64,000 nt of DNA, taken from assembly GCA_050084515.1 (NCBI GenBank), contig CM114271.1, positions 32,798,001 through 32,862,000 of the forward strand. Reading direction: 5' to 3'. A model generated the notes under the pieces. It was given only the letters and a program-made list of their open reading frames with translations, ran no database searches and was not told the origin of the DNA. This document shows, one piece after another, positions 1-64,000 of this stretch (within the stretch, counting starts at the first letter, position 1; the number at the start of each line of letters is the position of its first letter). The translations under genes and the position numbers were made by a program. Origin of the DNA: Blasia pusilla. Taxonomy: Eukaryota.

Positions 1-428
1 TTGCACATGTGTGAAATTCCCTTATCCAATATAGCTACAATGTAACAATTTAGAAAAAAATTTGATGAGTAGATGTTAATTAAAAGTGGGAGGATAACTT
101 GTGTTTAATCTGAATATAGTTGCAAAAAAATGGACAAGTTCGTCCCTAGGATGGACATGGACAGACATGGATTGCCAAAGGTGGGACCCACAATTATAGT
201 TCATGGTGGAAGGTAGGGCAAGGACGGGCGGGGCAATAAGGGTGGAGGGAGTGAAGGTGGGAGGAGGAAGAAACAAAAAAGTGTGGATCACGAATGCAAA
301 TAGAGGGGTGAGAAAGGAGGGGGAGATAGGGACCATGTGATCAAGTCTTCTATAAGACGCATCTAAATCCACGAATATGGTGATATGGATATGTTCGTGG
401 AAATCGACTTTTTCCATATGCAAACTTG
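1..428 (-). mobile_element. hAT-type MITE, probably cut at the window edge
   Basis: The right end TCCATATGCAAACTTG (reverse complement CAAGTTTGCATATGGA) resembles the TIR CAGGGTTGCACATGGA of the MITE at 10938. The window starts TTGCACATG, like the inside of that TIR. The spurious ORF 76..423 begins MHMEKV, like MHMDKV at 10943. Confidence 0.5.
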
Positions 429-559
429 AATTTGAATCATATAGAGGATAAAATAATTTGACAAACTGATGGATCTACAAACTCCAAATATAATATTACT
501 AATAGGCAAGATATAAGTCATGATATTCATGCCAATATTGCTAGTAATCCATAAGTGAT

Positions 560-1965
560 TCCTCCAAGTGGTGATTCACTTGAGCTTTCGTCAAGAAACT
601 TTTTTCCCACCAAGAAATAGTAGAGTTTAGTCATGTTTGGGAAGAGGTGTATTGGCTTCTTTATGGAAAAATCAAAATCATGAGGACATCCTTTGAAAGT
701 TTGTACTTGCAATGTTTTTAATAGGGATGGTCTTTAAACTCAACCAAAAATCCAGATTTTGAAGAGGCATTATGGGTGGTTGCTACATTGGGGATTGCAT
801 ATCCCACGACCAATCCAAGATTCCAAACTGGAAGTGAAGCACAGACTTAACTTCATGAAAGGCTCATGTTGAGATAAATGTTAGAGAATAATGAAAATGG
901 TGAAGTGATACATACATACCATTTGTAGTGAAATTTGGACCAAGTACCAAGAAAAGCCTCTTGTGAATATTTTGGTAGTACTTATGGGGGAGAATATTTC
1001 ATAGAGGCCATCCTTGCCATAGATATAATCAAGAATGAAAAATGAACTTCAAGACTAATCATTTGTTAGATTAGTGAGAGGGAACCAAAATTTTCTTTTC
1101 AATTTGTCACAAAAAATGCAAGAGTTTGCAAAGTTGGTAGGTTCTTTTGTTCGAGAAGTTCGTCTACTGTTTTTATGAGGAGATTGTGTTGCTCATAGAC
1201 TTTATTTGGTTTGTGAATATTTGGGGAGAATAGGATGTTTCATGAAATATTTTCTCAATGTGGAATATGGCGAAATTCATGAAAAATCACCATGCTTATT
1301 GTATGTTTTTGGACTTGTTCTCGTATAGGCTAATATTGCTTCTACCTTTGAAGGTTGAATTTATTGCTAATTAAAAAAAAATTAGTTGAGTTTATGAGCT
1401 TCAAAAATATTTAAACCATATAGTGATTTGTGATGAGTTCAAGCAATCCATTAGTATCCCAAATGGGAAAAATAATATTCGATGCTTATATTGGATGTTA
1501 AACATACACTTCTCATTTTTCACCATTACTTTGACATCCTACTTATATGAGTAGAAGCCTAGATGTTAAAGTAATCATAGTTATATGATGGAACTCGTTT
1601 ACATAGTAGATTGTTATAAGGATGACCTAATCCTATCTTGCATAAGAGTTTAGGACACCCTAATATGACGTGGGGATCCAAGGATGTAACCCTTGGTATG
1701 GTAAGACAACGTGGGGTTTGTTGTTATAGTGCCTAGAAAAAAAACTATGAATGGAATTAAAGATAATAGGTCAAATAACCAAAATTTCCCAACAATGAGA
1801 TGGTTGGGGAATTGTAGTGGTAGCACACATTTTGTTTGTCAAGTTTTCTTTATATTTAGGTTGCATTGACAATCTACTATGAGTGCACTGACAAACTAGG
1901 CCACTTTGTACTTTCAAGATATGTTATTTATTCAATGACTTGTTCACATTGTGTTTTATCAAGGG
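560..1965 (+). pseudogene. Decayed hAT transposase (DUF659-like core plus C-terminal dimerisation region)
   Basis: Frame-hopping translation gives HTICSEIWTKYQEKPLVNILVV (compare CTIMSDGWTD..RPLINFLV), GGEYFIEAILA, QFVTKNARVCK (compare QVVTDNASNCK) and NDLVHIVFY (compare LNDLVYI.YN), in the expected order. There are many stops and frameshifts. Confidence 0.7.
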
Positions 1966-2249
1966 CCTTTCTTCGAGTAAGGACGAACCTTCTAGGTGCG
2001 GTGATCATTGATGCAAGATCAATTTTCTAACAAGTGATTTCCTGTTCGGTATAAGATAATGACATATACCCTCCATTCCCTAACAATAGGGAATCACAAA
2101 TTTTTGTGTTGAGGCAATTACTTCCTTGCAGCAACTAACGCCAAAATTCCTAACTATGAAGTCATTGTAAAATACTTTATAATTTTACACCAAGAATATT
2201 ATACAAATGATATTGAAACCAACTCGAGGAGATCTATTTGCATCCATAA

Positions 2250-3253
2250 TGTCGCGCCCCTACTCTCCTTGAACGTCAATCTTTAGTGTTGAGGAAGCGT
2301 GCGTTCAGTAGGTCACGAACTCATCGCCGATCTACACCCAAACACGCACTCTCGTTAGTCGGGTTTGGCCAACCGGCGTTCCAACCCACCGAGTCCTCAA
2401 CTCGGCGTCTCATCAAGCTCAACCTTCCCTAGTTCCTAGCTTCCAACACATGGCAAGTCCTTCAAGACTTGGAACAGACTTTCTGGTTAGTCCAAGGATC
2501 TGAAACGGCACTTGCGCGCCTAGCGATCCCAACTGTTCAACGGTCCTCGGGTGAGTTCCGAATCGAAACCCAAGTAATTGAATCGCGGGGTGGAATCCAA
2601 GAGGGATGTCTAAAATCGCCTCACTGGACTTGGTGCAGGTTTTCCAACCCAACCCCCAAACTCGCGTTCCGTTCCATGCCCCTGAGCCGCCCTGCGGCGC
2701 CCAAAGTGGGGTTTGGGTTCCAAACACTCTCGGAGGCCTTCCCCCTTACTAGTACTTCTGGGGTTCTCCAATAACCCCTCCCCTTTGGGAAAAGAGGTTC
2801 GGGCCTTTCATTGTGGCCCTCAACCCGACTCCACTTACAGTCGTTTTTGGGTCGTATCTCGGCCACTGCTTATGCGTTTGCAGCGATCTTTGGTGCATTT
2901 GGACCGGCTCTCCATAAGCTTTCCAACGCATCCTTATTTGCTCCAAACGCATCTTGGAGCTAAAAGTTATGGCCATAAATACAGTCGGAAACTCTCAAAC
3001 GCTAGTGGCGGTCCAAATCCGGATCTTCCTTTTGGCAACCCACTTCCTAGACTCGACTTCTTTCAAGTCTCATTCCGCGTTTGGTCCAGGTTTCTGAGTC
3101 GCAACCATCACATCTGAAACGCGTGACTTCTCGCTCGCGTCTCGTCTCTTGTCTCCTCTTTGAGACAACTCCAACGCGCAAACCATCTTAGCGTGAGCCC
3201 GCTAATGTTCCGATGTTCCCCTTGGCACTTGTTTGGTCATGAGGGTAGCGACA
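2250..3253 (-). mobile_element. Solo LTR (1004 bp) with 5-bp TSD CATAA
   Basis: Ends are TGTCGC...GCGACA. CATAA lies at 2245-2249 and 3254-3258. It is GC/CpG-rich against an AT-rich background, and its reverse complement shares blocks with the LTR at 9679-10636. Confidence 0.9.
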
Positions 3254-3529
3254 CATAAGTTGCTAAATAAGCATATATAGCCTACAATGTGAAGGATTCT
3301 TAGGTAGCAATCGGTAGTATCACTTGCGTTGGTGATAAACCAATAAAATAAGCGTATAAACCAATATCTGTCTACGAAGAGAATTTCTTTATGGTATGGA
3401 TTAGAAAAGGGAATTCATGTACCACTTGTGCTCCATCCTATGTATGACTCTTAAACATGTTCCATCCTTCCTTTCTACACCTAATTCTATATGTGAAAGA
3501 GCAAAAGGTAGGGCTAGGATAACTAACTT

Positions 3530-5890
3530 GATACACAATGCTTGCGTCACATAGGTCCTCTTATCTCAAGCAGAATATTACGGCAAGAGCACGCATTGTC
3601 TACAAGCATGCAGTTCATCATACCAATCTTCATGCTAGAAACATTCATTCATTTTGGATCCATCTCTGAGCTATATATCCAAGTTGGAGATTGGGAAAAC
3701 CCTTTTTGGGATTATGAGTACTTAGCCTTGACTTAGAAATTGTGGCCCCATGAACCAAGAGAAAACATGTTGCGTATCGCACCAAAGTTGAAAGTAGGGC
3801 CTAAGAAAATATCTTTTAGCATAGCCCTAGAAATCTATGTCATAAGAATGATTGTGAAGAATTGGAACTATGTGATATACAACCTCGTTGTTGAGGATGC
3901 CTATGCTAATGTTACAAGGATTTATTTGGTTAGGATTTGAAAGTGGGTTGTATCTTTGAACCATCTCTCGTTGAAAAAAGCCTAGATTATCTTATTGCAT
4001 ATCTGAGATTAGATGCAAAACTATTAGATGTAGAAAATATAGATCCGGAATTAAGAACATGCACATATACTTATTGAGTTATGATGATAAGATTTTTGTT
4101 ACCAAGATAGTATCACATTTAAATCCGTTTGAGAATTGTATGTTTTTCATAAAGAATAAAAGATATGATTGAAAAATATGAATGTCTGACTCTTAATGAT
4201 TGCAAATGATTATGGATTTATAAACTATGGATGTATGATGCATCAGTATGACACCATTATTAAAATCTTTTCGCAACAACCTTTTCCTTTTGGATTTTGC
4301 TAGAAGATAACTTGAAGATGGATTTGGTGCCTTATGAAGACTATAGTCCTCATGACAAAGAAGATGACGGAAGAGGGGAAGAACCACACAATACATCAAG
4401 TTGGCCAATTTTTACCAATTGAAAGCGTATTTGGAAAACACCGTTGACAAAATGTTCTTGAAGGAAAGTTGAAGAAGTTGCAAATCAAATAGTTAGATTG
4501 TTTGTGATTGGTGATTTTGGAGCATAAAAGAAAGAAGATAATTGGAGGAAGAATTGGCCTTGTTTAGTGGCTTTGCAAGTTATGAGGATTTCCTTGCAAA
4601 CAAGAGAAAATGATAGAGGAAGGTATTTTTCAAGCTCAAAGTCATAGAGTTGATGAAGTAGATGGAGCTTTATTATGAAGATATGATGAATTGAGTTTCA
4701 AAAAGAGATAAGAGATCGTGAGTCGGAGATCAAAAATCTCCATTGTTGATGTAAAAATGACCAAGGCTTGGAACTTTGCCTAACTTTGGAAGTGCGAGCC
4801 CTTAACCATAATATCATCATCAACTTTCATCTTCCCGACTAGATGGAGGAGAGGAAGGAGGATTTCCGTCACAACATGTGATATCACACCAACACCACCA
4901 TTGTGTATTCTCGAGAGACCTTAGAAGCCTAGTTTCTTTGATGAATGGAAATAACGAAAATTAGCATAGTGAAGATAAGATAGATCACTCACATGAAAGT
5001 GAAGGTCCGGTCCAATTGAAAGTGGAGACAGATGAGGATGTTAAAGGTGTTTTGAGTGACCTAAATGCATGTCATAATATGAGTTTTAATAGATCTAGAG
5101 ATAATTACGATCACCGTATACATAGAAGCGCTAGTCCCAAAACCTATCATGGGGAGAATGCTTTGGATAATACCAAGCTTAGTTCTCGTCTATTACGAGA
5201 TTTTAGTAAAGAATTCACGACAAACTTTTGATTTGGAGGCCAAATTCAAATTTTTGAAATTGATTCTTAAGACTATGAAAGTCTACAGAGAGTAATGGAA
5301 AGGATTTAAAGACTCCATAGAAGACAAAGAGTAATGATGGTTAACCATGTGGAGAAATGGAGAAGGGCATATGAATCTATCATGGTGAGATGACAACAAG
5401 AAAAAGATGAGTTGCTACAATGAAAAGCAAGGGGCAACATGGGAGAACTCACACTTGAAACAACTTTGCACAAGGCTCATCTTCTGAAAAAGATTGATAT
5501 TATCCTATTTCAACCTATCAAGAATTTGCTCTATATGCAAGATGGGAGAATATAGTGGATCCCAACGCCGCCAACTATGCTTTAATAATGTTGGCACCAA
5601 TACCTCTCAATCCAACCATACAAGACTAGGATATGCCTAATTGGATAAGGATAATTGCCATAGAAGAAGGAGGGGTCCTTACGCTGAACAATTGGCCAAA
5701 ATGCATGATTTGCTTCAACCCAAATTCTCTAGGAAGTTACTATGTGACAAGCATATATAAGACATGTTACTTGCATCCATATTGTCTTCAAAGGGACATG
5801 TTACTATCATGAAGATTTATAACTTGTAGAAAATCTTGATCATGAATATTTTATCATATTTTTGGCATATCTTTTCGCGTGTCGGATAGT
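3530..5890 (+). pseudogene. Decayed kinase C-lobe, charged helical region and RING-like finger (copy 1 of an unclassified repeat)
   Basis: Kinase motifs: HHTNLHARNI (~3615, catalytic loop), VGDWE (DFG-like), RIAPKL (APE-like), IYVIRMIV (subdomain IX-like). RING-like motif CMIC..CYLHPYC..ITCRK at ~5700-5830. Collinear with the reverse complement of 46200-48300. Confidence 0.65.
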
Positions 5891-7799
5891 AATATACCAT
5901 CTTCATATCATAAGCGATCCTAAGAGTAAAAGAACTTCACTTCTAGTTTGAGATATCATAGCCCTTGATCAAATTCTAACCCTAAAGTGAACATAGATGG
6001 GATGGTTCAAGAACAACTCCCAAGGAAACGAAAGAATTAATCAAACGATATGATTTTCGCTTCTCCGCTTCATTGAAATATACAATCGAGGAAAGCTTAT
6101 TCATGGAATTGTCATAGATCTCCAAACTTGAGAGGCGGAGAACTTCTTAGGGCACGGATTGAATCCATAAGAATTTCAAGATGCTCTTGACATGACTTAT
6201 TGGCTTGTTCTTAACAATCAACTTAATCCATTATTGGATGATCTTATCTTGATGAGACTTGAATTGATCTTGCCATCTCTCTTACGGCCAAAATATTCCT
6301 CAAAGGATGGAAGGGAGTATCCACAAACATGTTATTACCCTTGTGGAATGCATGAGATATTCACCAGATTCTTTGAGAGAGAATGGTTGATATTTCCAAT
6401 CTAGGCTCTACACAACACACATGATGGTGAAGTTTATATTGAGTTAGAGAAGACGATTTCTCGTGGAGGAGGGGAGACATATGATGAGAGCTAAGAGAGT
6501 AGTTTACAAGACGTTTAAAATAATGTCAGATATATCTGCTGATGAAAATTAGATAAGATGTGTTCATTTCATAGCTCGATAATGTACATAAGTATGAGGA
6601 CTTATCACAATCCAAGGGTGCTAACCATTTTTGTAAAAAAATATAAAAGATATATTTTTGGAAGTGACTTCTTTGTATAACATTATGAACTAATACTATC
6701 CCCCTTGGGTAAACTTGAATGCATGTTTCTTCATTAAGTTCTATAGATTATGACTTTCAATTGGAAGTTTCAAATTAGAAATTTTGACTTTATTATTGTA
6801 TAATGGGCATTAGCTCATTTTGGAAGATCTATGAAAGCAAGTTAATTATGAAATTTATCCATGAAGGTTCTTTAATCTCTTTTGAGTTTTATCCTATATT
6901 AAGTTGAAAAGAATGATGAGGAGAAGGTTTTTATGATTGTATAATTATATATATATATATATATATTATTTATATAAGTTTAATAAGATGATATTAACTA
7001 TTAGAGAAAAAAATCCATCAAATTTTCCAAATTATTTCTCATTTTTTATATTTTAATCTCATAAAATTTTTGAAAAATTCTTGCCTAAAAGGACTATTAA
7101 AAAAATTAATTATGAAGTCTTGTTTGGTAAGAAATCCAACTATGAAATGCGTTACTCATTGTCAAGGCCAATGAACGAGTGCCATCTTTGAATAGGTGGT
7201 CCAATTTTTTTTAAAAATTACCCTCTAAAAACCCGAAAAGTAGAATGAGATGAAATTAATAAAAAATACATTAATTCACTCCCTTTTATTTTATTAGTTA
7301 ATTATATTAATAATTTTGCTATAGTAAATAAAAATTCAAAGAATTTTTCCCAATGAGATCTTCTAAAGTTTACCTCATATTTATTATCTTTCTTATTTGA
7401 AAATTTAAATTTCCTTTTTAAAAGTTCATACTAAGTAAATTACTAAATATTTGAATTTTCAAGTTTACTTTGGAGGTCAAATTAACTCATATTTTGGGAA
7501 GTAAGTTAGAAAGGATAATGCAACGGTGTTCAGATCGCATTTATATTTAAAAGTGGTAAGAGACTTTTTTCAATTTTTAGGCTTGTTTGGCAAATAAAAT
7601 TCACTTTCATTTTGGGAATAAATTTGATGAAAATATGTGACATCCTTTTATTGATTGAAATACGAGAATTGGGAAAGATTGTTTTTTTTTTCCCCAATTA
7701 CTAAGAAAAAGATATGAAGTGATTTTTAAAAGCCAAGTTAGATGGTAGTACAAAATGAGATGCTAACATAAAATTTGGTTTTCAAGTTTAAAAGTTGTG

Positions 7800-9590
7800 A
7801 GCATTTTTTGTTATCTTGTCCGGGTGTGTGCTCTAGACGTGAAATTTGAGCCCCTTCATCTTACAAGTATATGTAAGCTTTTTGAAAAAATTCAATGAAA
7901 ATGGAGGTGTAACAAAAATTCCAAAAATAGATAAATGTTTTTGGATCAGTGTGATCAAACCTTGTCACTAAATAGTGAAAGAGGATTTGTGAATTTTTCA
8001 TCTTATCCCAGTATATGATCTTCATACGAAGTTTGGATCACCCCATCATGAAAACGTATCTAAGCTCCTTGAAAATTTTCAATGAAAATGGAGGCGTAAC
8101 CAAAATCCTAAAAATATAGAAGTGTTTTTGGACCCATACAATTAAAACTTGCAAGCAAAGAGGATGTGTGTTTTTCATCTTGTCCTACAATATGATCTTG
8201 ACTTGAAATACGGGAACTTACATGAAAATCATCCCAAGTGTATTTAAAATCCTTGAAAAAAAATCAATCAAAACGAAAGTGGAATCCAAAGCTAAAGAAT
8301 ATATAGATTTTTTGGACACGTGCTATTAAACCTTATAAGAAAACAGGGTGTGTGTATTTTTCATCTTGTCCAAGTATATATGATCTTGACCTAAAATTTT
8401 AGGCCACTTCATCATCCAATTGTATATAAGATTTATGCATTTCAATGAAAATGGAGGTGTAACCAAACCCCGAAAAATATTTATAAGTCTTTTTGGACAC
8501 GCACAATCAAAGATTGAAAGAGGGTTTGTGCATTTTTCATCTATTCCAAGTATATGATCTTGCCTAAGGTTTAGGCCAATTAATCATCCAGGTGTATTTA
8601 AGCTTCCTGGAAATTTTCAATAGAAGTAAGTACAACCCAAAGCTAAAAAATGTACATGTGTTTTTGGACGGTTAAACCTTATAAGGGAGAAAGGTATATG
8701 CATTTTTTTTAATCTTATCCAAGTTTATGGTCTTAAGGTGAAATGTGTGCCCTTTCATCATCCATATGTATGTTTTCAGACTTGTGTGATTGAACCTTGT
8801 ATTGAAAGTCACTTCATCATCCAAGTGTATCTAGGGTCCTTCAAAAATTTTAAGGAAAATGGAAGTGCAACCCAAAACTAATATATATATATGTTTTTGG
8901 ACTCGCATAATTAAAAATTTTAAGGAAAATGTAAGTTCAACTCAAAGCTTAAGAGTATATAGGTTTTTTTGGACGCGTGCCATTAACCTTGCAATGGAAA
9001 AAGATTTGTGCATTTTTCAACTTGTCAAAGTATATGGTCTTGCCCTAAAATTTTGGAAACTTTATTATCCAATTTTATCTAATCTACACAAAAACATCTA
9101 TTATAATGGAGTTGGAATCAAAACCCTGGACAAAGATAAGTGTTTTTGGACTCACGTGATTAAACATTGTAAGGAAAGAGGTTGTATGCATTTTTCATCT
9201 TGTCAAAGTATATGATTTTGGAGCGAAATTGGGGATACTTTGTCATCCACGTGTATCAAAGCTATCTTTTAAATTTCAATGATGATGGAAATGCAACCCA
9301 AAGCTCAGAAATATATAGGTGCTTTTGGACGCGCGCAACTAAACGTGATTAAGAAAGATTGAAAGAGGATTTGTGCATTTTTCATTGTCCAAGTATATGA
9401 TCTTGACATGAAATTTAGGATCCTTCATCCTCCAATTGTATTTGATCTCCCTCAAGAATTTCAATAAAAATAGAGATATAACCAAAATCCCAAAAATATA
9501 TAAGTAATTTTGGATGGGCGTGATTCAATATCGTTACAAAAGAGGATGTATGCATTTTTCAACTTGTCCAAGGATAAGATCTTGATCTAT
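7800..9590. repeat. Degenerate tandem array, ~180-bp unit, about 10 copies
   Basis: The block AATGGAGGTGTAAC..AAAATAT..TTTTTGGAC..GCATTTTTCATCTTGTCCAAGTATATGATCTT recurs, with anchors near 7900, 8088, 8272, 8450, 8620, 8858, 9106, 9285 and 9469. Confidence 0.85.
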
Positions 9591-9678
9591 AAACACCTTT
9601 ATTGTTACAAACACTACAATTTTGAAAATTACTTTATCCAACATCCTTACAAAGAGTGTTGTGAATAGCTAAGTCCAT

Positions 9679-10740
9679 TGTGCCCACGCCAACGGGGACC
9701 TGATGAGCGAATCATGATCGTGGGTCTAAGGAGGAGAGATCTTAGTATGGCCCACCAAAGTTGAAATCTAGATTAGCTAGTCGCCAGACTAGGAAGGGCG
9801 TTGAGATCGGCCGCAAGACTAATGCTAGGTTAGACATGCATGTGTCTTGTGACAAGATTAAGGCAAGAAAGGGCCATAGCTATTTCCAGGGACAAAGGCG
9901 AGGCAAGTAAGGTTTGAGAACTAGGATCCAAGCTCCTTGTTAAAGGTGAGAAGAAAAAAACTTATGGGTAGTCAAGATGGGCGAGACGTCATAAAACATG
10001 AAAGTCGGCAAGACAACCATAAGTCACAAAATTGGGAGTCAAGACATGAGCTAGACATTAGATACATCCAATGCATGTCCAAGATCCAAGATGCATTTGG
10101 GGATCAAAGAGTTGCATTATTTGCACGAAGACTCTGCTAACCGTCTTGATGGATAACTAGTTAAACGTAGGTCTGTAGGTCAGAAACCATGTTTTGGTTG
10201 AAGGCCAAAATCAAGGCCTTGAGAGGACAATGGGGAAGGTGGGGATCCCCTAGAGAACCCCAAAAGTATATGTAGGGGGGATACTCTCCCTCCTCATCCA
10301 TTCAAAGCCTTCAACTAAGAAATAATCATGATGTGTGTTTAGCCAGGTTTCAAGTTGAGCTAAGGGAACCACCTTGAAGAATTAATGGACATGCTCCATT
10401 ATATGTGAGTGACTTGGGGAGATTAGTCAAGGCTTGGGGAAGAGGCTTTCTAGAAAGCCTCTTCCAAGTGTACTTTCTAGACAGTACACACTTGGGGAGA
10501 CTCAACCCGATTAACCCTTAGCAATTTCTCCACTACCTATAGAATGCATAATTAGTTGAGTCTTTGGGTTTCCATGAATGGTGCTCTATGTGAGCGCCAA
10601 GGGGGCGCAACACCAATTGTGCTAAGGGTTGGGACATTGGCGCTCTCTACACATGTGAAAACCGCCAAGCAAGCAAGGAGTTGGATGGAGGGCGCTAAAG
10701 GACAACTTGGACAAGACACCTTGTAGTTTGCAACTTGCAA
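9679..10740 (+). mobile_element. LTR (~9679-10636) followed by a putative PBS and a truncated internal region
   Basis: Ends are TGTGCCC...GGGACA, followed by TTGGCGCTCTC (TGG-initiated, PBS-like). It shares TCCAAGATGC.TTTGG, GGTTGA.GGCCA.AAT and GAGAACCCCA.AAGTA..GTA.GGGG with the solo LTR at 2250-3253. Confidence 0.6.
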
Positions 10741-10937
10741 ATAATATATTTATATATATTTTTTTTTCATCTATTTTAAGCACAAGAAAATATGAAATTT
10801 TGCACGAAAAAATGATCAAAATTGAAGCTTTGATTAAATATTAGAAATATATTATGAAAATTTAGAGAAATAGTAAAAATTATGAAAAATAATATACTTG
10901 TGCTCAACACGCATAATATTTTAGGGTTATATTTATT

Positions 10938-11244
10938 CAGGGTTGCACATGGACAAAGTCAGTATCCGTGGACATGACCATGTCCACAGATCTATGTCCA
11001 TCATAAGGATGGATATATCCGTGCAGACCCTAGTGGGACTTGAGCCCACCCAATGGGAGCTCCGTCCACTCTGCGGGCCTGGATTTAGGCCTATCGTGGG
11101 CTATGCGTGGGCCGTAAAGCGGGTGTGGGGTCAATCAACCCGGGTGTACGTGACTGGCTTGGCAGACTCGGGGGCGGGCTCAGATGCGGGCCGCTGGTAC
11201 TCGTGCGGCATGTTTGTGACCATGTCTGTTCACGTGCAACCTTA
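10938..11244. mobile_element. hAT-type MITE (307 bp)
   Basis: TIRs are CAGGGTTGCACATGGACA and TGTTCACGTGCAACCTTA. The flanks TATTTATT (10930-10937) and TCTTTATT (11245-11252) form an 8-bp TSD with one mismatch. Confidence 0.8.
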
Positions 11245-13171
11245 TCTTTATTCCACCACAAAATTTCCCCCGATTCAGGTTTAATAATTTATATTCTTAT
11301 TTCAAAATATATGAAAACCCTATATGAAGAACTGTTTGAGATAATGTTTAAAATTAAACCACCTTGCTCTTCCCTCATTTTCTAACACACATAATGATAG
11401 GAAGAAGAATTAGGAATAAAATTTAGAGTTAACCCAACAAAAGACAACTCCCAAAATTTCAAAAATAATGAAAAGTATCTCTTCCTAGGATTTTTTATCG
11501 GCATAAATGTAGGCTAACTTTGTTATATCCTTTTCACACCTAACGTCTCCTATCCTCAAATTTATGAAATATTTCGCATTCTTCAACAAGAGTATGCGTC
11601 ACATGGATGTGGTTGAATTTTGAGAGTCTTTGTATGGTATTATTGGCAAAGCTCTATGTTCTACAAAGTGAAGAAGGGTTTCATTGATGAAGGAAATCTC
11701 ATTTCAATAGGACTTAGGATTTCTATATATGAGGATTTGTCTCTGGTATTGGAATAGATTTTCATTATGACTGTATGAAGATAGATTTGTTGTGGTAGGT
11801 ATATATATTTTTACATCTTCTCTCGTTGCACTTAAAACTTATTCATGGCAGAGAAATTGGTTATTGAGTTGAAGAGGATATATTAACATTTCGAGGTATA
11901 TTGCAACTTTATGTTCTGGAAGTGTATTTTTTATTTCGGCAAGGGCCTAAATCTATGAAGAAGTCTACTTGGATTTTTTTACAATCAATGGAGGATAATA
12001 TGCATGATTATGAAGAAAGAAAATCATCCTTGCTAATGAGTTCTTCTATGTTTGTTAACTTAGTGTTTGGTTTTGTAATTTCCTACCCAATTCCCCCTAT
12101 GAGGGCCATAATTGATCCAAATGAGTATTAGTATTATTCACATTGATTTTTGAAGTGTGAAAAGTATGCAAATAAGTATACAATGACTTGTTATATATTG
12201 CTTATGTAGTGCATAGACAAAATTTTGTCAATAAGAAACTACAAAAAGAGGTTATACTAGAAGATGAAAGATAAGAATAAGAAAATATTTATAACATAAA
12301 GCAATAAGTATCAAATATATTTGCTAACAGAAACAATACATAGTATTAAAGACTAGATAGTGTAGAAATAAAGAAATTAAAAAATGATTAAAAAGGTCAA
12401 ACATAAGAATTGGAGAAGATAATTTCCGCTGGCTCTGTGTGTCTTTTATAAAACCACATAGACTATGTAATGAATAATAAGTGTTATGATTAATACAAAA
12501 AGATCTTGTGAGGAAGTAACTCATAAAGTGAATTATTCATGAATGAAGAAAAACCCCGAAAATTGTCTTTCTACATGTTTGATCTCTCTTGTATTAGGCC
12601 TTGCATGGCCCTTTTTTCCCAGGTAGCTCTGATGCATATTCTTGCAAAAGTCATGCCCTCTTCTCTTTGAGAAGCTATTTGTGTGATTTTTCAAGTTTGA
12701 TCCCTTTACCCTGGATAGTTCTAGATATGAGGATCTTTCACAACCCCTAATATGACCTCCGTGTGCCAAAAACCATTAAATGCTAAAAGACTCACATTGG
12801 CACCCGGTGTGAGTCTATGATTTGAGCCCCAACGCTTGAGTCGGATTGACCCTAGCATGTCACTCTAGCGAGTCTATCGCACATGGCCTTGCCTAGTGCC
12901 TAGCACATCACATTGGTGTTCCCCCCTTTCCCCCAAAGATGTGTTTCCAAAGATTGGTAACGCCTCCTCCAAACACCTCTTGATCGTTGCGCTCTAAAGG
13001 AGCACCGATGCCTCATCATCCATGTAGCCTTTGGCCACAACATTCATGTGGGGAGCTCACACTCTACACTTGGGCACCTCATCCATCACTCCACCCTTTA
13101 CTTGGCATCCCACAATTTTGACAACCATATAGTTGCCTTGTTGCAACACCCAAGGCCTTTCTTGTCGTCCT

Positions 13172-13495
13172 TGTCACTTCTTTTATAGCAAATCAACGAG
13201 GATCCGTATATTGCCTTTAGGAGGTAGGAAGACAACTTTAGGAGGTTGAGGATGACCTGTTGAGGACAAGAATTACCTGAGAGACCATGTTTCTTTTTTT
13301 TTGGCTCATTTTGAGCCATATTTAGGAATTTACTAAGGGGGATAAGTTCCTACTATGAGCATAGTTGGCTTTCAATTTCGAGAAGTGGCCCATGAGCCCC
13401 TATTGTAGATCAAGAGCCAAGGAGTCAACCTACGAGCATAGGTTACCAAGGAAAGAGTTTGGGGAGAGGGAAGCCGTATATCATGGGTGTTGACA
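13172..13495 (+). mobile_element. 324-bp solo terminal-repeat element related to repeat A of the Gypsy element at 17495
   Basis: Ends are TGTCA...TGACA with a perfect 4-bp TSD TCCT (13168-13171 and 13496-13499). It shares GGAGGTTGAGGATGACCTGTTGAGG, GGCTCATTTTGAGCCATATT, TCAAGAGCCAAGGAG and GGTTACCA with 17495-17795 and 25178-25475. Confidence 0.8.
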
Positions 13496-13583
13496 TCCTA
13501 ATGACCAAAGTTTATAGCGACTGAGTATTTGGAACATTATTTTGAAGGATTTAAAATTTTCAAAAATAAAAAGATATGATTTA

Positions 13584-13890
13584 GTTTGAGACCAAGTTGA
13601 TTTCTTTGGTAATAATTAAAATCCTCAAAGCTGAATTTTCATTTTAAGGTCTTATGACTCTTACAAGAAATGACCTTGAGAATTTTGGAATCCCACATAT
13701 ATGGGATTATTCCATGAGACTTTTATGATATGTCTATTAATGTAAGATGGTCTAAAATACGAAGTTTGAGATTAAGTTTCTTTCCATGGTAATAATACAA
13801 AATCCAAATGATTAATTTTCATTTAAAGGTCTTATTATGCTTACAAGAAATGACCTTGGTATTTTTGGAACTCCACATAAATGGGAATTT
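13584..13890. repeat. Two-copy direct repeat, period ~181 bp
   Basis: TTTGAGA..AAGTT..GGTAATAAT..AATTTTCATTT.AAGGTCTTAT..CTTACAAGAAATGACCTTG occurs at ~13584 and ~13765. Confidence 0.7.
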
Positions 13891-15297
13891 TTCTTCTTAA
13901 TTTTCCAAAAATATTTATCTAATTTCTCATGTAGAGGTTGAACTAAAAATAGAAAACCACAAATAGGGTCTTCCATTTATTCTTTAATCTTAGAGCCCAT
14001 CTTTCAAGGTTTTAAATGTTCAATTTCAATTGTGCATTAATAGGGACAAGTCCTTTTAGTATCACCTTAATCCAAGGGTGTAGACAAATGTTGCCTTAGG
14101 ATCAAGGACAAGCTAGAACTAAGAAATATGAAGTGAATAAAACTTCCAACCGACTTGTTATCTTTATATCCCTCCTCCTTGCCATGATTTTCATCCATGA
14201 AGGCGGGATGCATTTCTTTGGTACAAATCCAAAATGTAAGTAATCTCAAGGATTAGAAAAATCCTCAAAATTACCACTTAGAGGATTGATTTAAAATGGT
14301 TACTAAAATAGTTTCTTAAATACTTGTTAGACTTTTGAATAAATTATAGATATTTCACAATAATCACATATGGCCTTCATTTATATATTTTGAACATGAC
14401 CCACTGCAAATAGTAGAATGATTTCATAAATTATTTTTCTGCCTAAATATCATTTTCTTTTTACATGTCCAAATAAAATTAATTTAAGGGAGACTTGACA
14501 AAATTTTAAACATGTTACAAAAAATTATAAAATAAAAAAATATTTTGTATTTAGTACTACTAATGAAGTAGAGAGGGTTGGGAAAAAGAATATGAGAGGA
14601 TAAAGTGGGGAGGTGCATGGAGTGAAGGTTTTAATTTTTTTTTAAATTTCAAAATTTGTTTGGTAGTTTTCTTCATTTGATTTATAAAATTATGTGCATT
14701 TAAAAATTTTAGGAAGGGTTGGGCATCATTTGTTAAAATTATCGCAACTTATTCTTGTCAAGGTGTTCTTTTGTTTCAAATTAAATAATTTATAAAACTT
14801 CCCAACATAATTAGAGAAATTTTCCACTATATCAATTATGTAGAAATTAATGATTTATTCATAAAATTTAAATTTAAATTACAAGGCTCAACATTATGCT
14901 TGAGAAAATTTTAACTTTTGAGTGTTGAAGAGATGACTAGGGGAGGGGATGAATGGATTATTTGTTTCTAAAATCCAATTTTTTTTCTATAGTTATGAAT
15001 ATTTAAAGATTTAACAAAAGGTTGTGAGTGTGGTTTTAAATCATTCCAATTTTATTTTTTTTATTTATTTAAAAAAAAGAAAAAATTTGCCCAATATTTG
15101 GGTTAGGTTAAGGGGGGGAGGGGGGAATAGCAAAATTAGAAACTAAATTAAGAGGATTTAAAATATTCAATTCTCCGGTTCAATAGAAGGTATTTTTGCA
15201 CTTCGTATGATATATATTTTTGCTTTTTACAATATATTCATAGTTTTATTCCTAATGTCAAGTTTAAATTAATATCATATGAAAATTTCCCGAATAT

Positions 15298-16305
15298 CTT
15301 ACACATGACAAGAGGAGAGGAGGGATATGAAACCACTTTATTATAAAATAAACCTCAAAAGAGGACAAAGAAAGGTAATAACAACTCAAAAGAGGAGTAA
15401 AAAAATGCATAAAAGAATGCAAAAAGAAAATGGAAACAAGCCCACGTAAACATCGGCTCAACGAGCAACACGATTGATTGCTTGAAACAAATCTGACAAG
15501 AACACAAGTGGTTGCTCAGACGTGAATGAACGACGAGGCGAGCGACCTCCCACCACCTCCGCAAAACCTCTTAATGCCAAGGCTTGTGCATGTTGTAAGG
15601 CCACTGAGATGAATTGCCTAAAATAAGTAGTAACAACCGAGAGAGAAGGACTACGGGAAGGGACAAGGTGATGATTCTCGAGGGAGTGGTGAGCACATGT
15701 TTTCAGGAAAGTATCAAAAGACATATGTAAATGACCGAATACTTCCACTACAAACGGAATAAATCCGTCAGTCGCATGTCTCACAACATAACTTAACTCC
15801 TTGATTCTTGCTGCAGCTTCGGCCGCCAAACCTTTGGTATGTGCGGCTCTACACACCAAGTCAGAACGTGTTGGATCAGCAACCACCACATCACCTAGTG
15901 TCCGAATCCACCTCGAGACATAACAAGATCCACTCTCCGACGAGAGGTTGCTTGTGTGGTTGAAGGTAGGACATGGAGTTGCTCTTGCCCAACGGTATAT
16001 CCTGCCGGACGAGCCACCGATGCTACCGCCTCTCTAATGACATCATGTGTGGCCGTTCGTTCTCCATCATGTGCACATCGGAGAATATGGATACCCTTGG
16101 CATCAATAGGATCCCCGCATACACAATTTGGCACACCTAAGAGAGAAGGATGGGGAAGTCAAGACGAATCGCAAAGTCATCGAGAATATACTTCGAGGAA
16201 GAGGAAATGGAAGAATAAGAGGATTTGCAGTAAGCCACGCCCCCGCTCGGTACCCACACATGAACGTAGACGAGCTCGATTAGGAGGGATGGTTTTATTA
16301 GCTCT
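15298..16305 (-). mobile_element. 5'-truncated CRE-like non-LTR retrotransposon (post-RT region, zinc knuckle, restriction-like endonuclease)
   Basis: Translation gives RARLRSC..GAWLTANP..FSMTLRF, the knuckle CVCGDPIDAKGIHILRC, RTATHDVIR, RRRVDL..DVVVADP..ARIKELSY, FIPFVVEVFG and FRQFISVALQHAQA. This is the motif order of RLE-bearing CRE/R2-like elements. It is frameshifted and has a T-rich 3' UTR. Confidence 0.8.
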
Positions 16306-17494
16306 ATAATTTAACACTAATAAGAGGATAGATAATTTTCTCAGTAAGTTTTTCTCATTTATTATTCATCTGGATATTTATAAGTGTTTAAAATTGAAGC
16401 AAAGGGTTGGGCTATCTTTCTTAAATCACCCAGATTTATTCTTTTAAATATTCTTTTCCTAAAATTTTAAAATGAATTTTTTTCCAATTTTGAGTAGGGT
16501 CTTTGGTTTCACAAATTGCAATTATAAAAAGAATTCAAAATATTTTGAATTTTTTTCCAGAATAATTTAAAATTCATTATAGATAGATCCTAATATCTAT
16601 TCTAAATTTCTATGGGGAAGGGGATGGATGATAATATGAGATGGGAGACGAGGATGGTTTTTTGTAATTAAAAATTTGTAGACTCAATTTTTAATAACAT
16701 TTTCCAAATTTTCATTATTTTAATTGTAAATTTATCAATATTTACTTATCTATTTTGAAAATTTTAGGGGAGGGTTTGGCAGTTTTACGACATAATCCCA
16801 AATTAATATTATATATATTTTATTTAAAGAATTTAGAAACATAAAAAATGACCCGAATTGTAAGGTATAGAAATTTATGGCAAGAATTTATTTTAGAAAG
16901 TTAAGAAAATTGTATGCCGTTCAAGAATAAAGTGATTTTTAAAATTTTTCCTTGATTTTTAGGAGTTACATATTTTCTATTGATTACTAAATTATAGGGA
17001 AGAATTGGATTTACAATTTTTTCAATCAATCCCAGTTTATTCTTCTTTACTTTTTTTTCAGATTTAGTAATTTTGGAAAATATATGAACTCATGAAAGTT
17101 AAAAGAAAAATAATGCAAGTCCATAGTATTTTTTTTCGATTTCTTTGTTGAGTTTTAGAAGTTACAGTTTTCTTATTCTTTATTTTTGGTCATATATCTT
17201 CTTTCTACAATTGTCTTTTACTGAAAATTTTAGGGAAGGATTAAATTATTTCAAATAATCCCAAATTTTCTTAAAATTCAAAAATTAAAATTTTTAGTAG
17301 TACTTAAGGATAGGGAAAATTTGAGAAAGTAATATTAGAAAGTAAAAAAGTGATGATGCAGATTTCATATTTTCGGGGTTTAAGTATTTTTTGAACTTAT
17401 ATTTTCTTATTGATTCAAAATTATTCTTTCTATATCGGTCTTGGTTTAAGAGTTGGGTTTGGAAATTTTTAAATAATCCCAATTTATTCTACTT

Positions 17495-17776
17495 TGTCAC
17501 GACTGTTAGGATAGAGCGGTGGGATCTAGCAGAGCGTCTGCACAAGTAGTGGAGGACAGACCCAGGAGGTTGAGGCCCAAGGAAACATGAGAGAGTAGGT
17601 TTCCCCTTTGTTTCGGCTCATTTGGAGCCATATTGAAAAACATACTATTTTAGGTAAGTACCATTTTGAGCATATGATCACCTTTCTATTTTTGACAACT
17701 GGCCCTTGACCTCCTACATCAGGTCAAGAGCCAAGGAGGTGACTTGGGAGAATAAGTTACCATGGAGAGAGCTTGG
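17495..17776 (+). repeat. Repeat A1 (left terminus)
   Basis: Matches 25178-25475 with about 19 substitutions and two small indels by eye. Contains the hairpin GGCCCTTGACCT-8nt-AGGTCAAGAGCC. Confidence 0.95.
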
Positions 17777-19759
17777 GAGAGGGGAGGGGTATACCTCAAG
17801 GAGAGAGAGCTTGAGAGCTCATTCTCTCTTTGTTTAACCTCTTGGCATGAGGCGGTGGAGCTATGTGAGTGTAACCCAAGCCTCTCATTAGGAAGGTGGG
17901 TTTGATTTGACATGAGAGAGAGTGCATACCTTTGAGAGCTTTGGTGTGAGATGGTGTAGAGAGAGATTGGATCTTACTTTACAAAGAGAGAATGAGAGAG
18001 TGAGGGAGCTTTATGGGGAAGCCCGCTGGTCACTCGCTGTTTTTTCAGGTTGGGGACGATGTTCCCCATTCATCGGCTCATGGGAGTGCTCACCGGAGCA
18101 AGGGCTACTTTGATTGTTCTTTGCATTTGCCGATTTTTGGTGTGGAAGAGTGGCGCACGGAAGCGCTGCCCAATTTCTGATAGGGATTGATTATGGGGTC
18201 AGGTTGCCTCATGCTTGTGCTCTCGGGAGCACCATGTAGCTTGCTAATTTGTACTTTTACAGGTTTTACATTTTGGTTGGGAAAAATCAGCGTGGAAGCA
18301 CTGCCAGATTTTGTATAGGAGAAAGAGAATTGGGCTTTACGACATTCCCCTTCATTTTTACTTGAATGTTCAATTCCAAATATTTGTTGATGTCGTCCTA
18401 GATTGTGAAGCTGTGCACGTTGTGCAACAAACGATGTGCAATTTGGAGGTGGGAGTACAAAGTTATGGTCAATCTTGCAAAATTGCCATTGCTAGGCAAT
18501 TTTTAGGGTTAAATTGTTCAAACCCTAAACCAGCCGCCACGCTGACGGCGGCTGTCGCCGTCGCTGGTCAAAGATCAACCGTCACCGTCAATGGTCAACG
18601 GTCCTTCCTCACCATCAATGGTCAACCATCACCGTCAACGGTCCACCGTCCACCTGCCACCGTTAGCCGTTGCTATTGCCCTACATTGCTCACACCCGCA
18701 TTCGGCGGTTGTCCACCCTTTGGTTGTCGTTGTCGCCATTACGGAGTGGAGGGTCTTCCACAATGTTTGTTGATTCTCTGACTTGCGTCGCCACCGTCAT
18801 CGAAGTTTCGTCGTCAACCAGTGACGGCAGATGACCTCCGGTTATGGTGTTTGAGTTTTGATTTGATGCTGCTATGTTGTGATTGGTAGCCGCTTGACGA
18901 CGATTGAGTACCGTGCCGTGACGCCCGTAGCCGCAACGCGCCGTGTCGCTCATGGCCGCACCGCACCATCTCGATTGCACAGTCGCACCATCATTATGGG
19001 GCAGAGTGTGGGATTATTGTTGATTGAGGAGGGTAGGCCGCCGAGTGCTGCATCCCACCATCGAGGGTCGTACCGTTCGTAGCCATTCCGTGTTGCCTGT
19101 AACGCCGCACCGTTCCGCTGGAACCGCACTGTCTATCGAGGAGTTTTGAGCAGTGTCAGTACGGGAGGAGTATGACTTGCTGATTGGAGGAGTTGTGTCC
19201 AAGACCGAGTTGGGGTTGAGATTTGCAGTTGCTGAGGAGCGACATCGACATGTGTTTAGGTTACCCATTCAGGTCCTTTACCCTGCACGCGTGAGGGATT
19301 CTGGGTAGTTTATTTGGGGATATTGGGTTGTGTGGATGCTGAGAACATCATTTATGTATGTGGTTTAGGGGACATAGACCTGTGTGGGATGTCCCGAGTT
19401 GAGGGTAGGTTGTCGATGAGATGATAGCTTGGTCGATTTGCCGCACCACGCCGCTTGTTGCCGCACGTTACACGTCTCGGGGAGGGAGAGTGTAGATCGT
19501 GCCGCATGTTTGGGATGAGTGATTGAGGGATTACCCGCAAGGTTGAGAGTGATCGTGTGAGAGGGACACGAGGGCCATCACGGCGTCTTTTCTGGATTTG
19601 AGAGGCGAGGTAGTGGACCTGAGAGTAGCTCTGGAGGGTTTATCCGGAGTGGTGCAAGGTTTCAAGAGTCTCCACTTGAGAGACCACCTCGATCTCCTTC
19701 TGTGTCATCTTCAAACGAGGGGGAGTGTGTAGAGAAGTTTATGAGCATATCGCCACACA

Positions 19760-20850
19760 TTGTGAGTGGCTACCAGTTGGGTGTACGAGATGGACGATCG
19801 GGGTAGAGGACCGCGTAGGTTTTCGGGTGCAGTAGGCATGATTGAGTTGCACAATTTCATAGCAGAGTTTAGGAGTTGGTGCGACTCCCAGCGGGCCAAG
19901 AACTCTAGAGAGTTCAACCCGTTTACAGCATGGAACGGTATGTTCCAACATTAGAGGGGGCGCCCATGGACGATTACCATGAGTTCTCTTAGAGATATGC
20001 ATGTGAGATCGAGGCGTGGAGGCTCTACTATGACCCACATTATGTGTCATGAACGGATCCGTTCCCAGATGAGGAGGAGGAGTCAGGAGAGGCTACTTCC
20101 TCTTCCACTAGTGATGTTTTAGGAGGGGTCACTCGCACGAGAGTAGTTGCACCGTCTAGTCAGGTTCATCCCAGGTTCAACCCTGTGGTTAAGTTCTTTT
20201 CTGAGTTGAGGGCGAGCTACCAGGAGGTACGGACAGAGAAGTTGCGGAGCATCCAAGACTACTAGAGGCACACGGGTGAGAGTTTGCGTGAGGCTTACAC
20301 TCGCTTGCGTCGGTTGATCAACGTCACTCAGGGGGTGACAAAGGCTCAGGCTATCCAATCATGGTACGCGATGCTGGACCGGACCCTACGGACACGGGTG
20401 CGGGATGGGGTGCTTCTTATGAACACCTCCCCTACGTTGAGAGATGTTTTTAGGACCACCAAGAACATTGAGCGCAACATGGTGGAGGAGAGCGTAGCCA
20501 CCATGGGGTCTGGGCGATAGCAATCACAATTGCCTGCACTACCTGTGCAACAACGTGGACTCCGAGATAGGTCGACTGTGGCACCACGAGCTCAGGGAGG
20601 ATACCGGGGGGCCGTGCCACAGAGACGTGCGCCTTCCTATGCGGCTCAGCAACAACCGCATACTATTACTTTTTGGTCATGTGGTAGAGCCCATCATCAG
20701 CGCGATTGCACTCGTTAGGGTCATGGACGTGTGCCTCAGCATGGAGGAGGAGTTGGTGCTGCACCAGGAGGTTATCAGTGTAACTATTGTCAGAGGTATG
20801 GTCATACACGCGCCACGTGTTTCAGTTTACATCTTGAGTTATATCCGGAC
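19760..20850 (+). pseudogene. gag: Gag with two zinc knuckles, disrupted
   Basis: Capsid-like segments IELHNFIAEFRSWCD and REAYTRLRRLI. Knuckles WSCGRAHHQRDC and CNYCQRYGHTRATC. In-frame stops are present. Confidence 0.8.
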
Positions 20851-21699
20851 CGAGGGCCAGGGAGGGCACTAGAGCAAGTAGCCGGTCCGGGTGGGCTAGA
20901 GATCTTGCACTAGGTGGTCCTGTTGGGGGACGAGGAGCTGGAGTTGCCCGACATGGTGGTGGAGGTGCCCATGGAGGAGGTAGAGTACCACCATCTAGAC
21001 ACGCTGAGGGAGACGCTGTACGTGAGGCTGGGATGGCTCCTCAGATATAGCAGCTACAGAGTAAATTGCCGTTATGGCATTGAGGTTACCCAATGCTGGA
21101 TCCGTGACATCGACATCATATGGAGCAGCCAAAGATATGGAGGATCCTGGTTGGATGTGCGGGGTTGCCCATGGAGGCAGCCGCAATTGTGACGCATGGA
21201 GCAGCTGCAGAGTTGGATCCACAATGAGGGGAAGCCAGGAAACACACTAGGCTTTCTCAATCTCTCATGTTGTCTGAGGCGAAGAGGACCCCATCGATGG
21301 GTCTTGATCAAAGTTCCTGGAGAGTTGGTGATGTTGTTGGTGTGCAGACACAGAGGGCGATGGGAGAAGCGAGTACAAAGATTCCTATTGTTGATGCTCA
21401 GGAGGGGCATGTGTCGAGCATGTTGTTGGGGGCGGCCATCGTTGTGTACCGCACTCCTTTATTTTCTGCTTTCGATGTTATGACGTTCGGGGGTACGCCC
21501 CCGGAGGCTTTTCGGCTGGCCGCTACGCTATGTGAGTGTGGAGTTGGAGTTCTTGCATCACATTCAGAGGTGATTGTAGAGGAGGTGATGGACTTGCCCT
21601 AGGAGCGGATGCTCGGGCCGTCCACTTCAGGTTCATGGCAGGCTGCGGCTACTAGGATGGCGGAGATGCCGCTAGACCAGCGATAGAGCGTGCCATGGC

Positions 21700-24600
21700 T
21701 TCTCATGGTGTTGTGTTGCTGGATAACCGAGGAGCGGTCTTCCAATTGGTAAGTCCTTGAGGTAGAGCTTTTAGTCTGTAGCGCGTCTTCTTGGATTCAG
21801 GAGCGCAACCCCTGATGTAGGGGAAAGAGTCATTCAGAGGATTGGGCTTAACGAGAGCCGATGTGGAGCGTTGTCCATTCTGGATACAGACATCCTTGGG
21901 TGGAGTGAGTACCACACAGTATATCACCCAACAGGAGGTCGTGGTGAGGATTCGCCCAAGATATCCCACAGATGAGTCCGTGGTGCGAGCCAAGGCGATA
22001 GTGACTGATGCAGAGTCCTACAACGTCTTGGTTGGTGGAGCAGTGTTATATCCGATGGGGTTTTCCCTCGATTACTGGGAGGAGTCAGCGTCCTACAAAC
22101 CAGGATGGCACTCAGGTGATGGGCGCCTTAGCTCATTACCCGTTCGATTCACATGTGTAGTGATCGAACAACAGCCAAGAGAGATGGCGACCTTAGCAGC
22201 ATTTAGTAGTGCCATCATTTGGCATAGTGATTTGATTGAGGGACATGTCCATGCAGAGGATACTCCCGTTCCTGACACTTCTATGGATAGGGCTTTGATT
22301 CAGAGTAGGAGCCAGGACTTGGTCGGAGCACGACTAGTGGAGATGACGCATGGGGAGTATGCACCTACGACAGTCATGCCCGCCAAGAAGGATATGCATG
22401 GCAACTGGACGGATAGGCGGATGTGTGGGGATTACCGACCTATCAAACGGCAGACGAAGTCCAATAGGTATGCCATGCCCAGCCCTGAGGAGATCTTTGA
22501 TGCGATTGGTCACACAAAGGTTTTCAATTCATTGGATTTGCGAGCCGGATACCATCAACTGCCAATCAGATTGGAGGACACGCAGAAGACGGCATTTTGG
22601 GGCATCGATCCTCACGGGAAGGATTGTTTGTACCAGTGGCGGTTCTCACCATTTGGGTTAAAAACGCCCCGGCTGAGTTTTAGAGTGTCATGGATAGGAT
22701 CTTGGCTGGTCTGGATTTTTCTAGGTGTTATATTGATGACATTGTAGTCTTTAGCACCACGGTTGAGGAGCATGACCGACATCTAGAGGAGATGTTTCGA
22801 CGATTGTAATTACATGGGTTGAAGCTACATCCAGGCAAGTGCAAGTTCTTCTACAACCAGATTGAGTACTTGGGTCATACGATATACCCAAGGGGCCTTG
22901 GTGTTCAATAGACAAAGGTAGAGGCTATCTCACGCATTCCACGCCCTACAGATGTGAGCCTTTTTCGCGCATTCATGGGATTGGCGAACTTCTATCGGCG
23001 GTACGTCAAGGGATTCAGTTTGATTGCGAAGCCTCTGACCTTGCTGACCAAGGTGGATCACGAGTGGCACTGGGGGGATGAGTAGGAGTGAGCATTTCAG
23101 TTGCTCAAGGATAGGTTGACGTCCGCGCCCATCTTGAGGAGACCGATCACAGGGCGTCCTTTCTAGTTGCACACAGATTGGAGCATGTTGGGGCTTGGAG
23201 CGGTGCTCACCCAGCATGATGATGAGGGTAGAGAGTTTGTGGTGGCTTACGCTAGCTACTCAAACAATGTTGTAGAGGCAAAGTATAGCTCTTATGAGGG
23301 TGAGTGCTTGGCTGCAGTGTGGGCTGTCGCGCATTTTAGGTGTTACTTGTTCGGCAACCCCTTGAAGTGGTTGATGGAGTCCGACAAGCTTACAGGGAAG
23401 CTTACAAGATGGGCTCTATTGTTGCAAGAGTATGATTTTAAGGTGGTACATAGACCTGGGACGCTCAACCAAGATGCAGATGAGTTGAGTCGTAACCCAT
23501 GCCCGAGTCAGCGAGATGCGACTGGAGCTCGATGGCATGGGTGTGTTTTGAGGGTTTGGGAGGATGGTAGAGTATGCGTAGTGCCGCATCCTTTGCAGAG
23601 ATCATGACTAGTGCAGCATGCCCACGAGGAGTTGGGTCACTTTGGGGTGAAGTGGATATACAACTTGCTCCAGATTCAGTATTAGTGGCGAGGCATGCAG
23701 ACTGATGTTCAATAGTTTGTTGCCAGGTGCATGGTGTATGATCGGGTCCGAGCATCGTTCAATGCTCTGACTCCACAGTTGCATCCATTACCGATCATGG
23801 GCTTACGGTATAGATGGAGTTTGAATTTTTCATGACCTTTGCCTTTGACAGAGCGTCACAATCGTTATGTGTTGGTGATGGTCAAACACTTCTCCAAGTG
23901 GATCGAGTTGGTTGCATTGCTTGACAAAGTGAGTGAGGGAGTAGCTTATGCCTTCCTTGACAGAGTGCTGAGTCATTATGGCACACCGGCTGAGGTGTTG
24001 ACAGACCAGGGTTCCGAGTTTTGCGATGAGTTCCAGGCCTTGTGTGATCAGGCGTTGATCGACTACCGCACGACTTCGCGAGATCATCCCGAGGCAGATG
24101 GATTAGTGGAGAGAGTTGTGCAGATGGTGAAGAGGGGTTTACACAAGTATGTCTTGGAGAGAGGTCACCTAGGAGATTGGGACCTCTAGTTGCCATGGTT
24201 GGCGATGGGATACAGATTCAGCAGGCAACCATCCTTAGCATCTTTTTCATCGTACTTGCTACTTTATGGCGGAGAGCCATATTTACCTGCGGCCATTCGT
24301 CGAGATGCTGGTGAGGTGCTGGACCTTGATGACCCAGATATATGGATGCGAGCATGTTCTCGGAGGGCAGAGCTGTTTTGGAGAGTGATGCCCATGGCGT
24401 TCGAGAACTTGGCGATTGCGCAACATTGGGATACGTTGAGGTATGCGACTATTCGGGATGGTGGTTATCGACCAACTATCTGGAGGTTTCATCCGGGAGA
24501 TTATGTCTACTTGCAACAGATGGCACCGACGACGTTGGATGTGACTGTAGGGCGCACTATCTTGAGAATGGTTGATGCTTTTCCATTCGGTGTTATCTTG

Positions 24601-24861
24601 TTGGAGGGACGCGATGGTATGGTATGGAAGGACCATGTGCGTAATCGTGCGCCATGTCACCTTCCTAACATTGATGGTATAGTAGATCCGAGCTCAACAA
24701 TAGTTCTTATAGGCTTGCGTTGTATGTTGTGTGGTTTTGCTCGTGGTGCGGCCACGATGCTAGTCTGTGATGGATGTTTTAGAGGTTGCCGTATGGCATG
24801 TCTCACGCCACCTCTCACTAGGGTTCCTCGGGGACGATGGATGTGTCCAAGATATACATAG
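21700..24861 (+). pseudogene. pol: Pol: aspartic protease, RT, RNase H, DDE integrase and PHD finger, disrupted
   Basis: Protease VFLDSGAQP (~21785). RT RMCGDYR, LDLRAGYHQ, PFGLKN and YIDD (~22730). RNase H TDWSMLGLGAVL and YSSYEGECLA. Integrase HEELGHFG, LTDQGSEF and HPEADGLVER. PHD CMLC..CDGC..MAC..WMCPR. Confidence 0.95.
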
Positions 24862-25046
24862 AGGAGATTCTAGGTAGGTTTCGATTCCAACTTTTTCTGT
24901 GACATGGATGACAGGAAGGGGACTAACGATGGGGCCACATGAGAGCCCGGCCTTTCTGCTCTTAGCATCGTAGAGATGTGTCTTGTGGTAGGTAGGGATA
25001 GAGGGCTATTTGGAGTTAGAGAGACCTAACCACCAGCTAGGGGGAT

Positions 25047-25175
25047 GATTGGAGATATTTTGGTACTTCTCGCCTCTGTATATGGATGCCATGAGTTAAC
25101 ATGGGATCGTGTGTGTTTGTGTGTGTGTTCGATGACAGCGATGTGTGTTGTGTAGCGATGTGTATGCGTATGACA
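25047..25175 (+). repeat. Repeat B1 (internal copy of the right terminus)
   Basis: Matches 25475-25603 with about 10 substitutions in 128 nt. Ends TGACA and is preceded by a short purine run AGGGGGA (25039-25045). Confidence 0.95.
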
Positions 25176-25177
25176 AC

Positions 25178-25603
25178 TGTCACGAATGTTGGGATAGATC
25201 GGTGGGATCTAGCAGAGCGTCTGCACGAGTAGTGGAGGACAGGCCTAGGAGGTCGAGGATGGCCTGTTGAGGCCCAGGGAAACCTAAGAGAGCAGGTTTC
25301 CCCTTCGTTTCGGCTCATTTGGAGCCATATTGAAAAAAACTTACTATTTTAGGTAAGTACCATTTTGAACATATGATCGACTTTATATTTTTGGCAAGTG
25401 GCCCTTGACCTCCTACATCAGGTCAAGAGCCAAGGAGGTGACTTGGGAGAATAGGTTACCATGGAGAGAGCTTGGATTGGAGATATTTTGGTACTTCTCG
25501 CCTCTGTGTATGGATGCCATGAGTTAGCATGGGATTGTGTGTGTTTGTGTGTGTGTTCGATGACAGTGATGTATGTTGTGTAGCGATGTGTAAACGCACG
25601 ATA
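25178..25603 (+). repeat. Repeats A2 (25178-25475) and B2 (25476-25603)
   Basis: A2 restarts TGTCACG two nucleotides (AC) after B1 and joins B2 directly at GAGCTTGG|ATTGGAG. Confidence 0.95.
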
Positions 25604-25632
25604 ACTTAAAGTTTTCTCTTGTTTCAAATAAA

Positions 25633-26061
25633 CTAGTATGCGACCCTGATTTTGGGTTTCGATAGTTGGAGATAGGGTTTGGATAGGTGCAAACCTAACA
25701 TGGGATGGAAACATATAAGCATAGAAAAGTAATACGGCATGGAGTAACAAGAAATAATGGGAGTAAAAAGCAGTGGAGTATGAGAGAGAATGGAGTTACA
25801 CGACACGAGAACAAAGCTTCGCGGCATGGCATAACATAAGTTAAAAGGATAACATAAGAGGAGTTATACGGCATGGAATCACTAAGGTTTGGAAGGTGGT
25901 AACACAATGGATGGTCGGAAAATCATTCACATGGCACGGCGTAACATGATAGTCGAAACGCATTGATGGCAACGGAGAGTCCAAACGCATTAGCACAACG
26001 CAAGCGAGACAACTTGAGAAGCACATTAAAAGCTCACATTAAGAGGAGTGTAAGAGAGAGA
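25633..26061 (-). mobile_element. Small non-autonomous Helitron-like element (429 bp)
   Basis: On the minus strand it starts A|TCTCTCTCTTACACTCCTCTTAATGTGAG and ends ACCCAAAATCAGGGTCGCATACTAG|T: TC start, CTAG end, AT target site, weak hairpin. TAATGTGAG is shared with the 5' end of the element at 30632. Confidence 0.5.
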
Positions 26062-28049
26062 TCCATGTACTTGATTTATGGAGTTTAAAAAAAAACAATT
26101 TACCCTATACTAATCAGAAAACAAGAATGGGTAAGGTTGTAATAATTAGGTTTTTTTTAATAATTTTTCATAATAATAATATATTTTAATTAACTCAAAT
26201 TCAAACATCTTTCCCCATAAAATCTTCTAAAGTCTCTTTCATTTTTATTATCTTTTCTCATTTGGAAATTTAAAATTATGTTTTCAGAGTTCGTGCCAAC
26301 AAAGTTATGACAAAAATTAATTTAAAGTTTATTTTTGAGGGATAATTAATTTTCCTCGAGGGAAATCATGAAAAGGGTAATAGGATACTTATGGGATAAT
26401 AATAATTTATTAAGGGCGTTGGCTCACTTTGAAGATTAATGAATGAACAACACCTATCATGTTTATCCATGTACTGAGTTCCTGAAGTATATGAAGTGAT
26501 TTTCTTTTTTTTATTGAAAGATGGGGATTGGAAAAGGGATAATTTATTTTCCACAATTTATAAAGGAAAATATATGAAAAATTGTCTTGAGCCAAGTTAG
26601 TTGTATTAAAGAAAAAATTCTATATTTCTTTTTTTCCCCTATTTTTTAAGATTAAAATTTATTCACCATATGTGTACTAATTTCACATTATCATCCTCCA
26701 TGTGTGAGTCTTTCCATTCTAATTTCCCAATCATCTCACTTGGTCCATCGTAGGGGCAAAAAAATAACCAGTCTGAAATATAGCCTGAAATCCAGGCTTG
26801 TAACTTTTTGGTGGTAAGAAAATACCACAAAGCTAGAGAATATGTATCCCAAAAAATCATAACATAGAAAGATATCTTTTCGATTTTCTCTAGAATTCTT
26901 TATTTTATCCTAAACTTTTTTCTCATTCTTCTTCCCATATTTCAAAAATTTTAGGGAAGGTTTAGGTCTCTATTAAAAATTCCCATTTTATTCTTCTTAA
27001 AAGGCTTCTTACATTTCAAAGAAAAATTTCCTTTCTTGCATTTTCCATTAGTTTCAAATTTGAGCATCTTTTTCTTACAAACTCATGATTTTCTAGTGTT
27101 TTACATAGGTCCTGGAATAATAATAAGAAAAAATTACTTCCTCAATTTTTCATCATTATACTACTTTTAGCCTAGTATAAGGTAAAATTAAAAAAGCATA
27201 AGACGTGACAAGTTTCCCAACGGACATTTATCATAGTTTAAAAAAAAATCTTGGACAGGGTGGAGGATCTTGACAGTTTCCATGAAGTGTGTCCTTTGGT
27301 TTGGTTACCATTCCATGCACCTAATGTAAGCCAATTGCCATATTGCCCTTATCTATCTAGGAAGAGGAGGATCACGAGACAATAGGATTTACCAATAATT
27401 GATAGCCAAGGTTCTGTAAAGAATAGTATGATGTATTTACTCAAAATGTAATACATAAGATAGAGGTAGCAAACTTCTACAAAAATTTAATGTCAATTTA
27501 CAAACTATCATCTACCATAACTTTCTCCAATTTCTCTCTTTACAACTTGTGAAGAATGAGTCCCAATTAGACTATCAGTGTATCATGTGACACTAATGCT
27601 ATTCTAACTACATTCCACCATTCATGTTAAGAAAATCCGGCCCTCCAATCAAATGGTTCCATTAATTGACTTGAGGGTTGATCAACTATTTCATAATCAA
27701 GTGGTGGATACAATATAGTACTCGGTATATCCATTCCATATGTTTCTATATTTTGAAAATTCATCTTCCATTTCATGGAAAATTGGCTCCCTTCTACAAA
27801 TAATTGTGTTTATTCTGTTCTAAGATAGGTCAAACATGGAATGGATATCGCAAGATCCTTCCACCATCCAGATGTAAGAGCAACAATGTTCTTCTATTTA
27901 TCAATAAGGCACAGAATGTGGAGTTCATTTTCACCATCAACTTGAATTCTTTGTGGGTTTGATCATCAATTTGAAAATGGAATCTCATATAAAATATAAT
28001 CCAATGTATTCGGATCCATCATATTCTCCTACGCACTTCCAGTTGGAAT

Positions 28050-28310
28050 CTTCCTCTATCTCTCAAAGTATTTATAGAATTTATTCAAGAATGGTATTTG
28101 ATAGCCGTACTTCTAAGGATTGAGATGAATATTCCCATAAGTAGTGAAGATGAAAAACACACGAACACATGCAAGGACTTGAATGCGGAACCAATCCAAT
28201 CAACTCAAGACATGTGATACATATCTTCCACCTCAACTCTGACAAGTATTGAGTATGAGGCATGATTATCTTCCAATCAGATCCATAATAGACATTGATC
28301 TCCACTCAAT
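28050..28310 (-). pseudogene. Decayed RING-finger-like ORF fragment
   Basis: ICITCLELIG..CMCSCVFHLHYLWEY has spacing similar to the RING-like motif at ~5700. Confidence 0.4.
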
Positions 28311-30604
28311 CCAAAAGAATATGGATTCACCCTATAATGTCAAGGTATTTGTCAAACTTTCCGCAAACATCAATCTTATTCCCTATCATTCTCTCCAATT
28401 ATAGAACTCTTACTTTTGACTCTTGATACATATCCATGATTTTTTTGATCCCCCTCCTTAACCTTCTCGATGATTTTCTCATATTTTGGTTGAAATTCCA
28501 TTTTCACCTTCACCATCACCATCTTAGCTTTGATGTAGTTTTTTGGGGTGAATGATTCCCTCCATCATCCCGCATGAGGTATATCAATAAGTTTTTTCCT
28601 CGAGATTTTGCAAAATTCTCAAAATGATTACGGAAGGTATTCCAAAAGGATGCATCCTACATCGAGAGTCCCTCTTGGCCATTACCACTGCGTGGGTTGG
28701 AGCCAATTGTGGGTAAGTTGTTTTAGTGAAGAGAGATTCTTACGTTGTGGGGGTATGCTCTATTATTTTGAGTGGGCAAAGGGAGGGATGGTTCTAGGGC
28801 CATTTTGGTTGCGATGGATTGGCAACTTGGTGTTAATGGCCAAGAAGTTTCCTTCATAATTTCTCCCACAAAAATGTACCTACGTCCTAAGACGAGAATT
28901 ATGGCTTCCATTCCTAGGTGTTTGAAATACTGATGGCTCCTTACACTTCCTAGATCTCAAGATTTCATCTAACGCCCTAGATACTTAACTTTGAGTCCTC
29001 ACTCCAAGTCTCAATGACATTGTGCTCCAATCAACATTCATCCCTTGTTGCTCAAAGAATAATAATCTACATGAATTTGAATCGCACTTCCACTTTCCTT
29101 CCCCGCTCTCTTCCAATATACATACATTGAGATCTCTTGTCCCCCAAAACACTTCTCATCCATGAATCACATGAGTGAAAGGGATTTTTGAATTTCCCAC
29201 CATCCCATACCCTCTACATAGAACAAAGGACGAAACACCTTTGTAAAGATATATGGGATGGTGGGACCATGTTCCACGGAATCGTCTTCAACTTGACCAA
29301 TGAAAGAAGAGGGCGAGTCGTAGGTACAATGAGTAGAATGAAGAGATTTTTGCTTTTTTGTTTCAAGGTTTCTTTACTCTTGCTTATCCCTCCATGAGAA
29401 ATCTTGGCCTTTTGCAAACATCTTCCCATTTTCCTCTCATCCTAAAAATTACCCTAGATGATTATCGAGTTCGAGAAAATTGCGGCTTTTATTTCTATGT
29501 ATTTCACCCATACATCTTTACAAAGGTGTTTCTTCCTTCGTACTTCGTATGCTTAAGTGCTTTATTTATCGAAAATATTTAGATTTATCCTACTTGCAAA
29601 GTTTTCAAAAACTCTCAAGATTACTGTTAATTTGTAGGATGACTACGTACAACCATCAATTTTTATTTACATAAAATAACATACCGGATAGTCAATTCAT
29701 TATCTTCAAAAAATATAACTTGTTGCAAAATAATGAGGACATTTGTAAAAGTATGAAAGCGCAAAAATATCGACCTTTCACCTAATTTTTGATTAGTAAA
29801 AACTAAAAAGTTTGGTAGGTGTTGAATCTTTGGTGGGACCAAGCATGGGATGGTAAGTTGGACTCATAGCACAAAATATCCCATGCAAAGGAGTCCTCCA
29901 TAACAAGAACTAAACTCAATAGACTTAGCTAAGTCTAAAACCACACACTTTGTCTACTTGCAATCGAAGGTTCACAAGGATATTTGGTATGAAATTTCTT
30001 CCCTTCTATTTCCATGTTGAAACCATTATCTATACTATTAATATAGACATCCATCTCACAATGTTTACATAATATGTAAACACCTAGCAAGTTTGACCAA
30101 TAGAAGCTTGCCACTTGAATTTTAAATAATATCACGCCGCCAGTGGTGAGGGTAAGTACATCCCCGAGTAAGATCCCAATAATAGGTAGCCCGTGCCATG
30201 CAAAAAGTGAAAGGACTAATCATGTCGGACACAAAATATTTTTTTTGCTGTTCCTAGAGGAGGAAATATTTTCCTGCTGCTGGTTTGTCACATGTCAAGC
30301 AAAGAGGTGTTTTCTAATCAAGAAGGAACTCTCCAATAACAACATAGATGTGCATCTCTATTATAATTTGAGGAGGGGGATATTACTATATTTAGTAGCT
30401 CCCTTCCATTTAAATGAAGCCCTCCTTTAAAAGAAAATATCCTTTAAAATAGCAAGAACATTGGAAAAAAGTGGATGAAATTGATATCCAAAATTTTGAT
30501 AAACAAATCTAATGATAATGCTCGCCAATTTTTTTTATGTCTCAAACTTGGTAAATAATCTTTCCCATAGTACATTTGCCCATTTAGTAGTAATCCAAAG
30601 TTCA

Positions 30605-30631
30605 TTCGTGCATCGCACAAGCACCAACTAG
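30605..30631 (+). mobile_element. Helitron 3' terminus (5' end not located)
   Basis: Hairpin GTGC-ATC-GCAC followed about 9 nt later by CTAG|T (30628-30631). Confidence 0.7.
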
Positions 30632-33324
30632 TATATATATATATACTATAATGTGAGGAAGGGGGGTTTACTTCTTTTGGTTATTCTTTCTTCGCAAAGA
30701 AGTGAAGCCCCTCTACAAGTGGCCGTCTCAAATGTCCTCTTGTGAGAAAAAGTTAAAAGAGGTCTAATTTGAATGAGATTTTAAGCCATAATTTGAATGA
30801 GGGAGAAGCCTTATTTTTGAACGAGGGGAGAGGTCGTTTGATTTGCATCCCACACTTGTCAAATCTCTACTGAAAGATGAATCTTTTTGAACTACCTAGC
30901 CGTAGTAAGACACTTGTTATCTTTGACTGGCTTGAGGATGGCAAATAAATAAAGTGTGCTCTCTAACTTGGAGCAGACTCAACATTGTTGTCGAAGGAAG
31001 TGGTGTCTCAGGAACACAAATGGAAATGGACGCAATGAAAAATTAAAGGTGGCGAGAGAAACTGGAGGAGTAATCAGCCGAAGAGAGGAAGCATCAGCCG
31101 AAGATTTCGTCTAGAAATTAGAGCACAACTTGGTCACAAAATCAGACGCATTTAGGAGGAAAATACAATTTCAAGGTAAATCTTTTTGTGCTCTTTTTGG
31201 GTCGATGGGACATGGTGGTCAGGGACGTCTCTTGGATTACATATTTTTCATTCCCAAGATTGGCTTCTGATGATTCTTTCCACCAGAAGGCCATTTCAAA
31301 TTCTAGACGCGAATCCAGAAAGACAGGAATTGGAAGAACAATTTGAAAGCCCTGAATTTCTCTACACTTCCATTCCTAAATTGCCATCGCCAAGGCGTCC
31401 GTCAGGATGCAGGGGAGGGCTCACCTATCCATTACCCTCGGACACTCAAGAGCTGTGCGCATGATCTCCATGCACTGAAAACTCCTGTGGGTCTACCTCT
31501 CTCTCGTCTTGAATGTGTGGCCGCGGAATTTTTCCGGTAGCTATGAGCGTGCACATTGGGACACGCCATGAACACACACATTACAAGTAGTGCAGAGGAT
31601 ACGATCGCTCTACTTCTACACCAAACCTTCACGAAAAATCAGCGTTGCCACTGGGAAAGTGACTATAGCGTCCAATTCCATGTGTTTTCTCCTTCCGCGA
31701 CCCATAGCCATCTCTCTCTCCTGATTTGAATTTCAAAATTTGCAATGTAAGTTTTTGTCTCGATTCACTTGGTCGCACAACACATGTCCTCAAAAATTGG
31801 AAATCGGTTCAATGTCTCAAGCATGTAGTCATGATCAAGGAACGTTATAACTAGCAAATGCTGCTGGTCATGCTAAGAGCTCCACTACCCCAACAACCCT
31901 TGGTCTTTTGCTTCAATCATCAATGTTCAAGAAAACGCTAGAGAGAGCATCGTGCCCCGGATTAGGAAGTATGACTCAGTGAATCATGGATCAAATTCCT
32001 GATATTTCGATGGACTTGATTGATGTGAAACACGAGCAATGCGAATTAAGTTTCCAGGAAGAAGTGAGAAATTTTTTTGAGCATCAAGAGATGCTTATTA
32101 TCGATCAGCGTGAAGATCTCACCTTCAAAACCGCTTCCAATTTGGTTCGGATGTTCTTCCATTCAGATATTATGTTTTCGTATCTCCCAATAAATCCTTC
32201 GCCACAAGAAATGACGGACCAAGGAGTCCCCCTTTTGGATTCCGGCATAAGCCCCTTCAACACCCTCTCCTTGTCTTACCCAATTAGCACTTGTTCATGA
32301 TTGAGCAGCAATTCACGTTGAATTTAGCATAAGATCCAAGTTCAGATACTATTAGGAATGTCTGTACGATGCACACGCATTGAATTTAGCATTAGATCCA
32401 AGTTCATAAGGTCAAGTTTATTTGGCCGACACTCCGAACAAATCCGACCGTAGCAAAAATCATAGGAGCCAACCTACCGGGTGCACGCGAATGCGTCGAG
32501 CAAAATTGAGCACAGCAAGAGTCGCAGTTTCGGCCCAACGCCCCCACATCCACACCACCCGAGGTCGATACCGCGACCTCTTGAATGGCATCCACCTGCC
32601 CTAGCCAGCCTTCCACAATCTCCATCTTATCCCCACATGCATGTACTTTGTTTAAGTCCCTTGCTGTGCGTCTCGATTGTGAGTCTCTCGCACTCCCCAA
32701 CTCCTTCCGAAAGGATTTTGATGCGCGGCCCTGTGGGGGGCCAATTTTCTCGGGACAAATTTGTGCTGCTGAACGAAGGCAGCAGCACAAATGTCAGCAG
32801 CTGTGTCCACGCGCCACCTCCCGTGCACTACTATACAGATTTCTATAACAGCCAAAATTTTTTATCCATCTTCCATTTTAGTACAAGACGATTTTCAATC
32901 GTCTGCCTCATATGTTCATTTCCAAGGCAGAATTTATTGAATCTATTCGAGATGTAATGCAATCATCTCATCCCAGCGAACAGGTTCTTTGTAAATCTTG
33001 CCGCTCTAGCGTGCGTGAAGCTCGTCCGATCCTACTGGAAATCACCATCCGTTGAATCACATAATCTCATCTACCTCTCAGCAAATACCATCCGTAAATG
33101 CAGTGAAATTAGAATTGGTGGTGTGCGATACTTCCTCCAGCTGATTTCTAGCTTCAATGAATCCCCACCGCTTTCTCTGTCATCTTCATCTCCCTCAGGG
33201 AACCATCAAGAACTCTCCGATACAAAGAAGAATCATAATTGGAAATGTAGGCCACAAAACTGCTTCTCTCTCTCAGTTGCCGCTTCTCAGCTATGCGCGT
33301 GCATCGCACATACATTCCTACTAG
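30632..33324 (+). mobile_element. Putative non-autonomous Helitron (~2.7 kb) in tandem with the previous one
   Basis: 5' end TATATATATATATACTATAATGTGAG is Helitron-like but has no clean TC. 3' end has the hairpin ATGCGCGTGC-ATC-GCACATACAT then CTAG|T (33321-33324). No RepHel coding sequence was seen. Confidence 0.6.
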
Positions 33325-33799
33325 TATATGTAAATGATTGGAAAGTGGCCCTTCAATTTGCAAACTCCACTTTGAGCCACTAAGTAAGATAGTTGGCCTT
33401 GTAATAAACCAATAAAATTGCACAAAATTGACTTAAAATAACACTTAAAAATTATGAGAATCAAAACGGTCTCATAACGGAAGATAATTTAATCCACACT
33501 AGTCCTTCTTATAATAAATGTGGCCTTTTCAATGGACCATGCGTACTCTCTTCCAATGCGCATCTCCTTTTTCCCTCCCGTTAGACAAGATTGCTATTCG
33601 CGGACCACAACCTCCTCATTTTGAAAAAACAAAAAGCACCCACTGCTCGATCCCCCAACTACAACCTCCCATTCTGAGGAAGTACTCAATCTCTCCATGT
33701 CACTAAATCATCATCGTCCATTGAAATATTTTCTATTTTCTCCAAAAGTTGTGCGTTCAATCTTCCAATACGCTGCTCTATAGGGTATTAGGGTCTCAC

Positions 33800-36700
33800 C
33801 GTTAGATGCTTGCTTTGTAAGTCGGGACGTTCAAATATACGTACGACCTTCGGAGACCCGCGAATGGCTCCATGCCACGCTCGCCGGCCGCATTAACTCA
33901 CGGAAATCAGATTAGCTCTCCCTATTACGAATAAGTACGTATTTTGTTTGTCACGTCCGTCAGAGTATGCCATGAAGCTTCCAGATAGAAGTTTCGTGCT
34001 TTCTCATCGAAGATCTGTTTTCTCGTCTCCATACGCAATTCGGCGGTGGCCTGGTCCTGTAAGGCGAGGTTTAGCTTCCAACGGATTCACCACACCGACA
34101 GAGACAGCCTTCTTCTAAATAGGCTGCTTCAATTGCGTTCGTTCTTCCCTCGGAGTGGCTGCCTTTTTATTCCGCTTCCTTTGATCCGAACACTCCTAGC
34201 GCTTATGTGTCATGGCAGCTTATCTTGAAATCTGCGAAGGAGAGGAACAGAGAGAGAGAGAGAGGCGAAGGACTTGAGGTGATTGATTGGCAAGCTGCGA
34301 TTCATTGATTGAGCGGGAAGTAATCAATGGCAATGAAGACCATAAGTCGAAACCTAGAGTGCATCGACGTCACATTGCAGACGTATTTGGGTGCTAAGTA
34401 GGACTGCTGACCTCAGGGATTTTGTCCGTTTCCTCGGCGTCCCACGAGATCGCGCGAGAAGCCGACAAAATCGTGCTTTACATTGATTTTGTTTCGCAAT
34501 TTCGCACTAACAAGACTAATAATTCCTTTGAACTCGGTAGTTTTGATAACTCCCCCCCGTTCCCAACTTCCCCTTCGACATCCGTCGGTGGCAGGTCCAG
34601 ACGCTAATGGCTAATCTCAGATCCGGAAAAGAAGAGCATCCTTGAGATCTAACCTGCTCTTTTGACGCCGTGAGGTTTGAACCATTTACTATCAATGTAC
34701 GCTAAGCTTTGAAACCGTTCTTTTGTTGGATCCTGGAAATAGTATGTCGGTTGAGTATGTGTGTGAGAGACATCGAACATCGACGCATTGGACTCTCAGC
34801 AACTTGCCGCCGAATCGGCAAAGGTTGCAATCCAGTCACGCTGGCTTGGCTTATCCAACGAAACCCGCGAGTAAATTAGGTCACGACAATGATTGATTGG
34901 GATAAAAGAAACATTCGCAGCAGCGCTTGGGAGAACCAGCATATGCGGACCATGAATAGTCGTCAATCTGGCTTATGTGTCAATCTCTACAAACAGGACG
35001 GATTCGCTTCACCTACTGCAGTATGCTGAATCGTCAACCTTGATGCCTCCGAAGCCTTGTTGAGCAACGGCGGCGAGTAAATTGTTATCCTTCATCCGAG
35101 GGAAGGAGCTATGTCTGGTGGGCATCGTTGCAAAACGCAAGCCAGGTCGGGAAGGAAATGAGTGGGATTGCCAATAATGATCCCACGGAAGCCACGTTGG
35201 ATAATCATGCTTGCAAACAATGGGTACCAAGGCAAACAAGTGAATCTCTGTCGCAAAACCCTGCCCTGGAACATGGACATTGTGCTTACGAAGTCAACTT
35301 ACTGCTCCTGTAGAATGTTCCCGTGTGCCCCACTCCCCATGGAATCTTGCATGGGTTGAGAGAGGGGAAAAGCGTATTCCTATAATTGCTCCGCACATAT
35401 TTTTGCAATAGTTCCATTCCTACAATCTAGGTTTGCAACATCTCCACGTTCTTCTGTCTTACCATTGTCTTGAGCGGCTCCAGGGAAGTCTAAATTCGCC
35501 CGTATTACTTTGAAGTTTGAACAGTCTCCTCCTCATTCCAGACGTGACGGAGATCCGAGCCCTAATTCTTGAGCGTGGACTTTTTTTTGGCCACGAGGAG
35601 GGAATTCCGCACCTTGAAGCGCCGGTGATGCGTAGCCAGTTCGTGTTTTGACCATACCCTCACCTGGGAGGAAACTTTCCTGGAGTCTACCTCGGATTCC
35701 CTCTGCTCACATAGTTGGTTCAACGTCAGTAAGGAAAACACTGCCCCGGTCTAAATCAGGATACGAAACACCCAGCACCGCGGTCAATATTTTGACCGAT
35801 TTCTGCAACAACGAACAACTGAAGTTCTGAACTCGAGACTCTGTACTGTCTGCCTGCCATGTTCGAACAGCAGGTGTAATAATAGAACTCTTTGTTCTTG
35901 TACCTCCCATGGCAGTTCTTCTCCAGAATCTCCACCTTTGCCATCGCAGAGGAGCGCTCGTTAGCTGAAAATGTGTAGGTGGAAGTTCTATTCGAGGCTC
36001 GACATGCGGCAGATGACACATTGCTAGTCATACTGAGAACTCGGTGCAACGGCATGGAGAGTTGTTCCACATTTTGTGCGTATCACACCATCCGTGACAG
36101 TCAGACGGGGAGCTAAAAATACCGGCTTCACAGAGTAAGCATGCGTGGTCCTAAACTGACGAGTGGAGGGACAGAGGAGAGCAGCGAAGGAGCCAGACTC
36201 ACGAATCGGAGTGAATTCTGACGACTCAATTTTATCTCTCCCCTGTGTAAACCGTCCAACCAGGTGTATGACCGCAAGGCTTCCACAGGCACTAGTTAAT
36301 GAGTTGATGAGGACAGCCTTGCTCTGTGAACCGTTAGATGGCACTCGACGTGAGAACAGACAGAGCATCGTAATATCAAACTTCGGGAAAGATGTTCAAC
36401 TACAATCTGTAGACCGCATTTCTGTAATTCTGTTCACTGTTCAGCGAGTGGTTAGCTAGGCCAGGTCTATCCCTTCACGGGGCGTGGAATGTTTTGGCCA
36501 GAAGGCATCAGTGTGGAAGCATAGAGAGACTTTCACATCGGTATCCAGAGACGATTCTGCAGAAGGACAAAGCCTGGACGAGAATTTTCACAAAACTCCT
36601 CGGGAAGAATTATGAGCTGCATGTGACAGGAAGCCTCAGACAATTTCTTGAAGAATGTGGTTGTACAGCGCATTACCGAGGCTCGATGCCTCATGGAAAA

Positions 36701-37950
36701 TTCGTGGAGGCTGCAAATGCAGAAAAGCTCCGTGATAGGCCGGAGTGAAAAATGGCAGGCTGTTGGAATTGGATCACGATAAGTGCGCGGTGTAAGGACG
36801 TTCTCTACAACTACGTCGTTGCAGGCGGTGGACGACATACCTCATAACATTTGCGCATCTGGCAGTGAGTGATCGTCGGAATGAATGAAGAGAGAGACTG
36901 GCATCTCACATTAACATGCGGAGATAAATGACTCTGGATCAGGCTTGCATCGAGGCAGGCGCTGCAAGAACCGAAAAATCCCGTGAACACAACTGAGTCC
37001 GGTTGCAGTTTTGGAAATTGGAGATCCACTGCAATTATGGACCGGATTAGGGAGCGGGGGAATAGAAGCAAGGGTTTAAGACTAAGATGGCTCGCCGGAA
37101 GGAACGGGAGGAAATCAGAGAGGGACAGGATGGACGGTAGCAGATCAGGGAATGGGATGTGCTAATGGCGGGGAGAGTTACGTCGCTCCGAAAATAGGAT
37201 TCCCTCAACTCCCCTTCGATATAAGAACGTTAGCTGGACGCGGTGACCGACATGCAATTGCAAGTTGACGCGTTTCACACGCCGGCATCTTGGTCGGGAA
37301 ACGAGCGAGCATGCTGACGATAGAAAGCTACGCGGCGGCGGTTCCCAGGCCTATCGAGCTCTCGAATTTTGATCCCCCGTCCCGTCTTTCCCGCCCCCCG
37401 AGCCGCTGCACCCGTCGCGGAATTTCGAAATTTATCCCTTGCCGACCCTAGCGTCTCCACCTCCAGGAGCTCCGGGCCGCCTCTGGATTCCAGCCTCGGA
37501 GGCTGACGTACCCTACCGTTGGGCTTTTCCGCTTGTTCCAGGATTCCCGACCGGGTGCTGAGGCTCCAGAGGTTGTCCTCGGCAAGCCGTACACTTCCCG
37601 GCAAAGTTGCCCTGAGGCCGTTAAGCACTTGCCGGGAATCTATCAAGTGTCATTTCTTCTTCTTTACAGCAGCTCTCCGAGGACTTACCGAGAACGTCGA
37701 AACTTGAAAGGCTCCCTCCGGTTTTGGCAGTATCTGGTTTTTCTGTCTTCTACCCACCACCTCAGGCTTCCCGACGTAGCGCAGACTCGGCCCTTGCTCA
37801 GCTCAAATCTCGCGCTCGTGATTCTCGTCCTCGTCTTCCTCCTCGAAATGGGGCCTACCCCGAAGTCCGTCACCAACGCTGCAGGGGCGGTGCGGCGATC
37901 GTCTCTCTCTCTCTCTCTCTCTCTCTGAACCCGCCGAGGGGAAGGGTAGT
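33800..37950 (-). other. Putative spliced transcript with no convincing ORF
   Basis: Candidate GT-AG exons: ~37945-37689 (CG|GTAAGT), 36961-36841 (TTGCAG|, AG|GTATGT), 35802-35664, 35307-35013, 34732-34654, and a last exon from 34231 after a CT-rich tract plus CGCAG. There is a GA repeat near the start and CpG is retained. The 3' end is approximate. Confidence 0.35.
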
Positions 37951-40900
37951 GCTCATAAATCTCATTCTTTCCATAAAGACTGCGTAACCTGGTGGTGCTA
38001 TTTGGAGAAGGTCATTCCATTCCTTCCTATTCGACGGGCGTCGTGGAGGTAGCAAGTGTGGACATGTGAGTGGTGGACACGCGTGGCCTGACTTTGACTG
38101 ACTACTCGTAGCTGATATGTCAGTCGACGAGCTGGAATCTTTGGACTGTGAGCCCTTGGCAAGCAAACCGAATCGAACTCCTTACCGAAAACGAGGTTGT
38201 CCTCCTAATGTTGTGCATATGCCAAGAAGGTCTTCACAACTGCCAGGCTCTCTCGCGTCTGGTGTCCGTCAGATCGGGATGCGCTTGGCGACCAAATTAT
38301 GGTTTAAGCAGCATAGTGTGGAGGTATTCAGCTGGTGCTCGACTAAGTCGTTGCCTTGGGACGTAGCTGATCCTCTGATTTCCTGTCAGCCACGTATGTG
38401 TGACGTCCCACCTTGGTTGCGCGCACAACAACCCAACCCAACCCAACCACCCTCCCTCGCTCCTCCAGCCCGCGACAGTTTTAGGTTATTCTCGTCCCTC
38501 GAAAACAATCGGTCAGAGCATCGACTTTACCGTATTATCCAGTCCATCCCTTGAATTTCCTCTCTTCATCGAGTTTTGACATCTTGTACTCTTCGACTGA
38601 CCGACTGGCCCGTCCGTCGTCTTTCACTTTCCTTCCTCTGGATCGAGCATGACGCTCGAAGCGCCGACCAGCCCCGCTCTGAACATGCGACACCACCCCA
38701 ACCGATCCATCCATCCGAAAGGGTAGAAATCTCTGAGCTTGCGTGAAAATGAACCGTACATTGACGTTTGTACACGAGAAGATATATGATTTCGTTTGAC
38801 CTCTCCCGCTAAAGCGAACTGATAATTGAAATCGATATCCGAGTCTAGCGTGACCTTGAGAGTGGTACACATGACGTCATCTCGCACGTAAGCGCTGTAG
38901 GTCGTGATCGCCTCGGTTTCGAAGTCTGCGATGATCTCCCGATGGGGCTTGTCTTCGACCCTCACTGCATTTTTCACATGGCATTTTACCGTGCTACCGA
39001 ATAGATTCGGAGGTGCGCGGGCTGGCTCCGAATCGACGAGCTGGTTTTTGTCGGGGTAATTGCACTTCACTGTTGGATGAAATTGTTACCTCTTGTTGCA
39101 GAAGGCTTGCGTACCAGTAGAAGAGTGAAGCGACGCACGCTGCCGGGGAATCCAAGTTAATGGCCAACCACAGGCAAAAATGATAGGCGCACGACTGTCA
39201 TCCAGGCCAGAACGGACATGGACGTACTTTATGAGATTTGGACACATCTGCGTAGCGCAAGCTTCTCTTTTCCCTCCGTCATCGAATGTTCGGTCGGTGA
39301 GTGATTTTCACCCGAATGACCAGCAGCTTTCCCTCTCCGCGAAAAAATTAGGTACCGAGAGTTTCGCTCTACACAGAGCCAGGTCGCCACCTCCCCCAAA
39401 AGCCCGGACTAGCACAGCGAAAAACTCCACGCACATTTCCCGTTCCTGTAGTTAAGGAGGCTAGAACTGTGCGATGGAGATTCAAACGAATCGGCATCTT
39501 TCCCAGATCTTCGGCCGGCGCTCGGCCACGTGAGCCGTTGCCTAGACCGATCCCTTCCCGGCCCCATCGATCTTGGTTCTTTCTCCTCTTCCAATTATGC
39601 CCGGCTTGGCTGGCTGAATGAAGATGGTGGAAGTTACTCGAAGAAGAGTGATTGATGGGGATGGGGATGCGCACCGACCATGCGCCTCTTCTCGGATGAA
39701 CTTAACTCAGCCGCATGTTCCATCGTTTTAATTTCCTCAGATTGCGTGCTTCGCTCCATTGTGGCATTCCATCCAGCGACAGGTACGTTTAGGCAGATCC
39801 TCTCCGCCCTGACTCGCACCCCACTGTATTTTGTGCGTCAAGAGTGTGGGCACTGTACTGTAGTAGTGTGCTCATTCTGTAGCCTTTGCCCTTTCGGTGC
39901 CTGACCTGCATGAGCTTTTAATTGTATCTTGTCTTTGTCTCAGAGACGATTTGAACGGGCCCTCCTCCTCCTCCTGAATTCCACTGCGCCCGCTCCTTTT
40001 ATCGATTGCAAGCTCCACTTGTTACTAATCCCCTCTCTCCGAACTGACAGAAGTCAATTCCCTGCCCCCAATTGTGATGTCATCGGAGCCACTTTGCATC
40101 ACCTGATTGTGTGCTCGACCGAGGAAAGGCGAAGTTCTCTGTCAAGTTTTTTGGATCACTCTAACGATTATTATCCTCTCGTGCGCAAGAGCCTACTAGG
40201 AACTGCGCTATTAGCTATTGCCTCCTCCTTTGTCTGCTTGCGTCATCGCTGATGTGAGCATGTAGCTGACAGCAGTATTCCGGGAGAGACTCCATCTCAA
40301 TTTTAACTCCATCCGGCTCTGCCTCGTCCCTGGCCACGGGATGGATAACAAGGCATTCAAGTCCGACTTATGTCTCGTGCGATTCAAGCGGATTGCGTCC
40401 GAGACACCGTTCGCCTGGCTGTATCGGAGAGCTCGCTCCCGTCCTACCTAGGCTGGCTGAGCAGTGTGTACTGATTGATTGATAACTAATGGCAAAAAGC
40501 CAATGGCATTTGCGATCGAAGGACAAACCATGAGTAAAAGCGGATGGGACTGCGATTTAGACGAAGCTTAGAGTGTGGACTGTGGAGGTGGCCGCAGATG
40601 GCAACTATCACCTCTCGTGCACTGCAGCATTCTGGCTATCATCAACCAAAGCGACCGAGGAATCCCCGAAAAACCGTAGAGTATAGTGAGCGAGGCGTAT
40701 AGGATGGGAAACCCTTCAGGATACAAACGAGGGGCATAGAGACAAAAAAAAAACACCAAGGGCCAAAACTAGGGGGGGAGAAAGAAGGGGGCTCCCCCAG
40801 GAGAAGGAGCACTTGCCAGTTACATAACTCGCAGACGTACAAAGCGTTCACCACGAGACGACGGTCCGTGATACAGCCAACGTACAGCGATGGTCTGCGG

Positions 40901-41484
40901 ATCATACACGTCAACTCTCATGTACTCATAAGCAGTACAATACTCGTAATTCGGGACGCTCAATAATATGACTGTCGCGTGCTGCCCATGATGAGAAGAA
41001 CCTGAGGGGGCGTTGCTACGCTGCTACAGTCGTCCCAGGTTACAAGTACATGCCCTAAGATACGATCAAGATGTGACGGACCCTCGGGGAACAAAGTACA
41101 AAAGACTCCAGCTGGAATGTAATTGCCAAACCTTGCACAAAATCGAGGACGTATCCGCCAACTTCTAGACCGGCCTAAGGACCTTGAAATAAGCTGACCT
41201 AGCTTACTAGAGGAGCTTTGTATATCTCCAGCTAAACTTTTCTAACAATTGAACTATTTTCAGCAATATTGCAAAATTGATTCAAATTGATATACTCCAA
41301 GCTTTGCAACAAGGTAGATTCCAAGTGTCTCCTCTGATGCTCCTCTACTTATCAATGCGGCTAATTTGTTGCTCTTTGCATGTCCTCTGTTACTGTGATC
41401 AGCGCCTTGACCTGTTTTGGACAAGGATAGCCAATCTCGGACGATTGCTCGACGGATGGATCCGTCGCGTCTGACCTTCCTCCC

Positions 41485-41732
41485 GGGTATAATGCTGTAG
41501 AACAAGTCAGACGGACTCGTCGTTGTAACCATACACAGTAATGCTAGCTAAATGTCAAAAATGCATCATCAGGGGTAATCCCTAGAAATACACCGAATAG
41601 TATACAGACATGTACAAGACATATTGATCCTATCTCTACTCGTACGGTGGTACCTGTGGCAGATAGTTGCAGAAGATCCGACTTTGTGGTAGTATGTGCC
41701 GACCGCTTCCCTCTCCGGGACGTGTGAAATAG
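41485..41732 (+). repeat. Dispersed repeat, probably part of an LTR; second copy at ~50430-50647
   Basis: GGGTATAAT..TGTAGAACAAGTC..TTGTAACCATA..AATGTCAAAA..GAAGATCC.ACTTTGTGGTAGTAT.TGCCGA..TGTGAAATAGA is present in both places. Confidence 0.75.
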
Positions 41733-42501
41733 AATCTGTTACCTGTATACTACGCATTTATGTCCCTGAGACAGAAATACAGACACCAAAGCGAGCTCGC
41801 GCTCCTCAAACGTGCGCAAAAAGTTGAAACCGATCTCGTCCATCCAAACGATCGCTCTACACTATACGAATACGAGGATAGTACCATCGTCGTCCATGGA
41901 CGGCGAGTAAGATAGAAAAAGAAGTAGAAGGAATGACAAAAGAAGTAAAAGGAATTGAAAAGGCCCGTATAAAAAAATTTGGTCACATGAAACTTGCGGA
42001 CGAATTCTTCTAGATTTTAAAGTCCAGAAGAACCTGCTGCTTACCTTATGCCAAGAAGTAATAGAAGAAGAGGAAAATGATGCACTTCGATAAAAACCCA
42101 TCGGAAGTACAAAAGAGGGGGACTCAAAGAGTCAAAACCTGAAGGCCACAACAAGACCAGAAAAGGAAGAAGGGGGCATTCACTTATAGAAGTAATAGAA
42201 GAAACCGAGGTACATGTAGCTATGTTGATGGAAGCACTATTTTAGAAAATCATTCTTCATTACGAGTGCATCAAGTGAATTGAATATATGGTTGGATCCG
42301 CTAGCACCACATTCATTAAAAAAAAAACAACCTTGGGTTGTTGCCTAAGGTAGGAGGATTGATTTTTATGATGTTTTGAGATCTAACACATGTCCCTAAA
42401 ACTTACATTTTGACATGACGCCCCATCTTAATATGAAAAAAAAATTATTCAGAGTTATCATAAGAGGGACACCAGGGCACCTTTCTAGTACATAATAGGG
42501 A

Positions 42502-42956
42502 TGTCAAAGATCCTCCTATCAGGGGATTCTTGGGCACCTAGAATTGGCCCAACGGGCTTTCCCCGGCTTAGAAACGGGTACCTCCTCCACTTCCCGTTTT
42601 AAAGCTCCGAAGTCCCCACTCCTCTTTTCTCCAAGTCTCGGAAAATTAAATGTGTAAGATATTAAATTCAACATACGATCATCAAAATCCAAACTATATA
42701 GAGTGTCCACACAAAACAAGATAATACGATATCAAAAGCCACATAAGGACTATCAACCATCGTGAGGTGACACATCAAGGCCATCCTACATGAATTGACA
42801 CGTTCATTTCCCATGAACCTCAAGATTAAGTCTTAACTCCAAACACTACCCTAATAAGATAAGACCATCACCTAATGTTATGGAATCCTTAAATAAATAA
42901 ATCACCACCACGAAGACCAGACGGCGTCCAAGTCTTCTTGCACATCCCCCTCAACT
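42502..42956 (-). mobile_element. Putative 3' LTR (42502-42944) preceded by a polypurine tract
   Basis: The minus strand reads AGTTGAGGGGGA|TGTGCAAGA...TCTTTGACA (imperfect inverted ends), with an internal CTCTATATAG. Confidence 0.5.
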
Positions 42957-45689
42957 CAAATCCACTAAGCCAGGCTAATCCATGACCATGTGTGGCAGCA
43001 TGGGACCACCATAGAGGACACATGTCGATTGCGGAGGTATTTGCTGCCTTGAAGGCTTTCTCTCCTCAAAATACACACCAAACTTTACTCCATGGAAATA
43101 GCTCCACACCTTAGATTTGTCACACTCTTTTGCCCATCATACAACAACAACAATTGTTTCCCATCCATCCAAAAAGAAAATAAATAAAAAACCCTACAAG
43201 ATTCTCCCCAAACTCCCAACCCAACGTCTCCCGCCGCCCCCCCACCCCCCGCCCTATGAACCGATATAGGGAACCCCCTCCTCCCTCCCTTCATCGCCCG
43301 CACACAAATTCGTGCGGGCGATGGAGTTTTGTTGTCGGGCATTGGCATGGGATTGTCCGCTTTTGAGGCGCACCGAAAAGCCTTTCGTGGCGGCGTTCTC
43401 CACGTCCGTGAATCGACGAGGTCCGCGGCGAGTGCGATTCCTCTCACGTCATTTCACTTCATTGAGTGCGTTCCTCTCACCTCATTGGGCCCCGGGGGAG
43501 AAGAAGCTGTGCATTTCTCTCGAGAAAGTCGTATGCTTTGCTCTCTCACGTGTCCATGACCACAAAGTCTAACGCGTTGGGATCGTATGTAAGAACGAGT
43601 CGACGATGAACTTGACTTGTTTTTGCACCACCACCACAAAAACACTTGGACTTGGAGCTTTTAATTCTTTGGCTCCCTCACACATGAGAGCAAATGTCGG
43701 ACAACGAGAAAATAGAATAAGGAATAGAATAGGGAATAGATAAACACCGAGGACTAGAATATTTACCGACTCATGTTCCGAGATTTTATTCGTGGAAATA
43801 TCTTGAGGTTGTAAACGTTGAATGAATCATAATGGTTTCACACTTGGACATATGTCTACATCATTCTCGAGCTGAATTCACCACTTTTAGATTAAATTCG
43901 CTTTTCTCTCTCATTCCATCACATCACTTCGTAATCTTCTTCTCTTTGAGATTGATTAAATGTAAAGTAAAGTGTGTAAGCTCCACCCACACTCGAGACG
44001 ATTCATGAATGTTTCATCCTAATGCTTGCAAGGCCCATGTAGGGGCTCCAAAAAATACTCTCAAACGGTACCCCAATGGTGGAACTCCCTAATTGAGTAA
44101 ACCTAAAGCAATTTTTTTTTTATACTCATCCGAATCGAATTACCTACGTTCAAAAATATATGATGGTGGGGGTAGAACTCGAGAAGAGTTCGAAGGATCT
44201 AGCTTCAACAATAATTAGAGTGGTGGCGATATGTTGGTTCCCATGAATCTACAACCACAAAAACGAAAGAAATGGTCTTATCGAAATGGAGTTAATTGGG
44301 AACGCTTTTGGGCCGTTAGGTTATACCTTCCTATCACGTGTAGTAGTATCTTTGGGTACTAGTGATAGAACGGCCCAATCCAAAAAATCATAAGAGCGTC
44401 CATATTGATGAGTAAGATGCTCTGAACGGAAACTTAAAGAGAGGGGGAGATTTTTCTTTATCGTCATTCATTTCTGGAAGGGAAAACATTTATCTCGAAG
44501 AGAAATGAATGATTGAACTTACTTGATGGGCCAGCCCAAAAGCACCACAATGATCAGATGATGGAGTCATGGATAAAAGCTCAACAGCGAAGAAAAAGTT
44601 GTGTGTACTCAAAAGATTGAACCTTTACTTGAGAATTATGACTATCACTTTGAGACGGTTTTTTACACGCGAAAAGCAATACAAAGGCTTTTTTTTTCAA
44701 GCAGCATGAGCTAAGCGATGATGGGAACAAGCTTGAGAATCTGTCTAGGAATGTGGAGGAGAGGAAGCTATAAGAGCCCATCACCGCAAGTAAGAAATGT
44801 ATTGCTTTTTGCATGGCACCTCATTTGGGAATGCTACAAAGAGTAGTGTATCTCCTTCACCTTAATGGGATCCTATTCTCAAATTCCTTTTTAGATTTAG
44901 AGTCTAGTCTAAACATGGCGGGGAAAAGAATCCTAAGAATATGTCTCCTCTTTTGTGTCGAGGAGGTTTTGGTTGGATACTTCACTCTTTGAATCCTCCT
45001 TATTTTTTGGAGGTTCAAATTTCTTTGAGTATCTAATAATAAAACTTCACATAACGCAAAGGATCACTATTTAAAAAAAAGTGAGACACTCATTGTAGAT
45101 CTATCCACATCTTGCCCGATCATCTTCACAATTATAGTATTAGGAGAGATGCTTGTGCAATGCATGAACACATGTTTATTTTGTCTTGGTAGACATCTTC
45201 TCCATTTTCAAAAGAATAATTGGTCTCCTTTTCAAATATCTTATTCTTGTAAAATGCAAGGAAACACCTTAATTTTGCAACCCATTCGCATCATACCCCT
45301 CAAGTATTTTTTCATGTATACATATACTATTATTTAAAAAGGGAATCTAATCCTTGTTTAAAAGTATTATGAATCTATAAACGGTGAGAATGGTGGGGTG
45401 AACTAGTCACCCCACCATTGGAGTCACTACATACAATGCTCGGCAAGAATCGGCATTCCTTGTCAAAGCAGCTAGTCGAGAATGTATAATTTCAAGTTCA
45501 AATCTGAAAATTTAGGAAAATTTCCATCGTGAAAGCTAGGTTTTATTGATTAAATTTAAAAAAATAGGCCAAAATGGAAAAATCTCTGACCACCTAGAAA
45601 GTTCTCTCGGAAAAATATCGGTGTGCGTAAAAATCCTATTCAAGCATTGACTACATGTTGTTGAATTCACATTGTCAACCAACATATGA

Positions 45690-46198
45690 AGGCAAATGCA
45701 TCCCAGCATAGCACCATCTCCTTAACTCTCTTCATGCTATTGAGCTCATATGTTGTCTCTCAAACTTGGGCATGGGTTTTGAATCAATCCATCTACATCC
45801 TGCTTCACCGGACTTGGCCTATGAACCACATGAAATTCATACTCCTATAGTAATAGAGCCCACCTTGCAAGGTCCATGTAAGCTTGTGAAAATCCATCAA
45901 CCACCTCAACAATTGATGATCAACGATGAGCATGAAAGCGTTCTCGAATAGCTACCACCTGAAATGTGCCATAGCCCCCACTCCAACTAAGGATTTTACC
46001 TCTACTTGTCATTTCTTTGAGTAAGGACTGCTCCTAGACCCAATATGCTCCAATCTATTCCTAACTGGCATAGAATGGACCATCCCTAATAAGTCTTTGT
46101 AAAATGGAGGAGGACGTCAACCTTTCCATGAGCTCCTGATTATCTACCCAACACCACACCTAATCAAGCTATTTAAATATTTTGAAGACTTTGCAACG
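45690..46198 (-). pseudogene. Gypsy RNase H fragment related to the element at 17495
   Basis: The reverse complement gives DWSILGLGAVLTQ, AHFRW*LF and LARWALLL*EYEFHVVHRP..NPCPS, collinear with 23020-23540. Confidence 0.8.
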
Positions 46199-46199
46199 T

Positions 46200-48950
46200 C
46201 TAAATCCTTGCAGCGTTTGGATCCAATGCATTGTTCCATGTTGCGCATAGAGCAAGAGGCCACAACTGGTTGATAGGTTGAATTAAGATTATATCAACCT
46301 CTTTCACGAGACGACCAACAAGTAGAGTTGTCTCAGGGGTGAGTTCTCCCACATTGCTCCTTGCTCTCCATCGTAGGCATTCATCCATTTCTTGTTGTCG
46401 TCTTACAATGATGGATTCGTATGCCCTCCTACGTCGTTCCGTATGGATTTCCATTACAGCTCTTTGTCTTCTCTGGAGTTGATCTCTGGCAACATATTCA
46501 TTCATAATCCTCTCCATCTCTATCTTTAGTCTCTTGTGCTGCTCAAAAAGTTGTTGGTGCTTCCCCTTCAAAATATTAAAGTTGGCTTCCAAATCAAAAT
46601 TGTGTTGATAATTCTTTAGTAACTTTCCAATTATAATAGACCAGACATAACCTCGGTATTTTTCGAAGCATTCTCCCCACAAAAGGTTTTGGGAACAACG
46701 TCGTTATATGCAGGACGATCAAAAACTCTCTCCAGGCCCATCAAAACTCATATTATGACCTAAATTGAGGTCATTCAAAACACCTCTAATATCCTCAAAA
46801 TTCTCCTCCCACAACAAGACTCAACCTTCATTTTCATTTTCATCATCTACCTACTCTTTGATTGGCGGATTTTGTCTTTGTCATTCCAAAGAAGATAGTA
46901 GGCCTCTAAGGCTTCTTGACAATCCACCATATTGGTCTTGGTCTGACAACACTCATCATGGTAGAACCACTCCTTGCTCTCCTCCATAAGCCGAGAAGAT
47001 GATGGGGGATATTCATGTCATGGGTATAGGCATATACTTCCAAAGTTTGGTGGAGTATGAAACCTTAGTCGTTTTGACTGTATATTTGGGGGTATTTCAT
47101 CTTGTGCTCTCGCTCTCTTCTTGAAGACCCATCCTCCACATCACCATAATAAATCTTGATGCCCTTCATAAACTCCGTAACTTTGAGCTTGAAAAATACC
47201 TTGCTCACTAACTTCCTCTTCTTAATCGGAAGATCTTTATAACTTGCAAGGTCATTAAACAAGGCCCAATCCTCCTTCCACTCATCTTCTTCCACTTTCC
47301 TTGCAAATTCACCAATCGCACAATCCGGCCATTTGAGCTGCAATTTTTTGAGCTCTACTTGAAGAATATATGGCCCAATGGCTCTTTCCAAGTGTGCCTT
47401 TAATTCATCTTTAAGGACAAATAGTGATATTTTCTTCTTGTTCACTTTTGTAGGCATTAGTTGTCCCGATGTATGGTAGGGCTCTTCCCCTTTTCCATCA
47501 CCCTCTACATCGTGAGGACTATGGTCTTCATGCAGCGGAAACTCCATCTTCAACTTGCCTTCTACCAAAATCCAAATGGTAGAAGGTTATATCCATGGAT
47601 CATACATTCGTGATCATTTACAATCCTTCGGAGTCATACATTCATATTTTTCAATCATGCCTTAAATTTGTCATGAAAAATATGCAATCCTCAAATGGAT
47701 TTATAGTCACACTATTGTGGTTAAAATCCCATTACCATACATTCAACAAGCATATATAGATGGTCTTAATACCAAATCTATATCGTCTACACCTAATATT
47801 TTTGCATTTGCTCTTATATAGGCAATAAGATACTTTGGGCTTTTCCAATGAGAAGGATTCGGAGCTAATGCCCACTTTTGAATCCTTTCCAAATAAGTCC
47901 AGCTAACATTTGTGTAGGCATCCCCGACAGCAAGGTTGTGTGTCATATAGTTCAAATTATTCACAATCATTCCTAGGGCATATATTTATGTGGCTATGCT
48001 AAAAGGAAGAGTTTTAGGCCATGTTGTCAACTCCTAGTCCTATGTGCATAACATACTTTTCTTGTTTATGGGGCCACCATCTGTGAGGCTAGACTAAGTA
48101 GTCATCACCCCATAAAGTATTTCCCTAGTCTCCAACCCTGATGTATTACTCATAATTGAATCCAAAATGGATGTTAATGTTCCTAGGATGAAGATCGATA
48201 GGAATAACTCCATCCTTGTGGACAGTCTCCATGTAACAAGTAGGGCAACCACAAGTTGGATGATATTTGATGCCACAGTGAAACATCTCATCTTTTGCAA
48301 CTCTCCTAAATTTTCCCCTCCATTCTCGAGGGTATGGCGTGCTCACATATAGTTTTCAAGATGCCCATCATTCTAGTATGGATAGATGGCATGCGATGGA
48401 TCCTCAATTAACCTTCCCACCATGGGAACTATCCCTCGATGTAAAATAGTCACAAAAATCTCCTCGCGCATCATTGATTCTCTTGAATACAACTAAGGTG
48501 CTTCCTTAAACACCTTAATCAAATAGTAAATATCTTCACTAAAGCCAAGGGATTGGTTTATTTTACAACGATACACGGTTCCATGTAAACTTGAGCCCAA
48601 AGTATCTTCAGGATATGTCCTACTGCTATATCCTTGTAAAAAATCCACATACGTCCACGTGGAACTACCAATGTCTTCCCAAAGAGAGTATTACATCCCT
48701 AAATAAGACATTGAACATTTCTTAACTCTATAGTAAATCTTTCTTGTGGAGTTATCTCTACAACAATGGGCTTCTACTTCTTGTATGTCTTCATATCGAC
48801 ATACACTCTCTCCAACTTAACACCTTGCTAGGCACAAAATGCACTTAACCTCACGGCCTCTTTGGCATCGACTTCCTCGTTCCATGCCTTTGAAACCTTC
48901 GTACAGACCATCCATATCCGTCAAAATTTAGGATCATCTCTTATCTAATG
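46200..48950 (-). pseudogene. Decayed protein kinase plus charged helical region (copy 2 of the unclassified repeat)
   Basis: Motifs in order: LGSSLHGTVYRC (G-loop, 48565-48603), YYLIKVFK, LHRGIVPMVG, YPY*NDGHL, VHKDGVIPIDLHPRNI (~48180), VGD*G, IYALGMIV (~47970). ORFs 47065..47568 and 46200..46682 match 4330-4700 and 5200-5570. Confidence 0.75.
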
Positions 48951-49881
48951 TAAGCGGGAAAACCGGTCTAGCCATGCCTCTCTTAGAGCCATATTAAAGT
49001 CATTCCTCGAATCAACTCTTTGCCTCTTGGCACTATCATTGGACTCCATTTGGTTATTTCTTGCTCCCTATGACTCAGCCCCACTAAATATATATCTTGG
49101 AAGAAGAAGATAGGAAGATTTCCTACTTAACCAACGAAAGAAATCTAAAGGTGGAGATTAACAAACGTATAGCAACTGGCGATGCTATAATAATGGCTCG
49201 GTGAATGTACATAGGCGCGGATGACGGAATCAAGGATTTGTGTTTAGGGTTAAGCACTCAAAGGGAATATATACACTCTTAGTTAAGTTTCCTTGATCAT
49301 TTCCATATCCCCAATGTGCTAAGGAAAGCCAATGAAAAAAATCTAAACTTGAGACCGTGAATCGAAAATCTCAAAATTACCAAAAAAAGTTTAGTGCCAC
49401 AAGAAAATTCCACACTCACAACCTCTCAAATATGGAATAAATTAGAGTTTGGTTAAGATACAACAAGGAGCGCAAATATCCAAGTTGGTCACAAACAAAA
49501 TCTAGTTATCCCCAAAGGCACGCAACGGATTTCCCCAAAATTCATCGCAACCTTGAAAGCCCTTAGCTCTCAAGGCACCAATGAAATTTAGGGCCTAACC
49601 CAAAAATAATCGTACTCTCAAAGAAAAGGAGGAAAAACATGAAGAATGGAGGAAAGTGTGATTTACTTAGACCATAATCATCCCCTTATGAGCATTTTGG
49701 GCCCCACTTATGGACCCTTTGCTTGTGGGTTTATGTTTCAAACCCATTTTAGAAGTTAGTAAGTTCAAACTTTGCTTCCACCAATCAAACCCCGCCACAT
49801 GTGCTCATAGGATTGGTAAAACGGGGGCCAATTGGGGGCTTGGAGGACAAGTACAACTGTGCCACGTGGCAAGCTAGGATT

Positions 49882-50205
49882 CAAGGATTGGACACGGGCT
49901 AGGCGCGGGCCTCTTGCACTCTTGACGTGGACTTGGTGCGACAAATTGGGGTGGTCCGGGATGCGGACTCAACTCGTCCGCGACGCGGGAGCCAACAGGC
50001 ATGACGTCGAATGGCAGGGATGAGATGCGAGCTACCCGAGCAAGGGTGGAATGTTCGGTCTGTGTGGGCCCGAGTGAGGGCTGCGGATATCCGAGCTGGA
50101 GAAGCCCACACCTTGGCCTGCATGGACATATCTATCCTTGGGACAGACATAACTCCACGAACACGAACATGTCCGCAGGTTGGTCTTTGTCGGCATACAA
50201 CCTTG
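49882..50205. mobile_element. Third, more diverged hAT-type MITE
   Basis: The reverse complement of 50100-50205 resembles 10938-11040 (CAAGGTTG..GACA, AAGGAT.GATAT.TCC.TGCAG). The TSD is not convincing. Confidence 0.5.
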
Positions 50206-50289
50206 GTAAGAAAAGTAATCGTATGATCGATGAGAAAGAGATAAGGTAGATTCAATCTTATTGGTCTTGATGTAAGGGTAAGAGATCAC

Positions 50290-50665
50290 TCAGGAGTATA
50301 TAAAGAGGGGAGAAAGGCCTTAGGGGTCATTCTTAATTCTTGGGTACAATTCTATTGATGTCGTAATTGCAAATAACAAAATGAAGAGCTTGAAAATCAC
50401 ATTTGAGTCATATTGCAAACTTCAAGGCATGGGTATAATATTGTAGAACAAGTCGAACATATTCGTGATTGTAACCATATACAATATTACTTGCTTAATG
50501 TCAAAATATATCATAAGGGATAATCCTTAGAACTACATATAATATTATACATATATGTATAAGATAGGATAGGCATATAGTTGTTGAAGATCCAACTTTG
50601 TGGTAGTATATGCCGATCACTCCCATCTTCGAGACATGTGAAATAGATGCACTCATTATGTCAAC
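50290..50665 (+). mobile_element. LTR-like fragment (TATA box through ...TGTCAACA end)
   Basis: Contains GTATATAAAGAGGGG and a block shared with 41485-41732. Ends in CA. Confidence 0.45.
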
Positions 50666-50699
50666 ATACCATCCCACCAGCAAGTATGATCGGTCGCCT

Positions 50700-53600
50700 A
50701 GGCGCCATCAATGGTGTGTGAAGTGCCTCCAATAATGAGAAAGAATTGGTAATCTTAGCCTATTGCCTATCCTTCCCCTCCCTATGGTTTGATCACTCTT
50801 ATATTGCACCAAGTCACCATAACAATAACCTGAACTTATGTTGCACTACACATAAATCCCATACAATATAAATCCTCCTTTGTATTATGATACTATGTCA
50901 AGGCTAAAGCTGAAGTAATCAATCCTTGATAGTGTCAACATCATAGCCATAACCCTCTTCTCCAACCAATCAATATGGATGAGGAGCGTTGCCTCATACG
51001 CACATCCTTCGACCCGTTTGATTTGCATAGTTGCCACACATAAAGTCCATATCTGCATACTTTTCCACGTCCATGCTATAAATTTTTCCGGTATCACATG
51101 TCGTGCATCCGTGCTCCCATACCCCCACCACCTTGTCCTTGCATCTTGTCCCACACCACGTTACATGTCCCTTTGATTTGCCACCCATCCCCATGCCTTA
51201 CCACATGCGCAAAGGGGGGACAGGGATGCGGGTGGTGGGGTGTGATGACCTATCACAACATCCCTCTCACACTCAGCCTCACACTCCCATTCCCATGCCC
51301 AGCCCTTGCACAATCGATATGCGTACCTGAAAAAATCAGGCATAGGGATGAGATGGCAAGTCCATAGACTTGCTCGTTTGCATGCAACCTTGTTGATTGG
51401 CGGTGGAGTTGTACCACGTACCCCAGCAAAAAAATCCTCAACTTCCACCAACTCTATCGGCCTCGGGCCTTGGTCTACCTCTTGACGCATCTCTTGGTCA
51501 CACTCCCAATACTTATTCCTTATATAAACATATTTGTGAAAAGGATTATATTGTGATAGTGATGGGACCATCCAAGGTAGCTCTTGAGCAATGTGAGGTG
51601 AGGCACCTGTTGGCCTCCACCATGTTTTCTATAGTCCCCCTTCTTGTGGGATCCACCATACATGCAACAAACTAATTGTCTCTGTGTGAACCAACATATT
51701 TTTGTATGGGTTGTTGCAACCTGGGATCACTTTGATGCCTACTTTGCTCTCTCGACACATTAACTTTCTCTTGTGGCAATGTTGTACGCTAGGGAACCTA
51801 TGGGGTTATCAACATATGTGGATCCCTTGGCTCTCATAGGAATCTTGTGGTCATCACATGCTCCTCACTAATATTAAGCTCAATCCACTCAAACAACTAG
51901 AAGACCATCTTCAATAGGGTTTCATCATGTCCATCAAATATTGCATCCAAAAATCTCCTCTACAACTCTTGATCTAGGACCTCATACCAATATTGAATTG
52001 TCTATACCTTTATCACTTTGTGAAGTGCAATGACAAGCAACCACATGCGCATGAAATCCTTACATAAACTCTCACTAAATCTCTATTGAAATCCCTTAGA
52101 CTCTTCAGCTTGTCGGTCCGCACATCCTAGTAGTTCCTCCCCAAATCTCGCAAGAACTCCAATGTAGGACTAGAACTAGATGGCTCTCTTTCCCAAAAGG
52201 TCTCTATCATCTTAGTAAGATCAATCAAATTATCTCCATCTAGTCAATCCTTGAGCTAATCGTGTGGATCTAGTCTCTCTCACTGCCTCAAGCCTCAATG
52301 TATGTATCCTATATAGTGGATACATACCTTAGAGCCCAATATACCCTCTAAGCATCAATCTCTATAGCGTTTAAAGACCAAAAATCCTCATCATCATCCA
52401 TATGAGATCCCTCCAAATGTTGGAAAAAACCCTCCAAGCCATGAAAAGTTTGAACTATGTAGGGGCTCGTATATGCTAGAAATCATACCACTTATGAGAA
52501 TCCTTGATGAAGTCATATAAGTCAATTTTTCCAACCGCTTTTGAGAACCATCATATGCCCCCATAGCTCATGTCATCCAGGTCTCTTTACACAAGGATAT
52601 CTTCATTTGCAATCTCGCCACTAGCCTTGTTTTCTGATGATGAAGATCCAACCATGAACATGTGTCTGGATGGTTTCACACTTTGAACCCTCAATACCTC
52701 ACTCCATCTTGCAGAACTCCTCCAAAATTGCTCAAATTGGTAACTTGAACACATACGATATCATTCCTCAACAGAATAAAAAAATTAGTGCTCTACGCAA
52801 TGAAGCAACCTCCACGACACAAAAATTTTCTCAAACAACTAGTCAACCTCTAATCAATAGATACAGATTACCCGTTGGCATTGGCGCATACATGATATCA
52901 CCACCTAGCACCTTAAGCACCACATTGCAAATCATTATTGTCGATCATTCATCTCAACTCAAGTCAGCATAATACTAGTGAGTTCGCACTTAATTGAAAA
53001 CTCTCAATGGGCTTGTGCATCTTCCCACAAATCAAGATGATGAATGGAAGTTCAAAGTTGCAAGAAACTCTCCTACTAGTCTAAAAATCTCTTAGGGCTG
53101 CAAAGTGTCTATCAAGAAACACTTGACCAAAAAAACTTGTATGACGTTCTTGACCTCAAATGACTATCTAGTTCAACTCAATCCTTTAGCTTTGGTGCAC
53201 CCCAAGTAAGAGCAAGAGGAGCTTGAAGAAAATGTGACTCAAATGACATATTTGTTTCAGGCTTCTCTTACCAAGTAAGAATTTCCATTGAGTGTGTTCG
53301 CCTACCTATGCCACCCTGTTAGCTCACCTCATCATTGTGCGCCATCCTAGTATTAACATTAACCTTGTGCTACACCACGGTTGTGTTGCCCAATTGTAGT
53401 TTCTTACCCCTTTGCTACGTCTTAACTCACATGTGGCTATACCCATACTTATAGTCGATTCCCCACTCCAATATTTTGGGTACCTTGACAACCCCTTACC
53501 TTGCAGATTTACTTGGTTACCCTTCCCAATGGCTAAATTTTCAACCTAAAATCTTCTATCTTTGGATCTCCATCTCCTTCTCGTGTGCTCTTGATATTTG

Positions 53601-53950
53601 CTATAGGTTCCAACCCACTACATTTGAGTGTTGCTCCCCAATACTTTGAGATTACCCGAAATCCTTTTGCTACCATCACAGATCTAAAAAGAACATGCAA
53701 CGCTTCCATGCAAGACCTTCCAACCAAAAAAACTACAACATCTCAAGAGGATCTCCAACAAGGAAACTCAATCACATGCCCATATGCACGCAACAAACTC
53801 CCCCTTTCCCATAACCGTCTTTCTCATGTAAAATCCAACTCCACTCTCGATTCGACATGTGTTCATCAAGCCACATCCACACGACACTCTAGGGGAATCC
53901 AAAATCTAGCACCCATGCTCCTACCAAACCCTAAAAGGATGACTACTTCA
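50700..53950 (-). mobile_element. Heavily decayed 5' half (leader, gag, protease region) of a relative of the element at 17495
   Basis: The reverse complement near 52400-52540 (KIDLYDFIKDSHKWYD..FMAW..FQHLEG) matches gag at 19830-19985. Leader similarity to ~17950 and ~18360. Confidence 0.65.
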
Positions 53951-55449
53951 GAGGCTCAATATGAGAAAGGTGGATAGTGAAAACCATATCCCTGAATTTT
54001 ACACCCTTGGGAAGAGCCAAAAGGGCTCTTCCCGCAAAAGTAGTGCAAAACACTAATCTACACACACAGATTATCGTGTGACCGTTAACTTGGTCAATGG
54101 GGTACCTCGCCCACACTTGCAAAAGAGAGGGGATGTCCATAGCAAAGATCTAAATGCAATGGAAATTTCTCCAACTTCATCTAACGAGTGAGGAAAAAAT
54201 TATGTCAAAATGACCCGTTGACTCCCTACGCCATTGATTCGATATAACTCCACATGTCAACCAAATATGAAGTGCCAATGACTACCAATCACTATATATG
54301 CATCTTAGAGAAAAAATCTAAACGTAACCATATCACTCGACCTTTCCTTCATATCACACGTCTTACGGATTATGGTCGGAAAGAGACAATGGTCAATCAT
54401 AGGATGGCGAAATAGGGACGAAAATCACGTATGGAAAACAAAGAAAAAAAGTGGCAGAAGCCGATTGGACAACACATAAAACCCCAGAAAATGGATGAGT
54501 TGACTAAATCCGCCCTTTTTGCTTTCTTTAAAATATACTACACTCCCTAAAAAAAGGTCAACTCACTAAATCTTCCCTATCATTCTTTTAATTCCATTAC
54601 CATCCTAAAGAAGGGTCAACTCAAGAAATATTACCTAACTTGGAAAACCTGCTCTAAAAAATGGTCAACTCCCACCAAAAACACTTTTTTTACTTTCGTG
54701 CCGCTAAAATACCCAATTTCACTTGCCCCTTTAAATAGCTATTTACAAAAACAATTTTAATTCCCATTTAGAAGGCGACTATGGAAGTCCTATGAGAATA
54801 AATTTCGCCCATACTTGTCATTCTCCTACAAGAGATGTGACAATGATATGAGAGAGCTTTTACTTGCACATGTTGTGTAAAATTTATTAATATCATAATT
54901 TAAATAAGTAAAATATTTTTTTCAACAATGCCTCCATCATGGCTACCAAAATTTTATGAAAGGAGACCACAACCAACCCTAAAAAGAGACAAAATTTTCC
55001 GACCGACTGCTTATCATGAAAGGTGAAATGGTGAAATCCTACAAAATTGAAACATAGTATCAATAAATTAATTTAAGTGATTCCAAAAAGATGTAATTTG
55101 TTAATGTTGATCAATTTTTAAGATGATTGTAAAAATTTTGACGATGTTCCAAGCCCATCTTTTGGGCAATATTCATGTTTTTCTTTATATCTAAAATATG
55201 TAACCAATAGCAAAAGTCATTACCTTCGATCTCCCGAGTTTACAAGTTTACATCCAAACCTAGTTATCTTCTGATCATCACTTCAACAAGCTAGATCCTA
55301 TGGGGATTTTCCAATTTCGAGATGGTCTGTAGAAAAGAGAAACTTTTTACCATATCTTTCTTTTGCAAGTTCTAACCTTTGCAATGGCTCCACTTTACAA
55401 ACACTCCCACAAGTTGCCCAAAATATCACCTTATTTTTAGATCATAAAA

Positions 55450-56175
55450 TTTTGTTTTTTATCCTCTAGTTTCATTCCATATCTTCTCTTCTTGTTTTGC
55501 CAAACATTTGGGATATCTCTCAAGGACCAAGTGCAAGATTGAGGAGAATGAACAAGAGATTTTATAACAAAATTTGATGATTTGATGGATTTTCGTTGCC
55601 ATCAGGAAAATCAAATAAGCACCACATGTGTCAATCATAATCAATAGTGGGATGCCCAATTCAAAATTTGCTATAGAATAGACATGAATTTTAAGAAAAT
55701 ATTGCATAAAATTCGAGTAACCAATCATCTCCTACCCTTCTATGATCCCAAAGTAAGGAGCCTACAAGTGTAAGAAGACTAATAATGTCTTATATCCTTT
55801 AAGCGCACCATGAATAATTTATCCAACCATGACTCTTCTTGGTTGATTTTGTTTGGGGGTCTGGATATTATTTTGGTGGACTTCGCCACTAGCTCCACTA
55901 AAAAGAAAAAGGATTTTCTCCCTCTCTTGTTCTCTTAAGTCAAGATTCAAATCTTCTTTGATGGAAGCCCCTTTTAACGTAGTGTTTAGAACCACCATAT
56001 CCACTAGAGATAAAAGTTGAGAGATGTATTTTTCTCTTACTATGTTAAGGGACATGCTTTTGGGTTTAAGCCTTACCCCTCATTCCAACATTCCATTTCA
56101 CACCAATTACACTTACTATAACAATCTGGTTTTAATTGGCCTTCCCAAATGTCCATGGTTGGTTGAACTTGGTTC
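55450..56175 (-). pseudogene. Decayed hAT transposase fragment (BED-finger-like N-terminus)
   Basis: Translation gives PWTFG..KCNWCEMEC..PKACP, followed by a TPKQNQP linker similar to the region upstream of the core at 560-720. Confidence 0.45.
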
Positions 56176-58350
56176 AATACATTGTAATTGTGTTAGAAGT
56201 GTAGCCTTACCTAAGATCCATTTTTCATGTTGTCCAATTAGAGATAATACGAAAGTCATCTTACAATCTTGTGTGAAAGGGCACCTTTGATGTGTAGAAA
56301 TAGAGTTTATATTGTACGCAAAATTATCTCATTCAAACTTATATGTATATTACACAATAGGCTAATATGGTGGTTTCTAGCTAGAGTGATTGTTAGAAAC
56401 CACATGCACGACATAATACGCACACATATGATTTCACAAAGAAGACTGCTACCAAGGAATGGAAGTGGAGGTGAGTAAGAATATCGAAATTTACTATTGG
56501 GATTGGGATCTCTAGCACTAGCATTGCACAAGCTTAAAGAATGCCTCAAAAGTCCATAACAATATCATTTAACCTTATTGCTCTCAAGTTAGCAATAATA
56601 TAGTTGAATGATATTGCTATTCAAAAAATATAGTGGTTAGGACCGTGAGGGACCATACGATGCACATATCCTTGTAATTCAATATATTTATACATATTAT
56701 ATACGTGCCACGCGTCGAAAATTCCCAAGTTCAAAAAGACACTCGTTGAATTCTGAAGTTGTCGACATTCCAAAGTCCTCCTCAAACAATGATATTACTA
56801 TTTTTCTCTCTACAACATAATAGCCAAAATTAAAGGACATGGACACATATGGAAGAAAAACCCATCATACCTCTTAGGAAGAGCCCCATAGATCTCAATA
56901 GCCAATGGGACAAAGGAATATCTATCATGATGATGATTGTGGAGTTGAATTTTAAAATGTAGAGGTCGTCCCCTCTCCCCCTTGCGTGTAGCAATATCCC
57001 TTACACAACTAGGTATATTAGCATTGACTCAAGCATAGAAGTTTTAAGTACCCTATTGGCCGCCGCCACTACATCAAATCCCTCTGTCATCTAGAAAGTT
57101 TCCCGATTGAGAGTCGTAGAAAAAGCAATGTCACTCTCTTTGTAAGGTAATATCCTGGTTAACATTCTTAAGTGCCTATCCTCTACTTTAGATGGATTCC
57201 CGCACATGCTCTTTTAATTTATTGTTATCTTTTTGTCTTTTCCAATCAAATCTACCTTTATTAAACATGTAATAACAAGATTCACACGTATGAATAAACT
57301 GCCACTTTATTGTGTAAACAAACCTCGAGCCCCAAGAGAGAAGGAAAGTGGAAAACAACCCAAGAGGTGAAGGAGACAAGCAATAGTTGAAAAAAATATG
57401 ACACGAACACTAATGGTTCATCAAATATGAATGTTCTTTGAGATGAGTGGCCACCAACCACTTTAGTTTGATGTATTGATCCCAATGTTTGCACCCATCG
57501 TAACACCATAAAGACCCTTTTATCGATAATAAGGATCGATAACAAAGTGAGGCTAACTACGAGAAGGAGTAAGTCAATGATTCTTGAGGTAAGCACAACA
57601 TATCTTCTTTGAGGAATATATCAAAAGATGTATGTAAGCACCCGAAAACCTCCACTAAAAAAAGGGATAAAGCCATGACTTAACTCCTTAATTCTTATTA
57701 TTATTTCATAATGTGCAAAACCTTTTGTATGTACCGTCACCAATACATGAAATGACATGATGTAAGATTAACTACCACCACATGACCAAATAGACAAAAA
57801 CCAATTCAAACAACGAGATGTTATTGAAGATAGAAGATATATTGTTTAAGATAGAAAATATATTCTTTCTCCGAAAACAAGATAGAGAATGAGATATCCA
57901 TTTTCATTCACAAAATAATCTCTCTACTTACTCTTTCATTATATTTTTTCTCCAAAACAAAACTCCTTTACTAGACACTTGAGAACATGATATCCCCTCT
58001 TTGGGCCGGATCTCATGGGCGCTCGCGCATCGTCGTGAACATGTGACACTACCAAAAACAAACTCCTACACCTCCCAAGAAACAAACGCCCGTGAATAAC
58101 TCTCGAAACATAACCAAAGTAGTCTAATATACAATACAAATTCCAAAGGTTCACAAAACCGATCCCTCCCAGATTTTATGGCGCGTAAATCCTCCTCCAT
58201 TTTGGGCGCCCATAAGATGCCGCCCTATGCCATAACAATCAACCAAGGCCGCTCATGTCCTAGCAAGTTGCGCCTTATGATTTAAAAAAAACGACCTCGG
58301 TAAAAAAATGGGTGATAATAAAAACTCATCAAAGATATGAAAGAAAAGAA

Positions 58351-58583
58351 TCGACCGAAAACAGAGTCGAGTGTGTGAAGGCCGACGGATAAAAAGTCAA
58401 GTGCGCAAAGGCCGACCGAAGAAGAGTCGAGTGTGTGAAGGCCGACCGAAAAAGAGTGGAGTACGTGAAGGCCCATCGAAGATGAGTCGAGTGTGTGAAG
58501 GCCGACCGAAGAAGAGTGGAGTACATGTAGGCGGAGCGAAAAAGAGTCGAGTACGTGAAGGCCGAGCAGAAAAGAGTCGAGTA
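58351..58583. repeat. 30-bp minisatellite, about 7.7 copies
   Basis: Consensus GCCGACCGAAGAAGAGTCGAGTGTGTGAAG at an exact 30-bp period. Confidence 0.95.
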
Positions 58584-61514
58584 AAGGCGAGACGCGAGAG
58601 GCTTCCCTGACCGATGCCGGAATGACACAACAACACCCGGATGAACAACACGTGGGCTCCGATGGAACATGGGCGTAAGGCCGTCCGTCTCCACGACGAC
58701 GGAGGGATCTCCCTTCCTCCTCCCAATCGCTCGAATTGCGTGAGGTGCAACGAAAGACGGTCGGACTAAAATCGGCTGTTATGCCTTGTGCCAATTGCAA
58801 GAGGTTCCAGAATGACAAGAAATGGCGACACTCCTCGTACTCATTAAGGCCACGGTTGCCTATTTTTCAGACACGGAGAAAATTCTCCAGACAAGAAGAG
58901 GTCAGGGCATCTCAACTAATTAGATGCCGAAGCAATGCCTTAAAGGAGCAGAGACATGAGCTTTGAACGAAAAGAGGAGCGCATCGCAAAAATAGCCCCA
59001 AAGCTCGTAACCATGTGTCTCAGCCATGTGTCCGGAAAGGTAAAATTAGTGAGGTTGAGGTAAGCAGGACGCCATCAGATCTAGTGGAGCAAAGCAGGCA
59101 GACATCGAGGGAGTGAGCGAATCGCAGTCGCCTTGACCGGCGACTGCGATCGAGAGCGAGAGTCCATTGGCGGAACGGGAGCCTTGGAGGGATCTGCACT
59201 GTGGAAAGCGGTGACATCACGGCCGGTGTCACCTAAATTGCCCTACGTTCTTAAAACAATTGCGAGCTATTCGGCAGGATAATGCCTACCTGTTTGTTTG
59301 TTGTATGTACGCATAGCACACGTCCAGTTTATGGCCGCCCTCCTCCAAGAGATGACCACTTGTCAGGACAAGAAATGCGACATTGTCGCAGAAGGCACCA
59401 CCACAGTATGAAGCACTGTTCACTGCTGATGCACGCAAGATGTCACTGGCAGTGACAAATATCCTTTTTAAGCGAGTCCAGGCTCCGTGATGTTTATCTG
59501 GAGACATCCGATCGATGCCAATGACGGGGCGTCAGTGTTTGTGCGGAGCGGCCATCATCTGCTGTGTTTGCTAGCAGATTATGATCCGGCGAGCAGGCGG
59601 GTCCGGGGAAGATGCCGTTGTCACACCCCTTTCGCTCCGCTCACCAACTGCGCAACAGCTGACCGGACCTCACCTGACGATCTCGTAAGGGGGACGTCAC
59701 GGCTCCGATTCGCAATTGGACCTCCGGTGGCGGCGAGCGGTCGATGCTTTCGGGGACAAGCACACACACACACACGCGGAACGAGAGGAGAGCGGGGAGG
59801 TTTTAGGGTTTGGGGCCCCGATCCACGAACGAATCGGAGCCTCGTCGTCGGCAGACACTTGGCACTTTGTGGCGCAGATCGGAGGTCGTGAGGAACATCA
59901 CGGAAGCTCGTCAAGTGCGATCGGCGCTGGATTCATGCTCGACTTTCGGATGCGGTTCTCTTGCTCGAGTTCGATCGAGGCCCGCAGGAGGGGAGGGGAG
60001 GGGGTTCGCATGTACCTTCTCGGACCCGACCATAACTCATTGAATTGACTAGCATTTTCTGTGCGATCCTTTCGGGAAGGCAATCGGCCATGGTCAGCGG
60101 CGCACAACTCGAACGCGAGTAGGGAAGGTGAATGAGTGGTTTTCGTCTTTTGGGCCCAATAATGCTCCTTCAAACATGGTCACAGTGCGCACCCATCCAT
60201 GGAACAAAATTGCGCCCCCTACCCCTACACCCCTATCGCTCGCCCACGAGGAGAGCAAGCGAGGGAGTAAAGCCAGCCAGCGTTCCTCCCAAGGAGGCGC
60301 TAGATTTGGAGAAATTATGACAAATTCTTGGGCACGAAACCTGTGGCACATTCTACCACGGACTCCGTTTGTTGAATGGGTAACTCGAATTCTTTGGTAC
60401 GCTAGATTTTGGGTTTCCTAAGCCAGGTTCAAGATCAATAAATGGCCATGCGTTAGCCGTGTGCTTCAATGTAATCGACCTCTGTATCGAATAGTGCTTT
60501 GTATGGTGCTCTGGTGGACTGACTGGTTTTGTAGCGAGGCGATAACAACTGACTGATGAGATCATAGTCATCGTCAGCATCCATTCCGTCACACGGTAGA
60601 ATTCTGCCCGACCTCCGTCGAGCAATTTCGATTTTACTCCTCCAACTTCCCCGATCGCTTTCTTGCCTGCTTTGCATATGTGCTGCTGCCTTTTTGCATG
60701 AGGAGAGAATCGAACGTCATGAATGATATCTTCTGACCCCATTTGGACCTGGCTGCTCTTCCGAATCTATATCCTGCTTCTCCACAGAATGTGACGATGA
60801 TGATGATATCCACAGAAAGTGATGACGATCATGCGTTGGCTTTCATGTGCACATGCTCCTCCGGCCCTACATACGGGGTAACCATCTTCACAAAGCGACG
60901 AATGTACCGTGCCCCTGCACCACGAGTGTTTCTCCGGCCCTTATGAGATCTGACAGCACGCATGTGGATTTCTAATTCCCTTGCAACGACCTCACTGCTG
61001 TTGTTTTAACTGATAGTAAAGCCCCCCCTCCCTCCCCTCCTCTTCTGCCACTGTTTGCCTGGGACCACCCGGAGGGGACTGACTCTGACGACGACTCGAA
61101 GTGAAGAAGATCGATCAGTCAAGAAAAACGTCTTCGGTGTCCGTTTGGAAGGAAGCTCGTGGCCGTTTCTTCAAGGCGTAGATTTGATCGAGAAAATCGG
61201 GAGGGAGAAGCATGCACCTGACAAAATCACTTCTCTGACCCCTCAACAAATTAGACCGCGCACTACTGTGGTCAAAGGCCGCTTCGTGCCAATCCTGTCA
61301 ACAGCACTCACTGCACAGTCTCCGGACCCGACCACTCTGATGGATCCACAGACGGACGGTCCGACTCGTCGCAAGAAAAAAGCGCCTTCTTCTATGTCAA
61401 TTTCCACAAACTGTCCACTTATGCATCACTCCTCGACGGATGAACCTCTCCTACTTCATTTCCGACCTGATGGACACAATTTCTCCACCTAAACACATTT
61501 CTCAGTTATTAAGT

Positions 61515-61925
61515 CGGTCTCCGGTCTCGAAGACTCGAATCCTCCACCTGGTTACATTTCGCATTCTATTTCCAGTCTCAAAGACTCGAGTCCTCCTCCC
61601 AGCTAGATCATAGACCGGACGACTCAACACTCGTCACACTTCTTATTTAATTTCCGATCTCATGTACACGAATCCTCTGCCGCGAAACACTTCTTATTGA
61701 ATTACCGGTCTGAAGTGCACGAATCCTGCAACCAGAAATATTTCTTAGTCAATTTCCGGTCTCGTAGCAACAATCCCCCTGCGCACTTGGTTACACCAGA
61801 AAGAGAGGATTAACGCATTGTGATTTAATTTCCAGTCTCTTAGGCACGAATCCTCCCCCTGGTTTACATTTCTTCTTTGATTTCCAGTCTCATAGCCACG
61901 AGTCCTCCACATACTCACGTTTCTT
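61515..61925. repeat. Degenerate ~52-bp tandem repeat, about 7 copies
   Basis: ATTTCCRGTCTC....CACGAATCCTC....ACAYTTCTT recurs, with two interruptions. Confidence 0.75.
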
Positions 61926-64000
61926 GTTCCATTTGTAATCAACCTCATGGCAACGGCCACCGAACAGTATCACATTTGCGGACAAGATCGCAACGTCGTT
62001 TGCGGAGGCGTGAGTGCACAATTGGTGTCCCCTATCTTGAGCGTCGATTCGCACTGCGCATTTCAATTTCCACCTTCGTAGGTCTACACACTCCGATCTT
62101 CTCCGATTTGCTGGTCCGCAGTCGCTGATCTCTCCGACACAAGTCATCCGATCGCAGGCGCGCACTCCGCCTCCGCCATCCGCCATCCGCCGTGCTCAGG
62201 ATCCTCGCTGCCATCGGAGAGCTCCACCGAACAGCAACAACCAAAACGCCGTTCAATAGGCGAAGAAGTTGTTGCACTAAAAATGTATGGCCTCCATGAC
62301 TTCGAGTTCACAGATGAGCCGAAATAAAACGACGAGTGCGGCGCAGGGACGAAACGCAGCGGAGCAGGCCCGAATTCTTCGGAATTCTGATCTCCATCGC
62401 CTCTCGAGATCAAACTGTGGAAAGCTTCGACGACCGCATTGCACATCCGGATTAGAAGAAGTCCTTCGAAGTACTGACCCTAATCTCGATCTTCTTGCCC
62501 TAAATCTCCTCCTAAATCTTTCTCCCTTTAGACGGCTCATAAAGTTATGGAACCCACAACGGTTTGCACAAATGTGGACTATGACAGCTGCCCATTTTCG
62601 AGGCAGTGAAGTGAGACTTCGGTTCTCCTTGGGATTCTTTTCTACGGTGTTTCAGTTTTTGTTTTCTTTCCTTAAGATCCTTCTTCCAACTTTCTCGAGA
62701 TCTTTGACCGAAATGGAAGAGAAAAAGCAAATAATTTCCGACTTTCATTTGACTTGACTAAAATTTGGATATTCTAGTTCGTCAATTTTTTTCAAAACAG
62801 CCTTAGACTTTTGTCGCTTTGGCTAATCTTTAGCTCTTTTCCCCTATATATAGTGAGAAAATCGGTTCTTTTCGATAATAATGTTTTCCATTTTGAGTAT
62901 TTAATGCACCCATTAGTAATTCGTTTCACTTACCCCAAACTTGGTATCCCAACTTCCAAAGTAAGTCAACACTAGAGATCATATCATTTCTCCAAACAAG
63001 ACACACACACACATCGTGTTATGATGAAGTGGACGTATAGATGGGGTGGCAATATTTTGGAAAGCAAATGCAAGGCTTGGACCATTATGGAGATATGATC
63101 GTGGCAGAAAGAAAAGATGGTGAGCAGAGTTTGGAATGAGTGTTCAGAAGGACTGAGAAAATTTCAGAAGGACTGAGAAATTGTAAGTTGAATTGTGATG
63201 GTGATATGTATATTTTTTAAGAATACTGCAATAGTGTGAAGTATGGTGTGCAAATTGATTGAAATTTATTGAAAGAATAGTTTATCATTGAACCTGAACT
63301 GATGGGGCTTTCCGATATTACCGAGTATTTGACAGTGAAATAAAATATCAAATGCAAAGTATTGAAAGAAAAAAAATTTTGTAATGATGCAATTTATTAC
63401 AAGAGAACCAAAGTCTGCAAGAAAGCCTGAATGAATTTCAAGTGAACTCAAAAAATATGTGTAAGTGCAGGGAGAAATCAAAATTTTCAGGAGTTCATAG
63501 TTTAGCCTTATAGTGATAGGAAGGCAATTGAAAATCTGCAAATTTATGTTTCAATAGGCAAAGAGAGTACTCTTGTACACTGGTAAGTAGATATATAAGT
63601 ACCTGCCCGGTAGTGTATTGGCACTGTATCTCTATACTAGTGATTTCATCCTCTATAGTCACGCAACATGGATTGGATCAAAGCTAACTGGAGTGACAAC
63701 TTAGGATTATTCTCTAGTAGAGGACATATGTCCTTTGCAAAATCAGAGAATTGGTCTCATGCTTCTTTCAACTGCTTCGTAATGCACTGAACTTCAGAGT
63801 ACTGATCCTGACTATCTTTTAGAGCAGAATTTAGCAAGCTATTGAGATGTTCTATCTCATTTGACATCTTCAGAATTTGGTCTTCAAGATGCTCAACTGT
63901 TCCTGAACCATGGTGATCAACAAAGTCATATGATGAGTGATTTGTGTCATGTTGAAATGACGCAGGTTTGTCATTGTATTGAACTCCTAAAGTGGAAGCA

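Follow-up and report, generated by a model that had tools for sequence, protein, structure and literature searches.

In textbook schemes of classification, split direct repeats go with tyrosine recombinases, and paired long terminal repeats (LTRs) with DDE integrases. The split-repeat elements of the Ngaro, PAT and DIRS types are not known to make a target duplication. In bacteria, the circle junctions of IS3/IS30-type elements present a DDE enzyme with abutted inverted ends 2 to 3 bp apart. Ngaro, PAT and DIRS elements encode a tyrosine recombinase (PMC8557442, PMC5890265), in foamy virus and HIV-1 the integrase has been documented to cleave palindromic LTR-LTR junctions (PMC1180852, PMC1905944), and self-priming of reverse transcription has been reported for Tf1/Sushi elements and predicted for Tcn1 (PMC6317226). 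A layout of the kind treated here has already been remarked on for a related element of an alga, KnitGypsy-Dnmt3 of Klebsormidium nitens: the legend of Fig. 4c of de Mendoza et al. 2018 (PMC5890265) lists "DIRS-like repeats, Gypsy domains", and the main-text passages on this element give no primer-binding site (PBS), polypurine tract (PPT), junction, duplication or mechanism. Our literature search, with supplementary files outside its scope, returned no DDE Gypsy element with split repeats besides that of PMC5890265, and the literature on DGLT-A yielded nothing about its LTRs.

The element described here, a real new member of this barely described kind, lies in a 64,000-nt stretch of Blasia pusilla DNA (assembly GCA_050084515.1, contig CM114271.1, positions 32,798,001 to 32,862,000; the window, whose first letter is position 1), with all its features on the plus strand. 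Its layout is A1..B1-AC-A2-B2, as the original prediction had it: A1 begins with TGTCAC at 17495; B1 (25048 to 25175, its start being 25047 or 25048), the 5' part of the putative replicative LTR, ends in TGACA; the 2-nt spacer AC (25176 to 25177) lies between the abutted ends as GACA-AC-TGTC; A2 occupies 25178 to 25475; and B2 (25476 to 25603) forms the right end of the insertion, its last letters CGATA representing a C>T change from TGACA as in B1. The target-site duplication (TSD) ACTT, taken from the start as the boundary of the whole unit, is present on both sides (17491 to 17494 and 25604 to 25607). A1 from 17495 to 17776 is 88.3% identical to A2 (25178 to 25475) over 298 columns, with 19 substitutions and a 16-nt indel, and B1 (25047/8 to 25175) is 92 to 96% identical to B2. 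Repeat comparison found nothing B-like after A1, as had been claimed. The predicted A1, 17495 to 17776, is indeed the part repeated in A2, but the true A of the family reaches 17980 (A1, 17495 to 17980), and the border with the leader is placed there by joints in whole-genome reads labeled as the same species: the most frequent joint, 17980->25476, is carried by 246+254 reads, and minor joints are 17981->25476 (83+73 reads) and 17980->25048 (50+40 reads). Because these joints set the end of A, A2 of the window proves to be without the last 204 nt of A, containing TATA, R and U5, and TTGG stands on both sides of the missing part. The window copy is decayed and internally deleted (stops, frameshifts and the loss in A2); with its A2 lacking R and U5, it shows no complete 3' LTR itself.

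In the species of the window, the family is both abundant and transcribed. Read depth is 660 to 2430 in bins of the element versus about 30 in a bin consisting mostly of flank. Hundreds of reads, as well as contigs from two studies of this species, contain the A|B joint, and 9 RNA reads span it. RNA reads come mainly from one strand (first mate on minus, 9 to 160 versus 0.75 to 12.6).

Relatives of the element were taken from metagenome contigs, comprising 80 loci, where short-read assembly may misjoin repeats; their A1/A2 identity of 87 to 94% argues against assembly collapse. The A..B-NN-A-B layout is found in L026, L047, L051/L053 and the window, representing four sequence families, and the TSDs of such insertions are ACTT in the window, CATA in L026 and TTTG in L051 (L051/L053). 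Independent insertions with different 4-bp duplications and one layout, the check named in the original prediction, therefore exist, and the recurrence in four families supports its inference of a Gypsy lineage with noncanonical ends. The 80 loci include 9 distinct B1-NN-A2-B2 3' ends in three relative families, 3 B1-NN-A2 ends cut by the contig end, 2 distinct fold-back ends, and 25 distinct ends with B1 followed by flank, one of them a deletion derivative (L031/L043). The repeat-less A-int-B form is thus the commonest among the metagenome loci (24 to 25 distinct versus 9 B1-NN-A2-B2), with TSDs TGTT in L006, TACA in L024, ACTA in L014 and ATTA in L057. A perfect 4-bp TSD accompanies 7 of the 10 copies with both ends covered, window included, and is missing in L007 (3/4 match), L063 and L049. 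Two complete direct LTRs at the ends of an integrated copy were not found; the left end is A, and the right end is B-NN-A-B or B. Among 14 distinct 5' ends, none had B ahead of A or between it and the leader, and none belonged to a canonical two-LTR copy, the kind of relative that had been named as a possible refutation.

The ends of these insertions are inverted and of TG..CA type (TGTCA...TGACA), and B and A abut at the near-palindrome GACA-NN-TGTC, the spacer being GC in most relatives, which makes a perfect 10-bp palindrome, and AC in the window. In the fold-back form (L001, L009/L013), A2 is followed by the PBS and then by inverted A(168..1), with differing flanks, and the inverted A stops exactly at inverted TGTCATGACC; such a form is expected from a plus strand that ends in A-PBS.

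The window element has the pol order of Ty3/Gypsy elements (protease, reverse transcriptase [RT], RNase H, DDE integrase). In the 10 open reading frame (ORF) pieces scanned, Pfam matches were, in order, RVT_1 (weak, E 0.0014, below the cut-off), RT_RNaseH, rve and a C-terminal PHD finger, and tblastn placed the pol segments in the order PR, RT, RH, IN. A decayed gag-like region (20170 to 20874) matches residues 225 to 447 of ORF1 of the intact relative L030 with 24% identity (tblastn, E 1e-9), followed by a decayed protease region (21668 to 22264; tblastn match to L030 ORF1 671-865), decayed RT and RNase H (22178 to 23541; Pfam and tblastn), and integrase with its PHD finger (23530 to 24852; rve core 23836 to 24189, PHD about 24721 to 24852). 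Many stops and frameshifts interrupt pol, including one in-frame stop at 24187 to 24189 in the integrase region. The pairing of a DDE integrase with no visible tyrosine recombinase holds for the ORFs scanned: rve is present, and neither a tyrosine recombinase nor Phage_integrase was matched in the 10 window pieces (Pfam) or in 7 of the 15 ORFs of at least 90 aa in L030. L030 carries RVT_1, RT_RNaseH, Integrase_H2C2, rve and PHD domains, its integrase ORF being intact with zinc-binding, rve and PHD domains, and a PF00145 DNA methylase at 940 to 1086 of ORF1. A DNA methyltransferase is also present in L006, L026 and L051; the corresponding segment (L030 ORF1 residues 866 to 1369) had no tblastn match in the window copy. 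Most family reads carry other sequence than the window copy at two sites, 22282/22291, where they have loose ends, and 23540/23544; the reads suggest that most family copies contain extra sequence at 22282 to 22291.

The best named matches of the window element are from Marchantia polymorpha (70 to 72%). In a 42-row tree of integrases, built by quick search with SH-aLRT as the only support measure, the window integrase groups with Marchantia proteins (98) within a 25-row clade (98) that includes K. nitens protein P0062 and methyltransferase-bearing rows of Closterium, and chromodomain-bearing proteins lie across a branch with a support of 100, the tree having no named Tf1/Tcn1 references. P0062, which combines RT and RNaseH with a DNA methylase and an integrase, shares 47% identity with L030 ORF2 and, judging from its domains, would be a copy of KnitGypsy-Dnmt3. 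The window element is a member of a streptophyte Ty3/Gypsy lineage with RT, RNase H, DDE integrase and PHD finger, many relatives of which have a C5 DNA methyltransferase. Like KnitGypsy-Dnmt3 as characterized in its figure legend, the lineage combines Gypsy domains with DIRS-like repeats, and relatives L030, L006, L026 and L051 share the methyltransferase; the window copy differs in lacking that segment and in residing in a liverwort rather than an alga. With Ngaro, PAT and DIRS elements, it shares split direct repeats A1-int-B1-A2-B2, a layout corresponding to an LTR element that has been opened within the LTR, but the window lineage has a DDE integrase, ends of TG..CA type and duplications of 4 bp. 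The minus strand of the window contains another Gypsy-like element, likewise decayed, with one weak repeat pair (41485 to 41733 and 50431 to 50647, 70%) and no recognizable B-NN-A junction at its ends; it was set aside.

The signals for replication are arranged around the split repeats. The original prediction had noted the lack of a PPT before A2, and the stretch there is GT-rich with none; a PPT does exist, however, directly before B1 (AGGGGGATG, 25039 to 25047), with the purine run AGGGGGA at 25039 to 25045, and a G-run directly 5' of B1 occurs in the window, L026, L051, L074, L030 and L076 families. Inside A1 is a TATA box (17790 to 17793), upstream of the predicted R-U5 (17818 to 17980). 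The predicted transcript 5' end, CTCATTCTCTCTTTGT (17818 to 17833), is exactly complementary over 16 nt to the predicted self-priming PBS, ACAAAGAGAGAATGAG (17981 to 17996), which adjoins A1; about 2e-6 such matches are expected by chance for 14 nt. This complementarity appears because the read joints shifted the end of A: with an end at 17776, no exact leader/A match of at least 7 nt was found in the window, and the duplex energy was reached by 7% of shuffles. The complement is 12 nt in L006, 13 nt in L051 and L049, and 16 nt in L030, and the self-primer sequences differ among relatives while pairing is kept, a covariation seen in four families. Shuffled sequences reached the duplex energy in 2 of 300 cases for L051 and 0 of 300 for L030, and the distance from TATA to the paired segment downstream of it is 26 to 31 nt in the window, L006, L051 and L030. 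In a test of 12 elements, exact complementarity of at least 10 nt at the homologous mid-A site was present in 5 (L006, L037, L057, L051 and L049) and shorter in L014 (9 nt) and L047 (7 nt); L026 and L070 had a complement at another site, and L024 and L063 had none. A post-LTR site complementary to the predicted transcript start, with no tRNA-type PBS, would be a feature in common with Tf1/Sushi and plant Tcn1; those elements, as described, have ordinary paired LTRs and a chromodomain, whereas the window lineage has permuted repeats and a PHD finger where the Tf1/Sushi-type chromodomain would stand.

In integrated copies, the PBS comes after A1 and the PPT before B1, an arrangement of signals that fits an LTR of the form B-NN-A, which is whole only once. 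We consider it probable that B-NN-A is the functional LTR and that integrase uses the abutted ends inside it. Transcription would start about 28 nt after the TATA box within A, the first 12 to 16 nt of the RNA would fold back on the site directly after A and prime the minus strand in the manner of Tf1, and the G-run PPT directly before B1 would prime the plus strand, giving an expected cDNA of [B-NN-A]-PBS-gag-pol-PPT-[B-NN-A]. The sequences 5'-TGTCA... and ...TGACA-3' recognized by integrase would then be located not at the cDNA tips but within the LTR, abutting at GACA-NN-TGTC. Since the recognized ends abut there, integrated copies would be permuted, starting at A, stopping at B and duplicating 4 bp. 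Abutted inverted ends and a DDE enzyme are also found at IS3/IS30-type junctions, in DNA-only elements without reverse transcription. The 2-LTR junctions of foamy virus and HIV-1, as reported, likewise bring integrase ends together as an internally cuttable inverted repeat, but the retroviral junction occurs only in circles, between two LTRs, whereas that of the window lineage is in every LTR and has a 2-nt spacer.

Further replication would require a whole B-NN-A at the 3' side of a copy, and the right-hand cut would therefore have to fall beyond it. Three product forms would arise: A-int-B-NN-A-B, as in the window, A-int-B, and the fold-back form. The A-int-B form has no repeat and could not supply a 3' R; as it could not replicate under the scheme, such copies would be either dead on arrival or later B1xB2 deletions. 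That the commonest metagenome form could not replicate was counted against the scheme. The extra B is somewhat more plausibly than not the product of a plus strand that continues from the end of A to the start of B by an end-to-end template switch; a 2-LTR circle opened at one junction is a possible but doubtful source. Tentatively, and at rather less than even probability, the integrase sites may have moved from the cDNA tips to the LTR palindrome, with replicable copies needing a longer-than-unit cDNA, and, with similar reserve, that cDNA may be either a circle or a plus strand that continues past the end of A into another B.

An alternative account keeps the permuted LTR but ascribes the extra B to a 2-LTR circle, ligated and then opened by integrase at one of its two palindromic junctions, with one-LTR circles yielding the repeat-less A-int-B form as a corollary. 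The observed layout is exactly that of a 2-LTR circle (LTR = B-NN-A) opened at the PBS-side junction, cleavage of circle junctions by integrase has precedent (PMC1180852, PMC1905944), and of 9 distinct copies, 8 have a precise A|B joint and L052 has one extra G there. Such circles, however, should give the mirror form A-B-NN-A-int-B about as often, and it is seen at 0 of the 14 distinct 5' ends, 5 of which come from B-NN-A-bearing copies (roughly p 0.03); the fold-back form cannot derive from a circle; and the base after A, which in each of the three families where both contexts are known is identical ahead of the leader and ahead of B, suits a strand switch guided by 1 nt equally well or better. 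We regard this account as unlikely. Movement of the DIRS/Ngaro kind by a tyrosine recombinase acting in trans, with the DDE integrase irrelevant to end structure, would share the A1-int-B1-A2-B2 layout given for DIRS-type elements (PMC5890265, PMC8557442) but is highly improbable in the face of 4-bp TSDs (present in 7 of the 10 complete copies), TG..CA inverted ends, the conserved integrase ORF with its three domains intact in L030, and ORF scans (10 window pieces, 7 of 15 in L030) without a tyrosine recombinase. Hardly more credible is a one-off event in which template switch, tandem insertion, recombination or misassembly rearranged a canonical two-LTR copy of a Gypsy element. The age and damage of the window copy (many stops, the 204-nt A2 loss) and the other sequence of most family reads at 22282/22291 and 23540/23544 might favor it; against it stand the recurrence of the layout in four families, at independent loci whose duplications differ, an A|B joint in hundreds of reads and in contigs of two studies, and 14 distinct 5' ends without a canonical copy.

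Under the permuted-LTR reading, the window lineage breaks the textbook link of repeat layout with recombinase type. Tools that search for LTR pairs by adjacent duplication, PBS and PPT misdelimit the A..B-A-B form, and the repeat-less A-int-B form is invisible to them; because both forms are misdelimited or missed, the annotation of bryophyte and charophyte genomes probably underrepresents permuted-LTR Gypsy elements. The conserved TATA box, self-primer, PPT and abutted ends make up a testable scheme for a retroviral-type integrase acting at an internal site. If the scheme is true, this lineage would be a natural DDE-integrase retroelement whose productive substrate differs from plain linear two-LTR cDNA, and the split-repeat layout of DIRS/Ngaro elements would be set by the point of opening in the LTR rather than by recombinase type.

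The split-repeat layout of the element at 17495-25603 (plus strand) is a family trait and not an accident of one copy. Of 600 pattern matches in a scan of metagenome contigs, 391 were related stretches; layouts were called in the best 80 by self-BLAST and by BLAST with A and B, the two parts of the split repeat, of four families (window, L026, L051, and L074). Among these best 80 of 391 stretches, three insertion forms recur. The window's form, A1-int-B1-NN-A2-B2 (form 2; int, internal region; NN, 2-nt spacer), is found at 17 loci with 9 distinct 3' flanks, and at 3 further loci B1-NN-A2 is cut by the contig end. A repeat-less form, A-int-B (form 1), is present at 30 loci with 25 distinct flanks, one of which belongs to the deletion derivative L031/L043, and a fold-back form, B1-NN-A2-PBS-inverted A (form 3; PBS, primer-binding site), at 3 loci with 2 distinct flanks; another locus has a truncated B1. 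Layouts could not be called at 26 of the 80 loci: in 19 the contig stops <400 nt from the integrase match, and the other 7 belong to other families, two of which (L030 and L076) read by eye as PPT-B-ACA-NN-TGT-A (PPT, polypurine tract).

Perfect 4-bp duplications flank 7 of the 10 copies with both ends present, namely, ACTT (window), CATA (L026), and TTTG (L051/L053) in form 2 and TGTT (L006), TACA (L024), ACTA (L014), and ATTA (L057) in form 1; the exceptions are L007, with 3 of 4 bases matching, L063, and L049. Independent insertions sharing the A..B-A-B layout but bounded by different duplications (ACTT, CATA, and TTTG), as anticipated for a genuine lineage, were hence recovered. Across 14 distinct A-leader 5' ends, B never lies before A or between A and the leader, and no relative with two ordinary LTRs, the case that the original prediction had set against itself, was found among these 14. 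The recurrent layout, the duplications, and the lack of two-LTR relatives among the 14 5' ends support its idea of a noncanonical Gypsy lineage. In form 3 (L001, 1283-1798; L009, 3361-3878; L013, 1412-1929), B1-NN-A2 is followed by a 12-nt PBS and then by inverted A(168..1), stopping exactly at the inverted TGTCATGACC; the flanks of L001 differ from those of L009/L013, indicating two independent insertions. Another irregular right end is seen in L068 of the L074-type family (1628-1928), with an inverted A piece (positions 136-259) directly after B1.

Self-comparison of the window reproduced both predicted repeat pairs: A1 (17495-17776) and A2 (25178-25475) are 88.3% identical over 298 columns, differing by 19 substitutions and one 16-nt indel, and B1 (25047/8-25175) and B2 (25476-25603) match at 92-96%. 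The left terminus is TGTCAC, AC is the spacer between B1 and A2, the B1 terminus TGACA stands against CGATA in B2 (a C>T change), and the predicted target duplication ACTT is present at both flanks. The coding part is heavily decayed and keeps the Gypsy domain order of RVT_1 (weak), RT_RNaseH, rve, and a C-terminal PHD finger; no tyrosine recombinase was found in the 10 ORF pieces scanned, in line with the original reading. Differences between the window copy and family reads over 17300-25800 are mostly C>T (849 places) and G>A (902), with other kinds at 45-247 (X19), the pattern expected from methylated-cytosine deamination in an old silenced copy. The window also holds a second, older Gypsy-like element (41485-50647, minus strand), whose pol similarity at 45733-46139 is 69-74% to the main element's RNase H region; it has a single weak repeat pair (41485-41733/50431-50647, 70%) and no recognizable B-NN-A junction. 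A tandem array of 30-nt units (58334-58583, six overlapping 100-nt copies) and repeats spaced roughly 185 nt (7816-9584) are unrelated to the element.

Reads with the same species label, aligned to 17300-25800 at a likeness of at least 85%, reach a depth of 660-2430 in element bins versus ~30 in a bin that is mostly 5' flank. RNA reads fall mainly on one strand (9-160 versus 0.75-12.6), the sense strand if the libraries are stranded in the usual way. The dominant read joint is 17980->25476 (246+254 reads), followed by 17981->25476 (83+73 reads) and 17980->25048 (50+40 reads); the A|B joint also occurs in contigs of two studies and is crossed by 9 RNA reads. These joints imply that A reaches 17980 in most copies, with B joined on there. 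Since 17981-17996 (ACAAAGAGAGAATGAG) is perfectly complementary to 17818-17833, and a TATA motif lies at 17790, the supposed leader at 17777-17980 belongs to A as its predicted TATA-R-U5 part; the border originally placed at 17776 delimits the repeated part correctly but not the end of A. A2 of the window copy has lost these 204 nt, and TTGG flanks the missing stretch at either side. A longer A, reaching past 17776, also fits a truncated A-like fragment at 13171-13480 from a related family (72% to A), which runs on into what corresponds to 17777-17800.

Every family has a G-run PPT directly before B1, AGGGGGATG in the window (25039-25047) and AGGGGGGCG, AGGGGGGC, or GGGGGGGG elsewhere. The original statement that no polypurine tract precedes A2 holds; the tract adjoins B1 instead. 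The B/A junction consists of abutted inverted ends, GACA-NN-TGTC, with spacer GC, giving a perfect 10-bp palindrome, in most L026- and L074-family copies and L076, and variants AC (window), TC, AA, and GT. Downstream of A there is no tRNA-type PBS; instead, the adjoining 12-16 nt exactly complement a mid-A segment (12 nt in L006, 13 nt in L051 and L049, 16 nt in L030), a pairing kept across families despite differing sequences. In the window, L006, L051, and L030, a TATA motif precedes the paired segment by 26-31 nt. Among 12 elements tested, 5 pair over at least 10 nt at the homologous site, 2 over 7-9 nt, and 2 at another site; 3 show no pairing, one of them being the window with 17776 taken as the end of A. 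Judged from sequence, these signals bear the signature of Tf1-type self-priming, which a passage in PMC6317226 also predicts for plant Tcn1 elements. The PPT, junction, PBS, and TATA signals indicate that the working LTR of the lineage is B-NN-A.

From such signals, reverse transcription would yield [B-NN-A]-PBS-int-PPT-[B-NN-A], whose tips (B start and A end) would not be TG..CA; the TG..CA ends would lie inside the LTR. Because all insertions read TGTCA...TGACA with a 4-bp duplication, we infer that the DDE integrase acts at the internal junction. If the integrase used the A start in the left LTR and the B end in the right one, form 1 would result. Lacking a 3' R, form 1 should be replication incompetent; such copies may have been born as such or may derive from later B1xB2 deletion. 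To replicate again, a copy would have to keep B-NN-A whole at the 3' side, so its right-hand end would have to lie further out. Form 3 would be one way to such an end: a plus strand that stops at A-PBS could pair back on itself at the complementary R start and be extended from there. For form 2, A would have to be joined to a second B. How is this second B acquired? A 2-LTR circle opened at one junction, to which we give a substantial but minority probability, fits the layout, and parts of PMC1180852 and PMC1905944 document integrase cutting of palindromic junctions for foamy virus and HIV-1. This route, however, predicts that form 2 and a mirror form, A-B-NN-A-int-B, should be about equally frequent, and the mirror form occurs in 0 of 14 5' ends, 5 of them from B-NN-A-bearing copies (p roughly 0.03). 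The alternative is an end-to-end template switch of the plus strand from the end of A to the B start. Three families allow the base following A to be compared between its two contexts, ahead of the leader and ahead of B; it is identical in all three, which suits a switch guided by 1 nt. A template switch is thus our preferred source of the second B, with slightly better than an even chance.

Among named proteins, those of Marchantia polymorpha match the integrase-PHD piece of the window best (70-72%); other relatives are in Calypogeia and Sphagnum, and several of the relatives also have a C5 DNA methylase domain. A C5 DNA methyltransferase lies between protease and RT in L030, L006, L026, and L051. 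L030, an intact relative, encodes gag-protease-DNA methylase (ORF1, 976-5085; PF00145 at residues 940-1086, E 1.8e-13, with motifs LFAGIGTG, PCQ, and ENV visible) and RT-RNaseH-integrase-PHD. The methylase part was not found in the window copy. Loose read ends with high agreement lie at 22282/22291 and 23540/23544, where most copies may carry sequence absent from the window copy. At the former, 834 reads before 22282 and 1,201 after 22291 run into other sequence, so most copies in this species may carry an extra segment at the place matching the methyltransferase. At the latter, 1,623 and 958 reads end on the two sides and L030 ORF2 residues 515-592 are missing from the tblastn match, indicating that ~230 bp upstream of the integrase zinc-binding domain are gone from the window copy.

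Methylase-bearing proteins from Klebsormidium nitens, Closterium, and Marchantia are among those related to L030 ORF2. A quick integrase tree, with no named Tf1/Tcn1 or REXdb references among its rows, places the window element with Marchantia (SH-aLRT 98); both belong to a clade of 25 rows (98) that also holds the K. nitens methylase-bearing protein, and Gypsy proteins with a chromodomain lie apart (100). The standard split, as put in the introduction of PMC8557442, assigns direct repeats and DDE integrases to LTR elements, and to DIRS elements tyrosine recombinases with either inverted repeats or split direct ones; TOC1 of Chlamydomonas, with an unusual LTR arrangement, is treated in a passage of PMC9940879 as a nonautonomous DIRS element. 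As to prior description, which the original prediction left as a question, there is one precedent: KnitGypsy-Dnmt3 of the alga K. nitens (De Mendoza et al. 2018, PMC5890265) has, according to the Fig. 4c legend, a DIRS-like repeat arrangement despite Gypsy domains, and section 9 of that source says nothing more on its ends or mechanism. The window copy shares this combination and differs in having no methylase. Given the methylase-bearing relatives and the K. nitens protein in the same integrase clade, the window lineage is the same as, or sister to, that of KnitGypsy-Dnmt3.

The window element is decayed, of liverwort type, and without a methylase, and it belongs to a kind that has barely been described and had been noticed a single time, in an alga. 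New here are the anatomy (a PPT ahead of B, a putative self-priming PBS following A, a TATA motif and a predicted R within A, and palindromic ends that abut), the 4-bp duplications, the repeat-less and fold-back insertion forms, and the reading that the integrase sites would lie inside the LTR.
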